A stretch of DNA of 64,000 nt from Candidatus Melainabacteria bacterium. Lineage in GTDB: Bacteria > Cyanobacteriota > Vampirovibrionia > 2-02-FULL-35-15. Location: NCBI GenBank assembly GCA_023250195.1, contig JAHFBF010000005.1, positions 172,025 through 236,024 on the forward strand, given 5' to 3'. Of this stretch, positions 1 through 64,000 are shown piece after piece (within the stretch, counting starts at the first letter, position 1; each line of letters begins with the position of its first letter). Under the pieces are notes generated by a model that saw only the letters and a program-made list of their open reading frames with translations, did no database searches and was not told the DNA's origin. The position numbers and the translations under genes are program-made.

Positions 1-1141
1 GTGGTCTTGGAGCATCTGGATCTACAACTTGCTGGTTATAAGGGTTATATCTGTCAATGATAGGATCAGTATCCTTTTGTAATTTTTCTACTTCTTTTTG
101 AATTGTTTCATTATGTTGAGCTGTAGAAGATTGTTTTAAAATTTCCTTTTCTTCTTTTACCCCGGCTTTTGCTGGAATTACAGTTACAGATTCAAGTAGT
201 GATGAACTTGTACCACCTGCAATGTTACCTGACTTCTTAGGATCAAGCACTTTTGTAGGCTGAGGTGCTCTTGGACTTTGATCTTTTAAGTTTATTCCAA
301 TAATTTTTACATCGTGAGGAGGAGGAAGTTCTTTGACTTTTGTTACGATACTAACAATAGGTGGCTTTTTAGCATCTTCTCTAAGTCTTCTTGATTCCTG
401 AGCAGCTTGTCTGGCGGCTTCTCTCGCTTGCATAAGTGCAAGCTTTGCAGCTTCTTTTGCTTTCTTAAGTCTTTCTTTTTCCTGTTGTTTTTCTGATCTA
501 AGCCTTTGCTTGTCGGAGCGAATTCTTTCTTTTTCTGTCCGTTTTTCTCCCCGGATTCTTTCTTTTTCCTGTCTTACAAGATTACGAATCTTTTCTTTCT
601 CTTTACGTAATCCTTCTTTTTCTTTTCTAAGAAGCTTTCTTTCTATTTCCTTGGCTTTTCTAATTCTTTGTTTTAGTTTTTCTCTGGATTTTCTTTCTCT
701 TTCTTTTTGTTTCTTTCTATGAAGTTTGAGTTTTATAGCCTTTTTAGCACGCAGTTTTCTTAGGGTTTCAATTTTTTGTCTTAGCTTCTTTTTCTTTTTT
801 TCTCTCTCAACACGAATTTTTGCAAGCCTCTTCATCTGTGCGAGCTTTTTAGCTTTTAATTTTTTGACCTTAAGAAGTTTTTGTTTTTTAAGCTTTAATT
901 TCTTTGCTAATTTTTTATCAGCTTTTTGGTGTTTAAGTCTGGAGGTCTTTTTTTTCTTATCTTTCTTTTTTTTCTTCTTTTTGGAAGATTTCTTTACACC
1001 TTTAGATGAGCCAATTTCTACAGAAAGGCCACTATATAATTTTTTTCTTTCAAGTTCACAGTCCCGGCACGAACCAGGCCTGTAATCCACCGTATTGTTA
1101 GCTTTAAGGACTACTCCACAAACCTTACAAAATTCCACCAT
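1..1141 (-). CDS. Partial CDS running off the window start, N-terminus present (Met at 1139-1141). It has an N-terminal CxxC...CxxC zinc-ribbon, then a long Lys/Arg/Glu-rich low-complexity region, then a Pro-rich segment. Hypothetical.
   Basis: Manual translation of the minus strand from 1141 gives MVEFCKVCGVVLKANNTVDYRPGSCRDCELERKK... followed by ~250 aa of K/E/R repeats. The frame stays open to position 1. The listed + strand ORFs 510-722 and 726-1085 are antisense artefacts of this gene. Confidence 0.5.
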   Translation of the reverse strand, partial: MVEFCKVCGVVLKANNTVDYRPGSCRDCELERKKLYSGLSVEIGSSKGVKKSSKKKKKKKDKKKKTSRLKHQKADKKLAKKLKLKKQKLLKVKKLKAKKLAQMKRLAKIRVEREKKKKKLRQKIETLRKLRAKKAIKLKLHRKKQKERERKSREKLKQRIRKAKEIERKLLRKEKEGLRKEKEKIRNLVRQEKERIRGEKRTEKERIRSDKQRLRSEKQQEKERLKKAKEAAKLALMQAREAARQAAQESRRLREDAKKPPIVSIVTKVKELPPPHDVKIIGINLKDQSPRAPQPTKVLDPKKSGNIAGGTSSSLLESVTVIPAKAGVKEEKEILKQSSTAQHNETIQKEVEKLQKDTDPIIDRYNPYNQQVVDPDAPRP

Positions 1142-1256
1142 GTATTTACTTTACTCTTTCTTACGTTCCAACTTAATAGTATAGAGTAAAAGTGGTTCTC
1201 GGCCAAGTGAAAAAGGAAGATCAGTATAAATTTATTATATTCTATGTGTAAATCTC

Positions 1257-1329
1257 GGGCCCATAGCTCAATTGGTAGAGCACCTCGTTCGCAACGAGGA
1301 GGCTGGGGGTTCAAATCCCCTTGGGTCCA
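1257..1329 (+). tRNA. tRNA-Ala (anticodon CGC), 73 nt, no encoded CCA
   Basis: Cloverleaf folded by hand. Acceptor GGGCCCA/UGGGUCC includes the G3:U70 Ala identity pair. Discriminator is A73. Anticodon loop UUCGCAA. T-loop UUCAAAU. Confidence 0.85.
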
Positions 1330-1488
1330 TTTATAACGCCTCGGAACTGCTACGCAGATTCCTCGGCTATTAGATGTCTCACTTCACATGCTCGGATTTT
1401 CGTTTTGGAAAATCCTCGCTTAAAGGGTATACAAGAAAGTTATTTAGTGATTATTTTTATAATGCTCCAGACAAGCTGGAGCTTCCAT

Positions 1489-2532
1489 TTATCCTTTAAT
1501 CATACTAATAAGGTGTTTTCTAAAGTTCAGATTGTTTCTAAGCTTGTAAATTGCTCTTGTTTCTATCTGACGTACCCTTTCTAAGCTTATGCCTATAATA
1601 TTTGCAACTTCATTTAAACTTCTTTCCTCATTTGTTATTGTATTTTCATCAATGCGGTATCTGAGTTTAACTACTTCTTTTTCACGTTCAGTCAGCAGAT
1701 CATTGATCCCTTTGGCTACTGCCTGTGAAAGTAACTTTTGATCCGAAGCTTCTTCAGGCAATATTGCAATTTCTTCATTTTCCAAGTTGAGGACTTCTTC
1801 TAAACTTGTATCCTGATCGTTTCCTACTTTAATATCCAGAGACATTGGCTGGGTTTCAGATTTAAGGACCTTTTCAATTTTCTTGCCTGGAATTCCTGTT
1901 GCAGTGGAAAGATCTTCTAGGCTTGGTTCTCTGCCCAGTGTTAATGGCAGGATTTCTTTTACCTTTTTTAATTTGTATAAAATCCCTTGAATGGAATTAG
2001 GCAGTCTGATCATTCTACTTTTTTCATTAATAGCTCTTGTAATTGCCTGCCTTATCCACCAGGTTGCATAAGTGGAAAATTTATAGCCAAGTTTGTAGTC
2101 AAATTTTTCGACAGCTTTTATTAACCCCAGATTACCCTCTTGAATTAAATCCAATAAATCCAATCCTTTAGAACTGTACCTTCTGGCAATGCTTACCACG
2201 AGTCTTAAATTAGCCCGGATTAATTTTTGTCTGGCAATTTCTGCAGCTTTTTTTTGACCTGGAGTTGCATCATTATTTCTACCTTCCGAATATATTTTTG
2301 CTACTTTAGATTCTTCATTTAATTTTAGTAGTGGAGTCTTTGATATCTCTTTAAGGTAGGAGACTATTGCTGTGTAAGCCTGTTTACTTGCAGCTTCCTC
2401 TTGATTGTTTAAGGGATTATTAATGGAGTTAGAATTGTCTGTTTCACTGTCTCCCTCATCAAAGAGCTCATAATCCTCATTGTTTAGTTCTCTTTCTCTC
2501 ATACTGTATTCCTTAAAAAAGGGGCAGATCAT
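1489..2532 (-). CDS. RNA polymerase sigma factor, sigma-70 family (RpoD/SigA-like, regions 1.2-4)
   Basis: Region 2 signature [41 protein letters not shown]. Region 4 signature [11 protein letters not shown]...[19 protein letters not shown]. Acidic N-terminus. Confidence 0.85.
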
Positions 2533-2761
2533 ATCTGTACTTTAAATACCCATTTGTTAGCAATAATCTTATGGGGGCGGCCCTACCGAAACTTAGTTGT
2601 TTTAATTTTTTTCTAATATAAGAGATATGAAAGGTGGGTATGCCTAAAACTTTAGGCTTTAAAGTTTAGGATTAAGATACGGTTGTTCCTGTCTAGCTAA
2701 TGGAACTCTTCCCAGCAAATAATTTATAAGGTAAGATTTTATCCGATTTACTTAAAGCGGG
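2533..2761. promoter_or_regulatory. Divergent promoter region between the sigma factor gene (-) and the DMT transporter gene (+); contains a hairpin at ~2641-2668
   Basis: 229 bp AT-rich spacer between divergently oriented starts. Inverted repeat cctaaaacttta-ggct-ttaaagtttagg. Confidence 0.25.
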
Positions 2762-3661
2762 ATGAGCAAGAAGAAGATTAAATCTTATTTTTATCTAGGG
2801 CTATGTATCTTATTATGGGCTTCAATTCCTGTCGTCTCAAAAAAAATTTTAGTTGAAATTAACAATTTTCAAATGCTGTTTTATTCTACAGTTCTATCTT
2901 TCCTTGTAGTAGGGGTGATTTTATTGCTTCAGAAAAAGACTCAGATTATGAAAAACTATAGACTGATGGATTACTTAGTAATGGGATTTCTTGGATTTTT
3001 AGGGACCTATCTTTATTTTGTTTTATTATATGGGGCCTTTACTTTAACAGCTGCTTCAGAGGGCTTTATTCTTGCGTATACATGGCCAATACTGGTTTTG
3101 GCACTTGCATTTATAATTCTAAAAGAAAAGGTAACTTTGAAGAAAGTAATTTCTATATTCATAAGCTTTTTTGGCATAGTTATTATAGTAACTCATGGAA
3201 AGATTACATCTGTAGCTTTTACAAACATTATAGGGGATATTCTCGCTTTGTCAGGAGCTTTTGTGTTCGCTTTATTTTCTGTCTTAGGAAAGAAATATAA
3301 TTTTGACAAAACAGTAAGTGCCTTTATTTATTTTTGTTCTGCGCTGATTTTTATAACCCTGACAGTATCTTTTTTCTCACCAGTAAACATTCCTTCAATT
3401 AAGATATTGCCCTGGTTGCTTTATAACGGTATTTTTGTTAATGGAATAACTTATATATTTTGGTTTAAAGCACTTGAGCATGGAGACACTGAAATAATTT
3501 CAAATATACTTTATCTCACACCATTTTTATCACTAATTTACATTTCAATATTTCTTGATGAGAAAATATTATTGAGTTCTTTGCTGGGGCTGATAGTAAT
3601 TGTTTCTGGAATTATTATTCAATCTGTTAAATTAGAAAATAGTATTAGAAAAAGTAATTAA
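2762..3661 (+). CDS. EamA/DMT-family (drug/metabolite transporter) membrane protein
   Basis: 299 aa, ~10 predicted TM helices, two-halves architecture typical of EamA. Confidence 0.7.
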   Translation: MSKKKIKSYFYLGLCILLWASIPVVSKKILVEINNFQMLFYSTVLSFLVVGVILLLQKKTQIMKNYRLMDYLVMGFLGFLGTYLYFVLLYGAFTLTAASEGFILAYTWPILVLALAFIILKEKVTLKKVISIFISFFGIVIIVTHGKITSVAFTNIIGDILALSGAFVFALFSVLGKKYNFDKTVSAFIYFCSALIFITLTVSFFSPVNIPSIKILPWLLYNGIFVNGITYIFWFKALEHGDTEIISNILYLTPFLSLIYISIFLDEKILLSSLLGLIVIVSGIIIQSVKLENSIRKSN

Positions 3662-3731
3662 TGATGCCCCTACTCCAATTCTTTTTGCATGTCAATAGAA
3701 TATTTCCCAAGGTGAGAACTATTTAATTATT

Positions 3732-3750
3732 TTATCTTTCTTAAAGATAA
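3732..3750 (+). terminator. Possible intrinsic terminator hairpin downstream of the DMT transporter gene
   Basis: ttatcttt-ctt-aaagataa: an 8-bp perfect stem preceded by a T-run. Confidence 0.25.
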
Positions 3751-3963
3751 GAACGTTATCTCTATAAGGCTTAATAAGACTTACACAGGTTATTATTCTT
3801 ATTAACAAACCAGTGACAACCAGGGTGCTGTTTATACAAAGAATATTATTTTGATAATAACAGACTGTCATATTGATTTTGTGATAACTGAAGAGAGCAT
3901 TGCCTCTTTTTATAAACTATCATTGTAAAATAGTGAGGTAGTTTAAAAGAGGATTTTAAATAT

Positions 3964-4395
3964 ATGGAAAATAACAACATGGACAATCAAATTTCCTGTT
4001 TGGTAGAACAAGGAATAATTTATTCAAAGAGAGATATGATTAGAATCTTAAGAGATCTTGATCGTGTCTCTTATACAGATTTTATTGATAGTCTTTCAGT
4101 TGCAAGTGGAGAAGGATATGTTGTTGAAGTTTATGCAAACAGTTATGATTCAACACTTGTTTTTAACAGCAGATTACACGTTAATGTAAATAGCTTTGAT
4201 TTTTTAAAAATAACTTCTCAGCCGGAAAAATTAGTTGAGCTTATTTCAGGACACAGAGTTATAAAATTAAAACCACTTACAAATATTCTTCAAGGAAACC
4301 AATCCCGTATAGAAGAGGAAATTGATGAGCAAAGAATATCTATTGCAAGTCAGCTTGCTTGTGATGATGAAGTAAATCTGAATTATTTGGAATAA
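3964..4395 (+). CDS. Hypothetical protein (143 aa)
   Basis: ORF only; no recognisable motif. Confidence 0.35.
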   Translation: MENNNMDNQISCLVEQGIIYSKRDMIRILRDLDRVSYTDFIDSLSVASGEGYVVEVYANSYDSTLVFNSRLHVNVNSFDFLKITSQPEKLVELISGHRVIKLKPLTNILQGNQSRIEEEIDEQRISIASQLACDDEVNLNYLE

Positions 4396-4436
4396 GATAA
4401 ATTAGTTTAATAAAGTACGTGTTAACAATGTTTTTC

Positions 4437-5276
4437 TTAACCTGCAACGGGTTGTTCAGAGCTGATTTCAGCTTCTTGATTTTGTATTTCTTCCTCTAAT
4501 TTCTTCTTTTCTTTGGTTCTTTTGCTGGCTTCTTCCTGTAATTTTTCTTTAATCTTATCTGCTTCCTGAGTTAATCTAAAATACTGTTGGAATTTTTTTG
4601 TAGTTCTTAGGATATATGAAAGCCCTTGAGGTTTTTTAGTAATTAAATCCTGTTCTGCAAGTTCGTTTATGTGCTCATACGCCCCAGAGCCTCTCATATC
4701 AATAATTTCTGACTGTAGAACAGGTTCTTTAAGAGCAATTGCAGAAAGAGTTCTCATTGGACCTGGATTTAATTCAAGTGGCATCATGTCAGTGACAATG
4801 TTTAGATATTGGGTCTTAACCTGAAGAACGTAGCCATCATCAGTGCCTATTTCCAAGCCACCATTTCTATCTTCATATTCCTGGATAAGCTGAACAAGGG
4901 CGGATTGTACATCATCATAAGATGCATTTAACATCTTTGAAATGGCACCTGTTTTAACCGGGGTATCAGAAACAAACAATACTGCTTCTACCTGTGCTTT
5001 TAAATCTGACCGTAGGGCGTTGGATATAGCTCCCAGCGTAGATGGTTCTTCCGTTTGAGGTTCTAATATTAATTCTTCTTCTTTAGATCTAAGGTCATCG
5101 GCTTGTTCCTCAGGGTGAAGTGTTCCAAGGTCAGGCTTCTCTTCTGTTCTGTGTTCGGATTCTAAATTCTGACTTCTGACTTCTGATCCCTGATTTCTGT
5201 TTTCATCCATCTGAGTTGTTGCTTCCATCTGAAACCACCTCCTCACCCAGTATTTTTGTAGATATACCAACGACAT
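4437..5276 (-). CDS. scpB: Segregation and condensation protein B (ScpB) with acidic N- and C-terminal extensions. The true start is probably a later Met (~5228 or 5210).
   Basis: Core matches ScpB winged-helix repeats (AVLFVSDTPV...GLEIGTDDGYVLQVK...MRTLSAIALKEPVLQSEIIDMRGSG). Lies directly downstream of scpA. Confidence 0.75.
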   Translation of the reverse strand: MSLVYLQKYWVRRWFQMEATTQMDENRNQGSEVRSQNLESEHRTEEKPDLGTLHPEEQADDLRSKEEELILEPQTEEPSTLGAISNALRSDLKAQVEAVLFVSDTPVKTGAISKMLNASYDDVQSALVQLIQEYEDRNGGLEIGTDDGYVLQVKTQYLNIVTDMMPLELNPGPMRTLSAIALKEPVLQSEIIDMRGSGAYEHINELAEQDLITKKPQGLSYILRTTKKFQQYFRLTQEADKIKEKLQEEASKRTKEKKKLEEEIQNQEAEISSEQPVAG

Positions 5277-6189
5277 TATTCCCGTCAGTAGTAACTTCTA
5301 TTACTTTTGGTTCTTCTTTTTTAATCTTACCTTTAATTTTATCTTTTATTTTTTGAATAATGCTTTTCTTCTTTTTCTTTTTTTCTGGTTCTTTCTGATT
5401 CTCTGATTCTCTGATGTTCTGATCTTCTAGAATAGTTCCTGCTCTGTGTATATAGACCTCACCGTAGCAATCCTTTTGCTCAAGCACAATTTTCTGTGAG
5501 TGGGCTAAAAACAATAAGGCAAGAAAAGGAGTGGTTTTATTGTTTAAAATCCCGGAAATGAAACTTAAAGCTATTGGTTTATCATCGGTTAAATGTTCTT
5601 GAATAATTGCTTCAACTTTATTGGCAATATCTTCCAGATCCTCTTCATGGGCTATTTCAAGTACATTGTCCGGAATTTCAGAAGCATCAATTGTAAATGC
5701 TCTTTCAGACCTAAGTTTGGCTCTTACAGCTCTTCTTTCTTCTTCTTCTTCAGCCTGCTGTAGCGCAAAAATCAAATCTCCAAGTGAGATTTTTCTTTTT
5801 CTTTGTTGTTTGCCAAGAGAACTTCTGACAATAAAGCTTTCAAGCCTTGAGAGATCAAGCCGCACCTCATCCTGATTAAATAAAAGGTCATCTTCGGGAA
5901 AGAAATTTTCTGTTTGTTGACTTGAAAGCAATGTCTCATTTGAGATATTTAAAAGAATGTCTGATTTAAGCCTGAGAAGGACACTTGCAAAAAATATTGC
6001 CCGACCGGCGTTTAATAAATTTTCCCTTGGACTTTTATCAAGTGCAGCAAGGTATTTGTTTGTAACATCGAGAATGTCTATATCCCAGGGATCAATATCT
6101 CCCTTTTCTGCAAGCTGAACGAGGATCTCTAATCCACCGCTTAGATTCTTTATATCAATTACTTCTTTTTGTGTTTCTGTTTGTGCCAT
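5203..6189 (-). CDS. scpA: Segregation and condensation protein A (ScpA)
   Basis: N-terminal ScpA signature ILVQLAEKGDIDPWDIDILDVTNKYLAALDK...NLLNAGRAIFFASVLLRLKS. Lies 5 nt after smc. Confidence 0.8.
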   Translation of the reverse strand: MAQTETQKEVIDIKNLSGGLEILVQLAEKGDIDPWDIDILDVTNKYLAALDKSPRENLLNAGRAIFFASVLLRLKSDILLNISNETLLSSQQTENFFPEDDLLFNQDEVRLDLSRLESFIVRSSLGKQQRKRKISLGDLIFALQQAEEEEERRAVRAKLRSERAFTIDASEIPDNVLEIAHEEDLEDIANKVEAIIQEHLTDDKPIALSFISGILNNKTTPFLALLFLAHSQKIVLEQKDCYGEVYIHRAGTILEDQNIRESENQKEPEKKKKKKSIIQKIKDKIKGKIKKEEPKVIEVTTDGNNVVGISTKILGEEVVSDGSNNSDG

Positions 6190-6193
6190 TTTT

Positions 6194-9100
6194 TTATGCG
6201 GTCATAAGTGCAGGTTCTTCTTTCTTTTTCTTTTCAAGATTTTGTATCCCGATAATCTGCGTGAATCCATCTGCTCTTAACGTTACCCCGATTGCCTGAT
6301 CAGCATTATCAATCATATGTCTGCGTAAGCTTACTACTACAAACTGTGCATGTGAAGATTGTTTTTTTACCATTTGAGCCAGGCGCTCTGCATTTATACT
6401 GTCCAGGAACATATCAACTTCGTCGAATGCATAAAATGGTGCAGGGGAATATCTCTGAAGTGCAAACATAAAACTAAGTGCAGTAAGGGATTTTTCACCA
6501 CCAGACATAGCTTCTAACCGTTGCATTTTTTTATCACGTGGTCTTGCTCTTATAATTAAACCGCCGCTAAAAGGATTATCTGGATTTTCCAGTAAAAGTT
6601 CACCATGTCCAAAAGAAAGTTCATGAAATATTTCCTGAAAGTATTTATTTACACCTTCAAAGGTTTCAAAGAAAGTTATTTCTTTTTGTTCTGTGTATGA
6701 ACTGATTTTTGAGTTAATTGCATCTTTTTCTTCACTCAGTAAGTTTAATTTGTCTTTAATTTCTTTCTGGCGGTTTGTGACATTATCGTATTCATCAATA
6801 GCTCTCATATTTACTGGTTCAAGTGCCCTCATTCTCTTTTCAATGCTTTCAATTTGTTTTGTAATTTTTTCAAGATCAATGCTTTCAGGCATCTTATATT
6901 CTTCGTTTTGTGTTTGCTCCTGAAATTTTGTTCTCAGATCCAAAAGATCGGGCTCCAGTTCTCTTAGTTTTAATTCTGCTGCTGTGATCCTTTCGGCAAG
7001 CTGATCTATTAGTTGCTGCAATTCTCCTTTTTGCTCGCCTTTTAAAATCAGTCCGTTTGAAAGTTCACTTCTTTTTGTATTTAGTTCACTCAGATGCTTC
7101 ATTTCAGCATGACCGGCTTCCTCGATTTCTTTTACTTTTTCATCAAGTGTTTTTAACTTTGACTCATGTTCAGGAAGCTCAATTGAGATCCTCTCAATTT
7201 CTTTCTTTGAATTATTTATTTTTCCTTCGTATTGTTCTTTTGCTTTTAAACTAAATTCAGCTTCTACAGAATAACTTCTGCTTTCAGTAATTATTTCCTG
7301 AAGCTTTGCTTCCAGTTCTTTTGTTTTTGATTCAATATCCTGACTGTTTGTAACGAGTGCTTCAAGACTTGAATCTTTTATATGTGCTGCAACCTGCTGT
7401 AATTCCACTTCAAAGTTAATAATCTCCTGCTCTTTCTCACGAACCTTTTCATCAAGTTTTTCCAGCTCACCGGAGTTTATTTCAATGATTTTGGCAAGTT
7501 CAGTAACTTTTTGCTTGCTGTCTTCTGCAGTCCTGGTAAGTTTTTTTATAGTTTCAAATGTTGAAGAACTATTTGTTTCTTCTTTTGTAATTTCCGTTTT
7601 TAAAGAATCAAATTCTTCTTTTGCCTCTTCAATTTGTTTAGCCAGCTCTTTTAAGTCACCATCAAGCTGGTTTACATAGTCCTGAAGTGATTTGACTTCC
7701 CTTTGTAGCCTCTCCTGCTCATTTTCACTGTTTTGTCCAAAACTTATGTTTGATTTTATTTGAGAACCACCGGTAATTGCTCCGCTTTTTTCAAGAAGAT
7801 CTCCGACTAAGGTAACCATTCTGTTTCTGCCAATATTTTTTCTGGCATTGTCCAGATTATCCATTATGAGGGTGTCAGTTAAGGCGTAGTAAAAAGCATC
7901 AGTGTATTTCTTGTCGAACTTAATAAGATCAAGTGCCCAGCCAACTGTACCTTTTTGAGAAAGAGGTAGGAGCGTTGGAGATGGTTTTAATTTGTTAAGT
8001 GGTAAAAAAGTTGCTCTGCCGCTATTTGTGCTTCTAAGAAGCTCTATGCATTTACTTGCAATCTCATCTGTGTCTACAACTATTGCTTTAAGTCTATTTC
8101 CTGTGGCTGTTTCAATTGCGGCTTTGTATTTTTCATCTACGTAGATAAGTTGTGCTAATGTGCCATGTACGCCTTTAATACCAGCACTGAAAACAGTTTC
8201 AACTGCGGCTCCAAGCCCTGTGGTTTCTTTTATTACCTGTTTGTGTACTTCAAGCTTATCCAGTTCTCTCTCCAGCCTTGCAAGCTTCTTTGTTCTTTCA
8301 TTTAATTCTTCTCTTGTTTCAATTTCTTCTGCTTTTAATTTTGATATGTGTCTTTGAAGTGCTATATGTTTTTGCTGAAGCTGGCTTAACTTTGAGTTTT
8401 TAAATTCATTGCTCTGAGTTAACTCTTTCAGCTCGCCAAGTGACTTTTCAGCTTCAATTTTTGTATTTATTAAGTCATCTTTTGAATGAATAATTTGTTC
8501 TTCAAGTCTTGTTTTTTTTGTCATCAATTCTTCTTTGTCAGACTTCAATTTGTTTATTTTTTTCTGAACTTCCAGAATCTTTGAGGTAGAGAGATTCTGA
8601 TTCTGTCCTTTTGATTTAAGACTGTCCTGAAGCTTTTGATATTCCTGATTTAATTTCCAGAGCTCATCTTCAATTTTTTCCTGTTCTTTTTTTTGTTTCT
8701 CTTTTTTTCTCTCCAGATCATGAACTTTTTTATCCAGAACTTTTATTTCGTTTTCCAGATTCTCGGTATTATCTTTGTGGTCTTTTATCTGCTTGTTTAG
8801 AAAATCAATTGTAGACTGGGTTTTACTGATTTCAATTTTTGCAGTTTCAGCTTCTTCGATTAATTTTTTTTGACTTTGTTCAGTTATTTTTTGGACTTCA
8901 TTTTCAATATCCTGAATGGTCTGTTTATCTCTTTCTATCTCATCATTTAATTGTCCAAGTTTAATAATGGAATCTGTTCTTCTTTGTCTTAAATTTGTAT
9001 TTTCTTCTTTTAGTGAATTGTATTCACCCTCAAGTTTATTTATTCTTGCTGCAAGACAGTGTTTCTCAAGTTCTCTGAGTTCATTTTTTAATTTGGCGTA

Positions 9101-9733
9101 TTTTAGAGCTTCATTTCTTTCACTCTCAAGCTGTTTTAGTCTTTCATCCAGCTCAAGCATTATAATATTTTCTTTTTCCATACCTTCCTGAACTTTTAAT
9201 AGTTCAATCTGGGCTAATTCTATTTTTCTATCAAAATCAGCTACACCAGCAAGCTCATCAATAATTTTTCTTCTTTCAACCACAGACATGCTGATGATCG
9301 AAGTAACATCACCCTGCATAACTACGTTATAGCCATGAGGACTAATGTTATAGCTTAGAAGTTTATCGTGAACTTCAGTAAGGGTGACGGTTTTACCATC
9401 CATGTAATAAGTACTTGTATAACCGTTATCTTTTACTTTAATTTTTCTGCTAACTTCAATTTCAGTTTCAGCATCGTCTGTAAATCTTATAGTTACCTGT
9501 GCTTCTCTTTTACCGCTTAAATTGTTTATAAGATCAGGTAATCTCTCAGCTCTCATGGTTCTTGAGGTAGAAAGTCCAAGAGCAAATAAAACACTGTCTA
9601 TAATATTTGATTTTCCTGAACCATTTGGACCTGAAACAGTTGTAAACCCTGACAAAAGCGGAACCGTGGTTCTCTTCCCGAAGGATTTAAAATTATCAAT
9701 TTCAACTTCTTTTAAACGTAATTTAGCTGTCAT
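6194..9733 (-). CDS. smc: Chromosome partition protein SMC (1179 aa)
   Basis: Walker A region FKSFGKRTTVPLLSGFTTVSGPNGSGKSNIIDSVLFALG. Long coiled coils and a hinge. C-terminal LSGGEKSLTALSFMFAL signature motif and Walker B FYAFDEVDMFLD. Confidence 0.9.
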   Translation of the reverse strand: MTAKLRLKEVEIDNFKSFGKRTTVPLLSGFTTVSGPNGSGKSNIIDSVLFALGLSTSRTMRAERLPDLINNLSGKREAQVTIRFTDDAETEIEVSRKIKVKDNGYTSTYYMDGKTVTLTEVHDKLLSYNISPHGYNVVMQGDVTSIISMSVVERRKIIDELAGVADFDRKIELAQIELLKVQEGMEKENIIMLELDERLKQLESERNEALKYAKLKNELRELEKHCLAARINKLEGEYNSLKEENTNLRQRRTDSIIKLGQLNDEIERDKQTIQDIENEVQKITEQSQKKLIEEAETAKIEISKTQSTIDFLNKQIKDHKDNTENLENEIKVLDKKVHDLERKKEKQKKEQEKIEDELWKLNQEYQKLQDSLKSKGQNQNLSTSKILEVQKKINKLKSDKEELMTKKTRLEEQIIHSKDDLINTKIEAEKSLGELKELTQSNEFKNSKLSQLQQKHIALQRHISKLKAEEIETREELNERTKKLARLERELDKLEVHKQVIKETTGLGAAVETVFSAGIKGVHGTLAQLIYVDEKYKAAIETATGNRLKAIVVDTDEIASKCIELLRSTNSGRATFLPLNKLKPSPTLLPLSQKGTVGWALDLIKFDKKYTDAFYYALTDTLIMDNLDNARKNIGRNRMVTLVGDLLEKSGAITGGSQIKSNISFGQNSENEQERLQREVKSLQDYVNQLDGDLKELAKQIEEAKEEFDSLKTEITKEETNSSSTFETIKKLTRTAEDSKQKVTELAKIIEINSGELEKLDEKVREKEQEIINFEVELQQVAAHIKDSSLEALVTNSQDIESKTKELEAKLQEIITESRSYSVEAEFSLKAKEQYEGKINNSKKEIERISIELPEHESKLKTLDEKVKEIEEAGHAEMKHLSELNTKRSELSNGLILKGEQKGELQQLIDQLAERITAAELKLRELEPDLLDLRTKFQEQTQNEEYKMPESIDLEKITKQIESIEKRMRALEPVNMRAIDEYDNVTNRQKEIKDKLNLLSEEKDAINSKISSYTEQKEITFFETFEGVNKYFQEIFHELSFGHGELLLENPDNPFSGGLIIRARPRDKKMQRLEAMSGGEKSLTALSFMFALQRYSPAPFYAFDEVDMFLDSINAERLAQMVKKQSSHAQFVVVSLRRHMIDNADQAIGVTLRADGFTQIIGIQNLEKKKKEEPALMTA

Positions 9734-10234
9734 TTCATTTTTTGTTTTGCTTTGTGTCTTTGCTAACCTTCTAGAAGACTATTTTTTTAAGCATAGATAA
9801 CTTGTTTTTATTTGAGAAAAAAATTTAAGCTTAAATTTTTTTCTCTCCTTCTTGGTGCTCAAAATATTGCTCGCCACAATATTCTTTGCTTAGTAGCTTT
9901 ATCGACCATATATAAGACTATAATTTCTAACATATTATCCTTATACGGGCCAGTAAATTTAGAATCTATTAATACACAATATGTAAATATGATTCCAGTA
10001 ATAATGCACTACATATATTGTATAGATATACTAACATAAGTACTTTCTCTAGATCGATAGAAGTACTTATTATGTTCCCTGCTGGAATTATGAGGTTAAA
10101 AGAATCAAAAAGCCATCCTACAATAGCGAACTTCTCATTTCTATTTACCGACCTCTTTGCCCATTCTTTATTAGTCAGGGTACAATTACTTCTTGTTTTA
10201 TTAATTAAAAATTTATTTTAGGAAATTTTATTTT

Positions 10235-10720
10235 ATGTCACCGATTTCAATTGTTTCAGCAGCTAGTGCTTCTTTAGCACCTGTTACAAGTATTCAAAAA
10301 GCTGCTGACTTTGTAAGATATTGGGAACTGGGTGAAGGTGAAAATCGCATAATTAAAAATTATGATATAGGTCAAACAGTGCTCCATTGGTTAGAAAATA
10401 AAAGAATGGAAATACCTTGTACATCCTCTGATTTTAAGTATGATTTAGGAATAATTTTTATAGGTAGTGAGCAATTTATTTTATTAACAGCGAAATTTGA
10501 AGATAATTATAGATTACAACTTGCAATTGGCATGGATGGTGGAATCAAAGGTATATTCGATGATAATAAAATCAAGGTAAAACAAGGAAAGAACGCTAGA
10601 CTAAAAAAACATCAAGTTGAAGTGATGCAACAGTTTTTAGCAAAACATCTCTTTGAAAAAAGTAACGGGAATCTACCTCCAGGAAGCACATCAACAACCA
10701 TGGGTAATATTAAACCTTAA
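10235..10720 (+). CDS. Hypothetical protein (161 aa)
   Basis: ORF only. Confidence 0.35.
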   Translation: MSPISIVSAASASLAPVTSIQKAADFVRYWELGEGENRIIKNYDIGQTVLHWLENKRMEIPCTSSDFKYDLGIIFIGSEQFILLTAKFEDNYRLQLAIGMDGGIKGIFDDNKIKVKQGKNARLKKHQVEVMQQFLAKHLFEKSNGNLPPGSTSTTMGNIKP

Positions 10721-11660
10721 CGAATGTTTTACTCACATCATGGGCCTGTCCAATAAGTTCGCTTATTGAGGATAATTTATTTTTCTCACAATAATCTTTT
10801 AGACCATTTATGATTTCAATACTTATTTTTGGATTTACAAAGTTTGCTGTTCCAATTTGAACACAGGATGCTCCACAAAGCAAAAATTCAATAGCATCAT
10901 CTGTAGTATGAATTCCACCAATACCAATAATTGGAATCTTTGGAAATTTTTTATGTGTTTCCCATATCATCCTAAGTGCAATTGGTTTAATTGCAGGACC
11001 GCTGTAACCGCCTGTGGCACGTGGAAGTGTAGGTTTTTTAGTCCAGCGGTTTATAGCCAACCCGAGAACAGTATTAATAAGTGAAACTCCATCAGAACCT
11101 GCATCAACGCAGGCTTTTACAATATCAGTAATATTGGTAACATTTGGAGAGAGTTTTGCCCAGATGGGGATTCCGGTTATCTTTTTAATTTCACTTACAA
11201 GGCTAAAAGCTTTTTTTGGATCCTGACTAAAATCCAATCCTCCAGACACATTTGGACAAGAGAGATTTAATTCAATAGCAGTAATTTCATTTCTAGCTTT
11301 TATAAAATCAACAGCATTTACATAGTCATCCATTATTTCACCAACAATATTAATTATTATTGTGGCATTTTTTTCAACAAGATAAGGAAGTTCATTCTTT
11401 ACAAAAGATTCAATCCCTGGATTCTGTAACCCAATTGAATTGAGCATTCCGCAGCCCGGGATTTCCACAACACGCGGAGTAGGATTTCCATCTCTTGGTT
11501 TTATGCTCAAACTTTTGGTAACTACTCCGCCAAGTTCGCTTAAATTAAAATAAGGTTCAAATTCTCTTGCAGCAACTCCGCATGTACCAGAAGCTAATAA
11601 AATAGGATTTTTAAGAGTAACATTGCCAACATTTGTTTTTAGTTCAGACATTGAATACAT
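10710..11660 (-). CDS. pyrD: Dihydroorotate dehydrogenase, class 1 (catalytic subunit). The start is probably the Met at 11651.
   Basis: LKNPILLASGTCG...GMLNSIGLQNPGIESF...IVGEI...GIGGI motifs of the PyrD TIM barrel. Confidence 0.85.
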   Translation of the reverse strand: MYSMSELKTNVGNVTLKNPILLASGTCGVAAREFEPYFNLSELGGVVTKSLSIKPRDGNPTPRVVEIPGCGMLNSIGLQNPGIESFVKNELPYLVEKNATIIINIVGEIMDDYVNAVDFIKARNEITAIELNLSCPNVSGGLDFSQDPKKAFSLVSEIKKITGIPIWAKLSPNVTNITDIVKACVDAGSDGVSLINTVLGLAINRWTKKPTLPRATGGYSGPAIKPIALRMIWETHKKFPKIPIIGIGGIHTTDDAIEFLLCGASCVQIGTANFVNPKISIEIINGLKDYCEKNKLSSISELIGQAHDVSKTFVKV

Positions 11661-11709
11661 TATAACAATTCATGTTATTGCGAGAAGAGGGTAATATGAG
11701 AGAAAAAAA

Positions 11710-12063
11710 TTAATTTACAAGTTGCAAGATTGCGGTTGGTGCAGCATCTCCACGTCTTGGAAAGGTTTTAATAAGCCTGGTGTAGCCACCCTTTTTAGCT
11801 TTGAAGTTTCCAACAGTTTCGTTAAAAAGTTTTTTTACAACCTCTTTTTCATATAAAAAGGCAGCTGCCTGACGTCTTGCATGGATGTCTCCGCGTTTTG
11901 CAAGTGTAATTAAATATTCTACTTCCCTTTGCAGTGCTTTTGCTCTGCCTAAAGTAGTTTTTATTTCACCACTCTTAAAAAATGAATTTGCAAGTGTACG
12001 AAGCACTGCTTTCCTTTGATCAGCAGGCAATGATAATTTATTCTTTTTCTTTAAGTGTCTCAT
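11710..12063 (-). CDS. rplQ: 50S ribosomal protein L17
   Basis: MRHLKKKNKLSLPADQRKAVLRTLANS... is typical of L17. Position after rpoA. Confidence 0.9.
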   Translation of the reverse strand: MRHLKKKNKLSLPADQRKAVLRTLANSFFKSGEIKTTLGRAKALQREVEYLITLAKRGDIHARRQAAAFLYEKEVVKKLFNETVGNFKAKKGGYTRLIKTFPRRGDAAPTAILQLVN

Positions 12064-13067
12064 TAAGTAGAAAAGGCCTCGCTCTCCATATTACTTAATT
12101 CGTCTATGTTTGGCGGAATTGTTTCATCAACAAGATGCATTCCCATCTTGTGTAACCTTTCCAACACTTCATCAGCTGATTTTTTCCCAAAGTTTTTAAT
12201 ATTCATCAGCTCATTATATGAAAGGCTTAATAATTCACCAAGTGAATTAATATTTGCTCTCTTTAAGCAGTTATATGCTCTGACAGAGAGTTCTAACTCT
12301 TCAATACTAAGCTGTTTTCTTTGGTCAACAACTTCTTCTATCTGTACTGGTTCAACCGTTGCTTGTATGCTGATTGATTCACCGGAAAATTGAGCTACGG
12401 GTGCTAATTTTTCTATTAACTTTGCAGCGGCCTGTCCTAAAGCTACTGTTGATTCAATACCACCACTTGACCAGATTTCTATAGCTAATCTATCAAAATC
12501 CACACCGTCATGTGTTCTTATTGACTCAACTGCATAAGAAACTTTCTTGATGGGCATGAAAACAGCATCTACAGGAATCATGTCAATTGCTCTGTTTTGT
12601 GCTTTTTGTTTATCAGCAGGGATATAACCAACCCCATTTTCAACAATAATTTCCATCTCAAGTTTTCCCTCTGCTGCCAGAGTAGCAATTTTCCAGTCTG
12701 GATTAATCACCTGAACATCTGCAGGGAGTTGAATGTCTTTAGCCAGGATTGTCATTGGACCTTTAGCTGAAATTTTTAAAGACTGTGGCTGGTTTGAAAA
12801 AGATTTAACTACTAACCCTTTCAGGTTCAGCATTATGTCAATAACATCTTCTAAAACTCCTGGAACAGAAGAAAACTCATGAGTTACTCCTTCAATTCTT
12901 ACTCCTGTAACAGCAGAACCGGGAATACTTGAAAGTAAAATCCTTCTTAGTGAGTTTCCAACGGTGGCACCAAAACCTCTATCAAATGGCTCGATTAAAA
13001 ACTTTCCATAAAGTGAACCATCATTATTGGTTTTATTCTCCAGGCATTTTATTGTTATCTGACTCAT
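12063..13067 (-). CDS. rpoA: DNA-directed RNA polymerase subunit alpha
   Basis: 334 aa. N-terminal domain GFGATVGNSLRRILLSSIPG. Position after rpsK. Confidence 0.9.
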   Translation of the reverse strand: MSQITIKCLENKTNNDGSLYGKFLIEPFDRGFGATVGNSLRRILLSSIPGSAVTGVRIEGVTHEFSSVPGVLEDVIDIMLNLKGLVVKSFSNQPQSLKISAKGPMTILAKDIQLPADVQVINPDWKIATLAAEGKLEMEIIVENGVGYIPADKQKAQNRAIDMIPVDAVFMPIKKVSYAVESIRTHDGVDFDRLAIEIWSSGGIESTVALGQAAAKLIEKLAPVAQFSGESISIQATVEPVQIEEVVDQRKQLSIEELELSVRAYNCLKRANINSLGELLSLSYNELMNIKNFGKKSADEVLERLHKMGMHLVDETIPPNIDELSNMESEAFST

Positions 13068-13129
13068 TTTATTTTCTGCTCCTTTTTCTTAATTAATTCT
13101 CAATTATCCATTGTCAATTCTCAATTTGA

Positions 13130-13504
13130 TTACACCCTTCTTCTCTTTGAGGCTCTGCAACCGTTATGTGGTATTGGAGTAACATCACGTAAAACAGTTA
13201 CTCTAAGACCTGCTGATTGTAGTGCTCTTATTGCAGTTTCTCTGCCTGATCCTGGCCCGCTTACTTCAACTTCAACTTGTCTCATGCCATACTCTGCAAC
13301 TTTTTTTGCAACACTTAAAGCTGCTTGTTGAGCAGCAAATGGGGTCCCCTTCTTTGCTCCTTTAAATCCACATGCACCGGCGCTTGACCAGGCCAACGCA
13401 TTCCCCTGAGGGTCTGTAGCAGTGACAATTGTATTGTTAAAGGTAGATTGGATATGAATATATCCAGATGGTACATTTTTTCTTTCTTTTTTCTTTGTTT
13501 TCAT
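13130..13504 (-). CDS. rpsK: 30S ribosomal protein S11
   Basis: [34 protein letters not shown]. Confidence 0.9.
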
Positions 13505-13508
13505 AAAT

Positions 13509-13895
13509 TTATTTTAGAGTTGCTGTTTGTTTCTTACCAGCGACTGTCATCCTCTTTCTGCCTCTCCTTGTTCTTGCATTGGTTTTTGTTCTTTGACCTC
13601 TGAGTGGCAGTCCTTTTCTATGTCTTATTCCTCTATAGCAGTTGATTTCTGTTAAACGTTTTATATTTAATCCTTCAATTCTTCTTAAGTCACCTTCAAC
13701 CTGATAATTCTTTTCAATTTCTTCTCTAATCTTATTTATTTCAGGGTCTGTAAGATCTTTCATTCTTTTGTTTTTATCAACGCCTGTTTTCTCTAAAATT
13801 TTATTACTTAAAGATCTGCCAATTCCATAAAGATATCCAAGTGAGATTTCTACTCTTTTATTTTGTGGTAAATCTACTCCTGCAAATCGTGCCAT
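13509..13895 (-). CDS. rpsM: 30S ribosomal protein S13
   Basis: [28 protein letters not shown].... Confidence 0.9.
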
Positions 13896-14089
13896 TGTTT
13901 CCTCAAATTTTGTTGTTTATTACCGGATTTTCTAAAAATAATTTTATACAGAAAAATAAAGACAAGGGTAGAATTTTATCTTTTTTATGCAATTGAAACA
14001 AGCAATTACGCATTTTTTATTGTATAAAAACTCTTGTTATCCGTAATAATAATACGATATACGGTATTTTAGGTGCTCTATCAAGGGGT

Positions 14090-14203
14090 CTATGCTTGTT
14101 TTTGCTTATGCTTTGGGTTCTCGCAAATTACCATTACGCGCCCTTTACGCCTGATAACTTTGCATTTTGCACAAATCTTTTTTACTGATGCTCTGTGTTT
14201 CAT
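14090..14203 (-). CDS. rpmJ: 50S ribosomal protein L36 (37 aa). Not in the supplied ORF track because it is below the length cut-off.
   Basis: Manual reverse-complement translation gives [37 protein letters not shown] with stop TAG. This has the Cys/His zinc-ribbon spacing of L36 and sits in the canonical infA-rpmJ-rpsM position. Confidence 0.85.
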
Positions 14204-14216
14204 TAGTTAATTTCCT

Positions 14217-14465
14217 TTACTCATTAATCTCTTTGACTACGCCTCTTTTTTCTTGAACTCTGAAGGTAATCCTGCCTCTGTTTAAATCATAAGGTGTAAG
14301 TTCAACTTTTACTCTATCACCCGGTAGTATTTTAATAAAATTCTTTCTTATTTTTCCGGAAATGTGAGCTAGGACTACATGACCATTGTCCAGTTCTACT
14401 CGAAACATTGCATTTGGCAATGATTCTTTTATTAAGCCTTCGAATTCAATTGTATCTTTTGGCAT
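14217..14465 (-). CDS. infA: Translation initiation factor IF-1
   Basis: S1-like fold sequence [58 protein letters not shown]. Confidence 0.9.
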
Positions 14466-14550
14466 AAGAAAGATTATAGCGTAACATTTTAAATCTTTGT
14501 TGGTTTTTACCTACAGCTCTCTTCGCTCATTCTTCGCTTGTCGGGCTTAG

Positions 14551-15345
14551 CTAGACAGTAGTAACCTTTGTTGTTATATATTGCTTATCTTTAGTAACCA
14601 GAATAGTATGTTCGAAATGTGCTGAAAACTTATGATCTGCCGTTACAATTGTCCAGTCATCTTTTAGTTTTCTTACATCATCGGTCCCGAGATTAAACAT
14701 TGGCTCAATACATAGCAGCATGCCGGGCTTTATTTCCGAGTTTTCAGTGTGTTCAAAATACTCAGGCCAGTTTGGTATAAATGGTTCACTGTGATAATTT
14801 GGTCCTATTCCATGGCCGCCAAACATTCTTACAAGTCCATATTTTTCTTTTTTTGCCACGTTGTTTACAGAAATTGAAATGTCTTTAATGGTTTTTCCGG
14901 CTTTGCAGTTTTCAATGCCTTTATATAATGAAGCTTCTGTATCATCCATTAGTTTTTGAATTTGAGGGTTAATAGGACCTGCAGCAACTGTTCTTGCTGT
15001 ATCACCAATGTAATTCCATTCTTTCCCGTTAAATTTTTCTTTTATAGTTACTCCAATATCCAGACTGATAATATCTCCTTCTTTTAAAATCCTGGTTTTG
15101 TTTGGAATGCCGTGAACTACCTCATGATTTATTGAAGTACACAGAGAAGCCGGAAATCCTAAGTAGCCTTTAAAGGTCGGAATTGCACCCTGTGATCTAA
15201 TCCATTCTTCTGCAATTTGATCAAGCTCCCAGGTACTTATTCCAGGCTTAACAGATTTACATGCAATATTCAGTGCCTGTCCGGCAAGTTTCCCGGCAAG
15301 CTTGATAGCTTCAAATTGTCCTTCTTCGTAGATTGTTGCTGCCAT
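14551..15345 (-). CDS. map: Methionine aminopeptidase, type I
   Basis: 264 aa with pita-bread fold motifs (HGIP, metal-binding D/D/H/E/E spacing). Confidence 0.85.
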   Translation of the reverse strand: MAATIYEEGQFEAIKLAGKLAGQALNIACKSVKPGISTWELDQIAEEWIRSQGAIPTFKGYLGFPASLCTSINHEVVHGIPNKTRILKEGDIISLDIGVTIKEKFNGKEWNYIGDTARTVAAGPINPQIQKLMDDTEASLYKGIENCKAGKTIKDISISVNNVAKKEKYGLVRMFGGHGIGPNYHSEPFIPNWPEYFEHTENSEIKPGMLLCIEPMFNLGTDDVRKLKDDWTIVTADHKFSAHFEHTILVTKDKQYITTKVTTV

Positions 15346-15347
15346 AA

Positions 15348-16013
15348 TTAGGAAAGAATTTTAATTATCTTATTATAAACTTCTTCCGGTTCTTTTGCCC
15401 CATCTATATCAATTAATTTATTTTGGTCTCTGTAATATTTCTCAAGAGGTGCAGTTTTATTATGGTACTCATTAAGTCTTTCTTTGGCTGCTTCTTCTGT
15501 ATCATCTTTTCTCTGATATAAGGGGGAGCCGCATACATCACATTTATTTTCTTCTTTCGGCTTCCTTGTAACCAAATTAAAAATCGCCCCACAACTTTTA
15601 TTTGAACAAAGTCTTCTTGAACTAAGCCTCTTTACAAGAATATTTTCAGGGGACTGGATATTTAATACGTAGGCAAGATCAAGCTTTAATTCTTCAAGCA
15701 GACTCTTAAGTGCATTTGCCTGCAGAATTGTTCTGGGGAAGCCATCTAAAATAAACCCGTTAAAATTTTTGTCTTTTAATACAATAAGTTTTTCCCTGAT
15801 TAAATCAATAACAAGTTGATCCGGGACTAATTTCCCACTTTCCACAAATTGTTGTGCTTTTGTACCCAACTCTGTTTTATTTGCAATTGCTTCTCTTATT
15901 AAACTTCCTGTATCAATATGCGGAAGTTTAAGTTCATGAGATATTTTCTTTGCCTGTGTTCCTTTGCCGGCTCCAGGAGCACCAAAAAAAATAATGTTTA
16001 CTTGTTTTTGCAT
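15348..16013 (-). CDS. adk: Adenylate kinase (long form, zinc-lid CxxC...CxxC)
   Basis: P-loop IFFGAPGAGKGTQA. LID cysteines CSNKSCG...CDVCG. Confidence 0.9.
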   Translation of the reverse strand: MQKQVNIIFFGAPGAGKGTQAKKISHELKLPHIDTGSLIREAIANKTELGTKAQQFVESGKLVPDQLVIDLIREKLIVLKDKNFNGFILDGFPRTILQANALKSLLEELKLDLAYVLNIQSPENILVKRLSSRRLCSNKSCGAIFNLVTRKPKEENKCDVCGSPLYQRKDDTEEAAKERLNEYHNKTAPLEKYYRDQNKLIDIDGAKEPEEVYNKIIKILS

Positions 16014-16109
16014 GAGCCTATATATTTTAGCCTATTTTTTTCTTAACCGATCCTTAGTAGTTATTTTGCAGTATAGAAATAGGAAATAAAAATTTAAGAA
16101 AGGAATTAT

Positions 16110-16292
16110 ATGACAGCAGCAATACCAGCGGCAACTGCGGCGATAAATACTGCAAGGGCTCTGGCAACCACCAGTCCTAATTTTGCAGGACAAGCAGCAG
16201 CAGTAGCTGGAAGTTCTTTACCAAAAGCTACTCCTCCATTAAACCTTGCATCAGATGCTAGTAGAGGAATCGTTCCAATAGCAAGGGCTTAA
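16110..16292 (+). CDS. Small Ala-rich ORF (60 aa). Coding status uncertain.
   Basis: GC-rich, Ala-rich ORF (MTAAIPAATAAINTARALATT...) in an otherwise AT-rich intergenic gap upstream of adk. A plausible RBS (aggaa) is present. Confidence 0.25.
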   Translation: MTAAIPAATAAINTARALATTSPNFAGQAAAVAGSSLPKATPPLNLASDASRGIVPIARA

Positions 16293-18049
16293 TTAAAAAC
16301 CAATTCTTTCTCTTTAATTTTCCTGGCATTTTCCAATAGCGACCTTGCAAATAATTTTGCATCTTCAGTAATGCCATCTTTTCGTTTTTTATCCGGGGTT
16401 AATAGTGTAGCCAGAGCTTCTGCTTTTTCATTTTGTGAAACTTCTTTTACTGTTACATGGGTAATTCCATCAAGTATATTTTTCTCAATTACAAAGTGAG
16501 TGTCCGCCATTGCGCAGATAATTGGCTGGTGAGTTATACATAAAATCTGGGTTTGATGGGATATTTTATAAAGCTTTTTAGCAACACTTGAAGCTATTTC
16601 ACCGCTGACACCCATATCGATTTCATCGAGGATCATTGTCTGGGAGATTTGCTGCGGCAAGTCTCTACAGCAGGCAATTGACTTAATTGCCAGCATTATT
16701 CTGGATAATTCTCCACCAGAAGCTACTTTCAATAATGGTTTTGGAGGTTCATCAGGGTTTGCAGTAAATAAAAATTGAATTTGTTCTTTCCCAAAAAATG
16801 AAAGATCGCAAGGTGTAAATTCAACCACCAGTAGAGGCTTGCCATGGCAAGCCTCTACACCGCCAAACCCCAATGTCTGTAATTCCTCATTGATTCTGTC
16901 TACAAATTTTTGAGTAAGGTTTTCTCTTGCACCTGTTAGTTTTTGAGCCAGAATATTTATTTCTTTTTCTTTCTGCTTGAAAGATTTTTCAAGATCTTCG
17001 TGAGAAACATTTATTGATTTTAGTTCTTTAAGTTCCATCTGGATTTTTTTATAGTATTCCAGAATATCAGCCAAAGTCTTTCCATATTTTCTTTTTAAGT
17101 CATAAAAAACATCCAGCCTATCTTCAATTTCATCTAAGTCACCTTCATTACAATCAATGCTTCCTGAATAACTGTTTGTAAAAGAAGATAGTTCTTTTGT
17201 CTCAGAAATTGTATTTTCAATGGTTTCCAGATAAGGTTCAAAAGACTTATCAAATTCCAGTGAGGCTGTAAGAAGCTTTTTTATCTGGGACAAGTTAAAA
17301 ATCAAATTGTTTTGATTCTCGCTGTTGATTATTTCGTAGATCAGACTTGTATTTTCAAGTAAATCTTTTTTATTTAGTAAAATTTCTCTTTTTGCCAGGA
17401 GGGTTTCTTCTTCGTTCAGGTCATTAATCTGTGCAAATTTTATTTCTTCTGTCTCAAATTCAAGCAAACTTTGTTTTTTTGTCAGTTCTGCTGAATTACT
17501 TAAATGATTGTTTAATCCGGATTTAATTGATTGATATTCTTCAAAAGACTGTTTATATTCATTAACTAGATTTTCATGAGAGTCGCCCCCGAAGCTGTCC
17601 AGGATTTCCAGCTGCTTTTCAAGTTTTAGAAGCTCTATGTGCTCACTTTGTTCATGAATATCAACAATATGCCGTCTTAAAAATAAAAGATGTGAAACAT
17701 TTGCCAGAGAGCCGTTTATTCTTGCTTTTGATCCCTGAGAAGTAAGTTCACGTGAGATAACTAAAGTGTTCTCATTTTCGGAGTTTTCAAAACCATTTTT
17801 TTCAAGCCAATCACGTAGAGACGTTGTACGCAAGGCCTCTACAAAGAATATTCCTTCTACAACAGCTTTGCCTGCCCCGGTTTTAATTTGATCTGAGTTT
17901 GTTCTTGAACCAAATAAAAAATCAATGGCATCTGCAATTACTGATTTACCGGCTCCAGTTTCGCCTGTCAGGACAATAAAGTCATTTTTAAAAATGAAGT
18001 CAATCTGATCTATTATCGCAAAGTTAGTTATTGTAAGTTGAGTTAACAT
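16289..18049 (-). CDS. recN: DNA repair protein RecN. The start is probably MLTQL... at 18049 (ORF extends to 18055).
   Basis: MLTQLTITNFAIIDQIDFIFKNDFIVLTGETGAGKSVIADAIDFLFG (Walker A). Long coiled coil. C-terminal LSGGELSRIMLAIK signature and ILDEID Walker B. Confidence 0.85.
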   Translation of the reverse strand: MLTQLTITNFAIIDQIDFIFKNDFIVLTGETGAGKSVIADAIDFLFGSRTNSDQIKTGAGKAVVEGIFFVEALRTTSLRDWLEKNGFENSENENTLVISRELTSQGSKARINGSLANVSHLLFLRRHIVDIHEQSEHIELLKLEKQLEILDSFGGDSHENLVNEYKQSFEEYQSIKSGLNNHLSNSAELTKKQSLLEFETEEIKFAQINDLNEEETLLAKREILLNKKDLLENTSLIYEIINSENQNNLIFNLSQIKKLLTASLEFDKSFEPYLETIENTISETKELSSFTNSYSGSIDCNEGDLDEIEDRLDVFYDLKRKYGKTLADILEYYKKIQMELKELKSINVSHEDLEKSFKQKEKEINILAQKLTGARENLTQKFVDRINEELQTLGFGGVEACHGKPLLVVEFTPCDLSFFGKEQIQFLFTANPDEPPKPLLKVASGGELSRIMLAIKSIACCRDLPQQISQTMILDEIDMGVSGEIASSVAKKLYKISHQTQILCITHQPIICAMADTHFVIEKNILDGITHVTVKEVSQNEKAEALATLLTPDKKRKDGITEDAKLFARSLLENARKIKEKELVFN

Positions 18050-18082
18050 TACCATCTATTATAATAGGACTGAGGATCCAAG

Positions 18083-19042
18083 ATGTTAAGCAAAGAGAGC
18101 CAAATAAGTCACGTCATTGCGAGGAAGGATAAAGTCCTGTTGACGTGTAGCCATTTTTTTCTTGTAGCTGTTCTTTTCTTAACTCAGTTTCTGGTTTTCA
18201 TACCGCAGTCTTGTGCAAGAACACCACGCTTAATAATAGTAGGTTCTACTACCATGCTTCCTTTATCAGAGCATTTAGCCACTCATTACAGAAAAAAAAT
18301 TGGAGTAGATGTTTTAGTCCAGGGGGGTGGGTCAAGCGCTGGTCCAATTGCGGTTTTACATAAGATTGCTCAGATTGCAGCAAGCTCAAGAACATTTACA
18401 GAAGAAGAAGGCAAAAACTTAAAAATATTTGTAATTGCTCATGACGTGCTTGCAATTGTTACACATCCATCAAATCCAGTAAAAAATATTACAATAAATC
18501 AGCTGAGAGATGTTTTATCAGGGAAAATTACAAACTGGCAGGATCTTGGGGCCCCTTTTAGTAAACCGATTCAACTGGTTAATGATTCGTCGGGGAATGG
18601 AACACGATCTGCAATAGAAGAACTTGTAATGGGAAAGTCTAAAGCAAAGAAAACTATAGGTACTCTAATTACGCTTAAGTCAGTTGTATCAAATTCAAGT
18701 TCAGAAATGAAAGCAAATGTTGCAAACTTCAAGTATGCAATAGGTTATCTGCCGTTTAGTTATATTGATAATACTGTTAAAGCTCTTTATATTGATAAAG
18801 TTCCTCCTACATATGCTGCTGCTTATAAAGGGGACTATCCTCTTTTTAGGGATCTTTACTATGCGATCAAAAAAGGTTCTTCTGAGCTTGAATTAGCGTA
18901 TATTTATTATGTGCTTAGTCCTGAAGGACAGGATATAGTAGTGCAGGAAGGATTTTTGCCTGTAAGTCTTATAACATCAGTTGAAGAATTAGATAGAATT
19001 AAGTCTAGTGAAAAATTAAAAACCAGTGAGGCGATTAAGTGA
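18083..19042 (+). CDS. PstS/PhoT-family periplasmic substrate-binding protein (phosphate-type PBP), with an N-terminal membrane anchor or signal
   Basis: GSTTMLPLSEHLATHYRKKIGVDVLVQGGGSSAGPIA plus a later T-N-W motif typical of PBP-like-2/PstS. No pstCAB follows. Confidence 0.7.
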   Translation: MLSKESQISHVIARKDKVLLTCSHFFLVAVLFLTQFLVFIPQSCARTPRLIIVGSTTMLPLSEHLATHYRKKIGVDVLVQGGGSSAGPIAVLHKIAQIAASSRTFTEEEGKNLKIFVIAHDVLAIVTHPSNPVKNITINQLRDVLSGKITNWQDLGAPFSKPIQLVNDSSGNGTRSAIEELVMGKSKAKKTIGTLITLKSVVSNSSSEMKANVANFKYAIGYLPFSYIDNTVKALYIDKVPPTYAAAYKGDYPLFRDLYYAIKKGSSELELAYIYYVLSPEGQDIVVQEGFLPVSLITSVEELDRIKSSEKLKTSEAIK

Positions 19043-20190
19043 ATAAACAACTTTCAACTTTTTTTATTTTAATGTGCAGTTTATTTTTAAGTGGTTGTTT
19101 TATGCCGCCACAGACTAAAGATGGTTATAGAATTGCAGTTGTTGCTCCACAAAGTGGGCCATATTCCCTGCTTGGAGAATCAATTATTAATGGAGCTGAA
19201 CTTGCTGTAGAGCAGGCAAATAAAAATGGTGAAAAAGGTGGCGATAACAGAAAAATTGTTTTAGTTAAAGAAGATGATGGCGGGCTGGTTGGAGAAGGAG
19301 CATTTTTTGCATATCGATTGACAAGGACCGAGATGATATTAGGTGTAATAGGACATTTAAATTCTGACATTTCTATTCCGGCCTCTGAGTTTTACAGCCG
19401 TGCAAAAATCCCTCAAATTAGTCCTGGAAGTACAAGCCCATATTTTACAGAAAGAGAAGGAACAAAAGGTTATGTATTTAGAACAATAGGGCGGGATGAT
19501 ACACAGGGAAAAATTTTAGCTAACTATGTTATAAAAAAAGGTTTTGGAAGAATAGCTATTTTATACAATGATCGTGCTTATGGAAAACTTCTTGCCGGGG
19601 AATTCGCAAAATCGCTGAAGAACAGTGTAAATATAAAAATAAAACCACAGATTGTTTTTTACGGCATGATAGAAGTTGGGCAAAAAGATTATGGCTCTTT
19701 AATCTCACAACTTTCCTCTTATAAACCGGATGTTGTTTTTCTGGCTGGTGAGCATGATGATGCGGGAAATCTGGTAAAAGATTTTCCAAAATACGGACTT
19801 GGAATGATTCAATTTCTTGGAGGGGATGGAATAGATAATGAAGACTTTATAGAAATTGGAGGAAAGAATACTGAAGGTGCTGTGGTGATTTCACCTGCTC
19901 CTATAGTAGATAAAGAGTTTATTCTGGAATATAAGAAACATTTTAAAAAAGAACCGATTGGTTATGCTGCAAATTCATATGATGCTGCAAATATATTAAT
20001 CAATGCTATAAGAAAAGTAAAGATTCATGATAGTGAACAAGTTGCTAAAGAAATAGCATCTACAATGAACTTTCAAGGTGTAAGCGGCTTAATTTCATTT
20101 AATGAAATTGGAGATTTAACTTCACCGGGTTTTGTTTTAAGCAAAGTCCAGGGTGGGAAATTTAAGGTAATTAAAAATGATGAGAAGTAA
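19039..20190 (+). CDS. Lipoprotein. Periplasmic binding protein of the LivK/Peripla_BP_6 (branched-chain amino acid-type) family.
   Basis: Lipobox LFLSGC. Type-I PBP fold sequence. Paralogous to the next gene. Confidence 0.7.
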   Translation: MNKQLSTFFILMCSLFLSGCFMPPQTKDGYRIAVVAPQSGPYSLLGESIINGAELAVEQANKNGEKGGDNRKIVLVKEDDGGLVGEGAFFAYRLTRTEMILGVIGHLNSDISIPASEFYSRAKIPQISPGSTSPYFTEREGTKGYVFRTIGRDDTQGKILANYVIKKGFGRIAILYNDRAYGKLLAGEFAKSLKNSVNIKIKPQIVFYGMIEVGQKDYGSLISQLSSYKPDVVFLAGEHDDAGNLVKDFPKYGLGMIQFLGGDGIDNEDFIEIGGKNTEGAVVISPAPIVDKEFILEYKKHFKKEPIGYAANSYDAANILINAIRKVKIHDSEQVAKEIASTMNFQGVSGLISFNEIGDLTSPGFVLSKVQGGKFKVIKNDEK

Positions 20191-21310
20191 AAAATCTATT
20201 CTCTGTTGTCTTTTATCTGCGAGTTTTCTGCTTGGCTGCAGCAAGCCTCAGGCAACATCACAGACTTCAAGTGATGATGCTTATAAAATTGCAGTTGCTG
20301 CACCGCAGTTTGGACCATATAAGGCATTGGGGGTGTCCATTATAAATGGAGCTCAGCTGGCTGTTGACTTAAAAAATCAAGCGGGGGGGATTAATGGAAA
20401 ACAAGTTAAATTAGTTACAGTTGATGATGGAGGACTTGCTGGTGAAGGAACATGGAGAGCAAGAAGTTTAGTAGATGAGATGGTATTAGGTGTAATAGGA
20501 CACTTAAACTCCGATATTTCTATTCCAGCATCTGAGATTTACTCCAAAGCGATGATTCCGGAGATTTCTCCAGGATCAACAAGTCCATTCTTTACGGAAA
20601 GAAAACCGGTTATGGGTTATGTGTTTAGAACAATTGGACGGGATGACCAGCAGGGAGAACTTTCGGCACGATTTGCAGTAAGTCAACATTTTAAAAAAAT
20701 AGCAGTTCTTTATAATAATAGAGGCTACGGAGCCAGTCTGGCATCTGAATTTGTAAATCAAATAAATACAGCAAAAGATACTGAAGTGGTTTTTTATGAA
20801 ATGTATAAAGTTAGCGCAGGTGATTTTTCGAAAGAAATAAATAATCTTAAATTAAAACTCCCGGATCTTGTATTTTTTGTAGGTGAGTATGGAGATGCTG
20901 CAACATTTTTAAAGCAACTAAGAAGTACAGGATTAAAAACAGCATTTCTTGGAAGTGAAGGAGTCTTTGATCAGGAATTTATAAACTCTGCAAAAGGTCA
21001 CAGTGAAAGAGCTTTAGTAGTTTCTTTACCGGAAGTAAAAGATAAAAAGTTTCTTGAAGAATATAAGAACAAGTTTGGTAAAGAACTTGGCTCATATTCA
21101 GCAAATTCATTTGATGCTACAAATGTTTTAATTTCGGCTATTGAAAAAGTAAAAGAAAAAAACCCGGATAAAATCGCAAGAGCAATCCGTGAGACAAAAA
21201 ATTTCCCGGGGTTAACTGGAAATATTTCATTTGATGAAAAAGGTGATCTTGTAGATCCAAAATTTTCAATTTATGTGGTAAAAAATGGAATATTTGTTAG
21301 TGTGCAGTAG
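20177..21310 (+). CDS. Lipoprotein. Second LivK/Peripla_BP_6-family binding protein, a tandem paralogue.
   Basis: Lipobox FLLGC. The central ~60 residues are near-identical to the previous gene (E-M-[IV]-LGVIGHLNSDISIPASE-[FI]-YS-[RK]-A-[KM]-IP-[QE]-ISPGSTSP-[YF]-FTER...GYVFRTIGRDD). Confidence 0.7.
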   Translation: MMRSKKSILCCLLSASFLLGCSKPQATSQTSSDDAYKIAVAAPQFGPYKALGVSIINGAQLAVDLKNQAGGINGKQVKLVTVDDGGLAGEGTWRARSLVDEMVLGVIGHLNSDISIPASEIYSKAMIPEISPGSTSPFFTERKPVMGYVFRTIGRDDQQGELSARFAVSQHFKKIAVLYNNRGYGASLASEFVNQINTAKDTEVVFYEMYKVSAGDFSKEINNLKLKLPDLVFFVGEYGDAATFLKQLRSTGLKTAFLGSEGVFDQEFINSAKGHSERALVVSLPEVKDKKFLEEYKNKFGKELGSYSANSFDATNVLISAIEKVKEKNPDKIARAIRETKNFPGLTGNISFDEKGDLVDPKFSIYVVKNGIFVSVQ

Positions 21311-21381
21311 TTTTGTAACAGTAAAATATTTTTTTGATTACAAGTTTTAAAAAATAATCTGTTGAAATATTTTAAATTTCT

Positions 21382-21816
21382 CTAAACTAAACCAGCTCGA
21401 ACTTTCTCTAGGGTGGTCCACATTTCCATAGCATCATTATCATCAGCTTTTATATGTTCTATTTTCAAAAGCATTGGATTGATTTTAAATATAGCTTCAT
21501 GGGCATCAAAAGTTTTCCCAGCAGTTATATGTAGAGTCCAAGACTCATTAGAGCTTCCAACATTAGCTACTTTTAAGTAAAATTTGCAATCAGCAGGAGA
21601 AAGGCCAGCCAGTTGTTTAGTAGGATCCTTTTGAAATGCTATAACAGTTTGCAAATTTCTAAAAGTATCTCTTGAAAGAGGCTTGACTTCAAACCTAAAA
21701 TCTGAAAGCATAGGAAACTGTTTTTTATCTTTAGTTTTTTTTAAAGCAGCTGTTATTTGTCCTGCTATATCGATGCCTGGCTGAAGTCTATAAGTTACAC
21801 GTTGTAATGAACTCAT
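21382..21816 (-). CDS. Hypothetical protein (144 aa)
   Basis: ORF only. Confidence 0.35.
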   Translation of the reverse strand: MSSLQRVTYRLQPGIDIAGQITAALKKTKDKKQFPMLSDFRFEVKPLSRDTFRNLQTVIAFQKDPTKQLAGLSPADCKFYLKVANVGSSNESWTLHITAGKTFDAHEAIFKINPMLLKIEHIKADDNDAMEMWTTLEKVRAGLV

Positions 21817-21889
21817 TTTTATTTAGCTCCTAATTTTTGTACATAAGAATTATATCAAAATTATATTTGGCAATTGTTAAAATGTCAGA

Positions 21890-22702
21890 CTAAATAATAT
21901 TCTCTAATCCATAAATCAGATGATCTAATTCCATTACTTTTTTAACAGCCATTAAAACACCAGGCATAAAAGCTGTACGGTCATAAGTATCGTGCCTTAT
22001 AGTTAATGTTTGCCCAAGCATTCCCATTATGATTTCCTGGTTGGCAATAATTCCGGGTAATCTCACGCTGTGAATATGAATATTTCCTTCAGAAACTGAA
22101 CCTCTTGCACCTTTTATAGTTTCTTTCCCTTTAACACTATCTCGCCCAAACTCTTTTCTGGATTGTGCCATAAGTTCTGCTGATTTTATGGATGTGCCGC
22201 TTGGAGCGTCCAGCTTTTTATCATGATGATATTCAATAATTTCTGCGTGTGAAAAATATTTTCCTGCTTCTTTTGCAAACCTCATCATTAAGATTGCTCC
22301 AAGTGCAAAATTTGGTGCTACTATCGCCCCGGTTTGATTTTGTTTTGATAATTTAGCCAGCTCATTTATGTCATCTTTTGTCATTCCTGTAGTGCCGATT
22401 ACAGCTCTGACACCTGCTTTTAAAGCTATCTGTGAATTTACAATTACAATTTCAGGCATTGTAAAATCCACCATTACATCAGGATTTGTTTTTGTAATTA
22501 CTTCCTTTAGATCGCCAGTTAATTTAACACCAGTTTCATTTATTCCACAAATTAAACCAATATCTTTTCCAATATTTGGATTTCCTGTTCTATCTACAGT
22601 ACCAACAAGTTTAAAACCAGCTTCGGCATCAACAGCTCTTACAACAGCCTGACCCATTTTTCCTGCTGCACCACAAACTAAAACTTTGATATCTTTTGGC
22701 AT
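21890..22702 (-). CDS. dapB: 4-hydroxy-tetrahydrodipicolinate reductase
   Basis: N-terminal Rossmann motif KVLVCGAAGKMGQAVVRAV. DapB length and C-terminal tetramerisation-domain pattern. Confidence 0.85.
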   Translation of the reverse strand: MPKDIKVLVCGAAGKMGQAVVRAVDAEAGFKLVGTVDRTGNPNIGKDIGLICGINETGVKLTGDLKEVITKTNPDVMVDFTMPEIVIVNSQIALKAGVRAVIGTTGMTKDDINELAKLSKQNQTGAIVAPNFALGAILMMRFAKEAGKYFSHAEIIEYHHDKKLDAPSGTSIKSAELMAQSRKEFGRDSVKGKETIKGARGSVSEGNIHIHSVRLPGIIANQEIIMGMLGQTLTIRHDTYDRTAFMPGVLMAVKKVMELDHLIYGLENII

Positions 22703-22752
22703 AGAGAAAATTATAACATTTTGGGTCTGTAATTTTTTCGAAGATAAAATCG

Positions 22753-22858
22753 CTTGTCATTCTGAATGAAATGAAGAATCTCATTAGTCGATAGCAGTTT
22801 TGTGAGATTCTTCACTGGAGTTTACACTGAGCGAAGTGAATGTGCTCAGAATGACATG
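22753..22858. repeat. Imperfect ~106 bp foldback/palindromic element between the xerD-like gene 3' end and the dapB 5' end
   Basis: Outer arms gtcattctga (22756-22765) / tcagaatgac (22846-22855). Inner arms gaagaatctca / tgagattcttc. Nested alternative stems ctgagc...gctcag and ttcact...agtgaa. Confidence 0.4.
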
Positions 22859-22865
22859 ATTGGAT

Positions 22866-23642
22866 TTACCCAGGCGATAGCATATTTAAAACTTCTCTTT
22901 GCATAGACAAGACATCAATTTTATTTTCAGAGAGTTTTTTAAGACTTCTTGTAGTTAATTTTCCTTCTAAGCCTAAGGTTTCTCTTAAACTTTTAATTAA
23001 TTTATAAATATCAGATTCTGTCATTGGTTTGCCTTTTTCAGTTAAAAACAGATTTAAATGCTCATTTGCCCCAGGAAATGTTTCTCTTATATCAAGTAGG
23101 TATTCTCTAAGAAGTGAAAATGTTTCAAAAGGCAATTCGATTTTTTCAGTATCAGAAAGGGTAATTAATTTATTTTCAAAGTCAACTTGGAAAGTTTTAA
23201 GTGAAGAAATTTGTGTGCCGCTGAGGCCTAATCTCCCAAGCATAAGCAATACAAGCCTTTGAGGAGTTGTTAACTTTGTAGCTTCAATTACTTGTTTCAT
23301 TTCAGAGAGCTCTGTATCTTCCTGCGTTTTAAAAAAGGTAGCCTGATTACTTACGATTAGTGAATAATTTGTAGGGGCCATTTTGTTTTTGTATAAAAAC
23401 CTTAAAAAAAGTCTGAATGTAGAAACTCTGCGGTTGTAAGAATTTCTTTCTTTGTTTGTTTCCTCAAGATGTTTGAGATAATTTCTAACCCAGGTTTGGT
23501 CTACGTCTGATAGCTGGGCATTTTTTGAAGCTGCGTAATCTAATAATTCTTTTAAATCGCTTTTATAAGCTGATTTTGTGTTAGTAGAAAGTTTTTGATC
23601 TTCTTCCGTCTGGTTTATAAACTGTTCTATTATTTCTTTCAT
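22866..23642 (-). CDS. Tyrosine-recombinase (XerC/XerD)-like protein. It is apparently C-terminally truncated and lacks the catalytic His and Tyr. Either a degenerate pseudo-recombinase or a pseudogene.
   Basis: The N-terminal SAM-like core-binding domain and the first catalytic Arg (LMLGRLGLSGTQISSL) align to XerD. The HxxR box reads LTTRSL (His replaced by Thr). The ORF stops ~10 residues before where the Tyr nucleophile should be. Confidence 0.55.
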   Translation of the reverse strand: MKEIIEQFINQTEEDQKLSTNTKSAYKSDLKELLDYAASKNAQLSDVDQTWVRNYLKHLEETNKERNSYNRRVSTFRLFLRFLYKNKMAPTNYSLIVSNQATFFKTQEDTELSEMKQVIEATKLTTPQRLVLLMLGRLGLSGTQISSLKTFQVDFENKLITLSDTEKIELPFETFSLLREYLLDIRETFPGANEHLNLFLTEKGKPMTESDIYKLIKSLRETLGLEGKLTTRSLKKLSENKIDVLSMQREVLNMLSPG

Positions 23643-24004
23643 AAATAAAATGCATTACGAATATGCTCAAGCTTATTTCCTTTATTGTTAATTCTAATCG
23701 CAATTACATCAAACCTGCAAGAGCGATTTTCATTACTATTTGAATAAAGATAGCTTTTTGCAAGCTTATAGAGCTGTTTTTGTTTTTTCTTTGTAACTAA
23801 TTCTTTTGCATCATCTGTGCTGGTAGATCTGGACTTAACCTCTATAAAAACAAGTTCGCTTGTGTTTATATCATTTGCAATAATGTCAATTTCTCCATAT
23901 TTCCCGTAGCGCCAATTTTTATTTAAGATTGAAAAATTATTTTTTTGTAGATAGTCAGAGGCTAATCTTTCACCTTCTTTACCAAGTTTGTGATCTGATG
24001 TCAT
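23639..24004 (-). CDS. YraN/UPF0102-family endonuclease-like protein
   Basis: GKEGERLASDYLQKNNFSILNKNWRYGKYGEIDIIANDINTSELVFIEVKSR matches the YraN (PD-(D/E)xK-like) family. Confidence 0.7.
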   Translation of the reverse strand: MTSDHKLGKEGERLASDYLQKNNFSILNKNWRYGKYGEIDIIANDINTSELVFIEVKSRSTSTDDAKELVTKKKQKQLYKLAKSYLYSNSNENRSCRFDVIAIRINNKGNKLEHIRNAFYL

Positions 24005-24531
24005 GAAAGGTTAATCTCCCATTTAAATGGATTATTTATAATGTATGCACGAATACGGTTCAATTCATTTTCATTACGAATTATATGTTCAAAATAATCG
24101 CGTTGCCATTGGAAATAAAACAAATTTTGCATTTTATTTATTTTGCGTGACGAAAATGTTTTAAAACCACGAACAATTTCAAATAACCCATGTCGTTTGT
24201 TTGTAGAGGCAGGTTTTAAACCTGCCTCTACATGAATTGAACCATGATCATTATCAATGATTATAATCCCATGAATGTGATCTGGCATAATTACAAATTC
24301 ATCCAATTTACAATTTCCATAATGATTTGGTAAATCAAACCAACATTGATTTACGATTTCACCAAGATCATTTAATGTCATTTTTCCAGCAACAATATTT
24401 CCAAATAAACATTCACGATTCTTTGTACAAATTGTAATGTAATAGGCCCCGTTCGATGAATAATCCCAATTTTGCAGGCGTATTGATTTGATTCTGTATT
24501 TGTTTTTAAATAATTGGTAAGCCATCTCCAA
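24001..24531 (-). CDS. IS200/IS605-type HUH (Y1) transposase, REP-associated tyrosine transposase (RAYT)-like
   Basis: HUH motif PDHIHGIIII. C-terminal catalytic Tyr region RDYFEHIIRNENELNRIRAYIINNP. A REP-like palindrome is embedded in the ORF and another lies in the 5' flank. Confidence 0.7.
   Translation of the reverse strand: MEMAYQLFKNKYRIKSIRLQNWDYSSNGAYYITICTKNRECLFGNIVAGKMTLNDLGEIVNQCWFDLPNHYGNCKLDEFVIMPDHIHGIIIIDNDHGSIHVEAGLKPASTNKRHGLFEIVRGFKTFSSRKINKMQNLFYFQWQRDYFEHIIRNENELNRIRAYIINNPFKWEINLS
24203..24231. repeat. REP-like perfect palindrome inside the RAYT ORF
   Basis: gtagaggcaggttttaaacctgcctctac, encoding VEAGLKPAST in frame. Confidence 0.6.
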
Positions 24532-24598
24532 TTATTGTGCATCCTGATGATTAAATTTCATGTAACCTACAGTTACATCGGTTATTAAATTTTTCTAA

Positions 24599-24624
24599 GG
24601 AGTAGGTTTTAAACCTACCTCTAC
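24599..24624. repeat. Second REP-like copy between dut and the RAYT gene. It overlaps the dut stop codon.
   Basis: ggagtaggttttaaacctacctctac. Same AGGTTTTAAACCT core and cctctac arm as the intragenic copy. Confidence 0.55.
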
Positions 24625-25082
24625 TTACCTGTACTTCCAAAGCCGCCGGTACCACGTTTTGTTTCTTCAGGAATTTTTTCTACAAACTCTGTATCTACCT
24701 GAACAACAGGCGCAATAACAAGCTGTGCAATTCTTTCACCAGGCTGGATAATGTAAGGTTCATTACCAAGATTAATCATTAAGCAGCACATTTCACCGCG
24801 ATAGTCACTGTCTACGGTTCCAACACAGTTTGTAAGGGTTATTCCAAACTTTGCAGCTAAACCAGATCGTGGTCTTACCTGACCTTCATATCCTTCCGGC
24901 AAAATCATAATTAATCCTGTAGGCACCTTTGCTCGATCAAATGGCTTTAATGTTAAAGGCTCTTCAAGCACATTGGTAAGATCCATTCCAGCAGCGCCTT
25001 CTGTAGCATAAACAGGAAGCTGTGCTTTTGAGTGAGTCTTAACAAACTGAACTTTTAATTTTCTTTGGGCTAAGGTTTGCAT
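24621..25082 (-). CDS. dut: dUTP diphosphatase
   Basis: dUTPase motifs AAGMDL, RSGLAAKFGITLTNCVGTVDSDYRGE, and C-terminal GFGSTG. Confidence 0.9.
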   Translation of the reverse strand: MQTLAQRKLKVQFVKTHSKAQLPVYATEGAAGMDLTNVLEEPLTLKPFDRAKVPTGLIMILPEGYEGQVRPRSGLAAKFGITLTNCVGTVDSDYRGEMCCLMINLGNEPYIIQPGERIAQLVIAPVVQVDTEFVEKIPEETKRGTGGFGSTGK

Positions 25083-25205
25083 GATATTAAAATCCCTTTC
25101 TTATTCTTACTAATTTCTTACGAAGATTAAATCTCTAATCATTATCAACTAATGAACTCTTAAAAACAATCCTCGTCTGATACAATAAGTACAGACCTTA
25201 AAATT

Positions 25206-25871
25206 ATGCAAGGAGGAATTATGTCACTTACGGTTGACGGTGTGCTTCCTTTACCATTTAGAGTAATACAAAATGCCCGAAATCAATTTTCAGATGAAGG
25301 GACTGCTGTTCAAACTAATCGAGGAAGAGCAAGAAGAAAAACTCGAGAAAATTTCCAAGATGTTCCTACTGAATTACCTAAAGAGATAGAGCTAACTCCT
25401 TTTGAAGCTGCACGGGAATTACATGAAAAAGATCGAAGACAATCAGTGGTACAAACCATGCAATTTTTACAAAGCAGAAAGATCTTAAAAGGATTAATTA
25501 GGAATTTAGAAAGGATAATTGATGGTAGAAGTGAAAGAGTTGCTGGATTCAAATCAAAGATAGAAGTAAGTAAAGAAGATCTTTTTATAAAAGATGTAGC
25601 ATCTAATCTTTGTGTTATTTTAAAAAATTATCCTGTTTATCAGAACGTTCAGGTAGTAATGGGATTTATTGAAATGGTTAACCTGATAGATAAATTAGAA
25701 CGTATTGGAATTGAGGGTGAGACCCATGAATTTGGTTTTCATTCAATTTCAACAAAGCCAAAAGCAGAAAAACAAATAGATAGTTTAGCAGCAACTGAAT
25801 ATGCAAAAGAACTAAGAGCAAAACTCCCTGGTTTATTAGAGTGGCTTGAGATCCCTGCTGCAATAGCCTGA
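25206..25871 (+). CDS. Hypothetical protein (221 aa)
   Basis: ORF only. Confidence 0.35.
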   Translation: MQGGIMSLTVDGVLPLPFRVIQNARNQFSDEGTAVQTNRGRARRKTRENFQDVPTELPKEIELTPFEAARELHEKDRRQSVVQTMQFLQSRKILKGLIRNLERIIDGRSERVAGFKSKIEVSKEDLFIKDVASNLCVILKNYPVYQNVQVVMGFIEMVNLIDKLERIGIEGETHEFGFHSISTKPKAEKQIDSLAATEYAKELRAKLPGLLEWLEIPAAIA

Positions 25872-25876
25872 ATTAT

Positions 25877-26764
25877 TTAAGCAAGAACCGATTTATTTAT
25901 TTTAATGGCTTCAATGGTTGCATTATATGTACGTAGAAGATCATCTTGATTCATACGGATATTTCTAGGAGAGCCTGCTCTGTCAATATGTCCCCCGGCA
26001 TCTTTACCAAACAATCTCTGAAGAATTTCTGGGGCTGTTACTTTTTTTGGACGATCGGCAAATGTTATTGTTATAGTTTCATCGTCAGGATTGAATTTAA
26101 CTATTGCTTCTGCTTTTTGCCCGTCGGGAGTAGTGTACATATAACCAGATATTTCGTAGTTTGAAATTCTTAGAATAACTCCTTCTTTATATTCAACAAA
26201 GCTATCTTGATTAATTTTATTGAAGCTTGAATAGTATTCATCTCCTGCTTGTAAAAGCTCTGGATCATCTTTTGAGATCTTATTTATTACCTCAATTCCT
26301 TTTAAAACCTGATCTGTAACATCTGAAACAGAACCATCCTTATTAGGATGTACTCGATTTTCCTTAAACCATGCAGTAAATGCATAAAGTCTTTTTAAGT
26401 CTTGCTCATCTGGATTGCTATTTTGTATTTTATGGATGCCATGAAGTTCCATAAACATAACAAGTTGCCAAAAATTTTCAACTTCAGGTTTGGTTCCTAA
26501 AATTGCAGCGCAACCAGCAAGCGCATCTAAATCAATATGACTTAACCCGACAACTTCAAGATCTGATTTAGCAGGATCTATGCATCCGTTTTTATATGAA
26601 CATGGAGCAGGCTGGTGTTCTCTAGGACCATGATGTGCCATAGTAAGAACAGAACCTTCTACACAGTCATCACCGTATTCAGCTTCTACAGTAGCAGATC
26701 TTTTCCCACTTAGAGCGGTACGCAAGCTATTTAAGTTTGAGCTTAAAAGAAAACGGATATTCAT
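25877..26764 (-). CDS. Hypothetical protein with possible DHH/DHHA1-like phosphoesterase motifs
   Basis: HIDLDALAG (DHH motif-I-like) and GGHIDRAGS (DHHA1 GGGH-like). The motif order is not fully canonical. Weak. Confidence 0.35.
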   Translation of the reverse strand: MNIRFLLSSNLNSLRTALSGKRSATVEAEYGDDCVEGSVLTMAHHGPREHQPAPCSYKNGCIDPAKSDLEVVGLSHIDLDALAGCAAILGTKPEVENFWQLVMFMELHGIHKIQNSNPDEQDLKRLYAFTAWFKENRVHPNKDGSVSDVTDQVLKGIEVINKISKDDPELLQAGDEYYSSFNKINQDSFVEYKEGVILRISNYEISGYMYTTPDGQKAEAIVKFNPDDETITITFADRPKKVTAPEILQRLFGKDAGGHIDRAGSPRNIRMNQDDLLRTYNATIEAIKINKSVLA

Positions 26765-26769
26765 TTTCT

Positions 26770-27432
26770 TTATTCCTTATCAGGATCCTTACAGTGAATA
26801 GTTTCTACTGTGTATGCTGCATCATGATACAGATCTTCTACAGTAAAGCGGGCTTGCTTAAACTTCTCTGCGAGCAAATATACCTTTTTAATCTTTGATA
26901 AATCCCCTGTTATAACAACAGCAGGTTCAGTATATTTTCCTTGGGGACGAATAGCACAAATCTCTGCTTTCGTTAAATTAAAATCATCACCTAGCTCATG
27001 CCTTACTTCTTCTATAGTATGTAACTTGTTTGATTCTTCATAGAGTTCTCTAAGTCCAAGCACAATTCTAAACCTAGGTGAATCTGAATTATCTTCTATG
27101 TCAAAATCTCCATTAGCTTCTTTAGCTAGTCTTTCAATGACATTGCTAAATTCTCTAACATCAGCGATGGGACCATACTTTTTTCTTGGATAGCGTGTAA
27201 AAAAATAATCAAAGGAATCATATTCCTTAGTAACAATCCAGCCTGAAAAATTAAACTTTAATTCATTTGAAAGAGCTTCTAACTTTTTTATGAAATCATC
27301 TTTACTTAAATTTTTAACTGACACAGATCCTGACCACCAGGCCTCAGGTTTAAGTTCTCGAAAAGCAGGTTTTTCTCCAAGATTTCCAGGAGTAACACCT
27401 TTTCCAAGAGTAAGTCTAACTTCTATAACCAT
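26770..27432 (-). CDS. Hypothetical protein (220 aa)
   Basis: ORF only; 5 nt downstream is the next gene of an apparent operon with the helicase. Confidence 0.35.
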   Translation of the reverse strand: MVIEVRLTLGKGVTPGNLGEKPAFRELKPEAWWSGSVSVKNLSKDDFIKKLEALSNELKFNFSGWIVTKEYDSFDYFFTRYPRKKYGPIADVREFSNVIERLAKEANGDFDIEDNSDSPRFRIVLGLRELYEESNKLHTIEEVRHELGDDFNLTKAEICAIRPQGKYTEPAVVITGDLSKIKKVYLLAEKFKQARFTVEDLYHDAAYTVETIHCKDPDKE

Positions 27433-27507
27433 AGATACTAATACTTTAATTAAGTAGTATCTTACAGTAAGCTTTTAATTTATGGGTTAAAGTTAGCTTT
27501 ATTTCCT

Positions 27508-29820
27508 CTAAACGATCTCTTTAACAGGCTCTTTGTCCATGAGTTCAAAAGCATTTTTTGCAAGTGTAATAATTTTTGAATTTATATAAGGTGCATTTTT
27601 AATATGTCTTAAAAGATCAATTGTTCTTCTTGATGCACGGACTATATCACCTTCGTCGAGATTTGTAATTCTTAAAAGATCCTCCCATTTTGTTTCTTCT
27701 TTACACCAGAGTTGAATTAATCCGGCAAGCAGTGGATTTATATTCACAGAGATTTCTATGCCATTATCCTTTTGTAGTTTAAATAAGTTTCTTGTAGCTT
27801 TTTGCATAGATATAAAAATATCATCAACATGATATGAAGCCCTTGCTTTTATAAATGTCCTTGGGCGGGATGAATCTATAGCTAAAGCAGAAATGCATGC
27901 TGCAAATTCACCGGGAGATAATTTTGAGAAATCACAATTTAAAATCGCTTCAGAGATAAGTAAAATATTTTCACCTCTTAAACTGGCTGCCATCATTCCT
28001 TTTTCACTCGGAGTGTCGTTCTTTAAATATTCAAGCTTATCCAGAATATTTCTTAGTTTCATAAACTCATTCCAATAATAATGTTCCATCTGTCCTGTGC
28101 TTTTGTGTATTTCTTTTAATCTAGCTTCGTCTTTCCTTGCTCTTTTTTCCATTCTGTGGCAGTCTTCTTTGTTTTTACAGGGGAAACAGGGAAAGCTTTC
28201 ATGTTCTTTCATTTCTGTTTTGTAATTATTGTTGTAATGTGCTAACTCGGGATTTTTTTGTTTCTCAAGGATTGAGATCATTCTATTTGTTTCTTTAATT
28301 TTTTCTTCCTGTTTTCTGAATATTTTTATGTCTCCTGGATTTTTTGGATCAGGACATGGATAGTTAGATAGTCCCTGTAATTCTTTCTCCAGAGTATTAT
28401 TTTCTTCAATAAACTTTGCAAGCTCTCTGTTTAGGAGATATTGCCCAAAGCTTTTATTTAACAGATCTTTTATTTGTTCTACAGAATGATTCTGCAGAAG
28501 GTTTAAAACCATTGAATAGTTTGGTGTAAACTGGCTTACAAGCGGTTCTGGAGGGGAAGTGGCTATCTTTGCAGCAAATGCTGCTGAGTGATCAATCGTT
28601 TCTTTAATTACTACATTTCCAACCTCGTCCATTCCTCTTCTTCCGGCACGTCCTGACATCTGCAAAAATTGGTTGCTTGATAAGTTTTGATGACCAGAGT
28701 CGCCGCGTTTCCCAAGGTTACTTATAATTGTAGTTTTTGCAGGCATATTTATTCCTGCTGCAAGTGTTTCTGTAGCAAAAACCACTTTTATTAATCCTTT
28801 ACTGAAAAGACTTTCTACTATTGCTTTCCACTGCGGTAAAAGTCCTGCATGATGAACAGCCATTCCCTGGTAAAGTGCTCCTAGGTGTCTGTGTTTGAAT
28901 AAATATTCATTTCCGTAAGTCTGCTCCTGAATTAACTTTGATAAAATTTGTCTTTCTTCTAGGGTTAATAGTCCAAAACCAAGTCTTTGAGCTTCTTTTA
29001 AGGAAACCTCACAGCCTTTTCTAGAAAAGACAAAATAAATTGCAGGAAGGAATCCTCTCTTGTGAAGCTCACTTATCAGATCCGGGATTGTCCCTTCTTT
29101 TTTTGACTCATTGCGTCTTTTTAAATCACGAAATTTTTGTTTATGAGCTTTAAAAGAATCTTTATGTTCCTTTAGTTGTGGGTTTAGCTGATTGTTTGTA
29201 GTAAGAAGTGGAGATAAATGTGTTTCTGTAAAATAATAAAATCTAAGTGGAACCGGTCTATAAAAAGTTTCAATTAACTCAGTCTGACTGTGTACCTGTG
29301 AAATCCAGCTGGTAAGGTCTTTTGCATTTGCAATTGTGGCAGAGAGAGCAAGTATCTGAAGATTTGGCGGAGAATAAATTATACTTTCTTCCCACACAGT
29401 CCCGCGATCCGGATCATTCATATAATGACACTCATCCAGAACCAGATATCTAAGATGTTTTAAGTTTTCATCTACTGAACCAAGGATGGTTCCATAGAGC
29501 ATGTTTCTATAAATCTCAGTAGTCATAACTATAATCTGTGCATCACGATTAAAAGATGTGTCCCCGGTTACGATGCCTACTTTTTCCTGTCCGTATTGTT
29601 TCTGAAAGTCATGAAACTTCTGATTACTAAGAGCTTTTAGCGGAGTAGTATAAAAAACTCTTTCTTTTGTTTTAAGTGCTTCTTCAATAACATATTCAGC
29701 GATTGCAGTTTTCCCGGCACCAGTAGGTGCGCTTACTACTACGCTGACTCCTTTTTTAAGAGCGTTGATCGCTTGTTCTTGGAAGGGGTCGAGTTTGAAT
29801 AAGTGAGATTGAGGATTCAT
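27508..29820 (-). CDS. Ski2-like (DExH/DECH-box) superfamily-2 helicase, HelY-type
   Basis: Walker A VVSAPTGAGKT. Motif II LVLDECHYMND. Motif III SATIAN. The C-terminal half is consistent with a Ski2 winged-helix/ratchet architecture. Confidence 0.75.
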   Translation of the reverse strand: MNPQSHLFKLDPFQEQAINALKKGVSVVVSAPTGAGKTAIAEYVIEEALKTKERVFYTTPLKALSNQKFHDFQKQYGQEKVGIVTGDTSFNRDAQIIVMTTEIYRNMLYGTILGSVDENLKHLRYLVLDECHYMNDPDRGTVWEESIIYSPPNLQILALSATIANAKDLTSWISQVHSQTELIETFYRPVPLRFYYFTETHLSPLLTTNNQLNPQLKEHKDSFKAHKQKFRDLKRRNESKKEGTIPDLISELHKRGFLPAIYFVFSRKGCEVSLKEAQRLGFGLLTLEERQILSKLIQEQTYGNEYLFKHRHLGALYQGMAVHHAGLLPQWKAIVESLFSKGLIKVVFATETLAAGINMPAKTTIISNLGKRGDSGHQNLSSNQFLQMSGRAGRRGMDEVGNVVIKETIDHSAAFAAKIATSPPEPLVSQFTPNYSMVLNLLQNHSVEQIKDLLNKSFGQYLLNRELAKFIEENNTLEKELQGLSNYPCPDPKNPGDIKIFRKQEEKIKETNRMISILEKQKNPELAHYNNNYKTEMKEHESFPCFPCKNKEDCHRMEKRARKDEARLKEIHKSTGQMEHYYWNEFMKLRNILDKLEYLKNDTPSEKGMMAASLRGENILLISEAILNCDFSKLSPGEFAACISALAIDSSRPRTFIKARASYHVDDIFISMQKATRNLFKLQKDNGIEISVNINPLLAGLIQLWCKEETKWEDLLRITNLDEGDIVRASRRTIDLLRHIKNAPYINSKIITLAKNAFELMDKEPVKEIV

Positions 29821-29985
29821 TTAGAGTTAATGTTAACCTGTTCATAATAATACATTTTCAGCAGTACAAAGTGTTCTTTATGTGCTTGAAAGATATATTT
29901 ATCGAAGTTTGATAAATAACTTCTGGAAAATTTATCGAGTTAAAACCTTTTTAATTGAAATCAGGCTTGCAATTATTAAATTTGT

Positions 29986-31506
29986 TTGATAACAGTGAAA
30001 AAGTCTGCTGAAAATACTTTTTATACGCTGGGGGTAACCATGACTCAACCAACTGTGCATATAAATATGAAAATGCTTCATAGTTTTGCAAGTATAAATA
30101 AAAAAGTAGGAGTTATTCTGGAAATAGGAAATGGCAGTTCAAGTGTAATGCCAGGGGATCTTTTTGTAGGATTGCCGGTTCCAGAAGAGGATGACAATGA
30201 GAAAATAAAAACCTTGATTAGAGCATTGCAAGAGAACAAAGATCCTCAAATTAGAGCAAACGCAGCTTATGATTTAGGTTCTCTTAAATCGAAAGAAGCA
30301 ATACCTGCTCTGATTAAAGCATTAGAACAAGATGATGATTTTTCTGTTAGATGCAGCTCAGCCCGGAGTCTGGGGATGTTACAGTCTGAAGAAGCATTGC
30401 CGGTATTACTCAAAGCATTAAAAGAAGATAAAACAGTAGCAGTCAGAAGTGCGGTAGCTTTTAGTCTGGGTAAATTAGGATCAAAAGATGCAATACCGAA
30501 ATTAGCTGAAGCATTAGCTGAAGAAGGAGCTTACGTAATAATAGGGGTAAATAATAGAGGAACAGTACCAGTTAGAAAAGCAATAGTTACTGCCCTGGGT
30601 GATCTTGCATCAGAAGAAGCAATACCAGTTTTAGCTAAGGCATTAAATGATAAGGATTTAAATGTTAGGATAATGGCAGTTCATTCTCTTGGAACTATAC
30701 ATTCAAAGAAAGCAATACCAGCTTTATCTACAGCACTGCGTACAGATAGTACTAATGTCAGGATTGAGGCAGTCACTGCTTTAGGTGAATTGAAATGTGA
30801 GGAAGTAGTAGCAGATTTGTGTGCAGCACTGCGGTCTGATGAATATGAAGAGATTAGAAAAAAAGCGGCTCATTATCTTGGGCTTATTAAGTCAGAAGCA
30901 ACAATACCAAATTTGATCAAAGCACTAAGTGATCCTGAAGAGGGTGTACACAAGGAGTCAGTTTTAGCATTATCTTCATTTCCATCCGGACTGGAAAAGG
31001 TATTGAAATATTTTATAAAGACAACTGGTCTTAAGGGTAACGATGTTGCAGGTATACAAGAATTAATAATAGTGAATGGTTCTAATGAACAATCAGCTCA
31101 GAATTTATTATCTCTTTTAAAATTAGCTGTCTTAAATTCTGATCAAGCTGATCACTTAACTAAAGAAGAAAAAGAATTATATGATATTTTAACTTCAGAT
31201 GAAAATGACAGTGTCGCGAAAGCTAATCTACTAAACTTACTTTCAGAAGTTTCAGGAAAAACAAAAGATAAAAGTTTACAAAAAGATATAGCAGATATTG
31301 CCAGTTACTTCCTTATAAATGATCCAAACAAAGATGTAAAAAGTAATGCAGTAACAATACTGGACTTAGTACCCCTTGTAGACAAAGAAACAATCAAAGG
31401 ATTTTTAGAAAAAGCATTAGACAAATTAGAATCTAATAATAAGAACAAAAGAGAATATGGTGATGCAATCAGAAGGATAAAATTGCTCCAGGAAGATTTG
31501 AAATAA
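29986..31506 (+). CDS. HEAT-repeat (PBS-lyase type) protein
   Basis: At least 8 tandem ~31-aa repeats of the form D-x-x-VR-x-x-A-x-x-ALG-x-[IL]-x-S-x-EAIPAL-x-KAL. Confidence 0.7.
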   Translation: MITVKKSAENTFYTLGVTMTQPTVHINMKMLHSFASINKKVGVILEIGNGSSSVMPGDLFVGLPVPEEDDNEKIKTLIRALQENKDPQIRANAAYDLGSLKSKEAIPALIKALEQDDDFSVRCSSARSLGMLQSEEALPVLLKALKEDKTVAVRSAVAFSLGKLGSKDAIPKLAEALAEEGAYVIIGVNNRGTVPVRKAIVTALGDLASEEAIPVLAKALNDKDLNVRIMAVHSLGTIHSKKAIPALSTALRTDSTNVRIEAVTALGELKCEEVVADLCAALRSDEYEEIRKKAAHYLGLIKSEATIPNLIKALSDPEEGVHKESVLALSSFPSGLEKVLKYFIKTTGLKGNDVAGIQELIIVNGSNEQSAQNLLSLLKLAVLNSDQADHLTKEEKELYDILTSDENDSVAKANLLNLLSEVSGKTKDKSLQKDIADIASYFLINDPNKDVKSNAVTILDLVPLVDKETIKGFLEKALDKLESNNKNKREYGDAIRRIKLLQEDLK

Positions 31507-31571
31507 TCAGTAGCTATTTTTAAATTAAAAGCTATAATTAGCATGAGCTTTATTCTTAAGGAGATAAATTA

Positions 31572-32429
31572 ATGATTCTCATCACAAACTATATTTCAAT
31601 GATTATTTTCTTTGTTATTTCTGGCTTGGGATTTATTTTTACTTCACCGCTTATGCTGTCAAGCCCGATTCTTGGGAGTATGATTTTTGGTGTAGTTATA
31701 GTAGTTGCAATTTTTATTTCCTCAGGAATAAAAATTGCAGCACAATGGGAAAAAGCAGTTATATTCCGACTTGGGAAATATAGTTCTATAGGTGGTCCCG
31801 GCATGTTTTTTATAGTTCCAATGATTGATGAACTTAGAATGATTGACACAAGAATACTAACTATGGATATTCCAAAGCAGCAGGTGATTACAAAAGATAA
31901 TGTACCGGTTTCAATTAATGGTGTTTTATATTTTTTAGTTTCAAATCCTGAAGCTGCAGTTGTAAAGGTTCAAAATTATTCTTATGCTATCTCACAGTAT
32001 GCACAGGCAGCGCTTCGAGACGTAATGGGGGGCATGACATTTGATGAAATCCTTGCTGAACGGGAGCAAATTGGAAAATCAATTGAACAAAATGTTGAAA
32101 AAGAATCAAAAGAATGGGGACTTGAAGTAAAAGGAATAAAAATCCAGGACATTGATGTCCCTGAAGATTTAAAGAAAATGATGTCGCGTCAGGCATCGGC
32201 AGAAAGAGAAAAAAGAGCCACAATAACAAAAGCAGAAGGTGACAAAATGGCAGCATTAAATCTTGCAGATGCAGCAAGAACAATGCACATAAGCCCAGGA
32301 GCAATGCAGCTTAGAACACTTCAAACTATTGACGGACTTGGACCAACTGCGTCAAATACTGTTGTATTGGCAGTTCCGATAGAAATTATGGAATTAGTTA
32401 AGAAGTTCTCAGAAAATAATAAAAACTAA
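31572..32429 (+). CDS. SPFH/band-7 (stomatin-like, slipin) membrane protein
   Basis: Two N-terminal TM helices, then EKAVIFRLGKY...FFIVPMIDELRMIDTRILTMDIPKQQVITKDNVPVSINGVLYF and a coiled-coil tail. Confidence 0.8.
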   Translation: MILITNYISMIIFFVISGLGFIFTSPLMLSSPILGSMIFGVVIVVAIFISSGIKIAAQWEKAVIFRLGKYSSIGGPGMFFIVPMIDELRMIDTRILTMDIPKQQVITKDNVPVSINGVLYFLVSNPEAAVVKVQNYSYAISQYAQAALRDVMGGMTFDEILAEREQIGKSIEQNVEKESKEWGLEVKGIKIQDIDVPEDLKKMMSRQASAEREKRATITKAEGDKMAALNLADAARTMHISPGAMQLRTLQTIDGLGPTASNTVVLAVPIEIMELVKKFSENNKN

Positions 32430-32592
32430 ATAAGAATAGTTAAGGAATCTGTAATTCAGTGTTTAAGACTTACAATTCTCTTGCTGTTATTTTATGTTTT
32501 AGTAACAATAAGCTTGAAAAAAACAGTAAAGCACCATATACTTTGAACAATTAAAAAACTAATTCATTTTTTATTAATTAAAAGGGGTTTAT

Positions 32593-33885
32593 ATGAAAGT
32601 ACTTCCACATTCTTTTTCTGATTCTATACCTGTTTCCCGCAGAAATTTTCTAGCAACTGCAGCTGGACTTGGAGCACTCTCTCTTGTTGCTCCAGAGGAA
32701 TTATTTGCTCAGATAGAAGGGGTTAATTTAGCTGCAAATTATAGAATAGTCCCGGTTGGAACCAGACAAAAACCAGTTGTAATTTTCTGGCTTGAGGGAG
32801 GAGCTAGTCATATAGATACCTTTAATACTCTTCCAGATGCACCGGTTGAATATCGGGGACCACATGGTTCAATTCAAACATCGGTTCCTGGCTTAAGAAT
32901 CTCTGAGCATCTTCCTTTAATGGCTCGCCAAATGCACAGAGTTGCACTTTTAAAAAATGTTCATCATACACAGGGAGATCATCGTCTTGCAACAAATAGA
33001 ATGTTTACAGGAAGTGATGATGAAAGAAGCAGCGTTCCTGTACATACCCCTTTTACGGTTCGTTTAAAAAAACATCTTGAGGGAACCAATGTTGCACCTT
33101 ATGTTGCATTTAAATCAGATGGTGTTTATTTATGGCCAGCATTAGGTTCAAGCGAAGCACTAACTGTTGATAGGAATGCTGATGCTGCTACCAGTCCTAC
33201 GATGCCTTATAGATCACCGTTCGGACAAGGTTTTGATGTTGCAAGGCATAATGGAAGAACTGGGCTTCTTGGGCAACTCAATAGAACCAGTAGTTTAAGT
33301 GGACCTCAGGTAGAACGATGGGACACACTTACTGAAAGAGCTAATGCTGCTTTGCGGGGGGATTTAAGCAGAGCATTTGATTTAACGAGTGTGCCTCAAG
33401 TACAAAGAGACAGATATGGAAATACTAACCTTGGTAATTCAGCACTTGTAGCCAGAAGGTTAGTTGCTGCTGGAGCACCGTTTATTGTTATAAATAATCT
33501 TGGATGGGATCATCATGGTCAGATAGGAAATGAATTGAGAACTCGTTTACCTGAGCTTGATAAAGCTACATCTTCAATAACTCAGGACTTAGGTAACAAT
33601 GCAGTAGTTGTAATTGCATCTGAGTTTGGAAGAACGCCTCTAGTAAATGGCAGTGCTGGAAGAGATCACTGGCCAAGATCAAATTTCATGGTTATTTCAG
33701 GAATTGGTCAAAAGGTAATAGGTGCACTTGATAACACCGGCAACATAACAGGAAAAGATGGAAGCTTTAATGCAGCACTTATGGGACCCACAATACTTAG
33801 AGCAGCAGGATATGAAATAGTAGAAGAAAGAAGTGGAGTTCTGACTACAAATAAAATGCCTTACTATCAGCCACTTTTTGATTAG
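32593..33885 (+). CDS. Tat-signal DUF1501-family protein (sulfatase-like fold)
   Basis: Twin-arginine signal SRRNFLATAAGLGAL. C-terminal GRDHWP motif typical of DUF1501. Confidence 0.6.
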   Translation: MKVLPHSFSDSIPVSRRNFLATAAGLGALSLVAPEELFAQIEGVNLAANYRIVPVGTRQKPVVIFWLEGGASHIDTFNTLPDAPVEYRGPHGSIQTSVPGLRISEHLPLMARQMHRVALLKNVHHTQGDHRLATNRMFTGSDDERSSVPVHTPFTVRLKKHLEGTNVAPYVAFKSDGVYLWPALGSSEALTVDRNADAATSPTMPYRSPFGQGFDVARHNGRTGLLGQLNRTSSLSGPQVERWDTLTERANAALRGDLSRAFDLTSVPQVQRDRYGNTNLGNSALVARRLVAAGAPFIVINNLGWDHHGQIGNELRTRLPELDKATSSITQDLGNNAVVVIASEFGRTPLVNGSAGRDHWPRSNFMVISGIGQKVIGALDNTGNITGKDGSFNAALMGPTILRAAGYEIVEERSGVLTTNKMPYYQPLFD

Positions 33886-33923
33886 AGTTAAGTCCTTGCA
33901 AATTTAATTTGTTGGTAACTCAA

Positions 33924-34133
33924 TTAATGCAGATTAGGGGGCTGTGGGGTACTAATAATACAGTTGCATTCCATTCCATTACCTAGGCACATACCAGGTA
34001 TTGCATTAAGTAGACAAGGTCCAGCACAGTTACTTGGATCACAGGTACCAACTTGAGCTAAAGCTTGACCAATAGCAGATAGAGAGAATTTTATTATGCA
34101 TAATACAGATATTATATATAAAAATCTTTTCAT
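33924..34133 (-). CDS. Small secreted cysteine-rich peptide (69 aa precursor, ~40 aa mature, 6 Cys)
   Basis: Signal peptide MKRFLYIISVLCIIKFSLSAIGQALA, then GTCDPSNCAGPCLLNAIPGMCLGNGMECNCIIS. Confidence 0.4.
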   Translation of the reverse strand: MKRFLYIISVLCIIKFSLSAIGQALAQVGTCDPSNCAGPCLLNAIPGMCLGNGMECNCIISTPQPPNLH

Positions 34134-34215
34134 AAGATACTTTGCCGCCTACACCTTGATGGAATTGTTCCCTGTCACAGTATTGGTTAAACCTAATTTA
34201 AGAAAGAATTAGATT

Positions 34216-34287
34216 TGGGCTCTACTGGAATCGAACCAGTACTCTCTTCCGTGTGAAGGAAACATCTTACCATTAGACGAAGAGCCC
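34216..34287 (-). tRNA. tRNA-Val (anticodon CAC), 72 nt
   Basis: Hand-folded. Acceptor GGGCUCU/AGAGCCC + A73. D-loop AAUGGUA. Anticodon stem UUUCC/GGAAG with loop UUCACAC. T-arm ACUGG-UUCGAUU-CCAGU. Confidence 0.85.
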
Positions 34288-34373
34288 TAACTTATTAATT
34301 ATATCTATAAAGATCTAATAACGATAAAAGCGGAATAATTTATGCAAGTAAATTATGGAGCGCTATAAAAAAA

Positions 34374-35027
34374 CTATAATATGCCACTAACTAACCAATG
34401 CCTGTCACTGATAGCTTCAGCATTAAGTTTTGACAAATCTGCTTTTTTAAGTTGTTCTTTTACTTCATCTAAAGTAAACGCAGCAAGCAATGAATTGTAA
34501 AAATCTTCTTTAAGCACAGGATGTTCATTTTTTGAATAAAGTTCAACTATTTCTTTAGCTTTTTCAGGAGAATTAGGTCTGAGTAAATCCATTATGAAAA
34601 CAGCAGCTCCACTTTCTCCAAGACGTTTAATCTCTTCCCATAAAACATTTGGATTTGGTAGGTGGTGCAGAATGCTATTTGAAATTATCCCATCAAAAAT
34701 TTTTGATTTAAATGGAAGTCCCGGTAAGTAAGCCTGCATTAGGATAATTTGATTGTTTGATCTTGCTTTTGTTACAGCTTGTTTGGCTGATTCAATCATT
34801 TTTTTAGAGGCATCAATTGCTGTAATGTGTACTTTAGGTAATGACTGAGCTAAACGAATCGGGATATCTGCAGGGCCGCAGCCAAGATCCAAAACGTTTT
34901 TTAAGTTAGGATAATTTTTAATTAAATCATCTACAAATTTTTGATTAACAGAAGAAAAATCGGCCTTTGCATAAGCTGAGACATTTTCTTCTTTGTCCAT
35001 TATTTCTGGTTCTAGTGTACGCTGCAT
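34374..35027 (-). CDS. Class I SAM-dependent methyltransferase
   Basis: Motif I VLDLGCGPADIPIRLA, with post-I acidic and motif II residues. Confidence 0.7.
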   Translation of the reverse strand: MQRTLEPEIMDKEENVSAYAKADFSSVNQKFVDDLIKNYPNLKNVLDLGCGPADIPIRLAQSLPKVHITAIDASKKMIESAKQAVTKARSNNQIILMQAYLPGLPFKSKIFDGIISNSILHHLPNPNVLWEEIKRLGESGAAVFIMDLLRPNSPEKAKEIVELYSKNEHPVLKEDFYNSLLAAFTLDEVKEQLKKADLSKLNAEAISDRHWLVSGIL

Positions 35028-35053
35028 GGTTTAAGTATTGTACACTATTGATT

Positions 35054-35686
35054 ATGAAAGTTTTAGGAGTGATTCTTGTAGTATTATTTAGTTTTATGCC
35101 AACATTTGCTAAAGAAAACATAATCCGTACAAATGAACTTGTGGAAATTATCAAGCTTGATCCTGCATTAAAGCTCGATATTCGCTATGCTACAAAAAAT
35201 AATTTTCTGGGCAGACCTGTTTATAAGGCAGCAAAAGTATTTCTTCAAAAACCAGTTGCAGAGGATTTGATTAAAGTAAATAAAGAATTATACAAAGATG
35301 GCTATGGGATTTTAGTTTTTGACGGGTATCGTCCATGGTCTGTTACAAAGCTTTTCTGGGATGAAACTTCACCTGAAAAGAGAAAATTTGTTGCTGATCC
35401 AAAAATTGGCTCTATTCATAATCGCGGCTGTGCAGTTGATTTAACTCTTTATGATTTAAAAACCGGCAAAGAAGTAAAAATGCCAAGTGAATATGATACT
35501 TTTTCAGAGGCAGCTTATCCTTCTTATATGGGTGGTACTACTGACGAACGCTCTAAAAGAGATTTTTTAATTAAACAAATGCAAAAACATAGCTTCACTG
35601 TTTATGAGTATGAATGGTGGCATTTTAATCATAAAGACTGTGATAAATATGATATTTTAGATATTTCTTTTGAGGAGATTAAGTGA
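35054..35686 (+). CDS. D-alanyl-D-alanine dipeptidase, peptidase M15D (VanX-like), secreted. The start is taken at Met-30 of the listed ORF.
   Basis: Signal peptide MKVLGVILVVLFSFMPTFA. VanX motifs GYRPWS, SIHNRGCAVDLT, EWWHF. Confidence 0.75.
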   Translation: MKVLGVILVVLFSFMPTFAKENIIRTNELVEIIKLDPALKLDIRYATKNNFLGRPVYKAAKVFLQKPVAEDLIKVNKELYKDGYGILVFDGYRPWSVTKLFWDETSPEKRKFVADPKIGSIHNRGCAVDLTLYDLKTGKEVKMPSEYDTFSEAAYPSYMGGTTDERSKRDFLIKQMQKHSFTVYEYEWWHFNHKDCDKYDILDISFEEIK

Positions 35687-35792
35687 AGACTTTCCGTAAG
35701 TGAAAGTCTGAACGCTGGAAATTAAGATAGCCCAGAAATTAAGTTCAAAGCTGATTTTAATCTCTGTTAAAATCAGCGGAATATAAAAAACA

Positions 35793-35863
35793 GGTGGCAT
35801 TTTAATCATAAAGACTGTGATAAATATGATATTTTAGATATTTCTCTGGAAGAGGTTAAGTAA
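35793..35863 (+). repeat. Imperfect direct repeat (53/53 identical, then 14/19) of the last ~71 bp of the VanX-like CDS, including an in-frame stop
   Basis: ggtggcattttaatcataaagactgtgataaatatgatattttagatatttc occurs at 35616-35668 and again at 35793-35845. The tails encode SFEEIK* versus SLEEVK*. Confidence 0.6.
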
Positions 35864-35965
35864 TCGCATTAAATAAAATTAATCTGACCTGGTATTGACT
35901 TTTCAAGATAATTGAAATAACATATTTAACAATGTTAGCAAAGAAGCTTATTTAAGGAGGATTTT

Positions 35966-36142
35966 ATGAGTAGTTTATCAATAGTACATTCTGGAGCAGG
36001 TTCTAGATCTGCTACACATCCAAGGAGAGATTTTACACATAATCGTAGATTGACAGAAAAACCTTTGGCAAAACCAGCTTCTATTCCTCATATTCCCCTT
36101 GCAATAATTCAAGGGCGTGAATTAGGAAGCCGAAAGACATAA
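35966..36142 (+). CDS. Small ORF (58 aa). Shares a duplicated leader with the next gene.
   Basis: Strong RBS aaggagg 6 nt upstream. Leader tttaacaatgttagcaaagaagcttatttaaggagg. Confidence 0.3.
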   Translation: MSSLSIVHSGAGSRSATHPRRDFTHNRRLTEKPLAKPASIPHIPLAIIQGRELGSRKT

Positions 36143-36188
36143 TTAGTTTAACAATCTTAGCAAGGAAGCTTATTTAAGGAGAAAATAT

Positions 36189-36440
36189 ATGGGGTTAACA
36201 ATTGGACCACTAGCTTTAGCAGTTTTAACTTTTGGTTTACCAAGTAGTCAGATGCAATTGTCAAAGGATCTTTATGCTCCATCACATCAATCAATAGAAA
36301 CTAAAAAAGGTGGCAAGACGACTTTCTCTGAACAAAGAACAGGTCTTAGTCAATCGGCTAGAAAACAGCAAGCAGCTCTTATACCAGTAACAGGACAACA
36401 GGAATATAATAGACGTACTATACAAATGGTAAAAGGCTAG
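36189..36440 (+). CDS. Small hypothetical protein (83 aa)
   Basis: Preceded by a near-identical leader tttaacaatcttagcaaggaagcttatttaaggag. Confidence 0.35.
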   Translation: MGLTIGPLALAVLTFGLPSSQMQLSKDLYAPSHQSIETKKGGKTTFSEQRTGLSQSARKQQAALIPVTGQQEYNRRTIQMVKG

Positions 36441-36653
36441 TTTTTCGGATACCTGTCATATATCCAGATTTCAATTGATTTAGTTATCACATAGACAGTA
36501 TTTAGCAGGCTTGAAATATAGTAATCCTATAAAGCAATCCCACAAACAAATTACATAAATGAGAGCTAGATTGCTACACCTCACTTTGCTCGGCTCGCAA
36601 TAAACGTTTAAAAAAACAACTCCAGAGGTATATTGAAAATCTAGGAGTAAGCC

Positions 36654-37004
36654 ATGAATAAATTTTTATTTTTCTCAATTTTATTTTTATTTTCAAATAA
36701 TTTAGTTTTTGCTCAGTGTGGTTATCATGCACGTCAAAATCAGGCCACAGAAAATATCCGCCAGAGAAGCTCTGTAATAATTCAACAAGGGATAAAAAAT
36801 TTTAAAAAACTTGCAACAATTTCTAAACGACATGCAAAAAACTTTGCCATATCTCATTATCAGGGAAAAGTTAAAAAAGCAAAACTTGTAAAAGAAGAAG
36901 ATACTCTTGTATGGATGATTGAAATAAAAGGTAATCAGGGACAAAAAGAACTTTTTATTGATCCGGCAAATGGTGCATTTCTTGGATATGGGTTAACTAA
37001 GTAG
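36654..37004 (+). CDS. Secreted PepSY-domain protein
   Basis: Signal peptide. C-terminal KLVKEEDTLVWMIEIKGNQGQKELFIDPANGAFLG resembles the PepSY fold. Confidence 0.5.
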   Translation: MNKFLFFSILFLFSNNLVFAQCGYHARQNQATENIRQRSSVIIQQGIKNFKKLATISKRHAKNFAISHYQGKVKKAKLVKEEDTLVWMIEIKGNQGQKELFIDPANGAFLGYGLTK

Positions 37005-37122
37005 ATAATAAGTAGTTTTCAAATATTGTAAATATAACGTTTATGAGATTGCTTCGTCGCTTACGCTCCTCGCAATGACGTATTACCCTTGTTTTTATGA
37101 ATTGTGCTATTTTATTTATAGT

Positions 37123-38502
37123 ATGAAATATAAGAAAAATATACTTGAAACGGTCGGGGATACACCGTTAATTCAACTTACGAAAATTACTAAGGGTCTG
37201 AAGCCACTTATTCTTGTAAAAGCAGAGTTTTTTAATCCCGGAGGTTCTGTTAAAGATCGTCCTGCACTAAAGATGATTGAAGAAGCGGAAAAAGCCGGGT
37301 TGCTTAAACCAGGTGGAACTATTATTGAACCGACAAGTGGAAATACCGGTGTTGGTCTTGCACAGGCAGCAGCAGTAAAAGGTTACAGATGTATTCTAGT
37401 TATGCCGGATAAAATGAGTGAAGAGAAGTTTGCACTGCTTAAGGCTTATGGTGCTGAAGTTGTAAAAGTTCCTACCACTGCTACATCAAGCCCTGAAAGT
37501 TATAACAATGTAGCTCAAAGACTGGCTACAGAAATCCATGGAGCCTTTCTACCAAACCAGTTTCAAAATCCTGAAAATCCAAATTCACATTACAAAACCA
37601 CAGGTCCTGAAATCTGGGAAGATACAGATGGAAAAGTTACCTGTTATGTTGCCGGGGTTGGAACTGGCGGTACTATTTCAGGAACAGCCAAGTATTTAAA
37701 GGAAAAAAATCCAAAAATAAAAATAATTGGAGTTGATCCTGAAGGTTCTATATATTCAGGGAATTACAGTAAGTCTTATAAAATAGAAGGTATCGGAGAA
37801 GACTTTCTTCCAAGAAATGTAAATCTTTCTTTAATAGATCGTTTTGAACGTGTATCAGACAAGGATGCATTTGAGACATGCATTAAGTTAGCAAAGGAAG
37901 AAGGAATATTGGTGGGTGGTTCTGCCGGGGCTGCTGTATTTGGAGCGCTTAGAGTAGCAAAGGAATTAAAAGAATCCGACGTCGTAGTAATAATTCTTCC
38001 AGATACAGGTAGAGCATATTTAAGTAAGATCTTTTCTGAAAAATGGATGAAGGAGATGGGGTTTGTGGCTGGAAGCCCTTACAGGATAACGCTTAGAGAA
38101 CTTTTAGCTAATAAGGAATCCGGAGATAAGTTAATTTCAATTAATTTAAAAGCAACAGTAAAAGAAGCAATTAACTTGATGAGAAAAAATGGAATATCTC
38201 AATTACCTGTTGTAAGCGTAAATGAAAATAAGTATGTAGGGAGTTTAAGTGAAATTGCCCTAATGCAAGGGATATTTGATCGGACCATTCAGGTAAACGA
38301 TCAACTTGAAAAGATAATGAATAAAGCATTTCCAGAGTTAGATGAAAATACAGAAGCTGAAGAAGCATTTAGAGAATTTGCACTTGGCAGTTCTGCGATT
38401 ATTGTAATGAAGGGAAATGAATCCGTTGGCTTGCTTACAAAAATCGATCTTTTAGATCAGTTTTTAGAAGAAGGAAATAATAAAGTAAAAGTAGCGAAGT
38501 AA
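37123..38502 (+). CDS. Cystathionine beta-synthase (PLP-dependent CysK-fold domain plus tandem C-terminal CBS domains)
   Basis: GNTPLIQL, PLP-lysine region SVKDRPA, TSGNTGVGLA, GVGTGGTISG. Two C-terminal CBS motifs. Confidence 0.75.
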   Translation: MKYKKNILETVGDTPLIQLTKITKGLKPLILVKAEFFNPGGSVKDRPALKMIEEAEKAGLLKPGGTIIEPTSGNTGVGLAQAAAVKGYRCILVMPDKMSEEKFALLKAYGAEVVKVPTTATSSPESYNNVAQRLATEIHGAFLPNQFQNPENPNSHYKTTGPEIWEDTDGKVTCYVAGVGTGGTISGTAKYLKEKNPKIKIIGVDPEGSIYSGNYSKSYKIEGIGEDFLPRNVNLSLIDRFERVSDKDAFETCIKLAKEEGILVGGSAGAAVFGALRVAKELKESDVVVIILPDTGRAYLSKIFSEKWMKEMGFVAGSPYRITLRELLANKESGDKLISINLKATVKEAINLMRKNGISQLPVVSVNENKYVGSLSEIALMQGIFDRTIQVNDQLEKIMNKAFPELDENTEAEEAFREFALGSSAIIVMKGNESVGLLTKIDLLDQFLEEGNNKVKVAK

Positions 38503-38519
38503 GATTTTCTCAGTTGATA

Positions 38520-38879
38520 TTAGATTAAATTTTGATCTAGGTGTTGTTGAATGACTGGTCTTACTGCTTCACCTAAAGCAGCCTCACCAAGAGTTGGATT
38601 TGACTGAGCCAATCTTATCAACGGGGTTCCTAAATCTCCATCTTTTTCTGATGTATGTGATTCTCTTGTAAGTGAAGGATATGATGATGACCGAACAGCA
38701 GTTAATACAAGAAAACCAAGGTCTTGATTAGTTACATTACAAGATATCCTGGTAGATACCCTAGGACCTTTTTCTTGTATAGTGGTGGCCAGTGCCAAAT
38801 TCTCCAGTATGTTCTTTCCAACATAACGGGCACGGATATCTCGCGGAGTAGGTAAAATATTTGATACTCTTGCACTCAT
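38520..38879 (-). CDS. Hypothetical protein (119 aa)
   Basis: ORF only. Confidence 0.3.
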   Translation of the reverse strand: MSARVSNILPTPRDIRARYVGKNILENLALATTIQEKGPRVSTRISCNVTNQDLGFLVLTAVRSSSYPSLTRESHTSEKDGDLGTPLIRLAQSNPTLGEAALGEAVRPVIQQHLDQNLI

Positions 38880-39150
38880 TTTTTCTCCTTAGTTTTATTA
38901 ACTTACTTTAAATACTAAATAAAAAGCCTATAAAGATCAATAGTGAAAAATTAAAATAAAATTAAGGATTTAAAGCTTAAATAATGTTAAAATAATTCTC
39001 GTTTTTATGAATGCAGGTTTTATGTGATTTATTCACCTTATCTGAACCTATATAAAAAAATGGAATTTGAAACCAAAGCCCGGGCTTTCTAGGTATTTAA
39101 TCTACATTTAACTACAATTGTGGTATAGTAGCTACAAAAGAGGCAATAGA

Positions 39151-39414
39151 ATGAAAAACCAGAAAGATACACAATCAATAAGAATCCCATCCAGTTATTA
39201 CAGGGCTTTAAGAGAACAGGCCCAGAATAATAAAAGACCTTTAGTAACTGAATTAACTATTATATTAGATGATTATTTAGGTAGTACTATAGAGTCAGAT
39301 GAAAAAAACAGAAGACTAAAAGCACTTTCACAAGTTAGAGGAATAATAAAAAATCTTCCTAGGAAAAACTATGGACAGACTATAGACGAAGTACTTTACG
39401 GAGAGCAAAAATAA
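39151..39414 (+). CDS. Putative antitoxin (VapB-like, probably ribbon-helix-helix) of a type II toxin-antitoxin pair
   Basis: Small basic/acidic protein. Its stop overlaps the start of the PIN toxin (ATAAATG). Confidence 0.5.
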   Translation: MKNQKDTQSIRIPSSYYRALREQAQNNKRPLVTELTIILDDYLGSTIESDEKNRRLKALSQVRGIIKNLPRKNYGQTIDEVLYGEQK

Positions 39415-39837
39415 ATGCTCTTTGTAGATTCAAGTGCATTTATAGCGTATTTTATAAGTTCAGATACTAATCATGATAAAACAAAAGAGTTATTCGATGA
39501 AATTGCAGAAAAAGAACTAGTAACATCACAAGAAATTATAGATGAAACACTAAACTGGCTTACAAGAAAAGTACCCAAAAAGACTTATGAACTTGGAAAC
39601 TTATTACTTAGTGGGGATATTGCAAGAATTCTGCAAACCTTGAAAGAGGATAAAGTAAATGCTCTGGAAATAATAAAAAAATATTCAGATCATAGTTTGA
39701 GTTTTACAGATGCCATAAGCTTTACAGTAATTAAAAGACTAAAAATAAAAGATGTCTTCTCTCTGGATAAAGATTTTAATTTGCTAAAGGTTAATAATAT
39801 CTTTTTCAGTTACTACAATCAGAGTCTTAGGTTATAA
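39415..39837 (+). CDS. PIN-domain toxin (VapC-like)
   Basis: MLFVDSSAFIAYF... with conserved acidic residues in PIN spacing (D5, E42-ish, D98-ish, D117-ish). Translationally coupled to the upstream small gene. Confidence 0.65.
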   Translation: MLFVDSSAFIAYFISSDTNHDKTKELFDEIAEKELVTSQEIIDETLNWLTRKVPKKTYELGNLLLSGDIARILQTLKEDKVNALEIIKKYSDHSLSFTDAISFTVIKRLKIKDVFSLDKDFNLLKVNNIFFSYYNQSLRL

Positions 39838-39845
39838 TTTAAACC

Positions 39846-40985
39846 ATGGAGTTTGAAACTAAAGCTATTCATATCGGACAGGAACCAGATCCTACAACTG
39901 GTGCGACAATTACGCCTATTTACCAGACTTCTACCTTTACGCAAGATGGTCTTGGAAAACACAAGGGCTATGAATATTCAAGAACCGGCAATCCTACTCG
40001 CTTTGCACTTGAGACAGCTTTAGCTTCGCTTGAAAATGGAAAATATGGACTTTGTTTTGCTTCAGGATTAGCTGCTACTACTACAATCTTATGCTTATTG
40101 AAATCAGGCGATGAAATTGTAGCCGGTGATGATCTTTATGGTGGAACAATTAGATTATTTAATCGAGTTTTTTCAAACTTTAATATAAAAACAATTTATG
40201 TTGACTGCAAAGATCCAAAAAACTTTGAATCTGCAATTACACCAAAAACAAAATTGATCTGGCTTGAAACTCCTACAAATCCGATGTTAAGACTCTGCGA
40301 TATTAAATCTATAGGGGGAATTGCAAAACAAAAAAAAATAATGCTATGTGTGGATAATACTTTTGCAAGCCCATACTTTCAACAACCGCTTGATCTTGGA
40401 GCGGATATGGTAGTTCACAGTACTACAAAGTATTTAGGTGGTCACAGTGATGTAGTCGGCGGAGCAATAATTCTAAATGATAAAGATATCTATGAAAAAA
40501 TAAAATTTTACCAAAATGCAATTGGCGGGACACCGGGACCTTTTGATTCATGGCTTGTTTTACGTGGGATTAAAACGCTTGCTGTAAGGATGAAAAAGCA
40601 TGAAGAAAATGCTATGAAAGTAGCAGAGTTTTTAGAAAAGCATCCAAAGATAAAAAAAGTAAATTATCCAGGATTAAAATCTCATCCCCAGTATGAACTT
40701 GCAAAAAAACAGATGAGCGGGTTTGGCGGGATGATTTCATTTGAGGTAAACGGTGATAAAGAAGCTACAAAAAAAATAGTTGAATCTACAGAACTTTTTG
40801 CGCTTGCTGAAAGCCTTGGAGGGGTTGAGTCACTTATTAATCATCCGTTTACCATGACTCATGTCGGTGTTCCAGCTGAGCATAAAGCAAGACTTGGAAT
40901 CGTAGAAAATTTAATAAGACTTTCTGTTGGGATTGAAGATACGAATGATTTAATAAATGATTTGAAGAAAGCTTTAGAAAGCTAA
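39846..40985 (+). CDS. Cystathionine gamma-lyase/synthase family PLP enzyme (Cys/Met metabolism)
   Basis: GNPTR, PLP-Lys region STTKYLGGHSDVVGG, C-terminal LAESLGGVESLI. Confidence 0.85.
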   Translation: MEFETKAIHIGQEPDPTTGATITPIYQTSTFTQDGLGKHKGYEYSRTGNPTRFALETALASLENGKYGLCFASGLAATTTILCLLKSGDEIVAGDDLYGGTIRLFNRVFSNFNIKTIYVDCKDPKNFESAITPKTKLIWLETPTNPMLRLCDIKSIGGIAKQKKIMLCVDNTFASPYFQQPLDLGADMVVHSTTKYLGGHSDVVGGAIILNDKDIYEKIKFYQNAIGGTPGPFDSWLVLRGIKTLAVRMKKHEENAMKVAEFLEKHPKIKKVNYPGLKSHPQYELAKKQMSGFGGMISFEVNGDKEATKKIVESTELFALAESLGGVESLINHPFTMTHVGVPAEHKARLGIVENLIRLSVGIEDTNDLINDLKKALES

Positions 40986-40987
40986 GA

Positions 40988-41821
40988 ATGAAAAATTTTG
41001 TAATCTATATAATTACTTTTTTCTGCATAAGTTTAATTACGATTTCAGTAAATGCATCTTCAGATCTTGATATTCTGCTTTCTAATGATGATGGGTATGA
41101 TGCACCTGGCATTAAAGCGCTGGCAGAAGCATTAACTTCTATAGCCATGGTAACTGTAGCTGCACCGGCTAATCAGCAAAGCGGAGCTGGTCATGGAATC
41201 ACATATCGTGAACCAATTTTTGTTAGACAAGTTAATAATCAATATCACATACCGTGGTATGCAATTACTGCACGACCTGCTACATGTGTTCATTTAGGGC
41301 TTGAAAATTTATTGAAAACCAAACCAGATTTAGTAATCACAGGAATTAACAAGGGAGAAAATATAGGTCCTGTTACCTTTCGCTCTGGTACAGTTGGTGC
41401 AGCCAGGGAAGCTGCTATCCTTGGATTGCCTGCTATAGCTATATCTCTGCAGGGGGATGACAAAGATGATTATAAGGCAGCTGCGCTTTATATTCGCCAA
41501 TTAGTTGAAAAACTTGCCTCTAAAAAGCTTTTGCACTCAAAACTTTTATTGAATGTAAACTTTCCATCCGGCGTTTCAAAAAAAATTAAAGGTACAAAAG
41601 TTACAAAGCTTAGTTTAGTGGATGAAAAAAATACTTACCAGAAGATAAATTTCCCATTTCTTGAAATCTATAAATCAGGAAAAATAAAATTGGTACTTGA
41701 CAATGATCCACAAACAGATGTTAATGCTTTTTCGAATGGATATGTAACTATTACGCCTCTTAGCCTTGATCAATCAGATTATGCTGAACTTGATTCGTTG
41801 AAAGGTTTAAATAAAGACTGA
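40988..41821 (+). CDS. surE: 5'/3'-nucleotidase SurE with a predicted N-terminal signal peptide
   Basis: ILLSNDDGYDAPGIKAL and ITGINKGENIG SurE motifs. N-terminus MKNFVIYIITFFCISLITISVNAS is signal-like. Confidence 0.75.
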   Translation: MKNFVIYIITFFCISLITISVNASSDLDILLSNDDGYDAPGIKALAEALTSIAMVTVAAPANQQSGAGHGITYREPIFVRQVNNQYHIPWYAITARPATCVHLGLENLLKTKPDLVITGINKGENIGPVTFRSGTVGAAREAAILGLPAIAISLQGDDKDDYKAAALYIRQLVEKLASKKLLHSKLLLNVNFPSGVSKKIKGTKVTKLSLVDEKNTYQKINFPFLEIYKSGKIKLVLDNDPQTDVNAFSNGYVTITPLSLDQSDYAELDSLKGLNKD

Positions 41822-41939
41822 TTTTAAACATTAAAAAAAGTTAATCTTTAGCAAATGTCAAGTCTAAAATTCTGCTGAATTCTTTATTAAATCTAAAAAT
41901 ACTGTAAAGGAAATATTTTCCTCTGTTACCATAGAAATT

Positions 41940-42590
41940 ATGCAAAACTTTTTTACAAAACTTTATAACTTTAATAAAAAACTATTACCAACAATAGTTC
42001 TAATTTTTATTTTTGCACCTGTTTCATTTTCACAAAATTTAAATAGACAGGTAGAATCAACCAGTCGCTTTATCTTTGACTCTATCCCCTTAAATCTTGA
42101 TGAAATCACTGATTCTGCTGACAGAGTATTTGCCGGGGTTTGTGAAGAGATTGAAGAGATTGAAAAAGATCCTATCTCTAATCTTAGAGTTGTAAAATAT
42201 ACTTTTAAAATTACTGAAGCGATTATAGGCATAAATTCTGATGAAATTACTTTTACCCAGTGGAAGCCTACTACGACAGATGTTGGTTATGTAGTTGGTG
42301 AAAAATATGTAATTTTTCTCTATCCTAATAGCAGACTGGGTTTGACAAGTCCTGTGGGTTATATGCAGGGAAAGTTTCTGGTGGAGAAACAAGGTTCAAA
42401 CCGTGGGGTTGAACTTATAAGAAACAAATTAAATAATATTGGATTATCAAAAAATCTGAAAACCCAAAAAAGAATTTCAATTGGTACTGATCAATCCTTG
42501 AATAACTATATTCAGGAATGTTCTGAAGCTGGAAAGCCGATTAAATATAGAGATTTTATTAACGCTGTCAGGTATTTATCAGGCAAATGA
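41940..42590 (+). CDS. Secreted hypothetical protein (216 aa); its stop overlaps the start of the metzincin gene
   Basis: Signal peptide. ATGA overlap with the next gene. Confidence 0.4.
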   Translation: MQNFFTKLYNFNKKLLPTIVLIFIFAPVSFSQNLNRQVESTSRFIFDSIPLNLDEITDSADRVFAGVCEEIEEIEKDPISNLRVVKYTFKITEAIIGINSDEITFTQWKPTTTDVGYVVGEKYVIFLYPNSRLGLTSPVGYMQGKFLVEKQGSNRGVELIRNKLNNIGLSKNLKTQKRISIGTDQSLNNYIQECSEAGKPIKYRDFINAVRYLSGK

Positions 42591-45001
42591 AAAAACTGCT
42601 TACAATCTTGCTTTTAATTTCACTTACATTTAGTCAATGGAGTGTAAATGCTAATGGTCCTTTAATAGTAATAAATAATAAAGCAGTTACTTATGGCAGT
42701 AGGCCTCTTGTCTACAGATACGATCAAGGAACACTTGGAAGTCTTTCAAATTCAAGTGCTACTTCATTGATAGCTTCTCTTTTTTCAGAATGGGAAGGAG
42801 TTCAAAGTGCTAATTTAACCTTTCAGCAGGATAATCCCGGTACTCTTAGTGCTGATATAAATTCTACTAACTATACTCCAATATTAGAACCATCTTCACG
42901 ACTTGGTTATACCCCGTTTATTTTTGATACAGATGGTTCAATAGTAAAAGATATTTTAGGGAACGGATCAGAAAATCAGGTTATTGGATTTGCCGGCGCT
43001 ACATTTTTATTTATAGGAGATCCTTATGAAATTGCTGAATCACAGGCACTCTTTAATGGCAGATTTATAAATGGCATAAATAATGGATCTGATGCTGAAC
43101 TTAGTTTAAATACTTTTAAAAAGGCGATAATTCATGAGGTAGGACATGCTGTAGGACTCGATCATTCCCAGATTAATGTGGATGCTCTTGATTCCGGGGT
43201 TACACAGGATGTAAAGAATTCGCCACCTTTAATGTTTCCATACGCTATAAATGAACTTTTTTCAATTATGAGAGATGATGCTTCAGGAGCTTCACTGCTT
43301 TATCCAGATAGTACAGAACTTTCTAACTATGGGACAATTCAAGGAAAAGTTTTTAGAGCAAATGGCGCTACGCCTGTCTTAGGTGCAAATGTAATTGCAA
43401 GAAATGTAAGTAACTCAAGAATTGAAGCAGTGTCATGTGTGTCAGATTATCTTATCGATAATACAGGCTCATTTACTTTGTTTGCAGTGCCTGCGGGAAA
43501 TTATAGAATTGAAATTGAACCGATATCTACTTTGTTTACCGGAGGATCAAGTGTAGGCCCATACTCAGAAACTATAAATGGGCAATCCTTTCTAAATCCT
43601 GTCCCTAAAGGGTTTTACACAGGACCAAATCAATTAATTGTAAGTGATATAAATAGTGCATTAATTATAAATGTTGTTAGTGGACAGACAATTCAGGGCG
43701 TAAATATTATTGCCAAATTAGCTTCAAGTTCGTCTTCAAGTTCAAGCAGCTCATCATCAGGTTCAGGGAGTTCCTCTTCAAGCAGTTCCTCATCTTCATC
43801 TAGTTCAGGAGGCTCTTCTTCTAGCTCCTCATCCAGTTCCAGTAGTTCAAGTTCATCGTCAAGCAGTTCCTCATCTTCATCTAGTTCAGGAGGCTCTTCT
43901 TCTAGCTCCTCATCCAGTTCCAGTAGTTCAAGTTCATCAAGTAGTTCTTCATCCTCGTCTAGTTCCAGCAGCTCCTCATCCAGTAGTTCAAGTTCATCGT
44001 CTAGTTCCAGCGGCTCTTCATCCAGCAGTTCAAGTTCATCATCAAGTTCAAGTAGTTCTTCTTCAGGAACTCCCACACCAGAACCATCTCCCTCGCCAAG
44101 TCCACCTAGTGGCGGCGGTGGGGGTGGTGGCCCAGTATTTGTTCCTTCATCAACTCCTTCTCCAACAGGTAGTTCAGCCAGCTCATCATCTTCAAGTGGT
44201 TCTGGTTCAAACAATGTCATTTTAACCCCAGACTCTTCAAACCCAGCTGTTATTAATACTTCAAACGGTTCGTCATCAGGGGGAAGTATTGGAAATACCA
44301 CTCAATCCGGTGATCTAAATTTCGATATAATTTATTCCCCGCTACTTCCAGAAACAATTTCTTTGCCGTTAATTCCTGATAAGTTACTTGGAAAAATAGG
44401 AATTGCGTATCCAGGATCAAACCCCTCATTTGAAATCAAATTTCCACAGAATAACTTACCATCAAATATTGCTTCAATAGATTTAGAGGATAAAGATGGA
44501 ATAATTTTCCCAAATATTCTTTTTAACGTAACAAAGATTTTTAATAGCACAGATAAGTTAATCTTAAGCCTAACAATCCCTGACAACGTTTCATCCGGAA
44601 TTTTGAAAGTGAGAATAAATTTTGCTGATAGCAGAAGATTAACAGGTCTAGTTGCAGTTGTTGACTTCCTCAATTTAATAAAAGGTTTAAATGGGAAAGG
44701 AAAAACTGTAGGTAAACCACAGATCACCCAAATTACAACCCTTAAAAAAAGGAGAGACATTGTGCTGAATGTTCTTGGAAATAATTTTGTTGGAAGTGAA
44801 AATGTAAACTCAAATACTACAATTACTCTTTTCCCGGCTGATTTAAATGTTTCAATTAAGCTTCAATCGGTCTCTAAAAATGGTAAAAATCTTGTATTGA
44901 AATTAAACCTGTTGGATGGTTTTGAAAAATCAGCACGAAGTGTAATTTCCATTTCTACACCAAGAGGAATTGTTTCTGTACCGCTTGTGATAAAGAAGTA
45001 A
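42587..45001 (+). CDS. Secreted zinc metalloprotease (metzincin, HExxHxxGxxH) with a long poly-Ser/Gly linker and a C-terminal beta-rich domain
   Basis: Signal peptide. HEVGHAVGLDHS. ~130-residue Ser run encoded by 81-bp tandem DNA repeats. PTPEPSPSPSPPSGGGGGGG spacer. Confidence 0.6.
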   Translation: MKKLLTILLLISLTFSQWSVNANGPLIVINNKAVTYGSRPLVYRYDQGTLGSLSNSSATSLIASLFSEWEGVQSANLTFQQDNPGTLSADINSTNYTPILEPSSRLGYTPFIFDTDGSIVKDILGNGSENQVIGFAGATFLFIGDPYEIAESQALFNGRFINGINNGSDAELSLNTFKKAIIHEVGHAVGLDHSQINVDALDSGVTQDVKNSPPLMFPYAINELFSIMRDDASGASLLYPDSTELSNYGTIQGKVFRANGATPVLGANVIARNVSNSRIEAVSCVSDYLIDNTGSFTLFAVPAGNYRIEIEPISTLFTGGSSVGPYSETINGQSFLNPVPKGFYTGPNQLIVSDINSALIINVVSGQTIQGVNIIAKLASSSSSSSSSSSSGSGSSSSSSSSSSSSSGGSSSSSSSSSSSSSSSSSSSSSSSSSGGSSSSSSSSSSSSSSSSSSSSSSSSSSSSSSSSSSSSSSSGSSSSSSSSSSSSSSSSSGTPTPEPSPSPSPPSGGGGGGGPVFVPSSTPSPTGSSASSSSSSGSGSNNVILTPDSSNPAVINTSNGSSSGGSIGNTTQSGDLNFDIIYSPLLPETISLPLIPDKLLGKIGIAYPGSNPSFEIKFPQNNLPSNIASIDLEDKDGIIFPNILFNVTKIFNSTDKLILSLTIPDNVSSGILKVRINFADSRRLTGLVAVVDFLNLIKGLNGKGKTVGKPQITQITTLKKRRDIVLNVLGNNFVGSENVNSNTTITLFPADLNVSIKLQSVSKNGKNLVLKLNLLDGFEKSARSVISISTPRGIVSVPLVIKK
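43730..44100 (+). repeat. In-frame tandem repeat array (unit ~81 bp) encoding the poly-Ser linker
   Basis: agcagttcctcatcttcatctagttcaggaggctcttcttctagctcctcatccagttccagtagttcaagttcatc is repeated back-to-back (43781-43857 and 43865-43941), with further degenerate copies. Confidence 0.6.
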
Positions 45002-45008
45002 ATTAAAG

Positions 45009-45851
45009 ATGAATAATTTTTATTTGCCTAAGTATGATTTAAGCATGACACTGCTTGGCGGCCAGTCTTTTGCATGGGACTTTGAAGATGGTTATTATTG
45101 GGGAGTTACAAAGGATAAAGGAATTAAATTAAAGATTGTAAAGGCAATTCATGAATTGCCTTTACTACATTGGCAGACCTATCCGGAAAAAGACAATTTT
45201 AATTTTATAAAGGAATACCTTAGAGTGGATGTTAATTATCCCAAAATAATAAAAAAGATTCAAAAGGATAATCATATCAAAGCAGCTATTAAGAAATATC
45301 CTGATTTAAGACTCTTGAAGCAGGATTTTGAGGAAACCCTTTTATCTTTTATAGTTTCTTCAAATAACAACATCAAATCCATTCGGAAAATAATTCGTTC
45401 TGTAAATAGAAGATTTGGAAAGGCTGTAAATATTGATGGAAGAAAAACATTTTTATTTCCCAGCTCTGAAGTAATTGCAGAAGCAAAGCTTGAAGATCTT
45501 TTGGAATGTAAACTGGGATTTAGAGCAAAATATTTTAAAAATGCAGCAAAATACCTTCTTGAAAAAAAATTATCAAAGAAAATAGAGAAAATGTCTGAAG
45601 CTGATGCAAGGAATGCTCTTTTAGAAATAAATGGAGTTGGTGAAAAAATCTCGGATTGTGTGCTGGTATTTGGATTAGGTTTTGATAATATTACTCCTTT
45701 GGATGTATGGGGTAAAAGAGCTTTTGCAAAGTTTTATAAACTAAATCCAAAGATGAAATATGAAGATATGCGTAAGTGGATAAGCAATTATTTTGAAGGC
45801 TATGCAGCCTGGGCAGGGCAGTTTTTATATGAATATATTAGAAATCTCTAA
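45009..45851 (+). CDS. 8-oxoguanine DNA glycosylase, Ogg1-type (HhH-GPD superfamily)
   Basis: HhH-GPD motif NGVGEKISDCVLVFGLGFDNITPLDVWGKRAFAKFY (compare OGG1 GVGTKVADC...PVDVH). Confidence 0.6.
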   Translation: MNNFYLPKYDLSMTLLGGQSFAWDFEDGYYWGVTKDKGIKLKIVKAIHELPLLHWQTYPEKDNFNFIKEYLRVDVNYPKIIKKIQKDNHIKAAIKKYPDLRLLKQDFEETLLSFIVSSNNNIKSIRKIIRSVNRRFGKAVNIDGRKTFLFPSSEVIAEAKLEDLLECKLGFRAKYFKNAAKYLLEKKLSKKIEKMSEADARNALLEINGVGEKISDCVLVFGLGFDNITPLDVWGKRAFAKFYKLNPKMKYEDMRKWISNYFEGYAAWAGQFLYEYIRNL

Positions 45852-45916
45852 CTTTTTATTTAAATTGTGTTAAAAATAATGGAAGAAGCCGGTAAAACAA
45901 AAAAGGAAAATCAACA

Positions 45917-46906
45917 ATGAGAAAACAAAATATTAAAATAGCTTGCTTTTTATTTTTTTTAATTTTATTTATACAGGCAAACTGTTTTTCTTTATCTGCA
46001 CAAACCCAGGAAGAATCACTCTACAAACGACTGGGAGGAGTATATAACATAGCAGCGGTTATAGATGATTTTGTTGACAGGCTTCTTTCTGATCCGACAA
46101 TAACTGCAAATAAAAATGTTGTAAGCTCACTCGGAAAAATTACAAAACCGGGACTGAAATACCAGCTTACAGAACTGCTTTGTCAGGCAGCAGGCGGGCC
46201 ACAAAAATACAACGGTCGTTCAATGAAAGAATCTCATCAAGGATTAAATATTACAGAAACAGAGTGGCAGGCTATGGTGAAAGATTTTCTTGCAACACTT
46301 GCAAAATTTAATATTAAAGATCTTGAACAGAATGAATTGCTTGTAATTGTTGGTGGTACAAAAAGTGATATAGTTGTTTCTGCTCCACAGGGGGCTCAAC
46401 CACAAGTGCCTGTATTGCCAGGGACTGTTCCAGTAAATCCAGCTCAGCCACTACCTCAGCTAGCACCAAACCTACCATCAGCAATACCAACACTGCCCAA
46501 TCCGGCAAATGTACCATCAGCAGCACCAGCATTGCCGACACTGCCAAGCCCAGCAAACATACCATCAGCAGTACCAGCAATACCAACATTGCCAAACCCA
46601 GCAAACATACCATCAGTAGTACCGGCATTACCGACTTTACCTTCATTGCCAGATAATGTAGTACCTTCTAAACCTACAACAAAGCCATCTTTACCAGCAG
46701 TGCCGGTTATAACACCGCCTTCTATTGATTTAGTTCGACCCAGATTAGAAATCCCTTCAAATTCTTCAGGTAATATTGCTCCTCAGATACAACCACAGGC
46801 TGAAACAGCGCCGAAGAACGATACACCACAGGATGCTGCTGTTACTGATATCGAGGATGAAGAAGATGAATTACCACCAGAACCAACTTTAGAACCGGCT
46901 AATTAG
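45917..46906 (+). CDS. Truncated haemoglobin (group I 2/2 Hb) domain protein with an N-terminal signal peptide and a C-terminal Pro-rich tandem-repeat tail
   Basis: LYKRLGGVYNIAAVIDDFVDRL...LGGPQKYNGRSMKESHQGLNITETEWQAMVKDF matches the trHb fold. N-terminus MRKQNIKIACFLFFLILFIQANCFSLSA. Tail repeats (PTLPNPANxPSxxPAx) x4. Confidence 0.65.
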   Translation: MRKQNIKIACFLFFLILFIQANCFSLSAQTQEESLYKRLGGVYNIAAVIDDFVDRLLSDPTITANKNVVSSLGKITKPGLKYQLTELLCQAAGGPQKYNGRSMKESHQGLNITETEWQAMVKDFLATLAKFNIKDLEQNELLVIVGGTKSDIVVSAPQGAQPQVPVLPGTVPVNPAQPLPQLAPNLPSAIPTLPNPANVPSAAPALPTLPSPANIPSAVPAIPTLPNPANIPSVVPALPTLPSLPDNVVPSKPTTKPSLPAVPVITPPSIDLVRPRLEIPSNSSGNIAPQIQPQAETAPKNDTPQDAAVTDIEDEEDELPPEPTLEPAN

Positions 46907-46940
46907 GACTCACTAAAAAAGTTCAATCAGAGAAAGTATT

Positions 46941-48095
46941 ATGCAGATAGAAGAGTTTAAATTAGAAAGATTCTTTTCAAAATATGAATTTAAGGCTCCA
47001 CATCTGCTTTGTTCATCTGATCCAGAATCATTTTTAATAGAAGAGCTGTTAAGTTTTGAACCGAATTTATCTGAAGATCTGAAAAAAGTATGGCTTGGTT
47101 ATACAGAAACACAGGGCAATCTTGAACTAAGAGAGTGTGTTACAAAACTCTATGAAACAATAAACCCTGAAAATATTCTGGTGCATTCCGGGGGAGAAGA
47201 AGGAATATTTATTTTTATGAATGTGGCTTTAAAATCCGGAGACCATGCAATTGCAATGTTTCCAGCTTATCAGTCTCTTTATGAGGTTGCACAGTCAACT
47301 GGTTGTGAAATTACAAAATGGGAATTAAATGAAAAAAACAATTGGGAATTAGATATAGAGTTCTTAAAAGCAAATATTAAAAAAACCACAAAAGCTATTA
47401 TTCTTAACTGTCCTCATAATCCTACAGGATATGTTATGAGTAAAGAAAAATTAATGCAAGTTGTAGATATTGCAAGGAAGCATAATATTGTTATTTTTTC
47501 CGATGAAGTCTACAGATTTCTTGAGTATAGAAGTGAAGACAGGCTACCTGCTGTTTGTGATGTATATGAAAATGGAGTCTCTGTGGGTGGTATGTCAAAA
47601 GCTTTTGCATTGCCAGGGTTGCGTATATGCTGGACAGCGACAAAAAATAAAGAAATTTTAAATCAAATGGCAAAGTTTAAAGATTATACGACTATTTGTA
47701 ATAGTGCCCCGAGTGAATTTTTAGCGATCGTTGGTGTTAAACATAAAGAAAGAATTTTTAAAAGAAATCTTGAGATTATTTCAAATAACCTGAAGATATT
47801 AAACATTTTCTTTGATAAGTATAAAGATATTTTTAACTGGCAGCCACCAAAAGCAGGTACAATAGCCTTCCCAGGGATTAAGGTGAATATAGATATTGAA
47901 AAGTTCTGCATTGATCTTGTAGATAAGAAGGGAGTATTTCTTTTACCAAGTACAAAATACGATTTTGGAAACAGGAACTTTAGAATTGGATTTGGAAGAA
48001 AAAATATGCCAGTCTGTCTTATAAGATTTGAAGAATATTTAAATCAGAGCAACCTTCTGTTAAAAGATCCTGTTCTTGCAAAGACTGAATCTTAA
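46941..48095 (+). CDS. Class I/II PLP-dependent aminotransferase
   Basis: Fold-type I pattern with SKAFALPGLRIC (PLP-Lys in SK) and NPTGY. Confidence 0.7.
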   Translation: MQIEEFKLERFFSKYEFKAPHLLCSSDPESFLIEELLSFEPNLSEDLKKVWLGYTETQGNLELRECVTKLYETINPENILVHSGGEEGIFIFMNVALKSGDHAIAMFPAYQSLYEVAQSTGCEITKWELNEKNNWELDIEFLKANIKKTTKAIILNCPHNPTGYVMSKEKLMQVVDIARKHNIVIFSDEVYRFLEYRSEDRLPAVCDVYENGVSVGGMSKAFALPGLRICWTATKNKEILNQMAKFKDYTTICNSAPSEFLAIVGVKHKERIFKRNLEIISNNLKILNIFFDKYKDIFNWQPPKAGTIAFPGIKVNIDIEKFCIDLVDKKGVFLLPSTKYDFGNRNFRIGFGRKNMPVCLIRFEEYLNQSNLLLKDPVLAKTES

Positions 48096-48493
48096 AGCTC
48101 TTTGTCAAATGCTTTTAAATATCCTTCAACATGCAAAATAGCCAGCTTACTAAAACCCTTAACCAGAGAAGGATTAAATTCTTTTTCTTTAAAGATTGGT
48201 TTTAGAATAATATTTCCGTTTTTTAAAACCCAGGCTCTGATATTTTTTTTCGGAAAATCTATATAACAAATTTGTTTAGCACTGTTATAAATAAATCTAC
48301 TTTTTACACCATTAAATACTGTTGAAGCAGCAATCATTTCAATGCCCCCAGCATTTCTTTTAATCGTATATTTAAGAGGAATCTCTCCTAGAAATAAAAT
48401 TTTATGACGTGGCAAAAGCAACTGAGTTGATTGATGAATATTATCCCAGTTATAGCCTTTTGCTACCTGTGAAACAGTGACTAATAAAAACAT
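48092..48493 (-). CDS. Hypothetical protein (133 aa)
   Basis: ORF only. Confidence 0.3.
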   Translation of the reverse strand: MFLLVTVSQVAKGYNWDNIHQSTQLLLPRHKILFLGEIPLKYTIKRNAGGIEMIAASTVFNGVKSRFIYNSAKQICYIDFPKKNIRAWVLKNGNIILKPIFKEKEFNPSLVKGFSKLAILHVEGYLKAFDKEL

Positions 48494-48969
48494 AAAACTA
48501 TTTTAGCAGGGGTATTAAACAGATATTTAGAAAAAAAGTAAATTCTTGCTTACAGTTTTTGTTAATATTTTTTTGCTTTAAGCCAGTCAGTTATATGTTT
48601 TGGTGTCTCTCTTTTAATAAACCCAGGAGATTCAGATTCTCTTACTCTTGCTTCAAATATTGCTCTTTGCCCTGTGGCATGATTTGATAGTGCAAGCACA
48701 GCTTGAAAGTCTAATGTCATTTATTTCTCCTTTACATTACATTATTAAAACAGTGAATAACTTATTCTAAAATTTATTTGTTATAAGAGCAAGATGGGAA
48801 ATAAAAAAATAATTAAGATTATAAAAATTAAAACATAAACCGAATCAAGAATCCTTCTATTGATAGTGCTTTACAGAAAGCTGAAATACAGCCAAAACCC
48901 TTACATTGTTAGGAGTAATCTGGTAAAAGGGTAAAAAGTATTTAATGGGAGAGTAACAAATAGAAGAAT

Positions 48970-50394
48970 ATGAGATTTCAATGGCTAGTAAATTTGGTTA
49001 GTGGTGTAAGAAATATTTTCGCATGGACTTCTTCTGATAAAGACAGTGCTTTTTCCACTAAGTCCCTACCTTCTCAAGGAGCTCCTCTTCCTGCAATACC
49101 AACAGGGGGAGAGGCTCTGATTGTACATATACCTCTTCAGGACATTCCGTATAAGTTAAGAGAAAGCTTTAAAGAGGTATATAACTTATTTCACGCTTCA
49201 GTTGGTGAGAATGATGAAAAGGCTCTTTTTCATCGAATTACAAATGGAAACTATAACGTTACAAATGAGCTTGTTGATAGTGTTTTAAATAATCCACTAA
49301 TTAGCAATGAGTGGAAAATATGGGTTTCTGTTAATAGAATGCGAAGCATAGCTTCTGAAGATGAATTGCTTTCTAAGCCTATGAATAGGGATGAAATTAT
49401 AGCTCTCATAAAAAGAACAAGAGAATTTGGAATAAATCTTTTAAAGGCTGAAGGAAATAATCCCGATGCAATTAAATTTATTCTGGAAAAAGAAAACAGA
49501 GGAAATGAATCTCAGCTAAGAATTAAAACTTTTTGTCTGGCAGCTGCTCTGGCTGCTTGTGAACCTAATAAACTTGATAGTGATGAAAAGGAGTTATATC
49601 CAAGATTTCAAACTCTAATGACAGCTTTATATTCTGCCAATGTTCAATTTAAACCCAGTGGAGATCCTGAAGCCAATAACAGTTTGAGATTTATATTACC
49701 AGAGGATGATAATTCGCCTACTTCTTCTTTATTTGTTTATATCTTTCATGAAACAGAACACAATCCACTTATTGACAAATATAATTTATATTATTCACAG
49801 ATTCATGGAGGAGCAATAAGTGAATTTAGATGTGATTTAGCATCTATGCGTAATGTTGCTAAGTATATTGATCCAAGCTTGGACAGGCTTAATCTTTCAC
49901 GGCTTGAATATAAATATGAAAAGCGTTATAACCTCGTGCAGGATTCATCTGGTTATAATTGTAGTAAATATGCTGTTGCAAGAGCTTTTTTTGAGAGTAT
50001 TTTAAGAGAATGGGAGAGAAGTGGTTCTCCTGAAGCTTTTACTGAGTTACTTGATGAATTAGAAAAAGGAACTAATACAGTTTTAGAAAGACACTCACAG
50101 ATTGGTACTATAAATCAAGTCCAATTTTCTCAATTTGCTGAAGAATTGATTCAGGAAACAAAACAATTTTTTGCTGACAGAAATATTTCTATTGAAGTTA
50201 ACCACCCTACAGAAAAATTAACAAGAGCTTTATTTAGAGAAAAGATGAAACATATAAACCCTGACAGGGGATTGTTTGAAACATATCTGTTGTATCAGAA
50301 TCCAGTTCCAGATGATTGGATAGATCTGGCAATTAAAGAAATGATATATGTGACTCCTGTACCGTCAGTTAAGATGACTAAACTAAACAGTTAA
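48970..50394 (+). CDS. Hypothetical protein (474 aa), ORFan-like, no signal peptide
   Basis: Long ORF with no recognisable motif. Confidence 0.45.
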   Translation: MRFQWLVNLVSGVRNIFAWTSSDKDSAFSTKSLPSQGAPLPAIPTGGEALIVHIPLQDIPYKLRESFKEVYNLFHASVGENDEKALFHRITNGNYNVTNELVDSVLNNPLISNEWKIWVSVNRMRSIASEDELLSKPMNRDEIIALIKRTREFGINLLKAEGNNPDAIKFILEKENRGNESQLRIKTFCLAAALAACEPNKLDSDEKELYPRFQTLMTALYSANVQFKPSGDPEANNSLRFILPEDDNSPTSSLFVYIFHETEHNPLIDKYNLYYSQIHGGAISEFRCDLASMRNVAKYIDPSLDRLNLSRLEYKYEKRYNLVQDSSGYNCSKYAVARAFFESILREWERSGSPEAFTELLDELEKGTNTVLERHSQIGTINQVQFSQFAEELIQETKQFFADRNISIEVNHPTEKLTRALFREKMKHINPDRGLFETYLLYQNPVPDDWIDLAIKEMIYVTPVPSVKMTKLNS

Positions 50395-50445
50395 TCTGTT
50401 TACTGTTTTGCTGGTTTTATTATTGTCATGTTAAAATAGATCCTA

Positions 50446-51309
50446 ATGCAAATAACTGATTCCATACCTACACACAGCACGATAGTGCCGTGGAAGCAAA
50501 AAGCTCTTGAAGCAGAGGTAAGAATTGAGCCTTCAGATATTATGACAGAACAAATTGAAGGAAATCATTACCCAACTTTAAAACCCCATGTCTTGCAGAA
50601 TCAGTTTGAGACATTTAAAGGTGCACATGTACTTAGACTAAGAAATCTTGCAGATGCACTTCGAGACTCTGCAGGGAAATCTTTAGATCCAAAAGAAGTA
50701 GCAAAAGCAGTAAGGACTCTTCAATATTTATCTACTTCTGCTTTTACTCTGCATATTATGAATGAAGATCCTGGATTTTTAGGAGAAGAACAAGGAGGAG
50801 AAATTGTCCCATATGCAGAAACATACAGCGTGGTAAGGCAAACCTCGCCTCATTGTCATGGACGTACAGTTCATGGTTCATTATTTTCTCTTGGTTATGG
50901 TTCTGGAACAAATGGAGTAAAAAGCAGTGGCAATTTAACCTTATGGAATTTAGCGGGCATAGAAAAAACAGATGAACATTTTGTAGTAGATAAAGAGAGT
51001 GACTGGTACTTAAGAAAACAGTCTTTGGCACAAATTGAAAGTGTTGATTTACCGCCAATAGCGCCGGAAGAGCAGCCAATAGTAATAATTCATGATGGTG
51101 TAACTGCACACTCTAATACAAAAGTTCAACTTTCAGTATCTTTACCTACTCTTCAACGACTAATTAACTTTGTTGAAATGTGTTCAAGGAAAAGATTAAG
51201 TCCAGATTTCCTTGCAGAAAAATTCCCACCGCATCTAATTAGAGAAAGAAGAGATGAGTTTATCAATGGAAAAATAACTGGTATCTTAGATAAGTGTCCT
51301 GATACATAA
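50446..51309 (+). CDS. Hypothetical protein (287 aa), ORFan-like
   Basis: ORF only. Confidence 0.45.
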   Translation: MQITDSIPTHSTIVPWKQKALEAEVRIEPSDIMTEQIEGNHYPTLKPHVLQNQFETFKGAHVLRLRNLADALRDSAGKSLDPKEVAKAVRTLQYLSTSAFTLHIMNEDPGFLGEEQGGEIVPYAETYSVVRQTSPHCHGRTVHGSLFSLGYGSGTNGVKSSGNLTLWNLAGIEKTDEHFVVDKESDWYLRKQSLAQIESVDLPPIAPEEQPIVIIHDGVTAHSNTKVQLSVSLPTLQRLINFVEMCSRKRLSPDFLAEKFPPHLIRERRDEFINGKITGILDKCPDT

Positions 51310-51658
51310 GAAGTAAACATTAGGTAAGCAAATCTCTCCCTTTTAGATTAATCATAGCTGCTCTATATAATATAATGGATATTAATGGATTTTGATTCTA
51401 CTTTTAACTTTTTAAAAGAAGAGCTGGAGAGAATATTAGAAAATGTTAAGTGATGAAGAAAAAAAGAATTGTTAGAAGATGGACTTAGTTCCTCTCGGAG
51501 AGAGGACTTTAGAGCATGTAAGGATCTTAAGTCAAACATCTTGCTTGATGACTATATCAAGTTCTTGGATGATATTCAAAAAGTTTTTGGACAGTTTGAA
51601 ATTTCTCAGAAGATAACAAAGTGTGATTTAAATCAGCTTTAAAATCTTAGGATTTAGA

Positions 51659-51722
51659 GACAAAGTGAGAACTGAAATAATAGAATACAAAGGCCATTTA
51701 TCCCCTTAGTGCTCTTTCACTT
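51659..51722 (+). repeat. Intergenic repeat family, copy A (degenerate)
   Basis: gacaaagtgagaactgaaataatagaatacaaaggccattta...ccccttagtgctctttcac matches both the 5' block (caaagtgagaac) and the 3' block of copy B. Confidence 0.35.
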
Positions 51723-52121
51723 AGATGATTCTATAGGCAATGAAGAATATTTATGCAGAACTTTTAATAGATTAGCTTCTGAAATTATTCCAATTAGTTT
51801 TCCTTTATCGTCAACTACCGGTAAACAGCCAAACCTGTTAATCATCATTATTTCTATTGCATCTTTTAAGTCAGTGTTTGACTTAACGCAGGTCACCTGT
51901 TCCTGTTTTAACATTGCCGATCTGACTGAAATTTGATCAGGGTTGTGAAAGATAGTTTCAATTATTTCTCTAAGGGTAATTAATCCAACTAACTTTTTAG
52001 TTTGATCCACAATAGGCAGGTTTCTAATTCTTTCTTCTTTCATGAACTTTGAAGCATGCAGAACAGTATCTTCTTCATATAAGAAGTAAGTGTTAGCTTC
52101 CATTACATCTTTAACTTTCAT
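51717..52121 (-). CDS. CBS-domain pair protein
   Basis: Two CBS motifs (VKDVMEANTYF... and ...GIISEANLLK). Confidence 0.7.
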   Translation of the reverse strand: MKVKDVMEANTYFLYEEDTVLHASKFMKEERIRNLPIVDQTKKLVGLITLREIIETIFHNPDQISVRSAMLKQEQVTCVKSNTDLKDAIEIMMINRFGCLPVVDDKGKLIGIISEANLLKVLHKYSSLPIESSK

Positions 52122-52129
52122 ATAGCTTT

Positions 52130-52564
52130 TTAATTAAGACTGCCTGGTTCTATAAACCCGGCTTCTTCTAATGCATCTATTCCTGTCTGTATCAGTTCAA
52201 GGGCCTCATTATTCTTCCCTTTTTTAAGTAAGGCAATTCCTTTTTTAATTCGTTTAGTTGTTATACTTTTTGTTTCTTTATCAAATTCTGTTACTTTCCT
52301 TACTTCTTTTTCCGCACTTTTTAGTATCGTTACTGCTGTTTTGTTTTCACCCTGCTGAATAAGCTCTTTTACATCCTGTAAGTCAAGGATAAGAATTTCA
52401 AGTGGAGATAATTCTTCCTGAGCAAGAACTTTATTTCCTTTGTTTGTATACAAACAATTGCCATTTGTAATAAATGAACCAAATAATACAGCTGAGACTA
52501 AAATAAAAGATAAAAGTTGTTTTGAACAAACCATGATTTTCTCCTTTGAAAGAAATGTTAACAT
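52130..52564 (-). CDS. Hypothetical secreted protein (144 aa)
   Basis: N-terminal hydrophobic signal. Confidence 0.35.
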   Translation of the reverse strand: MLTFLSKEKIMVCSKQLLSFILVSAVLFGSFITNGNCLYTNKGNKVLAQEELSPLEILILDLQDVKELIQQGENKTAVTILKSAEKEVRKVTEFDKETKSITTKRIKKGIALLKKGKNNEALELIQTGIDALEEAGFIEPGSLN

Positions 52565-52683
52565 AAAAACTTCTGTTAGGAAATGAAGCTTGAATCAATT
52601 TTAAGACTGTTAACTATTGGCTTTTAGCTCCAGCCTCTTAGTGCTTTATAAGAAGGGGAGTGTAAAGAGTATATGTTGAATTA

Positions 52684-52950
52684 CTATGCTGCTTTTTTAT
52701 TTTCAGTAATAGAAAAAAAGGTAAGTCCAAAATTTGAATGTGCTGACATTTGAGCACTAATCACCCCAGCTTGGTCATCAAAATATAGTGGACCTCTATC
52801 ACCATTAAACATTCTTAAATCAGAACCTTCATTTGGGATGACTTGTAAAACTATTCCATCTTTTGCATTACCTCTTTGTATAAAATTTTCAACTGTTTCA
52901 GGTGGTACGGGTTTATAAGAATTAGCAGGATTCAGAACTTGGATTCTCAT
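52684..52950 (-). CDS. Hypothetical protein (88 aa)
   Basis: ORF only. Confidence 0.3.
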   Translation of the reverse strand: MRIQVLNPANSYKPVPPETVENFIQRGNAKDGIVLQVIPNEGSDLRMFNGDRGPLYFDDQAGVISAQMSAHSNFGLTFFSITENKKAA

Positions 52951-53182
52951 AATTGTGTTCTCCTTTTTAATTAGTAATATTTTAACTTTTTAAGTTTTAT
53001 ACTACATCATAAAGAAAGAATAATAAGTTGTATCTAACTTACATTCCTCTTACATAAGATTTATACAGATAAGAGTGAATTTAGTATAAGTTAAATTATT
53101 TAAAAATCCTTGTTGCTTAAATACCTAGCAAGAACTAAAATGTATTTAACTAATAGATTACAATTTGTGAGAAGGTTGCATA

Positions 53183-54184
53183 ATGCAAACAAGAAGAGTT
53201 TTCTTATTTAACGGACTAGTTAATTTAGCAACATTTACGGTAAGTGGAAGTTTAGTAATGGCTGGAAAGGAACATATAAAGGAAGAAGTCAAACCCAATG
53301 AAGGACCAGGACAACAAGAGTCAGAAAATCCTGCATTAATACCAAAAAAACATTCTGATAAAGTCAGGTTACCCAGTAATACTGTTAATCATGCTGCTGA
53401 TTTTGCTCTTGGTGGGACACTAGGATTAGTAGTTAAAAAAGTAATTGAAAAAAGTACAAAACTAAACAGAGTAAATAAAGAATTATCATCTATTATAAGC
53501 AAGCTTCAAAAATTAGAAAATAATGACTTGCCTGGTATTGAAAGAACGTTAAAAGAATTTGTTGAAAAAGAAGGCATAAGATATGAAACTCGTAATAGTA
53601 GTAATTCTATAGGGTCAATAGTAAGTTTATTAGATGCTATTTTAATTCACGTTAACTCATATAAGAAAGCAACTCAACCCTATCTTGAAGAATTACAAAA
53701 ATTAAGGATAGCGTTTGCAGGTCCTTTTATTGAACAGCTGCAAAATGTTGGTAATGTGGATGCAGCTACAAGAGAAGCCGCAATTCAAGTTTTAAGAAGT
53801 GATAAATTAATCGAGTATTTAGCAACTACTATTGTTAATGCATTACAAAGCACTGGTGCTGGTAATGGAATAGGTATAAATATTGCTAGCTCTTTAGAAG
53901 GAAAAGATTTACTAAGTAATGATGCAGTCATTGCACTAAAGCAAGTAGTAATAGAAGTTATGAGAAGTAATCAAGTTAGGGAAGCATTAGGCTATTCAAT
54001 TGGTGCTAATATTACCGAATATGATGTGGCAGAAAGGTTAATGGAAACTCTTTTACACAGATATAAAATTAGTTTACAAGATGATGATCCGGATTTAATT
54101 GCATTAAAGAAAGCCATCGCTGAAGCTCTAAAAAAAGAAGATGTGTCTAAGAAATTAGGCGATGCTTATACAGAGCTTAGCTGA
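53183..54184 (+). CDS. Hypothetical protein (333 aa), N-terminal hydrophobic segment, ORFan-like
   Basis: ORF only. Confidence 0.45.
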   Translation: MQTRRVFLFNGLVNLATFTVSGSLVMAGKEHIKEEVKPNEGPGQQESENPALIPKKHSDKVRLPSNTVNHAADFALGGTLGLVVKKVIEKSTKLNRVNKELSSIISKLQKLENNDLPGIERTLKEFVEKEGIRYETRNSSNSIGSIVSLLDAILIHVNSYKKATQPYLEELQKLRIAFAGPFIEQLQNVGNVDAATREAAIQVLRSDKLIEYLATTIVNALQSTGAGNGIGINIASSLEGKDLLSNDAVIALKQVVIEVMRSNQVREALGYSIGANITEYDVAERLMETLLHRYKISLQDDDPDLIALKKAIAEALKKEDVSKKLGDAYTELS

Positions 54185-54217
54185 TACTGGAACAGTAAAA
54201 GTTGAATGGACGTTAGA

Positions 54218-54346
54218 AACAAAGTAAGAGCTAAATTAAGAGAATATAGAGGGCATATTTTTATACTGGATTTGGTTCCTGCTGCGTGATGTACCCCTAA
54301 TGCTCTTTACTATGTCTCACAAGGGAAGCAGTACCAAATTTGTGCA
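54218..54346 (+). repeat. Intergenic repeat family, copy B
   Basis: aaacaaagtaagagctaaattaagagaatatagagggcatatttttatactggatttggttcctgctgcgtgatg...tgctctttactatgtctcacaagggaagcagtaccaaatttgtgc. The embedded peptide frame lacks an ATG in this copy. Confidence 0.5.
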
Positions 54347-54467
54347 TAAGTAACTTGAATCTGATTACTTGAAGATTAATTTTGTAATGGGTTAAAGCAA
54401 GGTTAAAAAAAATTAAGTGAATTTGCCTGTCAAAAAGCTCATCAATAATTCGTTTTATTAGCATAGT

Positions 54468-55292
54468 ATGAAAATTTCAAAAGAAGGATTTCTTGCTCCT
54501 GAACAACTAAAAACAATATATAAAATTTGCCAGAATATTGCTCGCATGTGTGAACAAGGAGATAGGCCTAAATATGCTTTTTATCATAGTATAGAAGCTC
54601 CTGAGGGTGGAGAAATAAATGGATTTCACGGCAGGTCAATTATAAAAGATGTTATACCAAGTTTAATTCAAAGAAAACAAGCTGGGAAAGTAAAAATTAT
54701 TGATTTAGGTGCTGGTGCTTGCCTATATACAGCACAAATTAGAGAAGAATTTGGTGATAAAGTGGATGTGTATAGCACAGGGTTGAGAAAAAAAACAGCT
54801 AAAAAAGAAAGAGAAAAAATCCAGGCTGGAGAATCTCTCGATTTTGAAGGAATTAGATACATTATTCCTCACGAAGGACGTGTCTTCTGGACACCATCTA
54901 AAAACTTACATCCGAATGACTTGAAGTGGAGATCTGTTTTAGAATTATCAAAGCATCCTGAATTTGACTTAATCCTCGATACTAATGGTGAATTAAGATC
55001 TGCAGTAAATAATCTTGACTATCTACAAAAATACTTAGGCGCCGTGATCACAAAATTAAATCCTAAAGGGGTTGCAAGTCTTGCAGGCGTTAACTTAAAG
55101 CATGATAATTTATTCAGGCAATTATCAGAAGAACTCCCTGGGGAAAAACCCGAACAAGATTTGACCAATGAAGCGAAGCTTGAATTGTTAAATAGATTTC
55201 TTTCAAAATTGCAACAAAGAGAAAATAATTCTTTTAATTTTGAAACAACACTACACAATGAGTTTATTCAATTAACTATACTTAAGAATTGA
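54468..55292 (+). CDS. Hypothetical protein (274 aa); possible Rossmann/SAM-MTase-like glycine motif
   Basis: IIDLGAGACLY is weakly MTase motif-I-like. Confidence 0.4.
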   Translation: MKISKEGFLAPEQLKTIYKICQNIARMCEQGDRPKYAFYHSIEAPEGGEINGFHGRSIIKDVIPSLIQRKQAGKVKIIDLGAGACLYTAQIREEFGDKVDVYSTGLRKKTAKKEREKIQAGESLDFEGIRYIIPHEGRVFWTPSKNLHPNDLKWRSVLELSKHPEFDLILDTNGELRSAVNNLDYLQKYLGAVITKLNPKGVASLAGVNLKHDNLFRQLSEELPGEKPEQDLTNEAKLELLNRFLSKLQQRENNSFNFETTLHNEFIQLTILKN

Positions 55293-55332
55293 TTTCCAAC
55301 ATTTAGTTTCTACATCTACGTAAAATAATTTT

Positions 55333-55445
55333 CGGGACTCAGGTACAAAGTGAGAACCAAATTAATGGAGCATAAAGGGCATATTTACATATCGGACTTA
55401 GTTCTGGCTGTGTGATTTATTACAGGGACAGATTTGCTTTATCAA
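55333..55445 (+). repeat. Intergenic repeat family, copy C
   Basis: cgggactcaggtacaaagtgagaaccaaattaATGgagcataaagggcatatttacatatcggacttagttctggctgtgTGAtttattacagggacagatttgctttatca. Embedded 16-codon ORF MEHKGHIYISDLVLAV (55365-55415). Confidence 0.55.
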
Positions 55446-55494
55446 GGTGTATGTTGTGAAAAATTTTAATTGAAGATGCTAAGATATATGCATG

Positions 55495-55508
55495 TGCGAA
55501 TATTCGCA
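55495..55508. promoter_or_regulatory. Perfect 14-bp palindrome TGCGAATATTCGCA, 19 bp upstream of the ArsR start. Candidate ArsR/SmtB operator.
   Basis: Seen directly; RBS aaaggtgg follows. ArsR-family repressors typically bind imperfect 12-2-12 palindromes overlapping their own promoter. Confidence 0.4.
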
Positions 55509-55526
55509 TAAAGATAAAGGTGGTTT

Positions 55527-55913
55527 ATGAAAAACCTTAGAGAGTTTAAAGCAGACTTTTTTAAAGTACTTGCTAGCCCTATTAGAATTCAAATAATAGA
55601 TGAGTTACGTGATGGCGAATTAACTGTCAATGAATTAAAGGAAAAGTTAGAAATCGAAGCTCCGAATGTATCTCAACAACTTGCAATACTCAGAAATAGT
55701 AACATCGTAAAAACCAGAAAAGAAGGAAATAATATCTATTATTCCATAAGACATAACATTATATTCAAAATGTTGGATCAGACAAAAAAAATATTCAATG
55801 AGCATTTACTTGATGTTCAAAGTTTGCTAAAAAAAATATCTATAAATTTAATTCTATTTGTTTTGAATCTTGAGAATCTAATGAATTTTGGAGTTGATAT
55901 AGCTTTAATTTAA
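55527..55913 (+). CDS. ArsR/SmtB-family transcriptional regulator
   Basis: Winged-HTH signature FKVLASPIRIQIIDELRDGELTVNELKEKLEIEAPNVSQQLAILRNSNIVKTRKEGNNIYYS. Confidence 0.75.
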   Translation: MKNLREFKADFFKVLASPIRIQIIDELRDGELTVNELKEKLEIEAPNVSQQLAILRNSNIVKTRKEGNNIYYSIRHNIIFKMLDQTKKIFNEHLLDVQSLLKKISINLILFVLNLENLMNFGVDIALI

Positions 55914-55962
55914 CGATAGAAACTTTAATGGGATTTTTTATATTAAGGAGGCTTGGCTAAAA

Positions 55963-56559
55963 ATGGATAAGAAAGATGGTTTGTTAAAAATTGATGTTTT
56001 ATCAGTTGGATTATTTGGACTTGCAGTAGGTGCTCTAACATTAGGCTTTGTCCAAATGGGAGTAATTCCGCACAATGATGATTTAGCCATATCAATTATT
56101 TGTCTTATTTTTGGTGGAATTGTTCAAGTACTTGCTGGCATGGTTGACGTAAAATATCACGATCAACTTGGTGGTACTGCACTTACAATGTATGGTTTTT
56201 ATTGGACAACAATGTTTATAGTTAAGATTTTAGGCTTAGTACAGGGTTTTCATTGGGATAATATTCTTTTTCTCCCAATAGTCACAATTTATGCAACATT
56301 TTCTGCTGTGATGATTTATCTTACAGGACATAAGTCATTTGCTTTAATGCTACTCCATATCTTTATTACAGCAGTTTTTATAATAGATATTCTTGTCAAA
56401 CTAAATTATCCACTTGAGTATTATGCAGGAGTTGATCATGCAATAATTGGAGTAATTGCTCTTTATCATGCAATGATAACACTTGTGAATAAATACACCG
56501 GCAAGGCTGGATATCTATTAGGTAAGCCTCCATTTAAGTTTAAAGAAAGTCATAAATAA
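55963..56559 (+). CDS. GPR1/FUN34/YaaH (AceTr, SatP-like) family channel
   Basis: 6 TM helices. FGGIVQVLAGMVDVKYHDQLGGTALTMYGFYWTT aligns to the SatP motif [34 protein letters not shown]. Confidence 0.7.
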   Translation: MDKKDGLLKIDVLSVGLFGLAVGALTLGFVQMGVIPHNDDLAISIICLIFGGIVQVLAGMVDVKYHDQLGGTALTMYGFYWTTMFIVKILGLVQGFHWDNILFLPIVTIYATFSAVMIYLTGHKSFALMLLHIFITAVFIIDILVKLNYPLEYYAGVDHAIIGVIALYHAMITLVNKYTGKAGYLLGKPPFKFKESHK

Positions 56560-58523
56560 TGATGGGTAACCTTTTGCTCTTTAAGTTCTCATTATTCCTT
56601 TTTATTACAGGGGCATTTTTTTCACTTATATTGGGATTTTATTCAAAGAAATTCAGTACATATGTTTCAGGAATTTTTGCTGCTGTTTCTGCATCGCTTA
56701 GCTTAGTAAGTTCAATTAATATTTTACTATATCAAAACAATTTCACTATCAAGCTACCAATAAACATTCCACTGCTGACAGCAAATATTGGAATGGATCC
56801 ATTCTCAGCATTTTTTATCTTTCTTATTTCACTCATTGCAATTCCTGTATCAATTTATTCAATTGGTTATATGAATTCAGAACCTTCAGATACACCGGTG
56901 CATATCTTAGGATTTTTATACAATTTGTTTTTATTATCAATGATTCTTGTTGTAAGTGCAAAGGATGCATTGCTATTTCTAATCTTTTGGGAATCCATGA
57001 CATTAATATCTTATGGATTAATTGTATCTAATACTTCTAGTGATGAATCACGATCTGCCGGTTTTATTTATTTGTTAATGACTCATATTGGCTCTGCGTT
57101 TTTGCTTTTTTTGTTTTTAATAATGGCAAATTATTCAGGAAGTTTTGCATTTGAATCATTTCATGATATCTATAAAACAATACCTGATAGTTTAAATCTT
57201 TTATTATTTGTTTTTGCTTTAATTGGTTTTGGAACTAAAGCAGGTTTAGTTCCTTTACACATATGGCTTCCAGAAGCTCATCCGGCAGCTCCCAGTCATG
57301 TATCTGCTCTTATGTCCGGAGTCATGATTAAAACAGCTATCTATGGAATACTGCGTATAACCTTTGATTTTCTGAATCCTGCATCATATTGGTGGGGAAT
57401 TGGATTACTTTTAATAGCAGTAACTACTGCATTAGTTGGCATTATTTATGCTTCTCAGGAAAACGATATAAAAAGACTTCTTGCATATAGCAGCATTGAA
57501 AATATTGGCATAATTTTTATTCCTATTAGTGCAGCAATTATTTTTTATAGCTTAAAGCTCTATGAGCTTGCAGGGATTTCAGTTGTTATAAGTTTATTTC
57601 ATACCTTAAACCATTCTATTTTTAAAGGATTACTTTTTATGGGTGCTGGTTCAGTAATTTCTGTAACACATACAAGAAACCTTATAAAACTTGGCGGGCT
57701 AATTAAAAAAATGCCGCAAACATCGTTATTCTTTCTAATAGGAGTATTAGCAGTATGTGCGTTTCCTCCACTTAACGGCTTTGCAAGTGAATGGCTTATA
57801 TTCCAAAATTTACTTTCATTATTCAAGACTTCTTCCAGTACCATAAAAATTGTAGCTATAATCTCTGCATCACTGTTAGGTTTAACAGGTGCTATATGTG
57901 CTGCAACTTTTTTAAAAGCATTCTCTGGTATATTCCTGGCATTTCCTAGAACACATCAGGCAGAATATGCTCATGAAGCCTCTTTATCCATGACTTTTGG
58001 CTTGTTTACATCTGCAGCATTATGCTTATTAATTGGGGTTTTGCCTTTATTTGTCATTTTGCCAATCTGCACTGCGGTTTCAACACTAATGAAATCAAGT
58101 AGTGTAACTCCTGAGATGTTTTCTGATGGAAATACCTTACATATAAGCAATATAATCCCTGGATATTATTCGCCTGTATTACTAACAATTCTTCTTATAG
58201 TATTTTCTCTTTTTGCACTTATCCTTCCCAAATTAATTGGCAGTAAAACTACCACGAGAAAGGATGAAACCTGGAGTTGTGGGATTACACCTAGAGCTGA
58301 GTTTGAATATACTCCCAGTGGCTATGCACAACCTTTAGAAGTTATTTTTTCAGGATTACATGTTCCTGCAGATTTTTATTATAAGTGGATTTATCTTCCT
58401 ATTTATAATGCTTTGCACAGGTTTTCTCATAAATTAAAACCAATTCAATCAGGAGTTGTGCAAATTTACCTGACTTATATCTTTGTTGCTTTAGTGGCTT
58501 GCATATTGTGGGTGAGTTTATGA
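56559..58523 (+). CDS. NuoL/HyfB/MnhA-like proton-translocating (antiporter-type) membrane subunit
   Basis: 654 aa, ~16 TM helices. Proton_antipo_M motifs (WLPEAHPAAPSHVSALMSGVMIKTAIYG). Confidence 0.8.
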   Translation: MMGNLLLFKFSLFLFITGAFFSLILGFYSKKFSTYVSGIFAAVSASLSLVSSINILLYQNNFTIKLPINIPLLTANIGMDPFSAFFIFLISLIAIPVSIYSIGYMNSEPSDTPVHILGFLYNLFLLSMILVVSAKDALLFLIFWESMTLISYGLIVSNTSSDESRSAGFIYLLMTHIGSAFLLFLFLIMANYSGSFAFESFHDIYKTIPDSLNLLLFVFALIGFGTKAGLVPLHIWLPEAHPAAPSHVSALMSGVMIKTAIYGILRITFDFLNPASYWWGIGLLLIAVTTALVGIIYASQENDIKRLLAYSSIENIGIIFIPISAAIIFYSLKLYELAGISVVISLFHTLNHSIFKGLLFMGAGSVISVTHTRNLIKLGGLIKKMPQTSLFFLIGVLAVCAFPPLNGFASEWLIFQNLLSLFKTSSSTIKIVAIISASLLGLTGAICAATFLKAFSGIFLAFPRTHQAEYAHEASLSMTFGLFTSAALCLLIGVLPLFVILPICTAVSTLMKSSSVTPEMFSDGNTLHISNIIPGYYSPVLLTILLIVFSLFALILPKLIGSKTTTRKDETWSCGITPRAEFEYTPSGYAQPLEVIFSGLHVPADFYYKWIYLPIYNALHRFSHKLKPIQSGVVQIYLTYIFVALVACILWVSL

Positions 58524-59491
58524 ACGAAGAATTGAAAATTATAATCATAATTTTTTGTCATTTAGCTATATTGCTCTTGCTTTCTCCACTTGTAAATTCC
58601 ATAATAAAAAAAACTAAAGCATTGCTGCAGGGAAGAAAAGGAATTCCACTGGCTCAAGGCTATTACGATTTAATTAAATATTTTCATAAGGAAACTGTTA
58701 TTTCAAACCAAACATCATGGATATTTCTTATAACACCGGTGATTCTTTTTTCTTCAATTCTTCTTGCAGGTTTATTTGTTCCACTGTTTTCTGAATTTGG
58801 AAGCATAAAGATTTTAGGAGGAATTATAGTTTTTGTTTATCTGCTGGGACTTGGCAGATTTTTTATGTCTCTTGCTGCTATGGAGCCTGGAAGTGGTTTT
58901 TGTGGAATGGCAAGCAGCAGAGAAATGATGCTTTCAGTTTTAATAGAGCCTGTCATGCTTCTTTCTCTTATTGTTTTATCCTTACTAGCCGACTCAACAC
59001 AAATTTTTACGATAATAAGTTCAATTGCAAGACATAATTTAACTTTGCCATCTACAGGCTATGTGCTTGCAATAATAGCTTTATTTATTATTTCAATAGC
59101 AGAAATAGGAAGGATTCCATTTGATAATCAAGAAACTCACTATGAACTTACTATGATACATGAAGGGATGCTTTTAGAGTATTCCGGCAAACTACTTGGA
59201 TTAATGATCTGGTCTGGCTGGTTAAAACAATTAATAATAATATCTTTAATCAGTAATCTAATTTTTCCATGGGGAATTACAAATACGTTTACTTTAAGCA
59301 GTATTTTAATTGGGTTCATATTTTATATTCTTAAGGTTTTTATATTTTCAATCTTTATTGCTTTAATCGAAACCATTATTGCAAAAGTCAGATTGTTTAG
59401 AGTAAAAGATATCCTGGTTGCTTCTTTTGTAATTTCAGTTTTAGCGTTAATTTTAATTATTCAGGAATCAGGAAAGGGTTCCTTACTATGA
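58520..59491 (+). CDS. NuoH/HycD/HyfC-like membrane subunit. Start taken at the Met overlapping the upstream stop (ATGA).
   Basis: ~8 TM helices. Conserved acidic loop FDNQETHYELTMIHEGMLLEYSG matches NuoH/HycD signatures (E...EGES-like). Confidence 0.7.
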   Translation: MNEELKIIIIIFCHLAILLLLSPLVNSIIKKTKALLQGRKGIPLAQGYYDLIKYFHKETVISNQTSWIFLITPVILFSSILLAGLFVPLFSEFGSIKILGGIIVFVYLLGLGRFFMSLAAMEPGSGFCGMASSREMMLSVLIEPVMLLSLIVLSLLADSTQIFTIISSIARHNLTLPSTGYVLAIIALFIISIAEIGRIPFDNQETHYELTMIHEGMLLEYSGKLLGLMIWSGWLKQLIIISLISNLIFPWGITNTFTLSSILIGFIFYILKVFIFSIFIALIETIIAKVRLFRVKDILVASFVISVLALILIIQESGKGSLL

Positions 59492-60159
59492 CAAACCTGC
59501 TAATTAAAGAACTAACACCTTCATTATTGAGTTACTCTACGGTTATTTTACTGTTAATGAGTATCTTAATTGCTGGCAGCAACAGATTACAATCCATAGT
59601 TAAATTTTATGCATTTCAGTCATTATGCTTAGTAGTAATCACACTGATTGTTGGATTTTCAACTAGTAATTCCGAGACTATTCGAATAGCAACAATTACA
59701 TTTATAGGCAAGTGCCTAATCATACCGTTAGCCTTAAATTTTGTTATAAATAAAACTCAGGTTCATAAAGAAGTTGATCCTATAATAAGCCCACCAACAA
59801 CGGTACTTATTGTCTGTATATTAATTGCGCTTGTATATGGTTTAACTTCAACACCAAATTTTGCAAAAATAGCTTATTCCTTAGGATTGTTTGATACGGC
59901 TATATCCATAATATTAATTGGATTATTAATAATGATAAGCAGAAGAAAAGCACTTACACAAATTGTTGGATTATATGTAATGGAAAATGGAATTTTTGCA
60001 CTTACAGTTGACACAGTGTTTGGAATGCCATTTGTTGTGGAGATGGGGATTTCTCTCGACTTATTTATTGGCGTACTGATAATGGGTATCTGGGTTCTTA
60101 GAATCAAACAATCGTTTGACTCGATAGATGTAAGTAAATTAAGCAAATTAAAAGGATAA
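59488..60159 (+). CDS. HyfE-like small membrane subunit of group-4 hydrogenase/Mrp-type modules
   Basis: 223 aa, 6-7 TM helices. Position between the HycD-like and HyfF-like genes, as in hyf operons. Confidence 0.45.
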   Translation: MTNLLIKELTPSLLSYSTVILLLMSILIAGSNRLQSIVKFYAFQSLCLVVITLIVGFSTSNSETIRIATITFIGKCLIIPLALNFVINKTQVHKEVDPIISPPTTVLIVCILIALVYGLTSTPNFAKIAYSLGLFDTAISIILIGLLIMISRRKALTQIVGLYVMENGIFALTVDTVFGMPFVVEMGISLDLFIGVLIMGIWVLRIKQSFDSIDVSKLSKLKG

Positions 60160-60163
60160 TATT

Positions 60164-61660
60164 ATGGATATAACTTTATTTTTTTTAATTCCAATTATCA
60201 CGGCAATACTTTGCTTAATACCAAATAACATTAGATGGTTAGCTCCCATTCAAATAGCCGGAACATCGTTTTTATTCCTAGTTGTAATTAGATTATTAAA
60301 TAATATCCTTCAATACAAGGTAATCAAAGCATTTAATAACCTGATTTATATAGATGCTTTTAGCGGGTTATTGATTTTATTAATTTCAACAGTTGGCTTG
60401 CTTGTTTCTTTATATTCAGCAGGGTACATGACTAAAAGCCCTGAAGGAAAAACTGTTTCCACCTGGAAATTGAAAAGATATTACTTCTTATTAAATATTT
60501 TTATACTTACCATGTTAACTGTAGTCACTGCAAATAACATTGGACTGGTATGGGTTGGAATTGAAATAACTACACTGGTCTCAGCATTCTTAGTAGGATA
60601 TTATAATAAGCAAACCAGTATTGAAGCTGCATGGAAGTACATCATACTCTGCACTGTAGGCATTGCATTTGCAATGATAGGAATTATTTTATGTTACTAC
60701 GGGGCTATTCATTCTGGAGGCATTGAGTCACTAAGTCTAAACTGGGATTATTTACTTTCAATAGGAAATAAGTTTGATCCAAGCATAATGAAACTAGCAT
60801 TTGTATTTATATTAATTGGCTATGGAACAAAAGCAGGTCTTGCTCCCATGCATTCATGGCTGCCTGATGCACACAGCGAAGCACCCACTCCTGTCAGTGC
60901 ATTACTTTCCGGTGTTCTTTTAAAATGCGGCATCTATAGCATTATTAGATTTTCTATTTTAGCTAATGAATCTCTAGGTGCAGCATTTACAAATCAGATG
61001 CTGCTTTTCTTTGGAATCCTTTCAATTGGATTATCAGTTCCATTTATAATTACCCAACACCAGATTAAACGTTTACTGGCATATAGCAGTCTTGAACATA
61101 TAGGAATAATTGTTACTGGTTTTGGGATAGGAAATCCAATATCAATCTTTGGTGCACTATTTCATATGCTTAACCATGCAATGGTGAAAACTTTAATGTT
61201 TTTTTCTGCCGGCAATCTTGCATTAAAATTTCAGACAAAAGATATGAGTAAAATCAAATGTGCGGTTAATATAATGCCCTTTACCGGAACAGTTCTTTTA
61301 ATTGGAGGGCTTGCTTTAGCTGGTTCTCCACCATTTTCAGTTTTTTTAAGTGAGTTTTATATTATCAAAGCTGGAATATTTGAAAAGCACTGGGTTATAA
61401 GTACATTATTTCTACTTTTCTTAGTTATTATTTTTGGGGCATTAATGCATCACATCATGGGCGTCACTCTTGGAAATAATTTAAACAATACAACGGAAGA
61501 AAAAGCTAATATACAAAAAGGAGAAGTAAGCAAATCAGGGATTGTAGCATCATTGATTCCTTTACTTATCATATGTTTATTGGGTGTTTGGATGCCACAA
61601 TCATTATTTAAACTGCTCAATGCATCTGTAGAAATTATTACAGGAAAGGGAATCTTATGA
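60164..61660 (+). CDS. NuoN/NuoM/HyfF-like proton-translocating membrane subunit
   Basis: 498 aa. WLPDAHSEAPTPVSALLSGVLLKCGIYS antiporter-module motif. Confidence 0.8.
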   Translation: MDITLFFLIPIITAILCLIPNNIRWLAPIQIAGTSFLFLVVIRLLNNILQYKVIKAFNNLIYIDAFSGLLILLISTVGLLVSLYSAGYMTKSPEGKTVSTWKLKRYYFLLNIFILTMLTVVTANNIGLVWVGIEITTLVSAFLVGYYNKQTSIEAAWKYIILCTVGIAFAMIGIILCYYGAIHSGGIESLSLNWDYLLSIGNKFDPSIMKLAFVFILIGYGTKAGLAPMHSWLPDAHSEAPTPVSALLSGVLLKCGIYSIIRFSILANESLGAAFTNQMLLFFGILSIGLSVPFIITQHQIKRLLAYSSLEHIGIIVTGFGIGNPISIFGALFHMLNHAMVKTLMFFSAGNLALKFQTKDMSKIKCAVNIMPFTGTVLLIGGLALAGSPPFSVFLSEFYIIKAGIFEKHWVISTLFLLFLVIIFGALMHHIMGVTLGNNLNNTTEEKANIQKGEVSKSGIVASLIPLLIICLLGVWMPQSLFKLLNASVEIITGKGIL

Positions 61661-63258
61661 ACCTGACTAATGAAGATTTAACATCTGCAAGATTGATGAG
61701 TTTACTAAAAGATTATCGCTCTGAAGCAAACACTATTAATCCTAATCATCTGATTTTTCTTATTGAAAAAGAATCTTTACAAAATGCAATAGAAACTTTG
61801 TATAAAGAAAATGATATTAAAACATTATTTCTTACCATGGTTGCAACAGATGAAAGACAATTAAATGGAAAATATAAATTGCATTTAATTTTTCTTATCC
61901 TTAATACAGATATTTTAGTAACATTTAAAATTAATTTAGATCAGACAAAACCTTCTTATCCTGCTATTAGCAAGTTCCTTCCTGCTGTGGAATGGTTCGA
62001 ACGTGAGATTCATGACATGTTTGGAATCGTTGCAGAAGGAATAGATTTGCCGCCGCTAGTACTTCATCGGGATTTTCCTCACGGGAAATATTTTCCTATG
62101 CGGAAAGATTTTGAGATAAATAAAGAAGTTACAATTTCAGAAGTACCACATCAATTTACACAACCACATGCAGAAGGAATGCATCAGGTAGCAGTCGGAC
62201 CGATACATGCCGGGATAATTGAACCTGGACATTTAAGATTCTGCACAATCGGTGAACAAATACTTGAATTTGATGCCCAGCTTTTTTACACACATAAAGG
62301 AATTGAAAAAATTGTAGAAGATAAAACTATAGAAGAAGGATTGGTATTAGCAGAGCATACATGTGGAATGTGTTCATATTCTCATTCTACGGCTTATTGC
62401 CAGGCAATTGAAAGTATTGGTCAAATCAATATTCCTAAAAGAGCTTTATATATAAGAACTATTTGTTTAGAACTGGAAAGATTAAGCAATCATTTATCAG
62501 ATCTGTCGGCAATCTGTTCTGCCGGTGGATTTGCTATTGCTTCAATGCCCGCCGCTAAGTTTAGAGAAAAAATTATGCAATTAATTTTTAAGCTTGCAGA
62601 ACACAGATTCTTTAGAGGATTAAATGCTATAGGTGGATTAAGCAAAGATATTAATGATGGCGACTTTGAGTTTCTGAAAAAGAATCTCCACGCCTTAAAA
62701 AAAGAATTTCACTCGTTGGAGGAAATGATAATTGGTTCAGATACGCTTCTTGATCGCCTTGAAACTACCGGGGAATTGAATTTCACGCAGGCAAAAAATA
62801 TTGGTTTGGTGGGTCCAGCAGCAAGAGCTTCTGGAATTGATATTGATTTAAGGAGAGATTTTCGCTATGCAGCTTATCAAGACTTTATCCTGCAATTCCA
62901 TATTGAAACAGAAGGAGACGCTTTGGCAAGAACAAAAATCAGAATTAAAGAACTTTATGAGACATTAAATTTCATCCCGAAAATTATTGATCAACTCCCT
63001 TCAGGAAGAGTTAAAGAAGAAATGCCTGAACTGCTTCCATTTCAACCTGGAATTGGAATAATAGAGTCTGCCAAAGGATCCCTTATACACTGGCTAATGT
63101 TAGATAATAAAAAGAAAATATTCAGATGGCATGTGAGAAGTGCATCATATATGAATTGGCGGGGTGTAGTGCAAGCAACAAAGGGAAACAATATTGTTCC
63201 TGATGCTCCACTTGTTAATAAGAGTTTCAATCTTTGTTATGCATGTGTTGACAGATAG
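61657..63258 (+). CDS. Group-4 [NiFe]-hydrogenase large subunit fused to an N-terminal NuoC-like domain (HycE/HyfG-type)
   Basis: NuoC-like PAISKFLPAVEWFEREIHDMFGI. L1 motif CGMCSYSH (CxxCxxxH). C-terminal L2 motif NLCYACVDR (CxxCxxR) at the very end. Confidence 0.8.
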   Translation: MNLTNEDLTSARLMSLLKDYRSEANTINPNHLIFLIEKESLQNAIETLYKENDIKTLFLTMVATDERQLNGKYKLHLIFLILNTDILVTFKINLDQTKPSYPAISKFLPAVEWFEREIHDMFGIVAEGIDLPPLVLHRDFPHGKYFPMRKDFEINKEVTISEVPHQFTQPHAEGMHQVAVGPIHAGIIEPGHLRFCTIGEQILEFDAQLFYTHKGIEKIVEDKTIEEGLVLAEHTCGMCSYSHSTAYCQAIESIGQINIPKRALYIRTICLELERLSNHLSDLSAICSAGGFAIASMPAAKFREKIMQLIFKLAEHRFFRGLNAIGGLSKDINDGDFEFLKKNLHALKKEFHSLEEMIIGSDTLLDRLETTGELNFTQAKNIGLVGPAARASGIDIDLRRDFRYAAYQDFILQFHIETEGDALARTKIRIKELYETLNFIPKIIDQLPSGRVKEEMPELLPFQPGIGIIESAKGSLIHWLMLDNKKKIFRWHVRSASYMNWRGVVQATKGNNIVPDAPLVNKSFNLCYACVDR

Positions 63259-63269
63259 AAAGGAACATC

Positions 63270-63815
63270 GTGTTAAATATTTTAAAATATTGTAGTACTA
63301 AAAATAAAGAAGTAAATGATCTTTTATTACCTATGATTAATGCATCAAATATTGAAGATGTAAAAATTGAATTGTCTAAAATTGAACTTCTGGATAAAAA
63401 TGTTAGGAAAGCATTGAGCAGATCTATACTTATACGTCATTTAGATACAGGTTCCTGTAATGCAGAAGAAGCTGAACTCCTTGCGCTATCCAATCCCATA
63501 TATGATGTAACCAGATTTGGTATTGATTTTACTGCTTCACCAAGGCATGCAGATGTTTTAACAGTAAGTGGACCTGTAACCAGACATCTTAAAATTGCAA
63601 TGGAAAAAACATATAATGCAATGCCTTCTCCAAAAATTGTAATAGCTCTTGGAGATGGTGCTTGTAATGGTTCTATTTATGAAAATACATATGCTTGTTT
63701 AGGAAAAATAGATAATTTCTTGCCAGTAAATATTTATATTCCTGGTAACCCACCTACGCCAATTCAAATTCTTAAAGGATTACTTCTCTGCAAGTATTTA
63801 TTGAACAAAAAATAG
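63270..63815 (+). CDS. NuoB/HycG-like hydrogenase small subunit, short (181 aa), with only 2 of the 4 canonical [4Fe-4S] Cys ligands
   Basis: FGIDFTASPRHADVLTVSGP aligns to NuoB RFG..RASPRQ.D. GSCNAEE versus canonical SCCxVEM. GACNGS versus GACANSGG. IPGNPP versus PGCPP. Confidence 0.7.
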   Translation: MLNILKYCSTKNKEVNDLLLPMINASNIEDVKIELSKIELLDKNVRKALSRSILIRHLDTGSCNAEEAELLALSNPIYDVTRFGIDFTASPRHADVLTVSGPVTRHLKIAMEKTYNAMPSPKIVIALGDGACNGSIYENTYACLGKIDNFLPVNIYIPGNPPTPIQILKGLLLCKYLLNKK

Positions 63816-63819
63816 AAAT

Positions 63820-63959
63820 CGGACCTCAGGTACAAAGTGAGAACTAAATTAATGGAGCATAAAGGTCATATTTACATACCGGATTTAGCCCCTGTTGCAT
63901 GATTCACCACCTAGTCAGTCCTCTTCACTGTATCTCACAGGGACAGATTTGCTTTATCA
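63820..63959 (+). repeat. Intergenic repeat family, copy D (longest)
   Basis: cggacctcaggtacaaagtgagaactaaattaATGgagcataaaggtcatatttacataccggatttagcccctgttgcaTGAttcaccacctagtcagtcctcttcactgtatctcacagggacagatttgctttatca. Embedded ORF MEHKGHIYIPDLAPVA (63852-63902). Confidence 0.55.
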
Positions 63960-64000
63960 TTGGCTGAGAAGCTTTTTACAGTACAATCTTTGCAATGAGG

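What the first reader, a model, noticed from the sequence alone, without database searches (positions are those of the whole stretch)
51659..63959. Novel ~110-140 bp intergenic repeat family: four same-orientation copies, each immediately 3' of a + strand gene, containing a conserved mini-ORF
Seen in sequence. Copies at 51659-51722 (A, degenerate), 54218-54346 (B), 55333-55445 (C) and 63820-63959 (D) share a 5' block, ACAAAGTGAGAAC-[CT]-AAATTAATGGAGCATAAAGG-[GT]-CATATTTACATA-[TC]-CGGA-[CT]-TTAG...TG-[CT]-TG-[TC]-[GA]-TGA. They also share a 3' block, ...CTCACAGGGACAGATTTGCTTTATCA. B and A have a related variant of the 3' block, ccccta-[ag]-tgctcttt-[ac]-c. In C and D the core encodes a 16-aa ORF, MEHKGHIYI-[SP]-DL-[VA]-[LP]-[AV]-[VA], with a stop. 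The frame is retained in B but without an ATG. Substitutions between copies are not biased towards synonymous changes, so an RNA- or DNA-level function is at least as likely as a peptide. C and D carry a short direct repeat CGGAC-[CT]-T-[CN]-AG at both ends of the 5' block. Copies begin 3-40 bp after stop codons, in the position of a terminator or 3'-UTR element; or they are cassette boundaries. C and D bracket the whole hydrogenase module, and B and C bracket a single ORFan gene. That spacing is reminiscent of attC-like cassette junctions or MITE-type dispersal. I do not recognise the sequence as a known REP, MITE or attC family.
Basis: seen in the sequence. Interest (0 to 1): 0.68.

Follow-up and report, generated by a model that had tools for sequence, protein, structure and literature searches.

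The report
Cassette junction repeats at tRNA-Pro island
A 90-150 base repeat marks each boundary between swappable gene modules stacked next to a proline tRNA gene in groundwater Melainabacteria, and it carries a tiny peptide-coding frame whose conservation is unexplained.

Summary
The repeat family is real. Four same-strand copies lie in the window (0 expected by chance). The window's own contig carries six more, and the array ends at a tRNA-Pro(GGG) gene about 9.6 kb past the window. I found 48 copies in 20 non-redundant Melainabacteria loci. All 10 multi-copy loci have every copy on one strand.

The element is not a structured RNA, a terminator, a MITE or a canonical attC. It gave no Rfam hit, folds no better than shuffles, shows no covariation, and has no terminal inverted repeats or target duplications.

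It is a junction repeat between independently assorting gene modules carrying toxin-antitoxin pairs, restriction-modification genes, GNAT genes, ATPases and a hydrogenase operon. Its first 6-7 bases, TCGG[AG]CC, are the reverse complement of the last bases of tRNA-Pro. The same module end is joined to the tRNA in one genome and to the element in others. The element body travels with the module on its 3' side.

The best model is tandem site-specific integration at the tRNA-Pro 3' end, mostly by integrase-less modules. The recombinase was not identified.

Its ATG is not conserved, and the peptide matches no larger protein. That remains unexplained.

The parts
51651..51722 (+). Copy A. It is the copy farthest from the tRNA and the most degenerate. 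It keeps the 5' block, lacks most of the peptide frame, and ends in a remnant of the mid-block (CCCCTTAGTGCTCTTTCACT).
   Evidence: Pattern match at 51660. nhmmer hit 51651-51701, model positions 5-55, 25 bits. Sequence read.
54206..54346 (+). Copy B. It is long-form but diverged. The core is mutated to ATGGACG, which gives this copy a 27-codon ORF with its own ATG (MDVRNKVRAKLREYRGHIFILDLVPAA, stop at 54287-54289).
   Evidence: (108 bits).
55332..55445 (+). Copy C. It is long-form with the mid-block deleted. Core TCGGGAC is at 55332-55338. The 27-codon frame spans 55332-55412 with its stop at 55413-55415, and there is an internal ATG at 55365.
   Evidence: (99.5 bits).
63819..63961 (+). Copy D, a complete long-form element. 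Core TCGGACC is at 63819-63825. The 27-codon frame spans 63819-63899 with its stop at 63900-63902, and there is an internal ATG at 63852. The mid-block and the 3' block ...CTCACAGGGACAGATTTGCTTTATCAT follow.
   Evidence: (140 bits).
51723..54205 (.). Cargo of module A: a CBS-domain gene (-), two small genes (-) and a 333-aa gene (+). It runs up to the next element edge.
   Evidence: ORFs. Pfam annotation.
54347..55331 (.). Cargo of module B: a single 274-aa gene with no Pfam match.
55446..63818 (+). Cargo of module C: an ArsR-type regulator, a GPR1/FUN34/YaaH-family membrane protein and a six-gene membrane-bound [NiFe] hydrogenase operon. The last gene's stop TAG (63813-63815) is followed by AAA and then the core of copy D.
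   Evidence: Gene calls and Pfam families. Sequence read.

Best explanation
The element is the conserved attachment-site arm of a family of integrative gene modules. These modules have accumulated head-to-tail at the 3' end of the tRNA-Pro(GGG) gene in a clade of low-GC Melainabacteria.

Each module consists of a 6-7 bp core, the element body, and one to several cargo genes.
- The core is TCGG[AG]CC, the reverse complement of the last bases of tRNA-Pro.
- The element body is a 5' block plus a 27-codon frame, with or without a further ~55-nt 3' block.
- The last cargo gene usually stops 1-40 nt before the next core.

Shown:
- The arrays are strictly co-oriented and end at the tRNA.
- The tRNA 3' end and the element edge are interchangeable partners of the same module end.
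- The two flanks of an element assort independently between genomes.
- The element body stays with the module on its 3' side.

Inferred:
- A tyrosine recombinase, mostly supplied in trans, exchanges strands within the shared core between a circular module and the tRNA 3' end or another core.
- New modules enter next to the tRNA and push older ones outward. This would explain why the copies farthest from the tRNA (A, then B and C) are the most decayed.

The 27-codon frame is under peptide-level constraint, but the model does not explain why. My working guess is that it is translated in some copies (16 aa from the ATG, 27 aa in B) and is a decaying relic in others.
For: 1. Co-orientation. There are 48 copies in 20 non-redundant loci. 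All 10 multi-copy loci have every copy on one strand, with spacing of 0.64-8.5 kb.

2. tRNA anchor. A tRNA-Pro gene lies in the opposite orientation at the 3' side of the array in L020 (the window's own contig), L005, L012, L010/L016, L023 and L007.

3. Shared core.
- The tRNA ends ...CGGTCCGA, and the element begins TCGGACC.
- In L010 the end of the AAA_14 module (...GATAAACG) is joined to TCGGGC-TGGCGGG, which is the reverse complement of the tRNA. In L020 and L012 the same end is joined to TCGGGC-CTCAGG, which is the element.
- In L023 a GNAT gene runs stop-AAA-TCGGACC into the tRNA, just as other genes run stop-AAA-TCGGACC into elements.
- In L005 a 53-nt partial tRNA-Pro (96% identical) occupies the slot of an element.

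4. Modularity.
- 21 inter-genome copy pairs share only the downstream flank, about 50 share only the upstream flank, and none share both except near-identical assemblies of the same locus.
- The 3' length class of the element follows the downstream flank.

5. Strain polymorphism. L020 and L021 are 99% identical up to ...ACGTCGGGCCTCA. After that point they carry different element variants and different cargo.

6. Cargo is typical island cargo: HicAB, RelE/ParE, PemK+RHH, DUF4160/DUF2442, GNAT, type I restriction-modification, Mrr, a MORC-like ATPase and AAA_14 ATPases.

7. A candidate recombinase. One module headed by an element (L002) contains a tyrosine recombinase with HTH, ImmA/IrrE-like and SNF2-helicase genes. 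Its homologue in L027-29 lies in an island between two tRNA-Asp genes.

8. Decay gradient in HMM score along the window's array: A 25, B 108 and C 99.5 bits, against D 140, 132.5, 134.7 and 147.9 bits for the long-form copies nearer the tRNA.
Against: - No recombinase gene lies in the 22-kb array of the window's contig or next to the tRNA in any locus.
- The L002 integrase is 4 kb from the element. Its link to tRNA-Pro could not be seen because only 8 kb of the 13-kb contig was readable.
- The shared core is only 6-7 nt.
- Only one strain-level polymorphism was available, so the crossover point is bracketed, not mapped.
- The L001/L013 array is not seen to end at a tRNA within 6.8 kb.
- An attachment-site arm is not expected to show codon-periodic conservation. 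The peptide-level constraint is not explained by the model.
- Collinear similarity of the whole element to the reverse complement of tRNA-Pro is marginal (5-85 of 500 shuffles reach the score).
- No circular intermediates or empty sites were observed.
Confidence: 0.6

Rival explanations
1. The primary selected unit is a tiny mobile gene of 16-27 codons, giving a peptide ..VRTKLxE[YH][KR]GHI[YF]IPDLA[PA]AA. The small protein, or the act of translating it, serves each module, for example as a leader or coupling ORF for the cargo. On this view the junction position is secondary.
For: - pN/pS is 0.32 in this frame against 1.15-1.34 in the other frames, for 9 copies retrieved without any sequence pattern. 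It is 0.18 for 39 unique copies.
- The stop position is kept with TGA, TAA or TAG.
- Synonymous codon-family switches occur: Leu TTA to CTG and Arg AGA to CGA.
- The short-form copies end right after the stop.
- More distant peptide relatives exist.
Against: - The ATG is replaced by AGA, AAA or AGG in the KLREYRGHIF subfamily. Several copies have no ATG, GTG or TTG anywhere in the open frame.
- There is no obvious ribosome-binding site.
- Downstream cargo is on either strand.
- A GC-rich insert breaks the 27-codon frame in one subfamily.
- There are no Pfam or PDB matches.
- This view does not explain the core shared with the tRNA.
Confidence: 0.15
2. The copies are passive dispersed repeats. 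Modules are shuffled by ordinary homologous recombination between copies, with no dedicated site-specific system.
For: Copies are 75-98% identical over 90-150 nt, which is enough for RecA-dependent exchange. No recombinase lies in or beside the arrays.
Against: - Homologous exchange cannot join a module end to the tRNA through only 6-7 shared bases.
- Breakpoints sit at the sharp 5' edge, not inside the repeat.
- Strict co-orientation and tRNA anchoring in several species.
Confidence: 0.1
3. It is an integron, or an integrase-less attC cluster. The repeat is an attC site recombined as a folded single strand by an IntI-type integrase.
For: It forms a same-orientation repeat array separating small, often promoterless cassettes rich in toxin-antitoxin genes, and genes end at the repeat edge.
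Against: - There are no RYYYAAC / GTTRRRY boxes.
- Neither strand folds better than shuffles (z -0.6 to +1.9), and no pair shows compensatory change.
- The repeat stays with the downstream module, the opposite of attC.
- The array is anchored on a tRNA, not on intI/attI.
- No integrase lies within 64 kb plus 10 kb, apart from a Xer-like gene about 28 kb upstream of the array.
Confidence: 0.04
4. It is a MITE or other non-autonomous transposon that prefers sites just after stop codons.
For: The copies are short, multicopy, intergenic and lie close to stop codons.
Against: - The ends match in inverted orientation at only 2-3 of 20 positions in 16 of 18 long-form copies (the two divergent copies match at 4 and 8).
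- The longest word shared between the two flanks is 1-5 nt, so there is no target-site duplication.
- No copy lies in the first 51 kb of the window.
- All copies are co-oriented.
- The flanks behave as modules.
Confidence: 0.04
5. It is a 3'-UTR element, a terminator or a small RNA acting at the RNA level.
For: It sits immediately 3' of + strand genes, and its sequence is conserved.
Against: - None of the 10 terminator-like sites in L020 falls in a copy.
- No Rfam family matches even at E<=10.
- The consensus structure energy is -7.7 kcal/mol on the + strand and -11.8 kcal/mol on the - strand, with no compensatory pairs. The fraction of cells paired is 95.5%, against 96.4% in partner shuffles.
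- The variation pattern is codon-periodic, not helix-periodic.
Confidence: 0.04

Closest known systems
tRNA-anchored additive genomic islands built by tycheposons and other tyrosine-recombinase elements in Prochlorococcus (Hackl et al., bioRxiv 10.1101/2020.12.28.424599, read)
   Same: - The islands sit directly next to a tRNA gene. A tRNA-Pro is one of the seven anchors named there.
- Repeated integrations at the same site push older elements outward.
- Attachment-site repeats are scattered through the island.
- The cargo is adaptive or defensive.
- Many remnants lack an integrase.
   Different: - There, the repeats are partial tRNAs of about 40 nt. Here only 6-7 nt are shared with the tRNA. 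The conserved repeat is a non-tRNA arm of 90-150 nt that carries a codon-constrained 27-codon frame.
- Modules here are mostly 0.6-2.7 kb and lack an integrase.
- The hosts are Melainabacteria.
Integron cassette arrays and their attC sites, e.g. the Vibrio cholerae repeats of the superintegron (my own knowledge)
   Same: - Long co-oriented arrays of one conserved ~120-150 bp repeat.
- Each repeat separates compact cassettes rich in toxin-antitoxin genes.
- Genes end at the repeat edge.
- Cassettes carry no recombinase.
   Different: - There are no R/L boxes and no single-strand hairpin.
- The crossover is at the 5' edge, so the repeat belongs to the downstream cassette.
- The insertion point is a tRNA 3' end, not attI.
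- No IntI was found.
IMEX elements that use the host XerCD at dif, e.g. the CTX/TLC/RS1 arrays (my own knowledge)
   Same: Integrase-less modules are integrated in tandem at one chromosomal site by a recombinase encoded elsewhere.
   Different: The target here is a tRNA end, not dif, and the element has no resemblance to dif. Involvement of the Xer-like gene at window 22869-23654 is pure conjecture.
Short ORFs inside recombination sites or repeats, such as ORF-11 in attI1 and the peptide-coding Rickettsia palindromic elements (my own knowledge)
   Same: A repeat or recombination site that also carries a short reading frame.
   Different: No sequence or structural relation was found. Here the frame shows purifying selection but has no conserved start codon.

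Membership tests
tRNA-targeting integrative elements / additive tRNA islands | The island abuts the 3' end of a tRNA gene. | tested here: met
   tRNA-Pro lies at the 3' side of the array, in opposite orientation, in L020, L005, L012, L010/L016, L023 and L007. No tRNA was seen within 6.8 kb in L001/L013.
tRNA-targeting integrative elements / additive tRNA islands | Direct repeats in the island share the crossover segment with the tRNA. | tested here: met
   TCGG[AG]CC at the element edge is the reverse complement of the tRNA's last 7 nt. Identical module ends are joined to either partner. A classical 53-nt partial tRNA occurs once, in L005. The element body itself is not tRNA-like.
tRNA-targeting integrative elements / additive tRNA islands | A site-specific recombinase is encoded in the element. 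| tested here: inconclusive
   It is absent from the window's 22-kb array and from the other arrays. It is present in one element-headed module, L002 4325-5428, PF00589. The family is widespread in Melainabacteria.
tRNA-targeting integrative elements / additive tRNA islands | Gain or loss of modules with breakpoints at the attachment site; circular intermediates. | tested here: inconclusive
   There is one strain pair with its breakpoint at the core edge, plus inter-genome module reassortment. Circular intermediates cannot be tested with these tools.
Integron attC site | Imperfect inverted repeats (R''/L''...L'/R', RYYYAAC...GTTRRRY) that fold as a single-strand hairpin. | tested here: not met
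   The boxes are absent from the consensus. Folding z-scores are -0.6 to +1.9 on both strands, and no pair shows compensatory change.
Integron attC site | The repeat belongs to the upstream cassette, with the crossover at its 3' end. | tested here: not met
   The element's length class and variant follow the downstream flank, and the strain breakpoint is at the 5' edge.
Integron attC site | An IntI integrase and attI lie at the head of the array. | tested here: not met
   No tyrosine recombinase lies within the array or next to the tRNA. The only one in the window is a Xer-like gene about 28 kb upstream of the array. The whole genome was not available.
MITE | Terminal inverted repeats and target-site duplications. 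| tested here: not met
   The ends match in inverted orientation at 2-3 of 20 positions in 16 of 18 long-form copies (4 and 8 in the two divergent copies). The longest shared flank word is 1-5 nt.
MITE | Dispersed insertion sites in both orientations. | tested here: not met
   All copies are co-oriented and confined to the tRNA-Pro island. None lies in window 1-51000.
Intrinsic terminator / structured 3'-UTR RNA | A G+C-rich hairpin plus a U tract, or a conserved structure with covariation. | tested here: not met
   No Rfam family matched.
Small protein gene | An open frame of conserved length with purifying selection. | tested here: met
   The frame is 26-27 codons with a fixed stop position. 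pN/pS is 0.32 for the unbiased set and 0.18 for all copies, against more than 1 in the other frames.
Small protein gene | A conserved start codon and ribosome-binding site. | tested here: not met
   The ATG is present in only about 60% of unique copies, and several copies have no start codon in the frame.

The most novel reading that the evidence does not exclude
This is an independent, integron-like gene-cassette capture system in Melainabacteria. Small integrase-less cassettes would be inserted one after another at the 3' end of tRNA-Pro by a recombinase encoded elsewhere. They would use a double-stranded attachment arm of 90-150 bp rather than a folded attC. That arm also encodes a conserved 16-27 residue peptide with a role of its own in the system, for example expression coupling or control of recombination.
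Probability: 0.2. Interest if true: 0.85.

Novelty: new variant of a known kind. Interest (0 to 1): 0.6.

Why it matters
Cassette arrays that collect toxin-antitoxin, defence and metabolic genes are known mainly from integrons. tRNA-anchored additive islands are known mainly with partial-tRNA repeats and resident integrases.

This locus combines the two. It has short, mostly integrase-less modules, including a whole hydrogenase operon. They are stacked at a tRNA end and separated by a conserved non-tRNA repeat.

If the mechanism is confirmed, it would give a handle on how uncultured Melainabacteria exchange genes. It would also give a simple sequence tag, the element HMM, for finding their flexible gene pool in metagenomes. 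The codon-constrained frame without a conserved start is a small puzzle that ribosome profiling could settle.

Tried and rejected
- **Rfam.** Searches at gathering and E<=10 thresholds gave only tRNAs.
- **Folding.** Single-sequence and alignment folding on both strands gave no signal. A 23-pair hairpin on the - strand is present in the consensus, but it is no more stable than shuffles and has no covariation.
- **Other collections.** Two viral-contig pattern scans gave 0 hits. BLAST against plasmids and phages gave no match.
- **tmRNA-fragment idea.** The peptide ends in ..APAA like a tag, but neither ARAGORN nor Rfam finds any tmRNA signal.
- **C-terminus of a real protein or split gene.** A word-indexed search of 5.8 billion proteins found 4 tiny ORFs. 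An exhaustive profile search of 1.84 billion representatives found 12 hits, all 35-66 aa.
- **AbrB/SpoVT-like N-terminus (KGxIxIP).** No Pfam or PDB match even at E<=10.
- **Stop-codon readthrough from the upstream gene.** In L020, 5 of 5 upstream genes are in frame, but elsewhere only 3 of 14 are. Extra in-frame stops intervene, so I treat this as chance.
- **The 12-nt match GGACCTCAGGTA at 33301.** It lies inside a 430-aa gene and is at chance level.
- **Element as a decayed partial tRNA-Pro.** There is a collinear similarity (core, ACCCC, TAGTGCTCT[AC]), but it is marginal.
- **Walking further along the contig.** Look-ups are restricted to window proteins and search results, so this was blocked.
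- **Looking for strain variation around copies B and C.** All contexts were identical.
- **Integrase hunt.** The family found via L002 sits at tRNA-Asp and next to tRNA-Arg in other contigs, and never on the contigs that hold the large arrays.

Full report
**1. The observation**

The four copies are real. A degenerate 38-nt pattern written from the 5' block matches at 51660, 54219, 55345 and 63832. All four are on the + strand, and no match occurred in 100 shuffles. The repeat finder recovers the same families (D2 and D5), and the four align over 110-150 nt.

Copy A is internally deleted, B is diverged, C lacks the mid-block and D is complete. No Rfam family matches at gathering thresholds or at E<=10. 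ARAGORN sees only tRNA-Ala and tRNA-Val, elsewhere in the window.

**2. Where else it occurs**

An exact-pattern scan of one genome per species found the element in two Melainabacteria assemblies only, L001 and L002. A looser, codon-degenerate pattern found 17 metagenome contigs. It found nothing in viral contigs. BLAST found nothing in plasmids or phages.

An HMM built from full-length copies finds 48 copies in 20 non-redundant loci.
- In all 10 loci with more than one copy, every copy is on the same strand.
- Start-to-start spacing is 0.64-8.5 kb.
- There are two length classes. 23 copies reach the 3' block. 21 stop at or soon after the stop codon of the small frame.

The window's own contig was recovered through its last gene. 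It carries six more + strand copies in the 10 kb beyond the window end, so the array has at least 10 copies in 22 kb.

**3. What lies between the copies**

The cargo is typical flexible-genome content:
- toxin-antitoxin pairs: HicA/HicB, RelE/ParE, an RHH+PemK pair, DUF4160+DUF2442, DUF2283+DUF4258;
- GNAT acetyltransferases and AAA_14/DUF4143 ATPases;
- an ECF sigma/anti-sigma pair;
- a type I restriction-modification system with a SMODS nucleotidyltransferase, an Mrr nuclease and a MORC-like ATPase.

In the window, the cargo between copies C and D is an ArsR regulator plus a complete membrane-bound hydrogenase operon.

**4. The anchor**

ARAGORN and Rfam find a tRNA-Pro gene at the 3' side of the array in opposite orientation. 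This holds in the window's contig (L020 20380-20455, about 9.6 kb past the window end) and in L005, L012, L010/L016, L023 and L007.

The tRNA ends ...CGGTCCGA. Its reverse complement, TCGGACC, is the first seven bases of the element, with G/A variation at the position of the acceptor-stem G-U pair.

Three junctions show that the two are interchangeable.
- The right end of the AAA_14 module...GGTTAAGATAAACG, is followed by TCGGGC-TGGCGGGATTTGAACC (the tRNA) in L010. In L020 and L012 it is followed by TCGGGC-CTCAGGTACAAAG (the element).
- In L023 a GNAT gene ends TAA-AAA-TCGGACC and runs into the tRNA. In the window the hydrogenase gene ends TAG-AAA-TCGGACC and runs into copy D. In L001 a small 77-aa ORF resembling the DUF2442 genes seen elsewhere ends TAA-AAA-TCGGACC and runs into an element.
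- In L005 a 53-nt partial tRNA-Pro (positions 24-76, 96% identical) sits in the slot of an element, directly after a stop codon.

Degenerate T-loop remnants in the tRNA's orientation also lie upstream of several copies.

**5. Modularity and the crossover point**

I compared 120-nt flanks of all copies between loci.
- 21 pairs share the downstream flank only.
- About 50 pairs share the upstream flank only. Most of these carry a HicB 3' tail plus a 30-nt spacer.
- No pair shares both flanks, except near-identical assemblies of the same locus.

Pairs that share the downstream flank have the same 3' length class of element. Pairs that share the upstream flank do not.

Two assemblies that are 99% identical (L020 and L021) are collinear up to ...ACGTCGGGCCTCA. 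They then continue with different element variants and different cargo.

So the element body belongs to the module on its 3' side, and exchange happens at or within its first ten bases. This is the reverse of an integron attC, which stays with the upstream cassette.

**6. What it is not**

- Neither strand folds better than dinucleotide shuffles (z from -0.65 to +1.9).
- RNAalifold gives -7.65 kcal/mol for the + strand. It gives -11.8 kcal/mol for the - strand, where no pair has a compensatory change.
- A 23-pair - strand hairpin is 95.5% paired. Partner shuffles give 96.4%, so there is no covariation.
- None of the 10 terminator-like sites in the contig falls within a copy.
- The two ends match in inverted orientation at only 2-3 of 20 positions in 16 of 18 long-form copies (4 and 8 in the two divergent ones), and the flanks share no duplication.
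- No copy lies in the first 51 kb of the window.

The RNA, terminator, MITE and strict attC readings each fail a defining test.

**7. The small frame**

In nine copies of the window's contig, the frame is open for 26-27 codons. These copies were retrieved through a protein look-up, so they are not biased by my DNA pattern. The frame runs from the first base of the element to a stop at a fixed position, which is TGA in eight copies and TAA in one.

For these copies pN/pS is 0.32. The two other frames give 1.15 and 1.34. Over 39 unique copies pN/pS is 0.18, but that set is partly biased by how copies were selected. All three reverse-strand frames have stops in most copies. GGN and CCN codons show all four third bases. 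Leu switches from TTA/TTG to CTG, and Arg from AGA to CGA.

However, the ATG is replaced by AGA, AAA or AGG in a whole subfamily (..TKLREYRGHIF..). Several copies have no ATG, GTG or TTG in the open frame. One subfamily carries a GC-rich double hairpin that breaks the longer frame.

The peptide is not part of any larger protein.
- A search of 5.8 billion proteins returned four tiny ORFs.
- An exhaustive profile search of 1.84 billion representatives returned 12 hits, all 35-66 aa.
- There is no Pfam or PDB match.

I cannot say how, or whether, it is translated. Either some copies express a 16-27 residue peptide and the rest are decaying, or the constraint is inherited from a source I did not find.

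**8. The recombinase**

No tyrosine recombinase lies in or beside the arrays. A phmmer screen of all fetched DNA used one real integrase, plus an E. coli XerD sequence recalled from memory as a second seed. It found only two things.
- A Xer-like gene at window 22869-23654.
- A 367-aa integrase in L002. It lies 4 kb to the 3' side of that contig's element, in the same module as an HTH regulator, an ImmA/IrrE-like peptidase and an SNF2 helicase.

Its homologue in L027-29 lies in a 12.5-kb island between two tRNA-Asp genes. Another homologue sits beside tRNA-Arg. The family is common in Melainabacteria.

This shows that tRNA-targeting integrases of the right kind exist in the group, and that one module headed by the element carries one. 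It does not show which enzyme moves the integrase-less modules.

**9. Model**

Shown:
- co-oriented arrays that end at tRNA-Pro;
- a 6-7 bp core shared by the tRNA end and the element edge;
- interchangeable junction partners;
- independent assortment of modules;
- the element body linked to the downstream module.

Inferred:
- circular modules recombine through the core with the tRNA 3' end, or with another core;
- the enzyme is a tyrosine recombinase, usually supplied in trans;
- new modules enter next to the tRNA.

The last point fits the decay gradient along the window's array. A scores 25 bits and B and C score about 100. The long-form copies nearer the tRNA score 132-148.

The closest described system is the additive tRNA island built by tycheposons in Prochlorococcus. 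There, repeated integrations at a tRNA (a tRNA-Pro among them) push older elements outward and leave partial-tRNA repeats (10.1101/2020.12.28.424599). Two things differ here. The repeat is a non-tRNA arm with a codon-constrained frame. The modules are integron-sized and mostly lack an integrase.

**10. Verdict**

I rate it a new variant of a known kind, namely tRNA-anchored tandem integration. There is one unexplained feature, the conserved frame, and one missing component, the recombinase.

Noticed in passing
L001 7655-7700 (-); L006 (two copies); L015; L019; L021 12450-12495; L023 7400-7455 and 9545-9590; L005 12165-12210; also L036 3955-3995: A 41-50 nt GC-rich double hairpin (e.g. CCGCTCAGCTACGCTGAGCGAGCCTCGCCCTGAAAGGGCGG) is inserted at one fixed point of the element's 5' block, in a subfamily of copies from several genomes. 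Its stems differ by compensatory changes (CGCCC/GGGCG against CGCTC/GAGCG). The same kind of insert lies next to a tRNA-Arg gene in L036, inside a ~90-nt flank that also precedes the L001 element copy at 6976.
   Followed up: partly
window 35793-35861 against 35616-35684: The last 69 nt of the 239-aa ORF at 34967-35686 are repeated at 94% identity 177 nt downstream. I judge that ORF to be VanX-like only from its sequence (..WWHFNHKDCDKYD..), not from a family search. The locus is near tRNA-Val (34216-34287, - strand). It looks like a displaced gene 3' end left by a small insertion.
   Followed up: no
window 22869-23654 (-): A 262-aa Xer-like tyrosine recombinase (Phage_int_SAM_1 plus a weak Phage_integrase match). 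It is the only recombinase in the window. There is no evidence linking it to the array.
   Followed up: partly
L020 912-19395 (window 54181 onward): In the window's contig, all five genes that end just upstream of an element are in the same reading frame as the element's 27-codon frame. In other loci only 3 of 14 are. In-frame stops intervene, so this is probably chance.
   Followed up: partly
L020 17401-17428 (+), inside a degenerate tRNA T-loop remnant upstream of the element at 17512: A perfect TTGACA-16-TATAAT promoter-like site overlaps a decayed partial tRNA-Pro fragment at the end of the AAA_14 module. A truncated HicB 3' tail follows it, even though no HicB gene is present there.
   Followed up: no
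L037 1652-1739 (a contig with visibly higher G+C): A remote relative of the element and its peptide (VYKVRTAICEYQGYIYIPDI..). It is fused in frame to what looks like the C-terminal ..LVYRLYGL of a methylase fragment. This suggests the family reaches beyond the low-GC Melainabacteria.
   Followed up: no
window 43727-44050 and 46440-46635: There are two coding tandem repeats: a long poly-serine tract in an 804-aa secreted-looking protein, and proline-rich PALPTLP-type repeats in the globin-domain-like protein at 45917-46906. Neither is related to the finding.
   Followed up: no

Follow-up and report, generated by a model that had tools for sequence, protein, structure and literature searches.

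A Melainabacteria-type derivative of the group-4f complexes with a small subunit lacking the proximal iron–sulfur cluster ligands

A 64,000-nucleotide stretch of chromosomal DNA (the window) from a Melainabacteria (Vampirovibrionia)-type organism carries, at 55.5–63.8 kb, an operon that, with high confidence, encodes a derivative, particular to its clade, of the group-4f (Ehf) complex-I-like membrane complexes. With equal confidence, the encoded complex is made up of four membrane subunits (two antiporter-like, one NuoH-like and one HyfE-like) and a two-subunit cytoplasmic cap. The four NiFe-site cysteines of the large subunit are kept, but the sole iron–sulfur cluster of the complex, that of the small subunit, has been lost; therefore, this is probably no ordinary hydrogenase. 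An FeS-independent, Ehr-like module translocating H+ or Na+, rather than a conventional hydrogenase, is the reading that we tentatively prefer, at a likelihood somewhat under even.

The operon and its relation to group 4f

Eight intact ORFs follow one another on the + strand, in the order ArsR, AceTr, HyfB-, HyfC/NuoH-, HyfE- and HyfF-like proteins, large subunit and small subunit. Their junctions are overlaps of 1–4 nt or gaps of 4–11 nt, the sole wider one being the 49-nt gap between ArsR and AceTr. The tight same-strand operon described in a first-pass annotation was thus found in place, and searches of Pfam and NCBIfam confirmed all of its family assignments.

The HyfB/NuoL/MrpA-like antiporter-type subunit (56559..58523, 654 aa; NF005086 hydrogenase 4 subunit B, 619 bits) has HycC as its best solved-structure match (7z0s_C, 2e-66) and keeps the charged motifs WES (TM5 Glu), GTKAG (TM7 Lys), MIKTA and HSIFKG (TM12 Lys). 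The HyfC/HycD/NuoH-like subunit (58520..59491, 323 aa; PF00146 7e-40), for which gene callers place the start at the ATG at 58520, matches HycD (7z0s_D, 1.9e-46) and has a conserved PFD...E...EYSG loop; its gene is split in one other assembly (L002). The HyfE-like membrane subunit (59488..60159, 223 aa) matches NF008556, hydrogenase 4 membrane subunit, at 4e-28 and 98.7 bits, under the cut-off of 136, and PF00420 weakly. In the HyfF/NuoN/MrpD-like antiporter-type subunit (60164..61660, 498 aa; NF005044 hydrogenase 4 subunit F, 491 bits) the motifs GIE, GTKAG, LLKCG and HAMVKT are visible. The membrane arm as a whole therefore retains the TM5 Glu, TM7 Lys, TM8 Lys and TM12 Lys motifs together with the NuoH loop acids. 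Antiporter-like subunits with intact Glu/Lys relay residues are shared with the Mrp-type Na+/H+ antiporters, although these are devoid of NuoB, NuoD and NuoH homologues, and transport by the operon complex is only predicted.

Neither the operon nor the DNA that follows it contains a ferredoxin-like ORF, and no hyp, hycI or ferredoxin gene occurs in the 10 kb of the same contig beyond the window, which encode an ECF-sigma fragment, an anti-sigma factor, an LTXXQ protein and an AAA_14 protein. Nor is there a ferredoxin, formate dehydrogenase or hyp gene within ±10 kb at nine clade loci. The suspected absence of ferredoxin, maturation and protease genes 3' of the operon thus persists past 64 kb. 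The six-gene core lacking HycF/NuoI had also been thought atypical, but the order HyfB-C-E-F-large-small recurs at 80 loci from many phyla, Desulfosporosinus included, and in 36 of the 80 a ferredoxin motif is neither fused nor adjacent. The ferredoxin-less six-gene core is the standard layout of a widespread, uncharacterised family, group 4f (Ehf). The Desulfosporosinus enzyme has been named group 4f (PMC7248197), and the ehfA-F of Methylocystis, likewise six genes, are induced at acid pH (10.1101/2025.08.29.672306). These examples (D. orientis Desor_1265-1270, Desulfitobacterium hafniense ACL22288-93 and the Methylocystis genes) are all biochemically uncharacterised.

In common with group 4f, to which its closest named relatives (40–43% identical) belong, the operon has the same six genes in the same order and a large subunit with a NuoC fusion, four NiFe cysteines and no C-terminal extension; in that group too an ArsR gene often adjoins and the ferredoxin subunit is often missing. 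A neighbour-joining tree places the clade within the HyfG-like family and leaves HycE (4a) and MbhL (4d) outside it. It differs from group 4f in a small subunit devoid of proximal [4Fe-4S] ligands, in canopy Lys and Asn in place of Arg and Glu, in the replacement of the L1 Arg by His or Asn, and in its clade-specific AceTr and DUF2490 accessory genes. To us the operon represents a new form of group 4f, one that is FeS-free.

The E. coli Hyc/Hyf formate hydrogenlyase (group 4a; 7Z0S) has homologous HycC/D/E/G-type subunits and is the best solved-structure match for the HyfB-like, HyfC-like, large and small subunits, except that the small subunit is by sequence marginally closer to MbhJ than to HycG. 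The clade operon, by contrast, lacks FdhF, HycB, HycF and the eight-cluster relay, as well as the C-terminal peptide and the HycI protease; its small subunit is clusterless and its channel is of the AceTr rather than the FNT type. The E. coli hyf operon also ends in an anion channel gene, focB.

The cytoplasmic cap

The large subunit (61657..63258, 533 aa) comprises a NuoC-like N-terminus and a NuoD/[NiFe] domain (PF00329, PF00346, PF00374). It aligns residue for residue with HycE and MbhL (5.6e-85 against HycE, 7z0s_E), contains CGMCSYSH and terminates at CYACVDR without an extension. Both of the CxxC pairs initially reported are present (C236, C239, C527 and C530); the four cysteines are kept in 65/65 clade large subunits, and a β1–β2 loop Glu and His279 are equally invariant. 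The NiFe site had been described as intact, which is not fully so: in the canopy, Lys stands in place of Arg and Asn in place of the acid, the altered residues in the operon protein being K473, N525 and N278. Lys replaces the canopy Arg in 64 of the 65 clade proteins, as against Arg in 50/54 outgroup sequences; the acid is Asn in all 65, as against Glu in 54/54; and the L1 Arg is His or Asn throughout the clade (65/65). In hydrogenases the canopy Asp has been described as strictly conserved and the canopy Arg as conserved (PMC9474812), and the R479K exchange in Hyd-2 greatly decreased rates (PMC10430524).

The small subunit (63270..63815, 181 aa; PF01058 3e-24) has the NuoB/HycG/MbhJ fold; 7z0s_G is the best fold match of its AF2 model, which superposes on 6cfw_J with an rmsd of 1.9 Å. 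Alignment to HycG (7z0s_G) and MbhJ (6cfw_J) shows that Cys1 is kept as C63, Cys2 is Glu66, Cys3 is Gly130 with a cysteine two residues further on (C132), and Cys4, of the PGCPP motif, is Asn160. The first estimate of two remaining ligands was thus about right, with one in register and one shifted. Among 113 Melainabacteria-type small subunits Cys2 is always Glu, Cys3 always Gly or Ala with the cysteine shifted by two residues, and Cys4 is Asp (91), Asn (21) or Ser (1), whilst Cys1 is still Cys in just 75. H57, E66, E67, E69, D129, C143 and C174 are new invariant residues and C132 is nearly invariant. The nearest outgroup and 76/80 related loci keep all four cysteines; this conserved pattern of ligand replacement is specific to one clade. 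More widely, some 25 of the 150 nearest representative clusters are without the ligands, mostly with Asp or Glu instead.

A sequencing error at the Cys4 codon was considered and rejected, as the identical protein occurs on five contigs (the four places listed being four ENA assemblies) and the residue is Asp, Asn or Ser in 113/113 relatives. More generally, error in the ligand codons or assembly, or pseudogenisation of the operon, could be entertained on account of the split HyfC gene in the other assembly. The eight ORFs are intact, however, and no other core subunit is as well conserved as the small one (59–81% identity, compared with 50–74% for the large subunit), so neither decay nor sequencing error accounts for the substitutions; artefact or decay is exceedingly improbable, being already refuted by the conservation data.

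The cap may still belong to a working [NiFe]-hydrogenase, with Hyp maturation encoded elsewhere and with H2 turnover and ion translocation coupled in the manner of Ech or Mbh; electrons would then pass through an unconventional small-subunit centre (e.g. a metal at C132, C143, D129, E66 and D/N160) or through a partner encoded elsewhere. R-to-K hydrogenase variants stay slowly active and reversible (PMC10430524), which is consistent with this, as are the invariant NiFe cysteines, proton-gate Glu189 and His279. The small-subunit substitutions are moreover not random, leaving a conserved Cys/carboxylate set, and the missing C-terminal extension is common to the whole 4f family. Against it, we know of no [4Fe-4S] or [2Fe-2S] site made of one or two Cys plus carboxylates, and in one third of the sequences Cys1 is replaced by Asn, Ser, Thr, Pro or Phe. 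An Fe–S motif is not seen in the small subunit, the only conserved cysteines of the large subunit are the four NiFe ligands and C287, and no ferredoxin-type ORF lies in or adjoining the operon. In the clade, Asn occupies the canopy position at which Asp has been called strictly conserved, and a partner gene is absent within ±10 kb at the nine loci. We consider a functioning hydrogenase unlikely.

Alternatively, the large-subunit site might perform relay-free chemistry. H2 would be split heterolytically and hydride transferred directly (e.g. H2:quinone) to a substrate in the pocket from which the complex I quinone site arose, or H2 binding would gate ion flow; neither version needs an Fe–S cluster. 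Retention of the four-cysteine site without any relay fits such a scheme, and so does the shift of the canopy towards the complex I state (Lys, and in the window Asn at the third position), for which the NDUFS2 residues are listed as K407/D458/N185 (PMC9474812). Yet the canopy Asp, needed by complex I too, is lost. To our knowledge direct hydride transfer from a NiFe site has no precedent, and relay-free chemistry of either kind appears improbable. Genes near the clade operons include fatty-acid desaturases and a globin; these suggest an oxygen-exposed lifestyle, and a respiratory chain that uses quinones would fit with it.

Regulator, transporters and repeats

The first gene encodes an ArsR/SmtB-family regulator (55527..55913, 128 aa; PF01022 1.3e-12, NF033788 2.2e-25) which contains no cysteine. 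It is 58–87% identical to the ArsR proteins encoded 5' of the operon in four related loci (L084, L086, L089 and L090) and 33–55% identical to those adjoining group-4f operons in other phyla. A perfect 14-bp palindrome, TGCGAATATTCGCA (55497..55510), lies 17 nt 5' of the ArsR start and is a candidate operator; the box is identical 5' of ArsR in L089 and carries 1–4 changes in L084, L086 and L090. The Cys-less repressor controls the operon, probably via this conserved palindrome. A Cys-less ArsR and a 5' inverted repeat or palindrome at the operon head are shared with Mycobacterium tuberculosis rv0081-rv0088, a related operon in which the first gene product, the Cys-less and metal-site-less ArsR protein Rv0081, binds the inverted repeat 5' of the operon and represses these predicted hydrogenlyase-type genes (10.1101/465575).

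The second gene, co-transcribed with those of the complex, specifies with high confidence a divergent anion channel of the AceTr (GPR1/FUN34/YaaH) family (55963..56559, 198 aa; PF01184 3e-11; NF038013 51.1 bits against a cut-off of 50), as had been proposed, and not of the FNT family. An AceTr gene is linked to the operon in 4/9 clade loci, and orthologues of 81–86% identity lie directly 3' of the small-subunit gene in L086, L090 and L091. A DUF2490 gene is linked in 5/9. In L089 a Na_H_Exchanger gene overlaps the small-subunit gene, in L092 a SulP transporter is linked, and in L091 both SulP and a beta-carbonic anhydrase (CMDNR...HTNC). This transporter linkage is a correlation of synteny only.

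Such neighbours would suit an energy-coupled handling of inorganic carbon or weak acids, in which a Zn-type (Cys/His/Asp) cap site would convert or transport CO2/HCO3- or carboxylates, driven by the antiporter arm. Its analogues would be NDH-1MS/CupA of cyanobacteria or DabAB. In its favour, genes for SulP, AceTr and a genuine beta-carbonic anhydrase adjoin clade operons, and Cys143, Asp129 and His57 are newly invariant, with Cys132 nearly so. The cap, however, has no similarity to carbonic anhydrase and no CxDxR/HxxC motif, SulP or carbonic anhydrase linkage is confined to 2/9 loci, and the AF2 loops at the candidate ligands are of low confidence; we regard this role as decidedly improbable.

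The operon is flanked by copies of a dispersed intergenic repeat, a short form at 55322..55455 and a long form at 63809..63965 (both + strand, 82% identical), the latter beginning within the last codons of the small-subunit gene. Both had been recognised correctly. They belong, however, to a family of at least eight same-strand copies over about 24 kb, and thus do not single out this operon. In two assemblies the point of divergence coincides exactly with the edge of a repeat. The suggestion of a movable unit gains little from these data, as the repeats punctuate a long array and their core is absent from eight related loci, where orthologous operons lie in other chromosomal contexts.

A possible ion-translocating role

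With the cluster lost and no ferredoxin-type subunit encoded, the canonical relay cannot serve the large-subunit metal site. Given also the changed canopy, the complex has most likely given up H2 evolution driven by ferredoxin or formate; the altered Arg/acid pair would be that needed for fast H2 activation. The initial view of an uncharacterised complex is strengthened accordingly: a catalytic subunit keeps a metal site with no electron-input path.

Ehr complexes, which have been reported in Melainabacteria, Margulisbacteria and Nitrospira (PMC6349859), offer a parallel to an FeS-independent translocating module. They too are complex-I-like modules with no known substrate; their CPR relatives L070 and L093 share an Fe–S-free small subunit with Asp or Glu for Cys, and the Nitrospira and CPR proteins share Asn at the canopy-acid position. 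Ehr complexes are nevertheless defined by loss of the Ni–Fe-binding cysteines, as seen in Nitrospira (L072) and in L070 and L093, whereas the clade keeps all four invariant. FeS-free small subunits can pair with such Cys-less, Ehr-type large subunits, as in L070 and L093, the two checked.

Several points count against the ion-translocating reading. The invariance of the four NiFe cysteines, the β1–β2 Glu and His279 is hard to explain without chemistry at the site, and without redox input there is no obvious energy source except the ion gradients already in place. A redox-active metal could be bound by the newly invariant Cys/Asp/Glu/His set of the small subunit, and other parts of the genome may hold genes for electron carriers or Hyp proteins. 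There is a precedent for the reading in complex I, which works as a Na+/H+ antiporter once disconnected from its redox arm (PMC3464577). We infer that the complex of this clade may have dispensed with redox turnover. Its membrane arm, with all antiporter-type charged residues, would translocate H+ or Na+, and the remodelled cap would act as a plug with a structural or regulatory function, possibly binding metal or protons; its carboxylates at the former ligand sites might provide a path for protons or create a new site for a metal. The complex would work with its co-encoded transporters, AceTr here and SulP or a Na+/H+ exchanger in relatives, and its role may lie in weak-acid, bicarbonate or pH/ion homeostasis.

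The operon and its relatives

The operon can securely be placed in the family of the group-4f/Ehf complex, of which it is a clade-specific and apparently Fe-S-free offshoot, accompanied by an Rv0081-like ArsR regulator and an AceTr channel, and it is under purifying selection. ORF listing and profile searches confirmed eight co-oriented genes at 55.5-63.8 kb, all on the forward strand. An ArsR gene (55527-55913) and a gene for an AceTr (GPR1/FUN34/YaaH) channel (55963-56559) are followed by those for a HyfB/NuoL-like subunit (56559-58523), a HycD/NuoH-like subunit (58520-59491), a HyfE-like subunit (59488-60159), a HyfF/NuoN-like subunit (60164-61660), a NuoC+NuoD-type large subunit (61657-63258) and a NuoB-type small subunit (63270-63815). 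The genes overlap by 1-4 nt or are separated by 4-11 nt, with the exception of ArsR and AceTr, which lie 49 nt apart. Scans of promoter and terminator consensus sequences gave matches at or below the shuffle expectation. The G+C content is about 34% in the operon and the rest of the window alike, and the remaining genes are ordinary chromosomal ones, including those for S13, S11, RpoA, Adk, SMC, ScpAB and DapB. A 506-aa HEAT_PBS-repeat protein (29986-31506), with phycobilisome-lyase-type repeats, is consistent with an organism of the cyanobacterial lineage.

Four contigs, of which the longest measures 241 kb, encode a protein 100% identical to the large subunit. At 47-85% identity, those relatives that carry a label belong to Candidatus Melainabacteria, Vampirovibrionales, Obscuribacterales or 'Cyanobacteria bacterium', whilst the next, at 40-45%, come from Firmicutes, anammox bacteria, Chloroflexota and others. 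In another assembly of the operon (L002, positions 1-1135), the HyfC gene is broken into ORFs of 95 and 235 aa; the 5' part, in which HyfB ends and HyfC starts, shares only 81-85% identity with the window, against 100% for the remainder, reflecting either a strain variant or a chimaeric assembly.

A family scan that took a single genome from each species yielded 80 loci, and the order HyfB-C-E-F-large-small is the same in nearly all of those of full length. This is the six-gene hyfB-C-E-F-G-I-like arrangement of group 4f (Ehf), and it is present in the window. Published examples are Desor_1265-1270 of Desulfosporosinus (PMC7248197), a genus represented among the 80 loci, ACL22288-93 of D. hafniense (PMC9888536) and ehfA-F of Methylocystis, where the group was termed previously uncharacterised (10.1101/2025.08.29.672306). 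The closest named relatives of the large subunit are 4f-type Firmicutes, with D. orientis at 43% identity. In a rough neighbour-joining tree, HycE (group 4a) and MbhL (group 4d) fall outside the family, within which three lineages are seen: a broad 4f group, an Ehr-like Nitrospira/CPR group lacking the NiFe cysteines, and, as a separate lineage beside these, a monophyletic Melainabacteria clade.

As in the membrane-bound [NiFe]-hydrogenases of group 4, NuoH-like and NuoL/M/N-like membrane subunits are present. Both antiporter-like subunits retain the TM5 Glu, TM7 Lys, TM8 Lys and TM12 Lys motifs, and HyfC retains the acidic NuoH loop. The resemblance to group 4 extends to the cysteine pairs of the large subunit, but not to the proximal cluster or the canopy. 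Ehr complexes, by contrast, are defined by large subunits missing the Ni-Fe cysteines, all four of which are kept in the window. Complex I (Nuo/NDH-1) differs in having a NuoB with a CC...C...C N2 site, a NuoD without NiFe cysteines, and NuoA, I, J and K. The formate hydrogenlyase of group 4a differs in having FdhF, the HycB/HycF ferredoxin subunits, a cleavable C-terminal peptide and the protease HycI; none of these was found in the operon or its flanks.

The first-pass annotation had regarded a core without a ferredoxin subunit as atypical. Among the 80 loci, an N-terminal ferredoxin-type motif occurs in 37 small subunits and a separate small ferredoxin gene lies between the large- and small-subunit genes in seven, while 36 loci have neither. 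Since the absence of a HycF/NuoI-type subunit is so common in the family, it is not the anomaly. The absence itself is borne out on the matching ENA contig (L001), where the 10 kb beyond 64 kb encode an ECF-sigma fragment, an anti-sigma factor, an LTXXQ protein, AAA_14 ATPases and small toxin-antitoxin-like genes, with no ferredoxin, hyp or protease gene among them. Neither were hyp genes detected in the window when its 50 non-operon ORFs of 120 aa or more were scanned against Pfam, nor ferredoxin, formate dehydrogenase or hyp genes within 10 kb on either side at nine clade loci. A HypB/C/D/E/F motif scan of all 93 loci likewise gave no match, canonical outgroup operons included, so that the absence of hyp genes nearby is uninformative. 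Literature searches gave no data on hyp genes in Melainabacteria-type lineages.

Catalytic subunits: lost cluster ligands and an altered canopy

Alignment of the small subunit with MbhJ (6cfw_J) and HycG (7z0s_G) by phmmer is free of gaps across the ligand regions. SCNAEEAE is aligned with SCNGCDIE and GCNGCEIE, LGDGACNG with IGACPTGG and YGACGNSG, and PGNPP with PGCPP. Thus Cys2 is replaced by Glu, Cys3 by Gly and Cys4 by Asn, and Cys1 alone is in register. The four cysteines of the proximal [4Fe-4S] cluster of group 4 small subunits are likewise incomplete in 113 of 113 relatives (51-100% identity) aligned with the two references, confirming the earlier description of a cysteine-depleted subunit. 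Across these relatives the Cys1 position is occupied by Cys in 75, Asn in 18, Ser in 16 and other residues in 4, and the Cys2 position by Glu in all 113. At the canonical Cys3 position there is Gly (108) or Ala (5), preceded by Asp in 111 and with a Cys two residues after it in 112; at the Cys4 position there is Asp (91), Asn (21) or Ser (1). The six next matches from outside the clade carry the canonical CNACE, GSCAC and PGCPP. A sequencing error at the PGNPP codon was considered and is ruled out, since the identical protein is found on five contigs (four ENA assemblies among the places listed) and Asp, Asn or Ser stands at this position throughout the clade. Around the old cluster site the clade has gained invariant residues, namely RHLD, NAEEAE, GDGAC, YACLG and a C-terminal Cys. 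In an AF2 model the NuoB/HycG fold is kept, with 7z0s_G as top match and 6cfw_J superposing at an rmsd of 1.9 Å, and the loops of the old cluster site are of low confidence.

The large subunit aligns end to end with HycE (E 5.6e-85), and C236/C239 and C527/C530 match the Ni-Fe ligands of HycE and MbhL in the L1 and L2 CxxC pairs. The four cysteines are present in 65 of 65 clade and 54 of 54 outgroup large subunits, although the motif residues flanking them differ (EH-x-CGMC and FNLC). As throughout the family, the protein terminates at ...CYACVDR, and an endopeptidase step is therefore not expected. The canopy of HycE consists of R478, D529 and S283; the Arg is described as conserved in hydrogenases and replaced by Lys in most forms of complex I, and the Asp as strictly conserved (PMC9474812). 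At these catalytically important Arg and Asp positions the window has K473 and N525. The canopy Arg position is Lys in 64 of 65 clade sequences and Arg in 50 of 54 from the outgroup; the acid position is Asn in all 65 and Glu in all 54; and the Arg of the L1 motif R-x-C-G-x-C, invariant in the outgroup (54/54), is His in 53 and Asn in 12 members of the clade. The proton-gate Glu in the beta1-beta2 loop and His284 are unaltered. Of the intact NiFe site first proposed, the four cysteines thus stand while the canopy does not.

If, as predicted, none of the six subunits carries an Fe-S cluster, electrons would lack their canonical route to the metal site of the large subunit, and the canopy that activates H2 is altered as well. 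A working hydrogenase served by an unconventional relay seems unlikely on this account. In its favour are the universally kept Ni-Fe cysteines and the description of an R-to-K variant of E. coli Hyd-2 as a slow enzyme (PMC10430524).

Loss of the small-subunit ligands is uncommon among the 80 related loci, 76 of which keep all four cysteines. The exceptions are L057 and L074 from Chloroflexota, in which the large-subunit cysteines are kept, L070 from CPR, in which these are lost too, and L004 from Vampirovibrionales, itself a clade member. In a HMMER search of 1.84 billion representatives the Melainabacteria clade forms three 50% clusters, and of the 150 clusters closest to it at the 50% level about 25 lack the Fe-S ligands, with Asp, Glu or Ser mostly substituted (for example SDGSEEW / GTDACSG / PGS). 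Judged by sequence, putatively Fe-S-free small subunits are therefore a recurrent feature. In a check of the partners, both L070 and L093 (GCA_030043235.1), the latter drawn from these 25 or so clusters, pair such a small subunit with a cysteine-less large subunit; as its large subunit lacks the NiFe cysteines, L093 is a fully cofactor-free Ehr-type operon. Independent loss of the proximal-cluster cysteines, usually to Asp or Glu (PGCPP to PGDPP or PGSPP), was noted in L057, L074, L070 (Magasanikbacteria), L093 and P0247-P0390. The odd combination is that of a predicted absence of the cluster with retention of all four large-subunit cysteines, seen in the Melainabacteria clade, L057 and L074, and no description of it was found in the literature. 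Ehr complexes and one putative group-4f hydrogenase have been reported in Melainabacteria, where the small subunit was not discussed (Matheus Carnevali et al., 10.1101/328856; PMC6349859).

Regulator, transporter neighbours and flanking repeats

A perfect 14-bp palindrome, TGCGAATATTCGCA, lies just 5' of the ArsR gene (55497-55510). It is identical in the clade locus L089 and has 1-4 changes in L084, L086 and L090. The regulator carries a winged-helix HTH_5 domain, and no metal site was recognised in it: there is no Cys in its 128 aa, hence no alpha3 ELCVCD site, and no alpha5-type His/Asp/Glu pattern by eye. In this it is the same as Rv0081 (10.1101/465575). Homologues with 33-55% identity adjoin the operon in about 13 outgroup loci, in agreement with rv0081-88 of M. 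tuberculosis, a locus headed by the Cys-less, autoregulating Rv0081 (10.1101/465575). The window's protein is longer than its relatives (107-109 aa), and the roughly 21 extra hydrophobic residues at its C-terminus look like read-through beyond an ancestral stop.

The channel passes the Pfam score, and its NCBIfam AceTr_1 score is 51.1 against a cut-off of 50. By eye, the NPAPLGL signature reads DVLSVGL, and the substrate is therefore not assignable. In the eight other clade loci, identity to the window is 59-81% for the small subunit, the best conserved of the core, 50-74% for the large subunit and 38-83% for HyfE. ArsR (58-87%) and AceTr (81-86%) are as conserved as the small subunit, or more so. 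The genes joined to the core differ from locus to locus and are nearly always transporters. AceTr is upstream in the window and directly downstream in L086, L090 and L091; in L089 a Na_H_Exchanger gene overlaps the small-subunit gene; a SulP transporter lies beside the core in L092, and in L091 SulP is joined by a beta-carbonic anhydrase with CMDNR and HTNC motifs. That the complex might itself handle anions or act like a carbonic anhydrase, a reading for which these neighbours speak, is very improbable.

Five of the nine clade loci (L086, L089, L090, L091 and L092), but not the window, encode a DUF2490 signal-peptide protein next to AceTr or SulP. An ECF sigma/anti-sigma/LTXXQ (CpxP/Spy-like) module accompanies the operon in three, at 11098-12350 of L001, 2008-3354 of L092 and 3554-4828 of L091. 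In L001 it lies just past the end of the window, some 0.55 kb downstream of where the small-subunit gene stops, and its sigma gene is only a 95-aa fragment. The recurrence of this module is suggestive of a connection with envelope or ion stress.

Copies of an intergenic repeat flank the operon, at 55322-55455 and 63809-63965, and are 82% identical. Others lie at 51650-51780 and 54196-54340 of the window and, shortly past its end, at 12359-12530, 14683-14850, 15994-16165 and 17496-17665 of L001, all on the forward strand. The family thus comprises at least eight co-oriented copies of 130-170 nt across about 24 kb, each preceded by 1-8 genes; no copy was found on the forward strand of the window's first 51 kb or in related loci. 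A conserved head of about 100 nt has a peptide-like frame (...RYKVRTKLMEHKGHIYIPDL...) that always ends in TGA, and is followed by a variable stretch and a conserved tail, CTCACAGGGACAGATTTGGTTTATCA. Rfam and tRNA scans of the window detected two tRNAs only, with no match to the repeats. Searches of the repeats for a covarying or stable structure were negative, and an attC-like element or structured RNA was rejected, single copies folding no better than shuffles (z 0 to +1.2) and the consensus structure reaching only -4 kcal/mol. An integron-type cassette array was also rejected, there being neither attC-like hairpins nor an integrase beside the array; the closest gene for a tyrosine recombinase is found at 22.9 kb. 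This XerC/D-like gene (22866-23642) is separated by a UPF0102-family ORF (23639-24004) from that of an IS200-like Y1 transposase (24001-24531), the trio lying about 28 kb upstream of the array.

Two assemblies have identical sequence from HyfE to the small subunit and in the following genes, but part ways precisely where one repeat copy has its 5' edge, one of them then having an additional RHH/PemK pair. The array looks cassette-like, and the operon may therefore sit in a recombination-prone region. The flanking repeats, from which a movable unit had been proposed, are real but do not bracket the operon specifically, and the case for mobility of the operon itself is weak. The window holds further repeats of other kinds: a Ser-rich tandem coding repeat (43727-44050) within an 804-aa ORF (42587-45001), a 48-nt periodic coding repeat (46440-46635) within an ORF bearing a truncated-globin domain (45917-46906), and, between genes on the downstream side of one for a D-Ala-D-Ala dipeptidase, two close direct-repeat pairs (35616-35861, 69 nt, 94% identity, spacing 177 nt; 35914-36181, 46 nt, 85% identity, spacing 222 nt).

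Function and significance

The complex may be an Ehr-like H+- or Na+-translocating module which, paired with co-encoded anion and cation transporters, would serve weak-acid, bicarbonate or pH homeostasis. We favour this reading tentatively, at a little below an even chance. There is a precedent in the deactive form of complex I, which acts as a Na+/H+ antiporter (PMC3464577), and a physiological hint in the acid induction of group 4f in Methylocystis (10.1101/2025.08.29.672306). The main objection to it is the absolute conservation of the four large-subunit cysteines, which keeps the alternatives alive. Among these, we consider chemistry that needs no relay, whether by handing a hydride over directly or by H2 gating, decidedly improbable. 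In the most far-reaching form of this idea, likewise improbable, a natural [NiFe]-type or other Cys4-metal centre without an Fe-S relay would pass hydride from H2 to a quinone-like substrate, held in the pocket that became the quinone site of complex I, or else the binding of H2 or metal would gate ion translocation. If such a centre exists, the clade would be a living intermediate between membrane hydrogenases and machines of the complex I/Ehr type.

The operon bears on how such loci are annotated. To our knowledge, group 4f is among the last groups of [NiFe]-hydrogenases without biochemical characterisation, and genome surveys routinely label it as H2-evolving. The large subunit alone would class the clade as a hydrogenase, despite its having no apparent means of moving electrons. 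What has been inferred on hydrogen metabolism in Melainabacteria, which are sister to Cyanobacteria, may therefore be incorrect as far as this locus is concerned. Furthermore, the apparent origin of Fe-S-free NuoB-type subunits on several occasions, through replacement of Cys by Asp or Glu, suggests a wider class of cofactor-poor complex-I-like machines. In the clade, nature would be testing how much of the coupling machinery of hydrogenases and complex I, and which parts, can run without redox chemistry.
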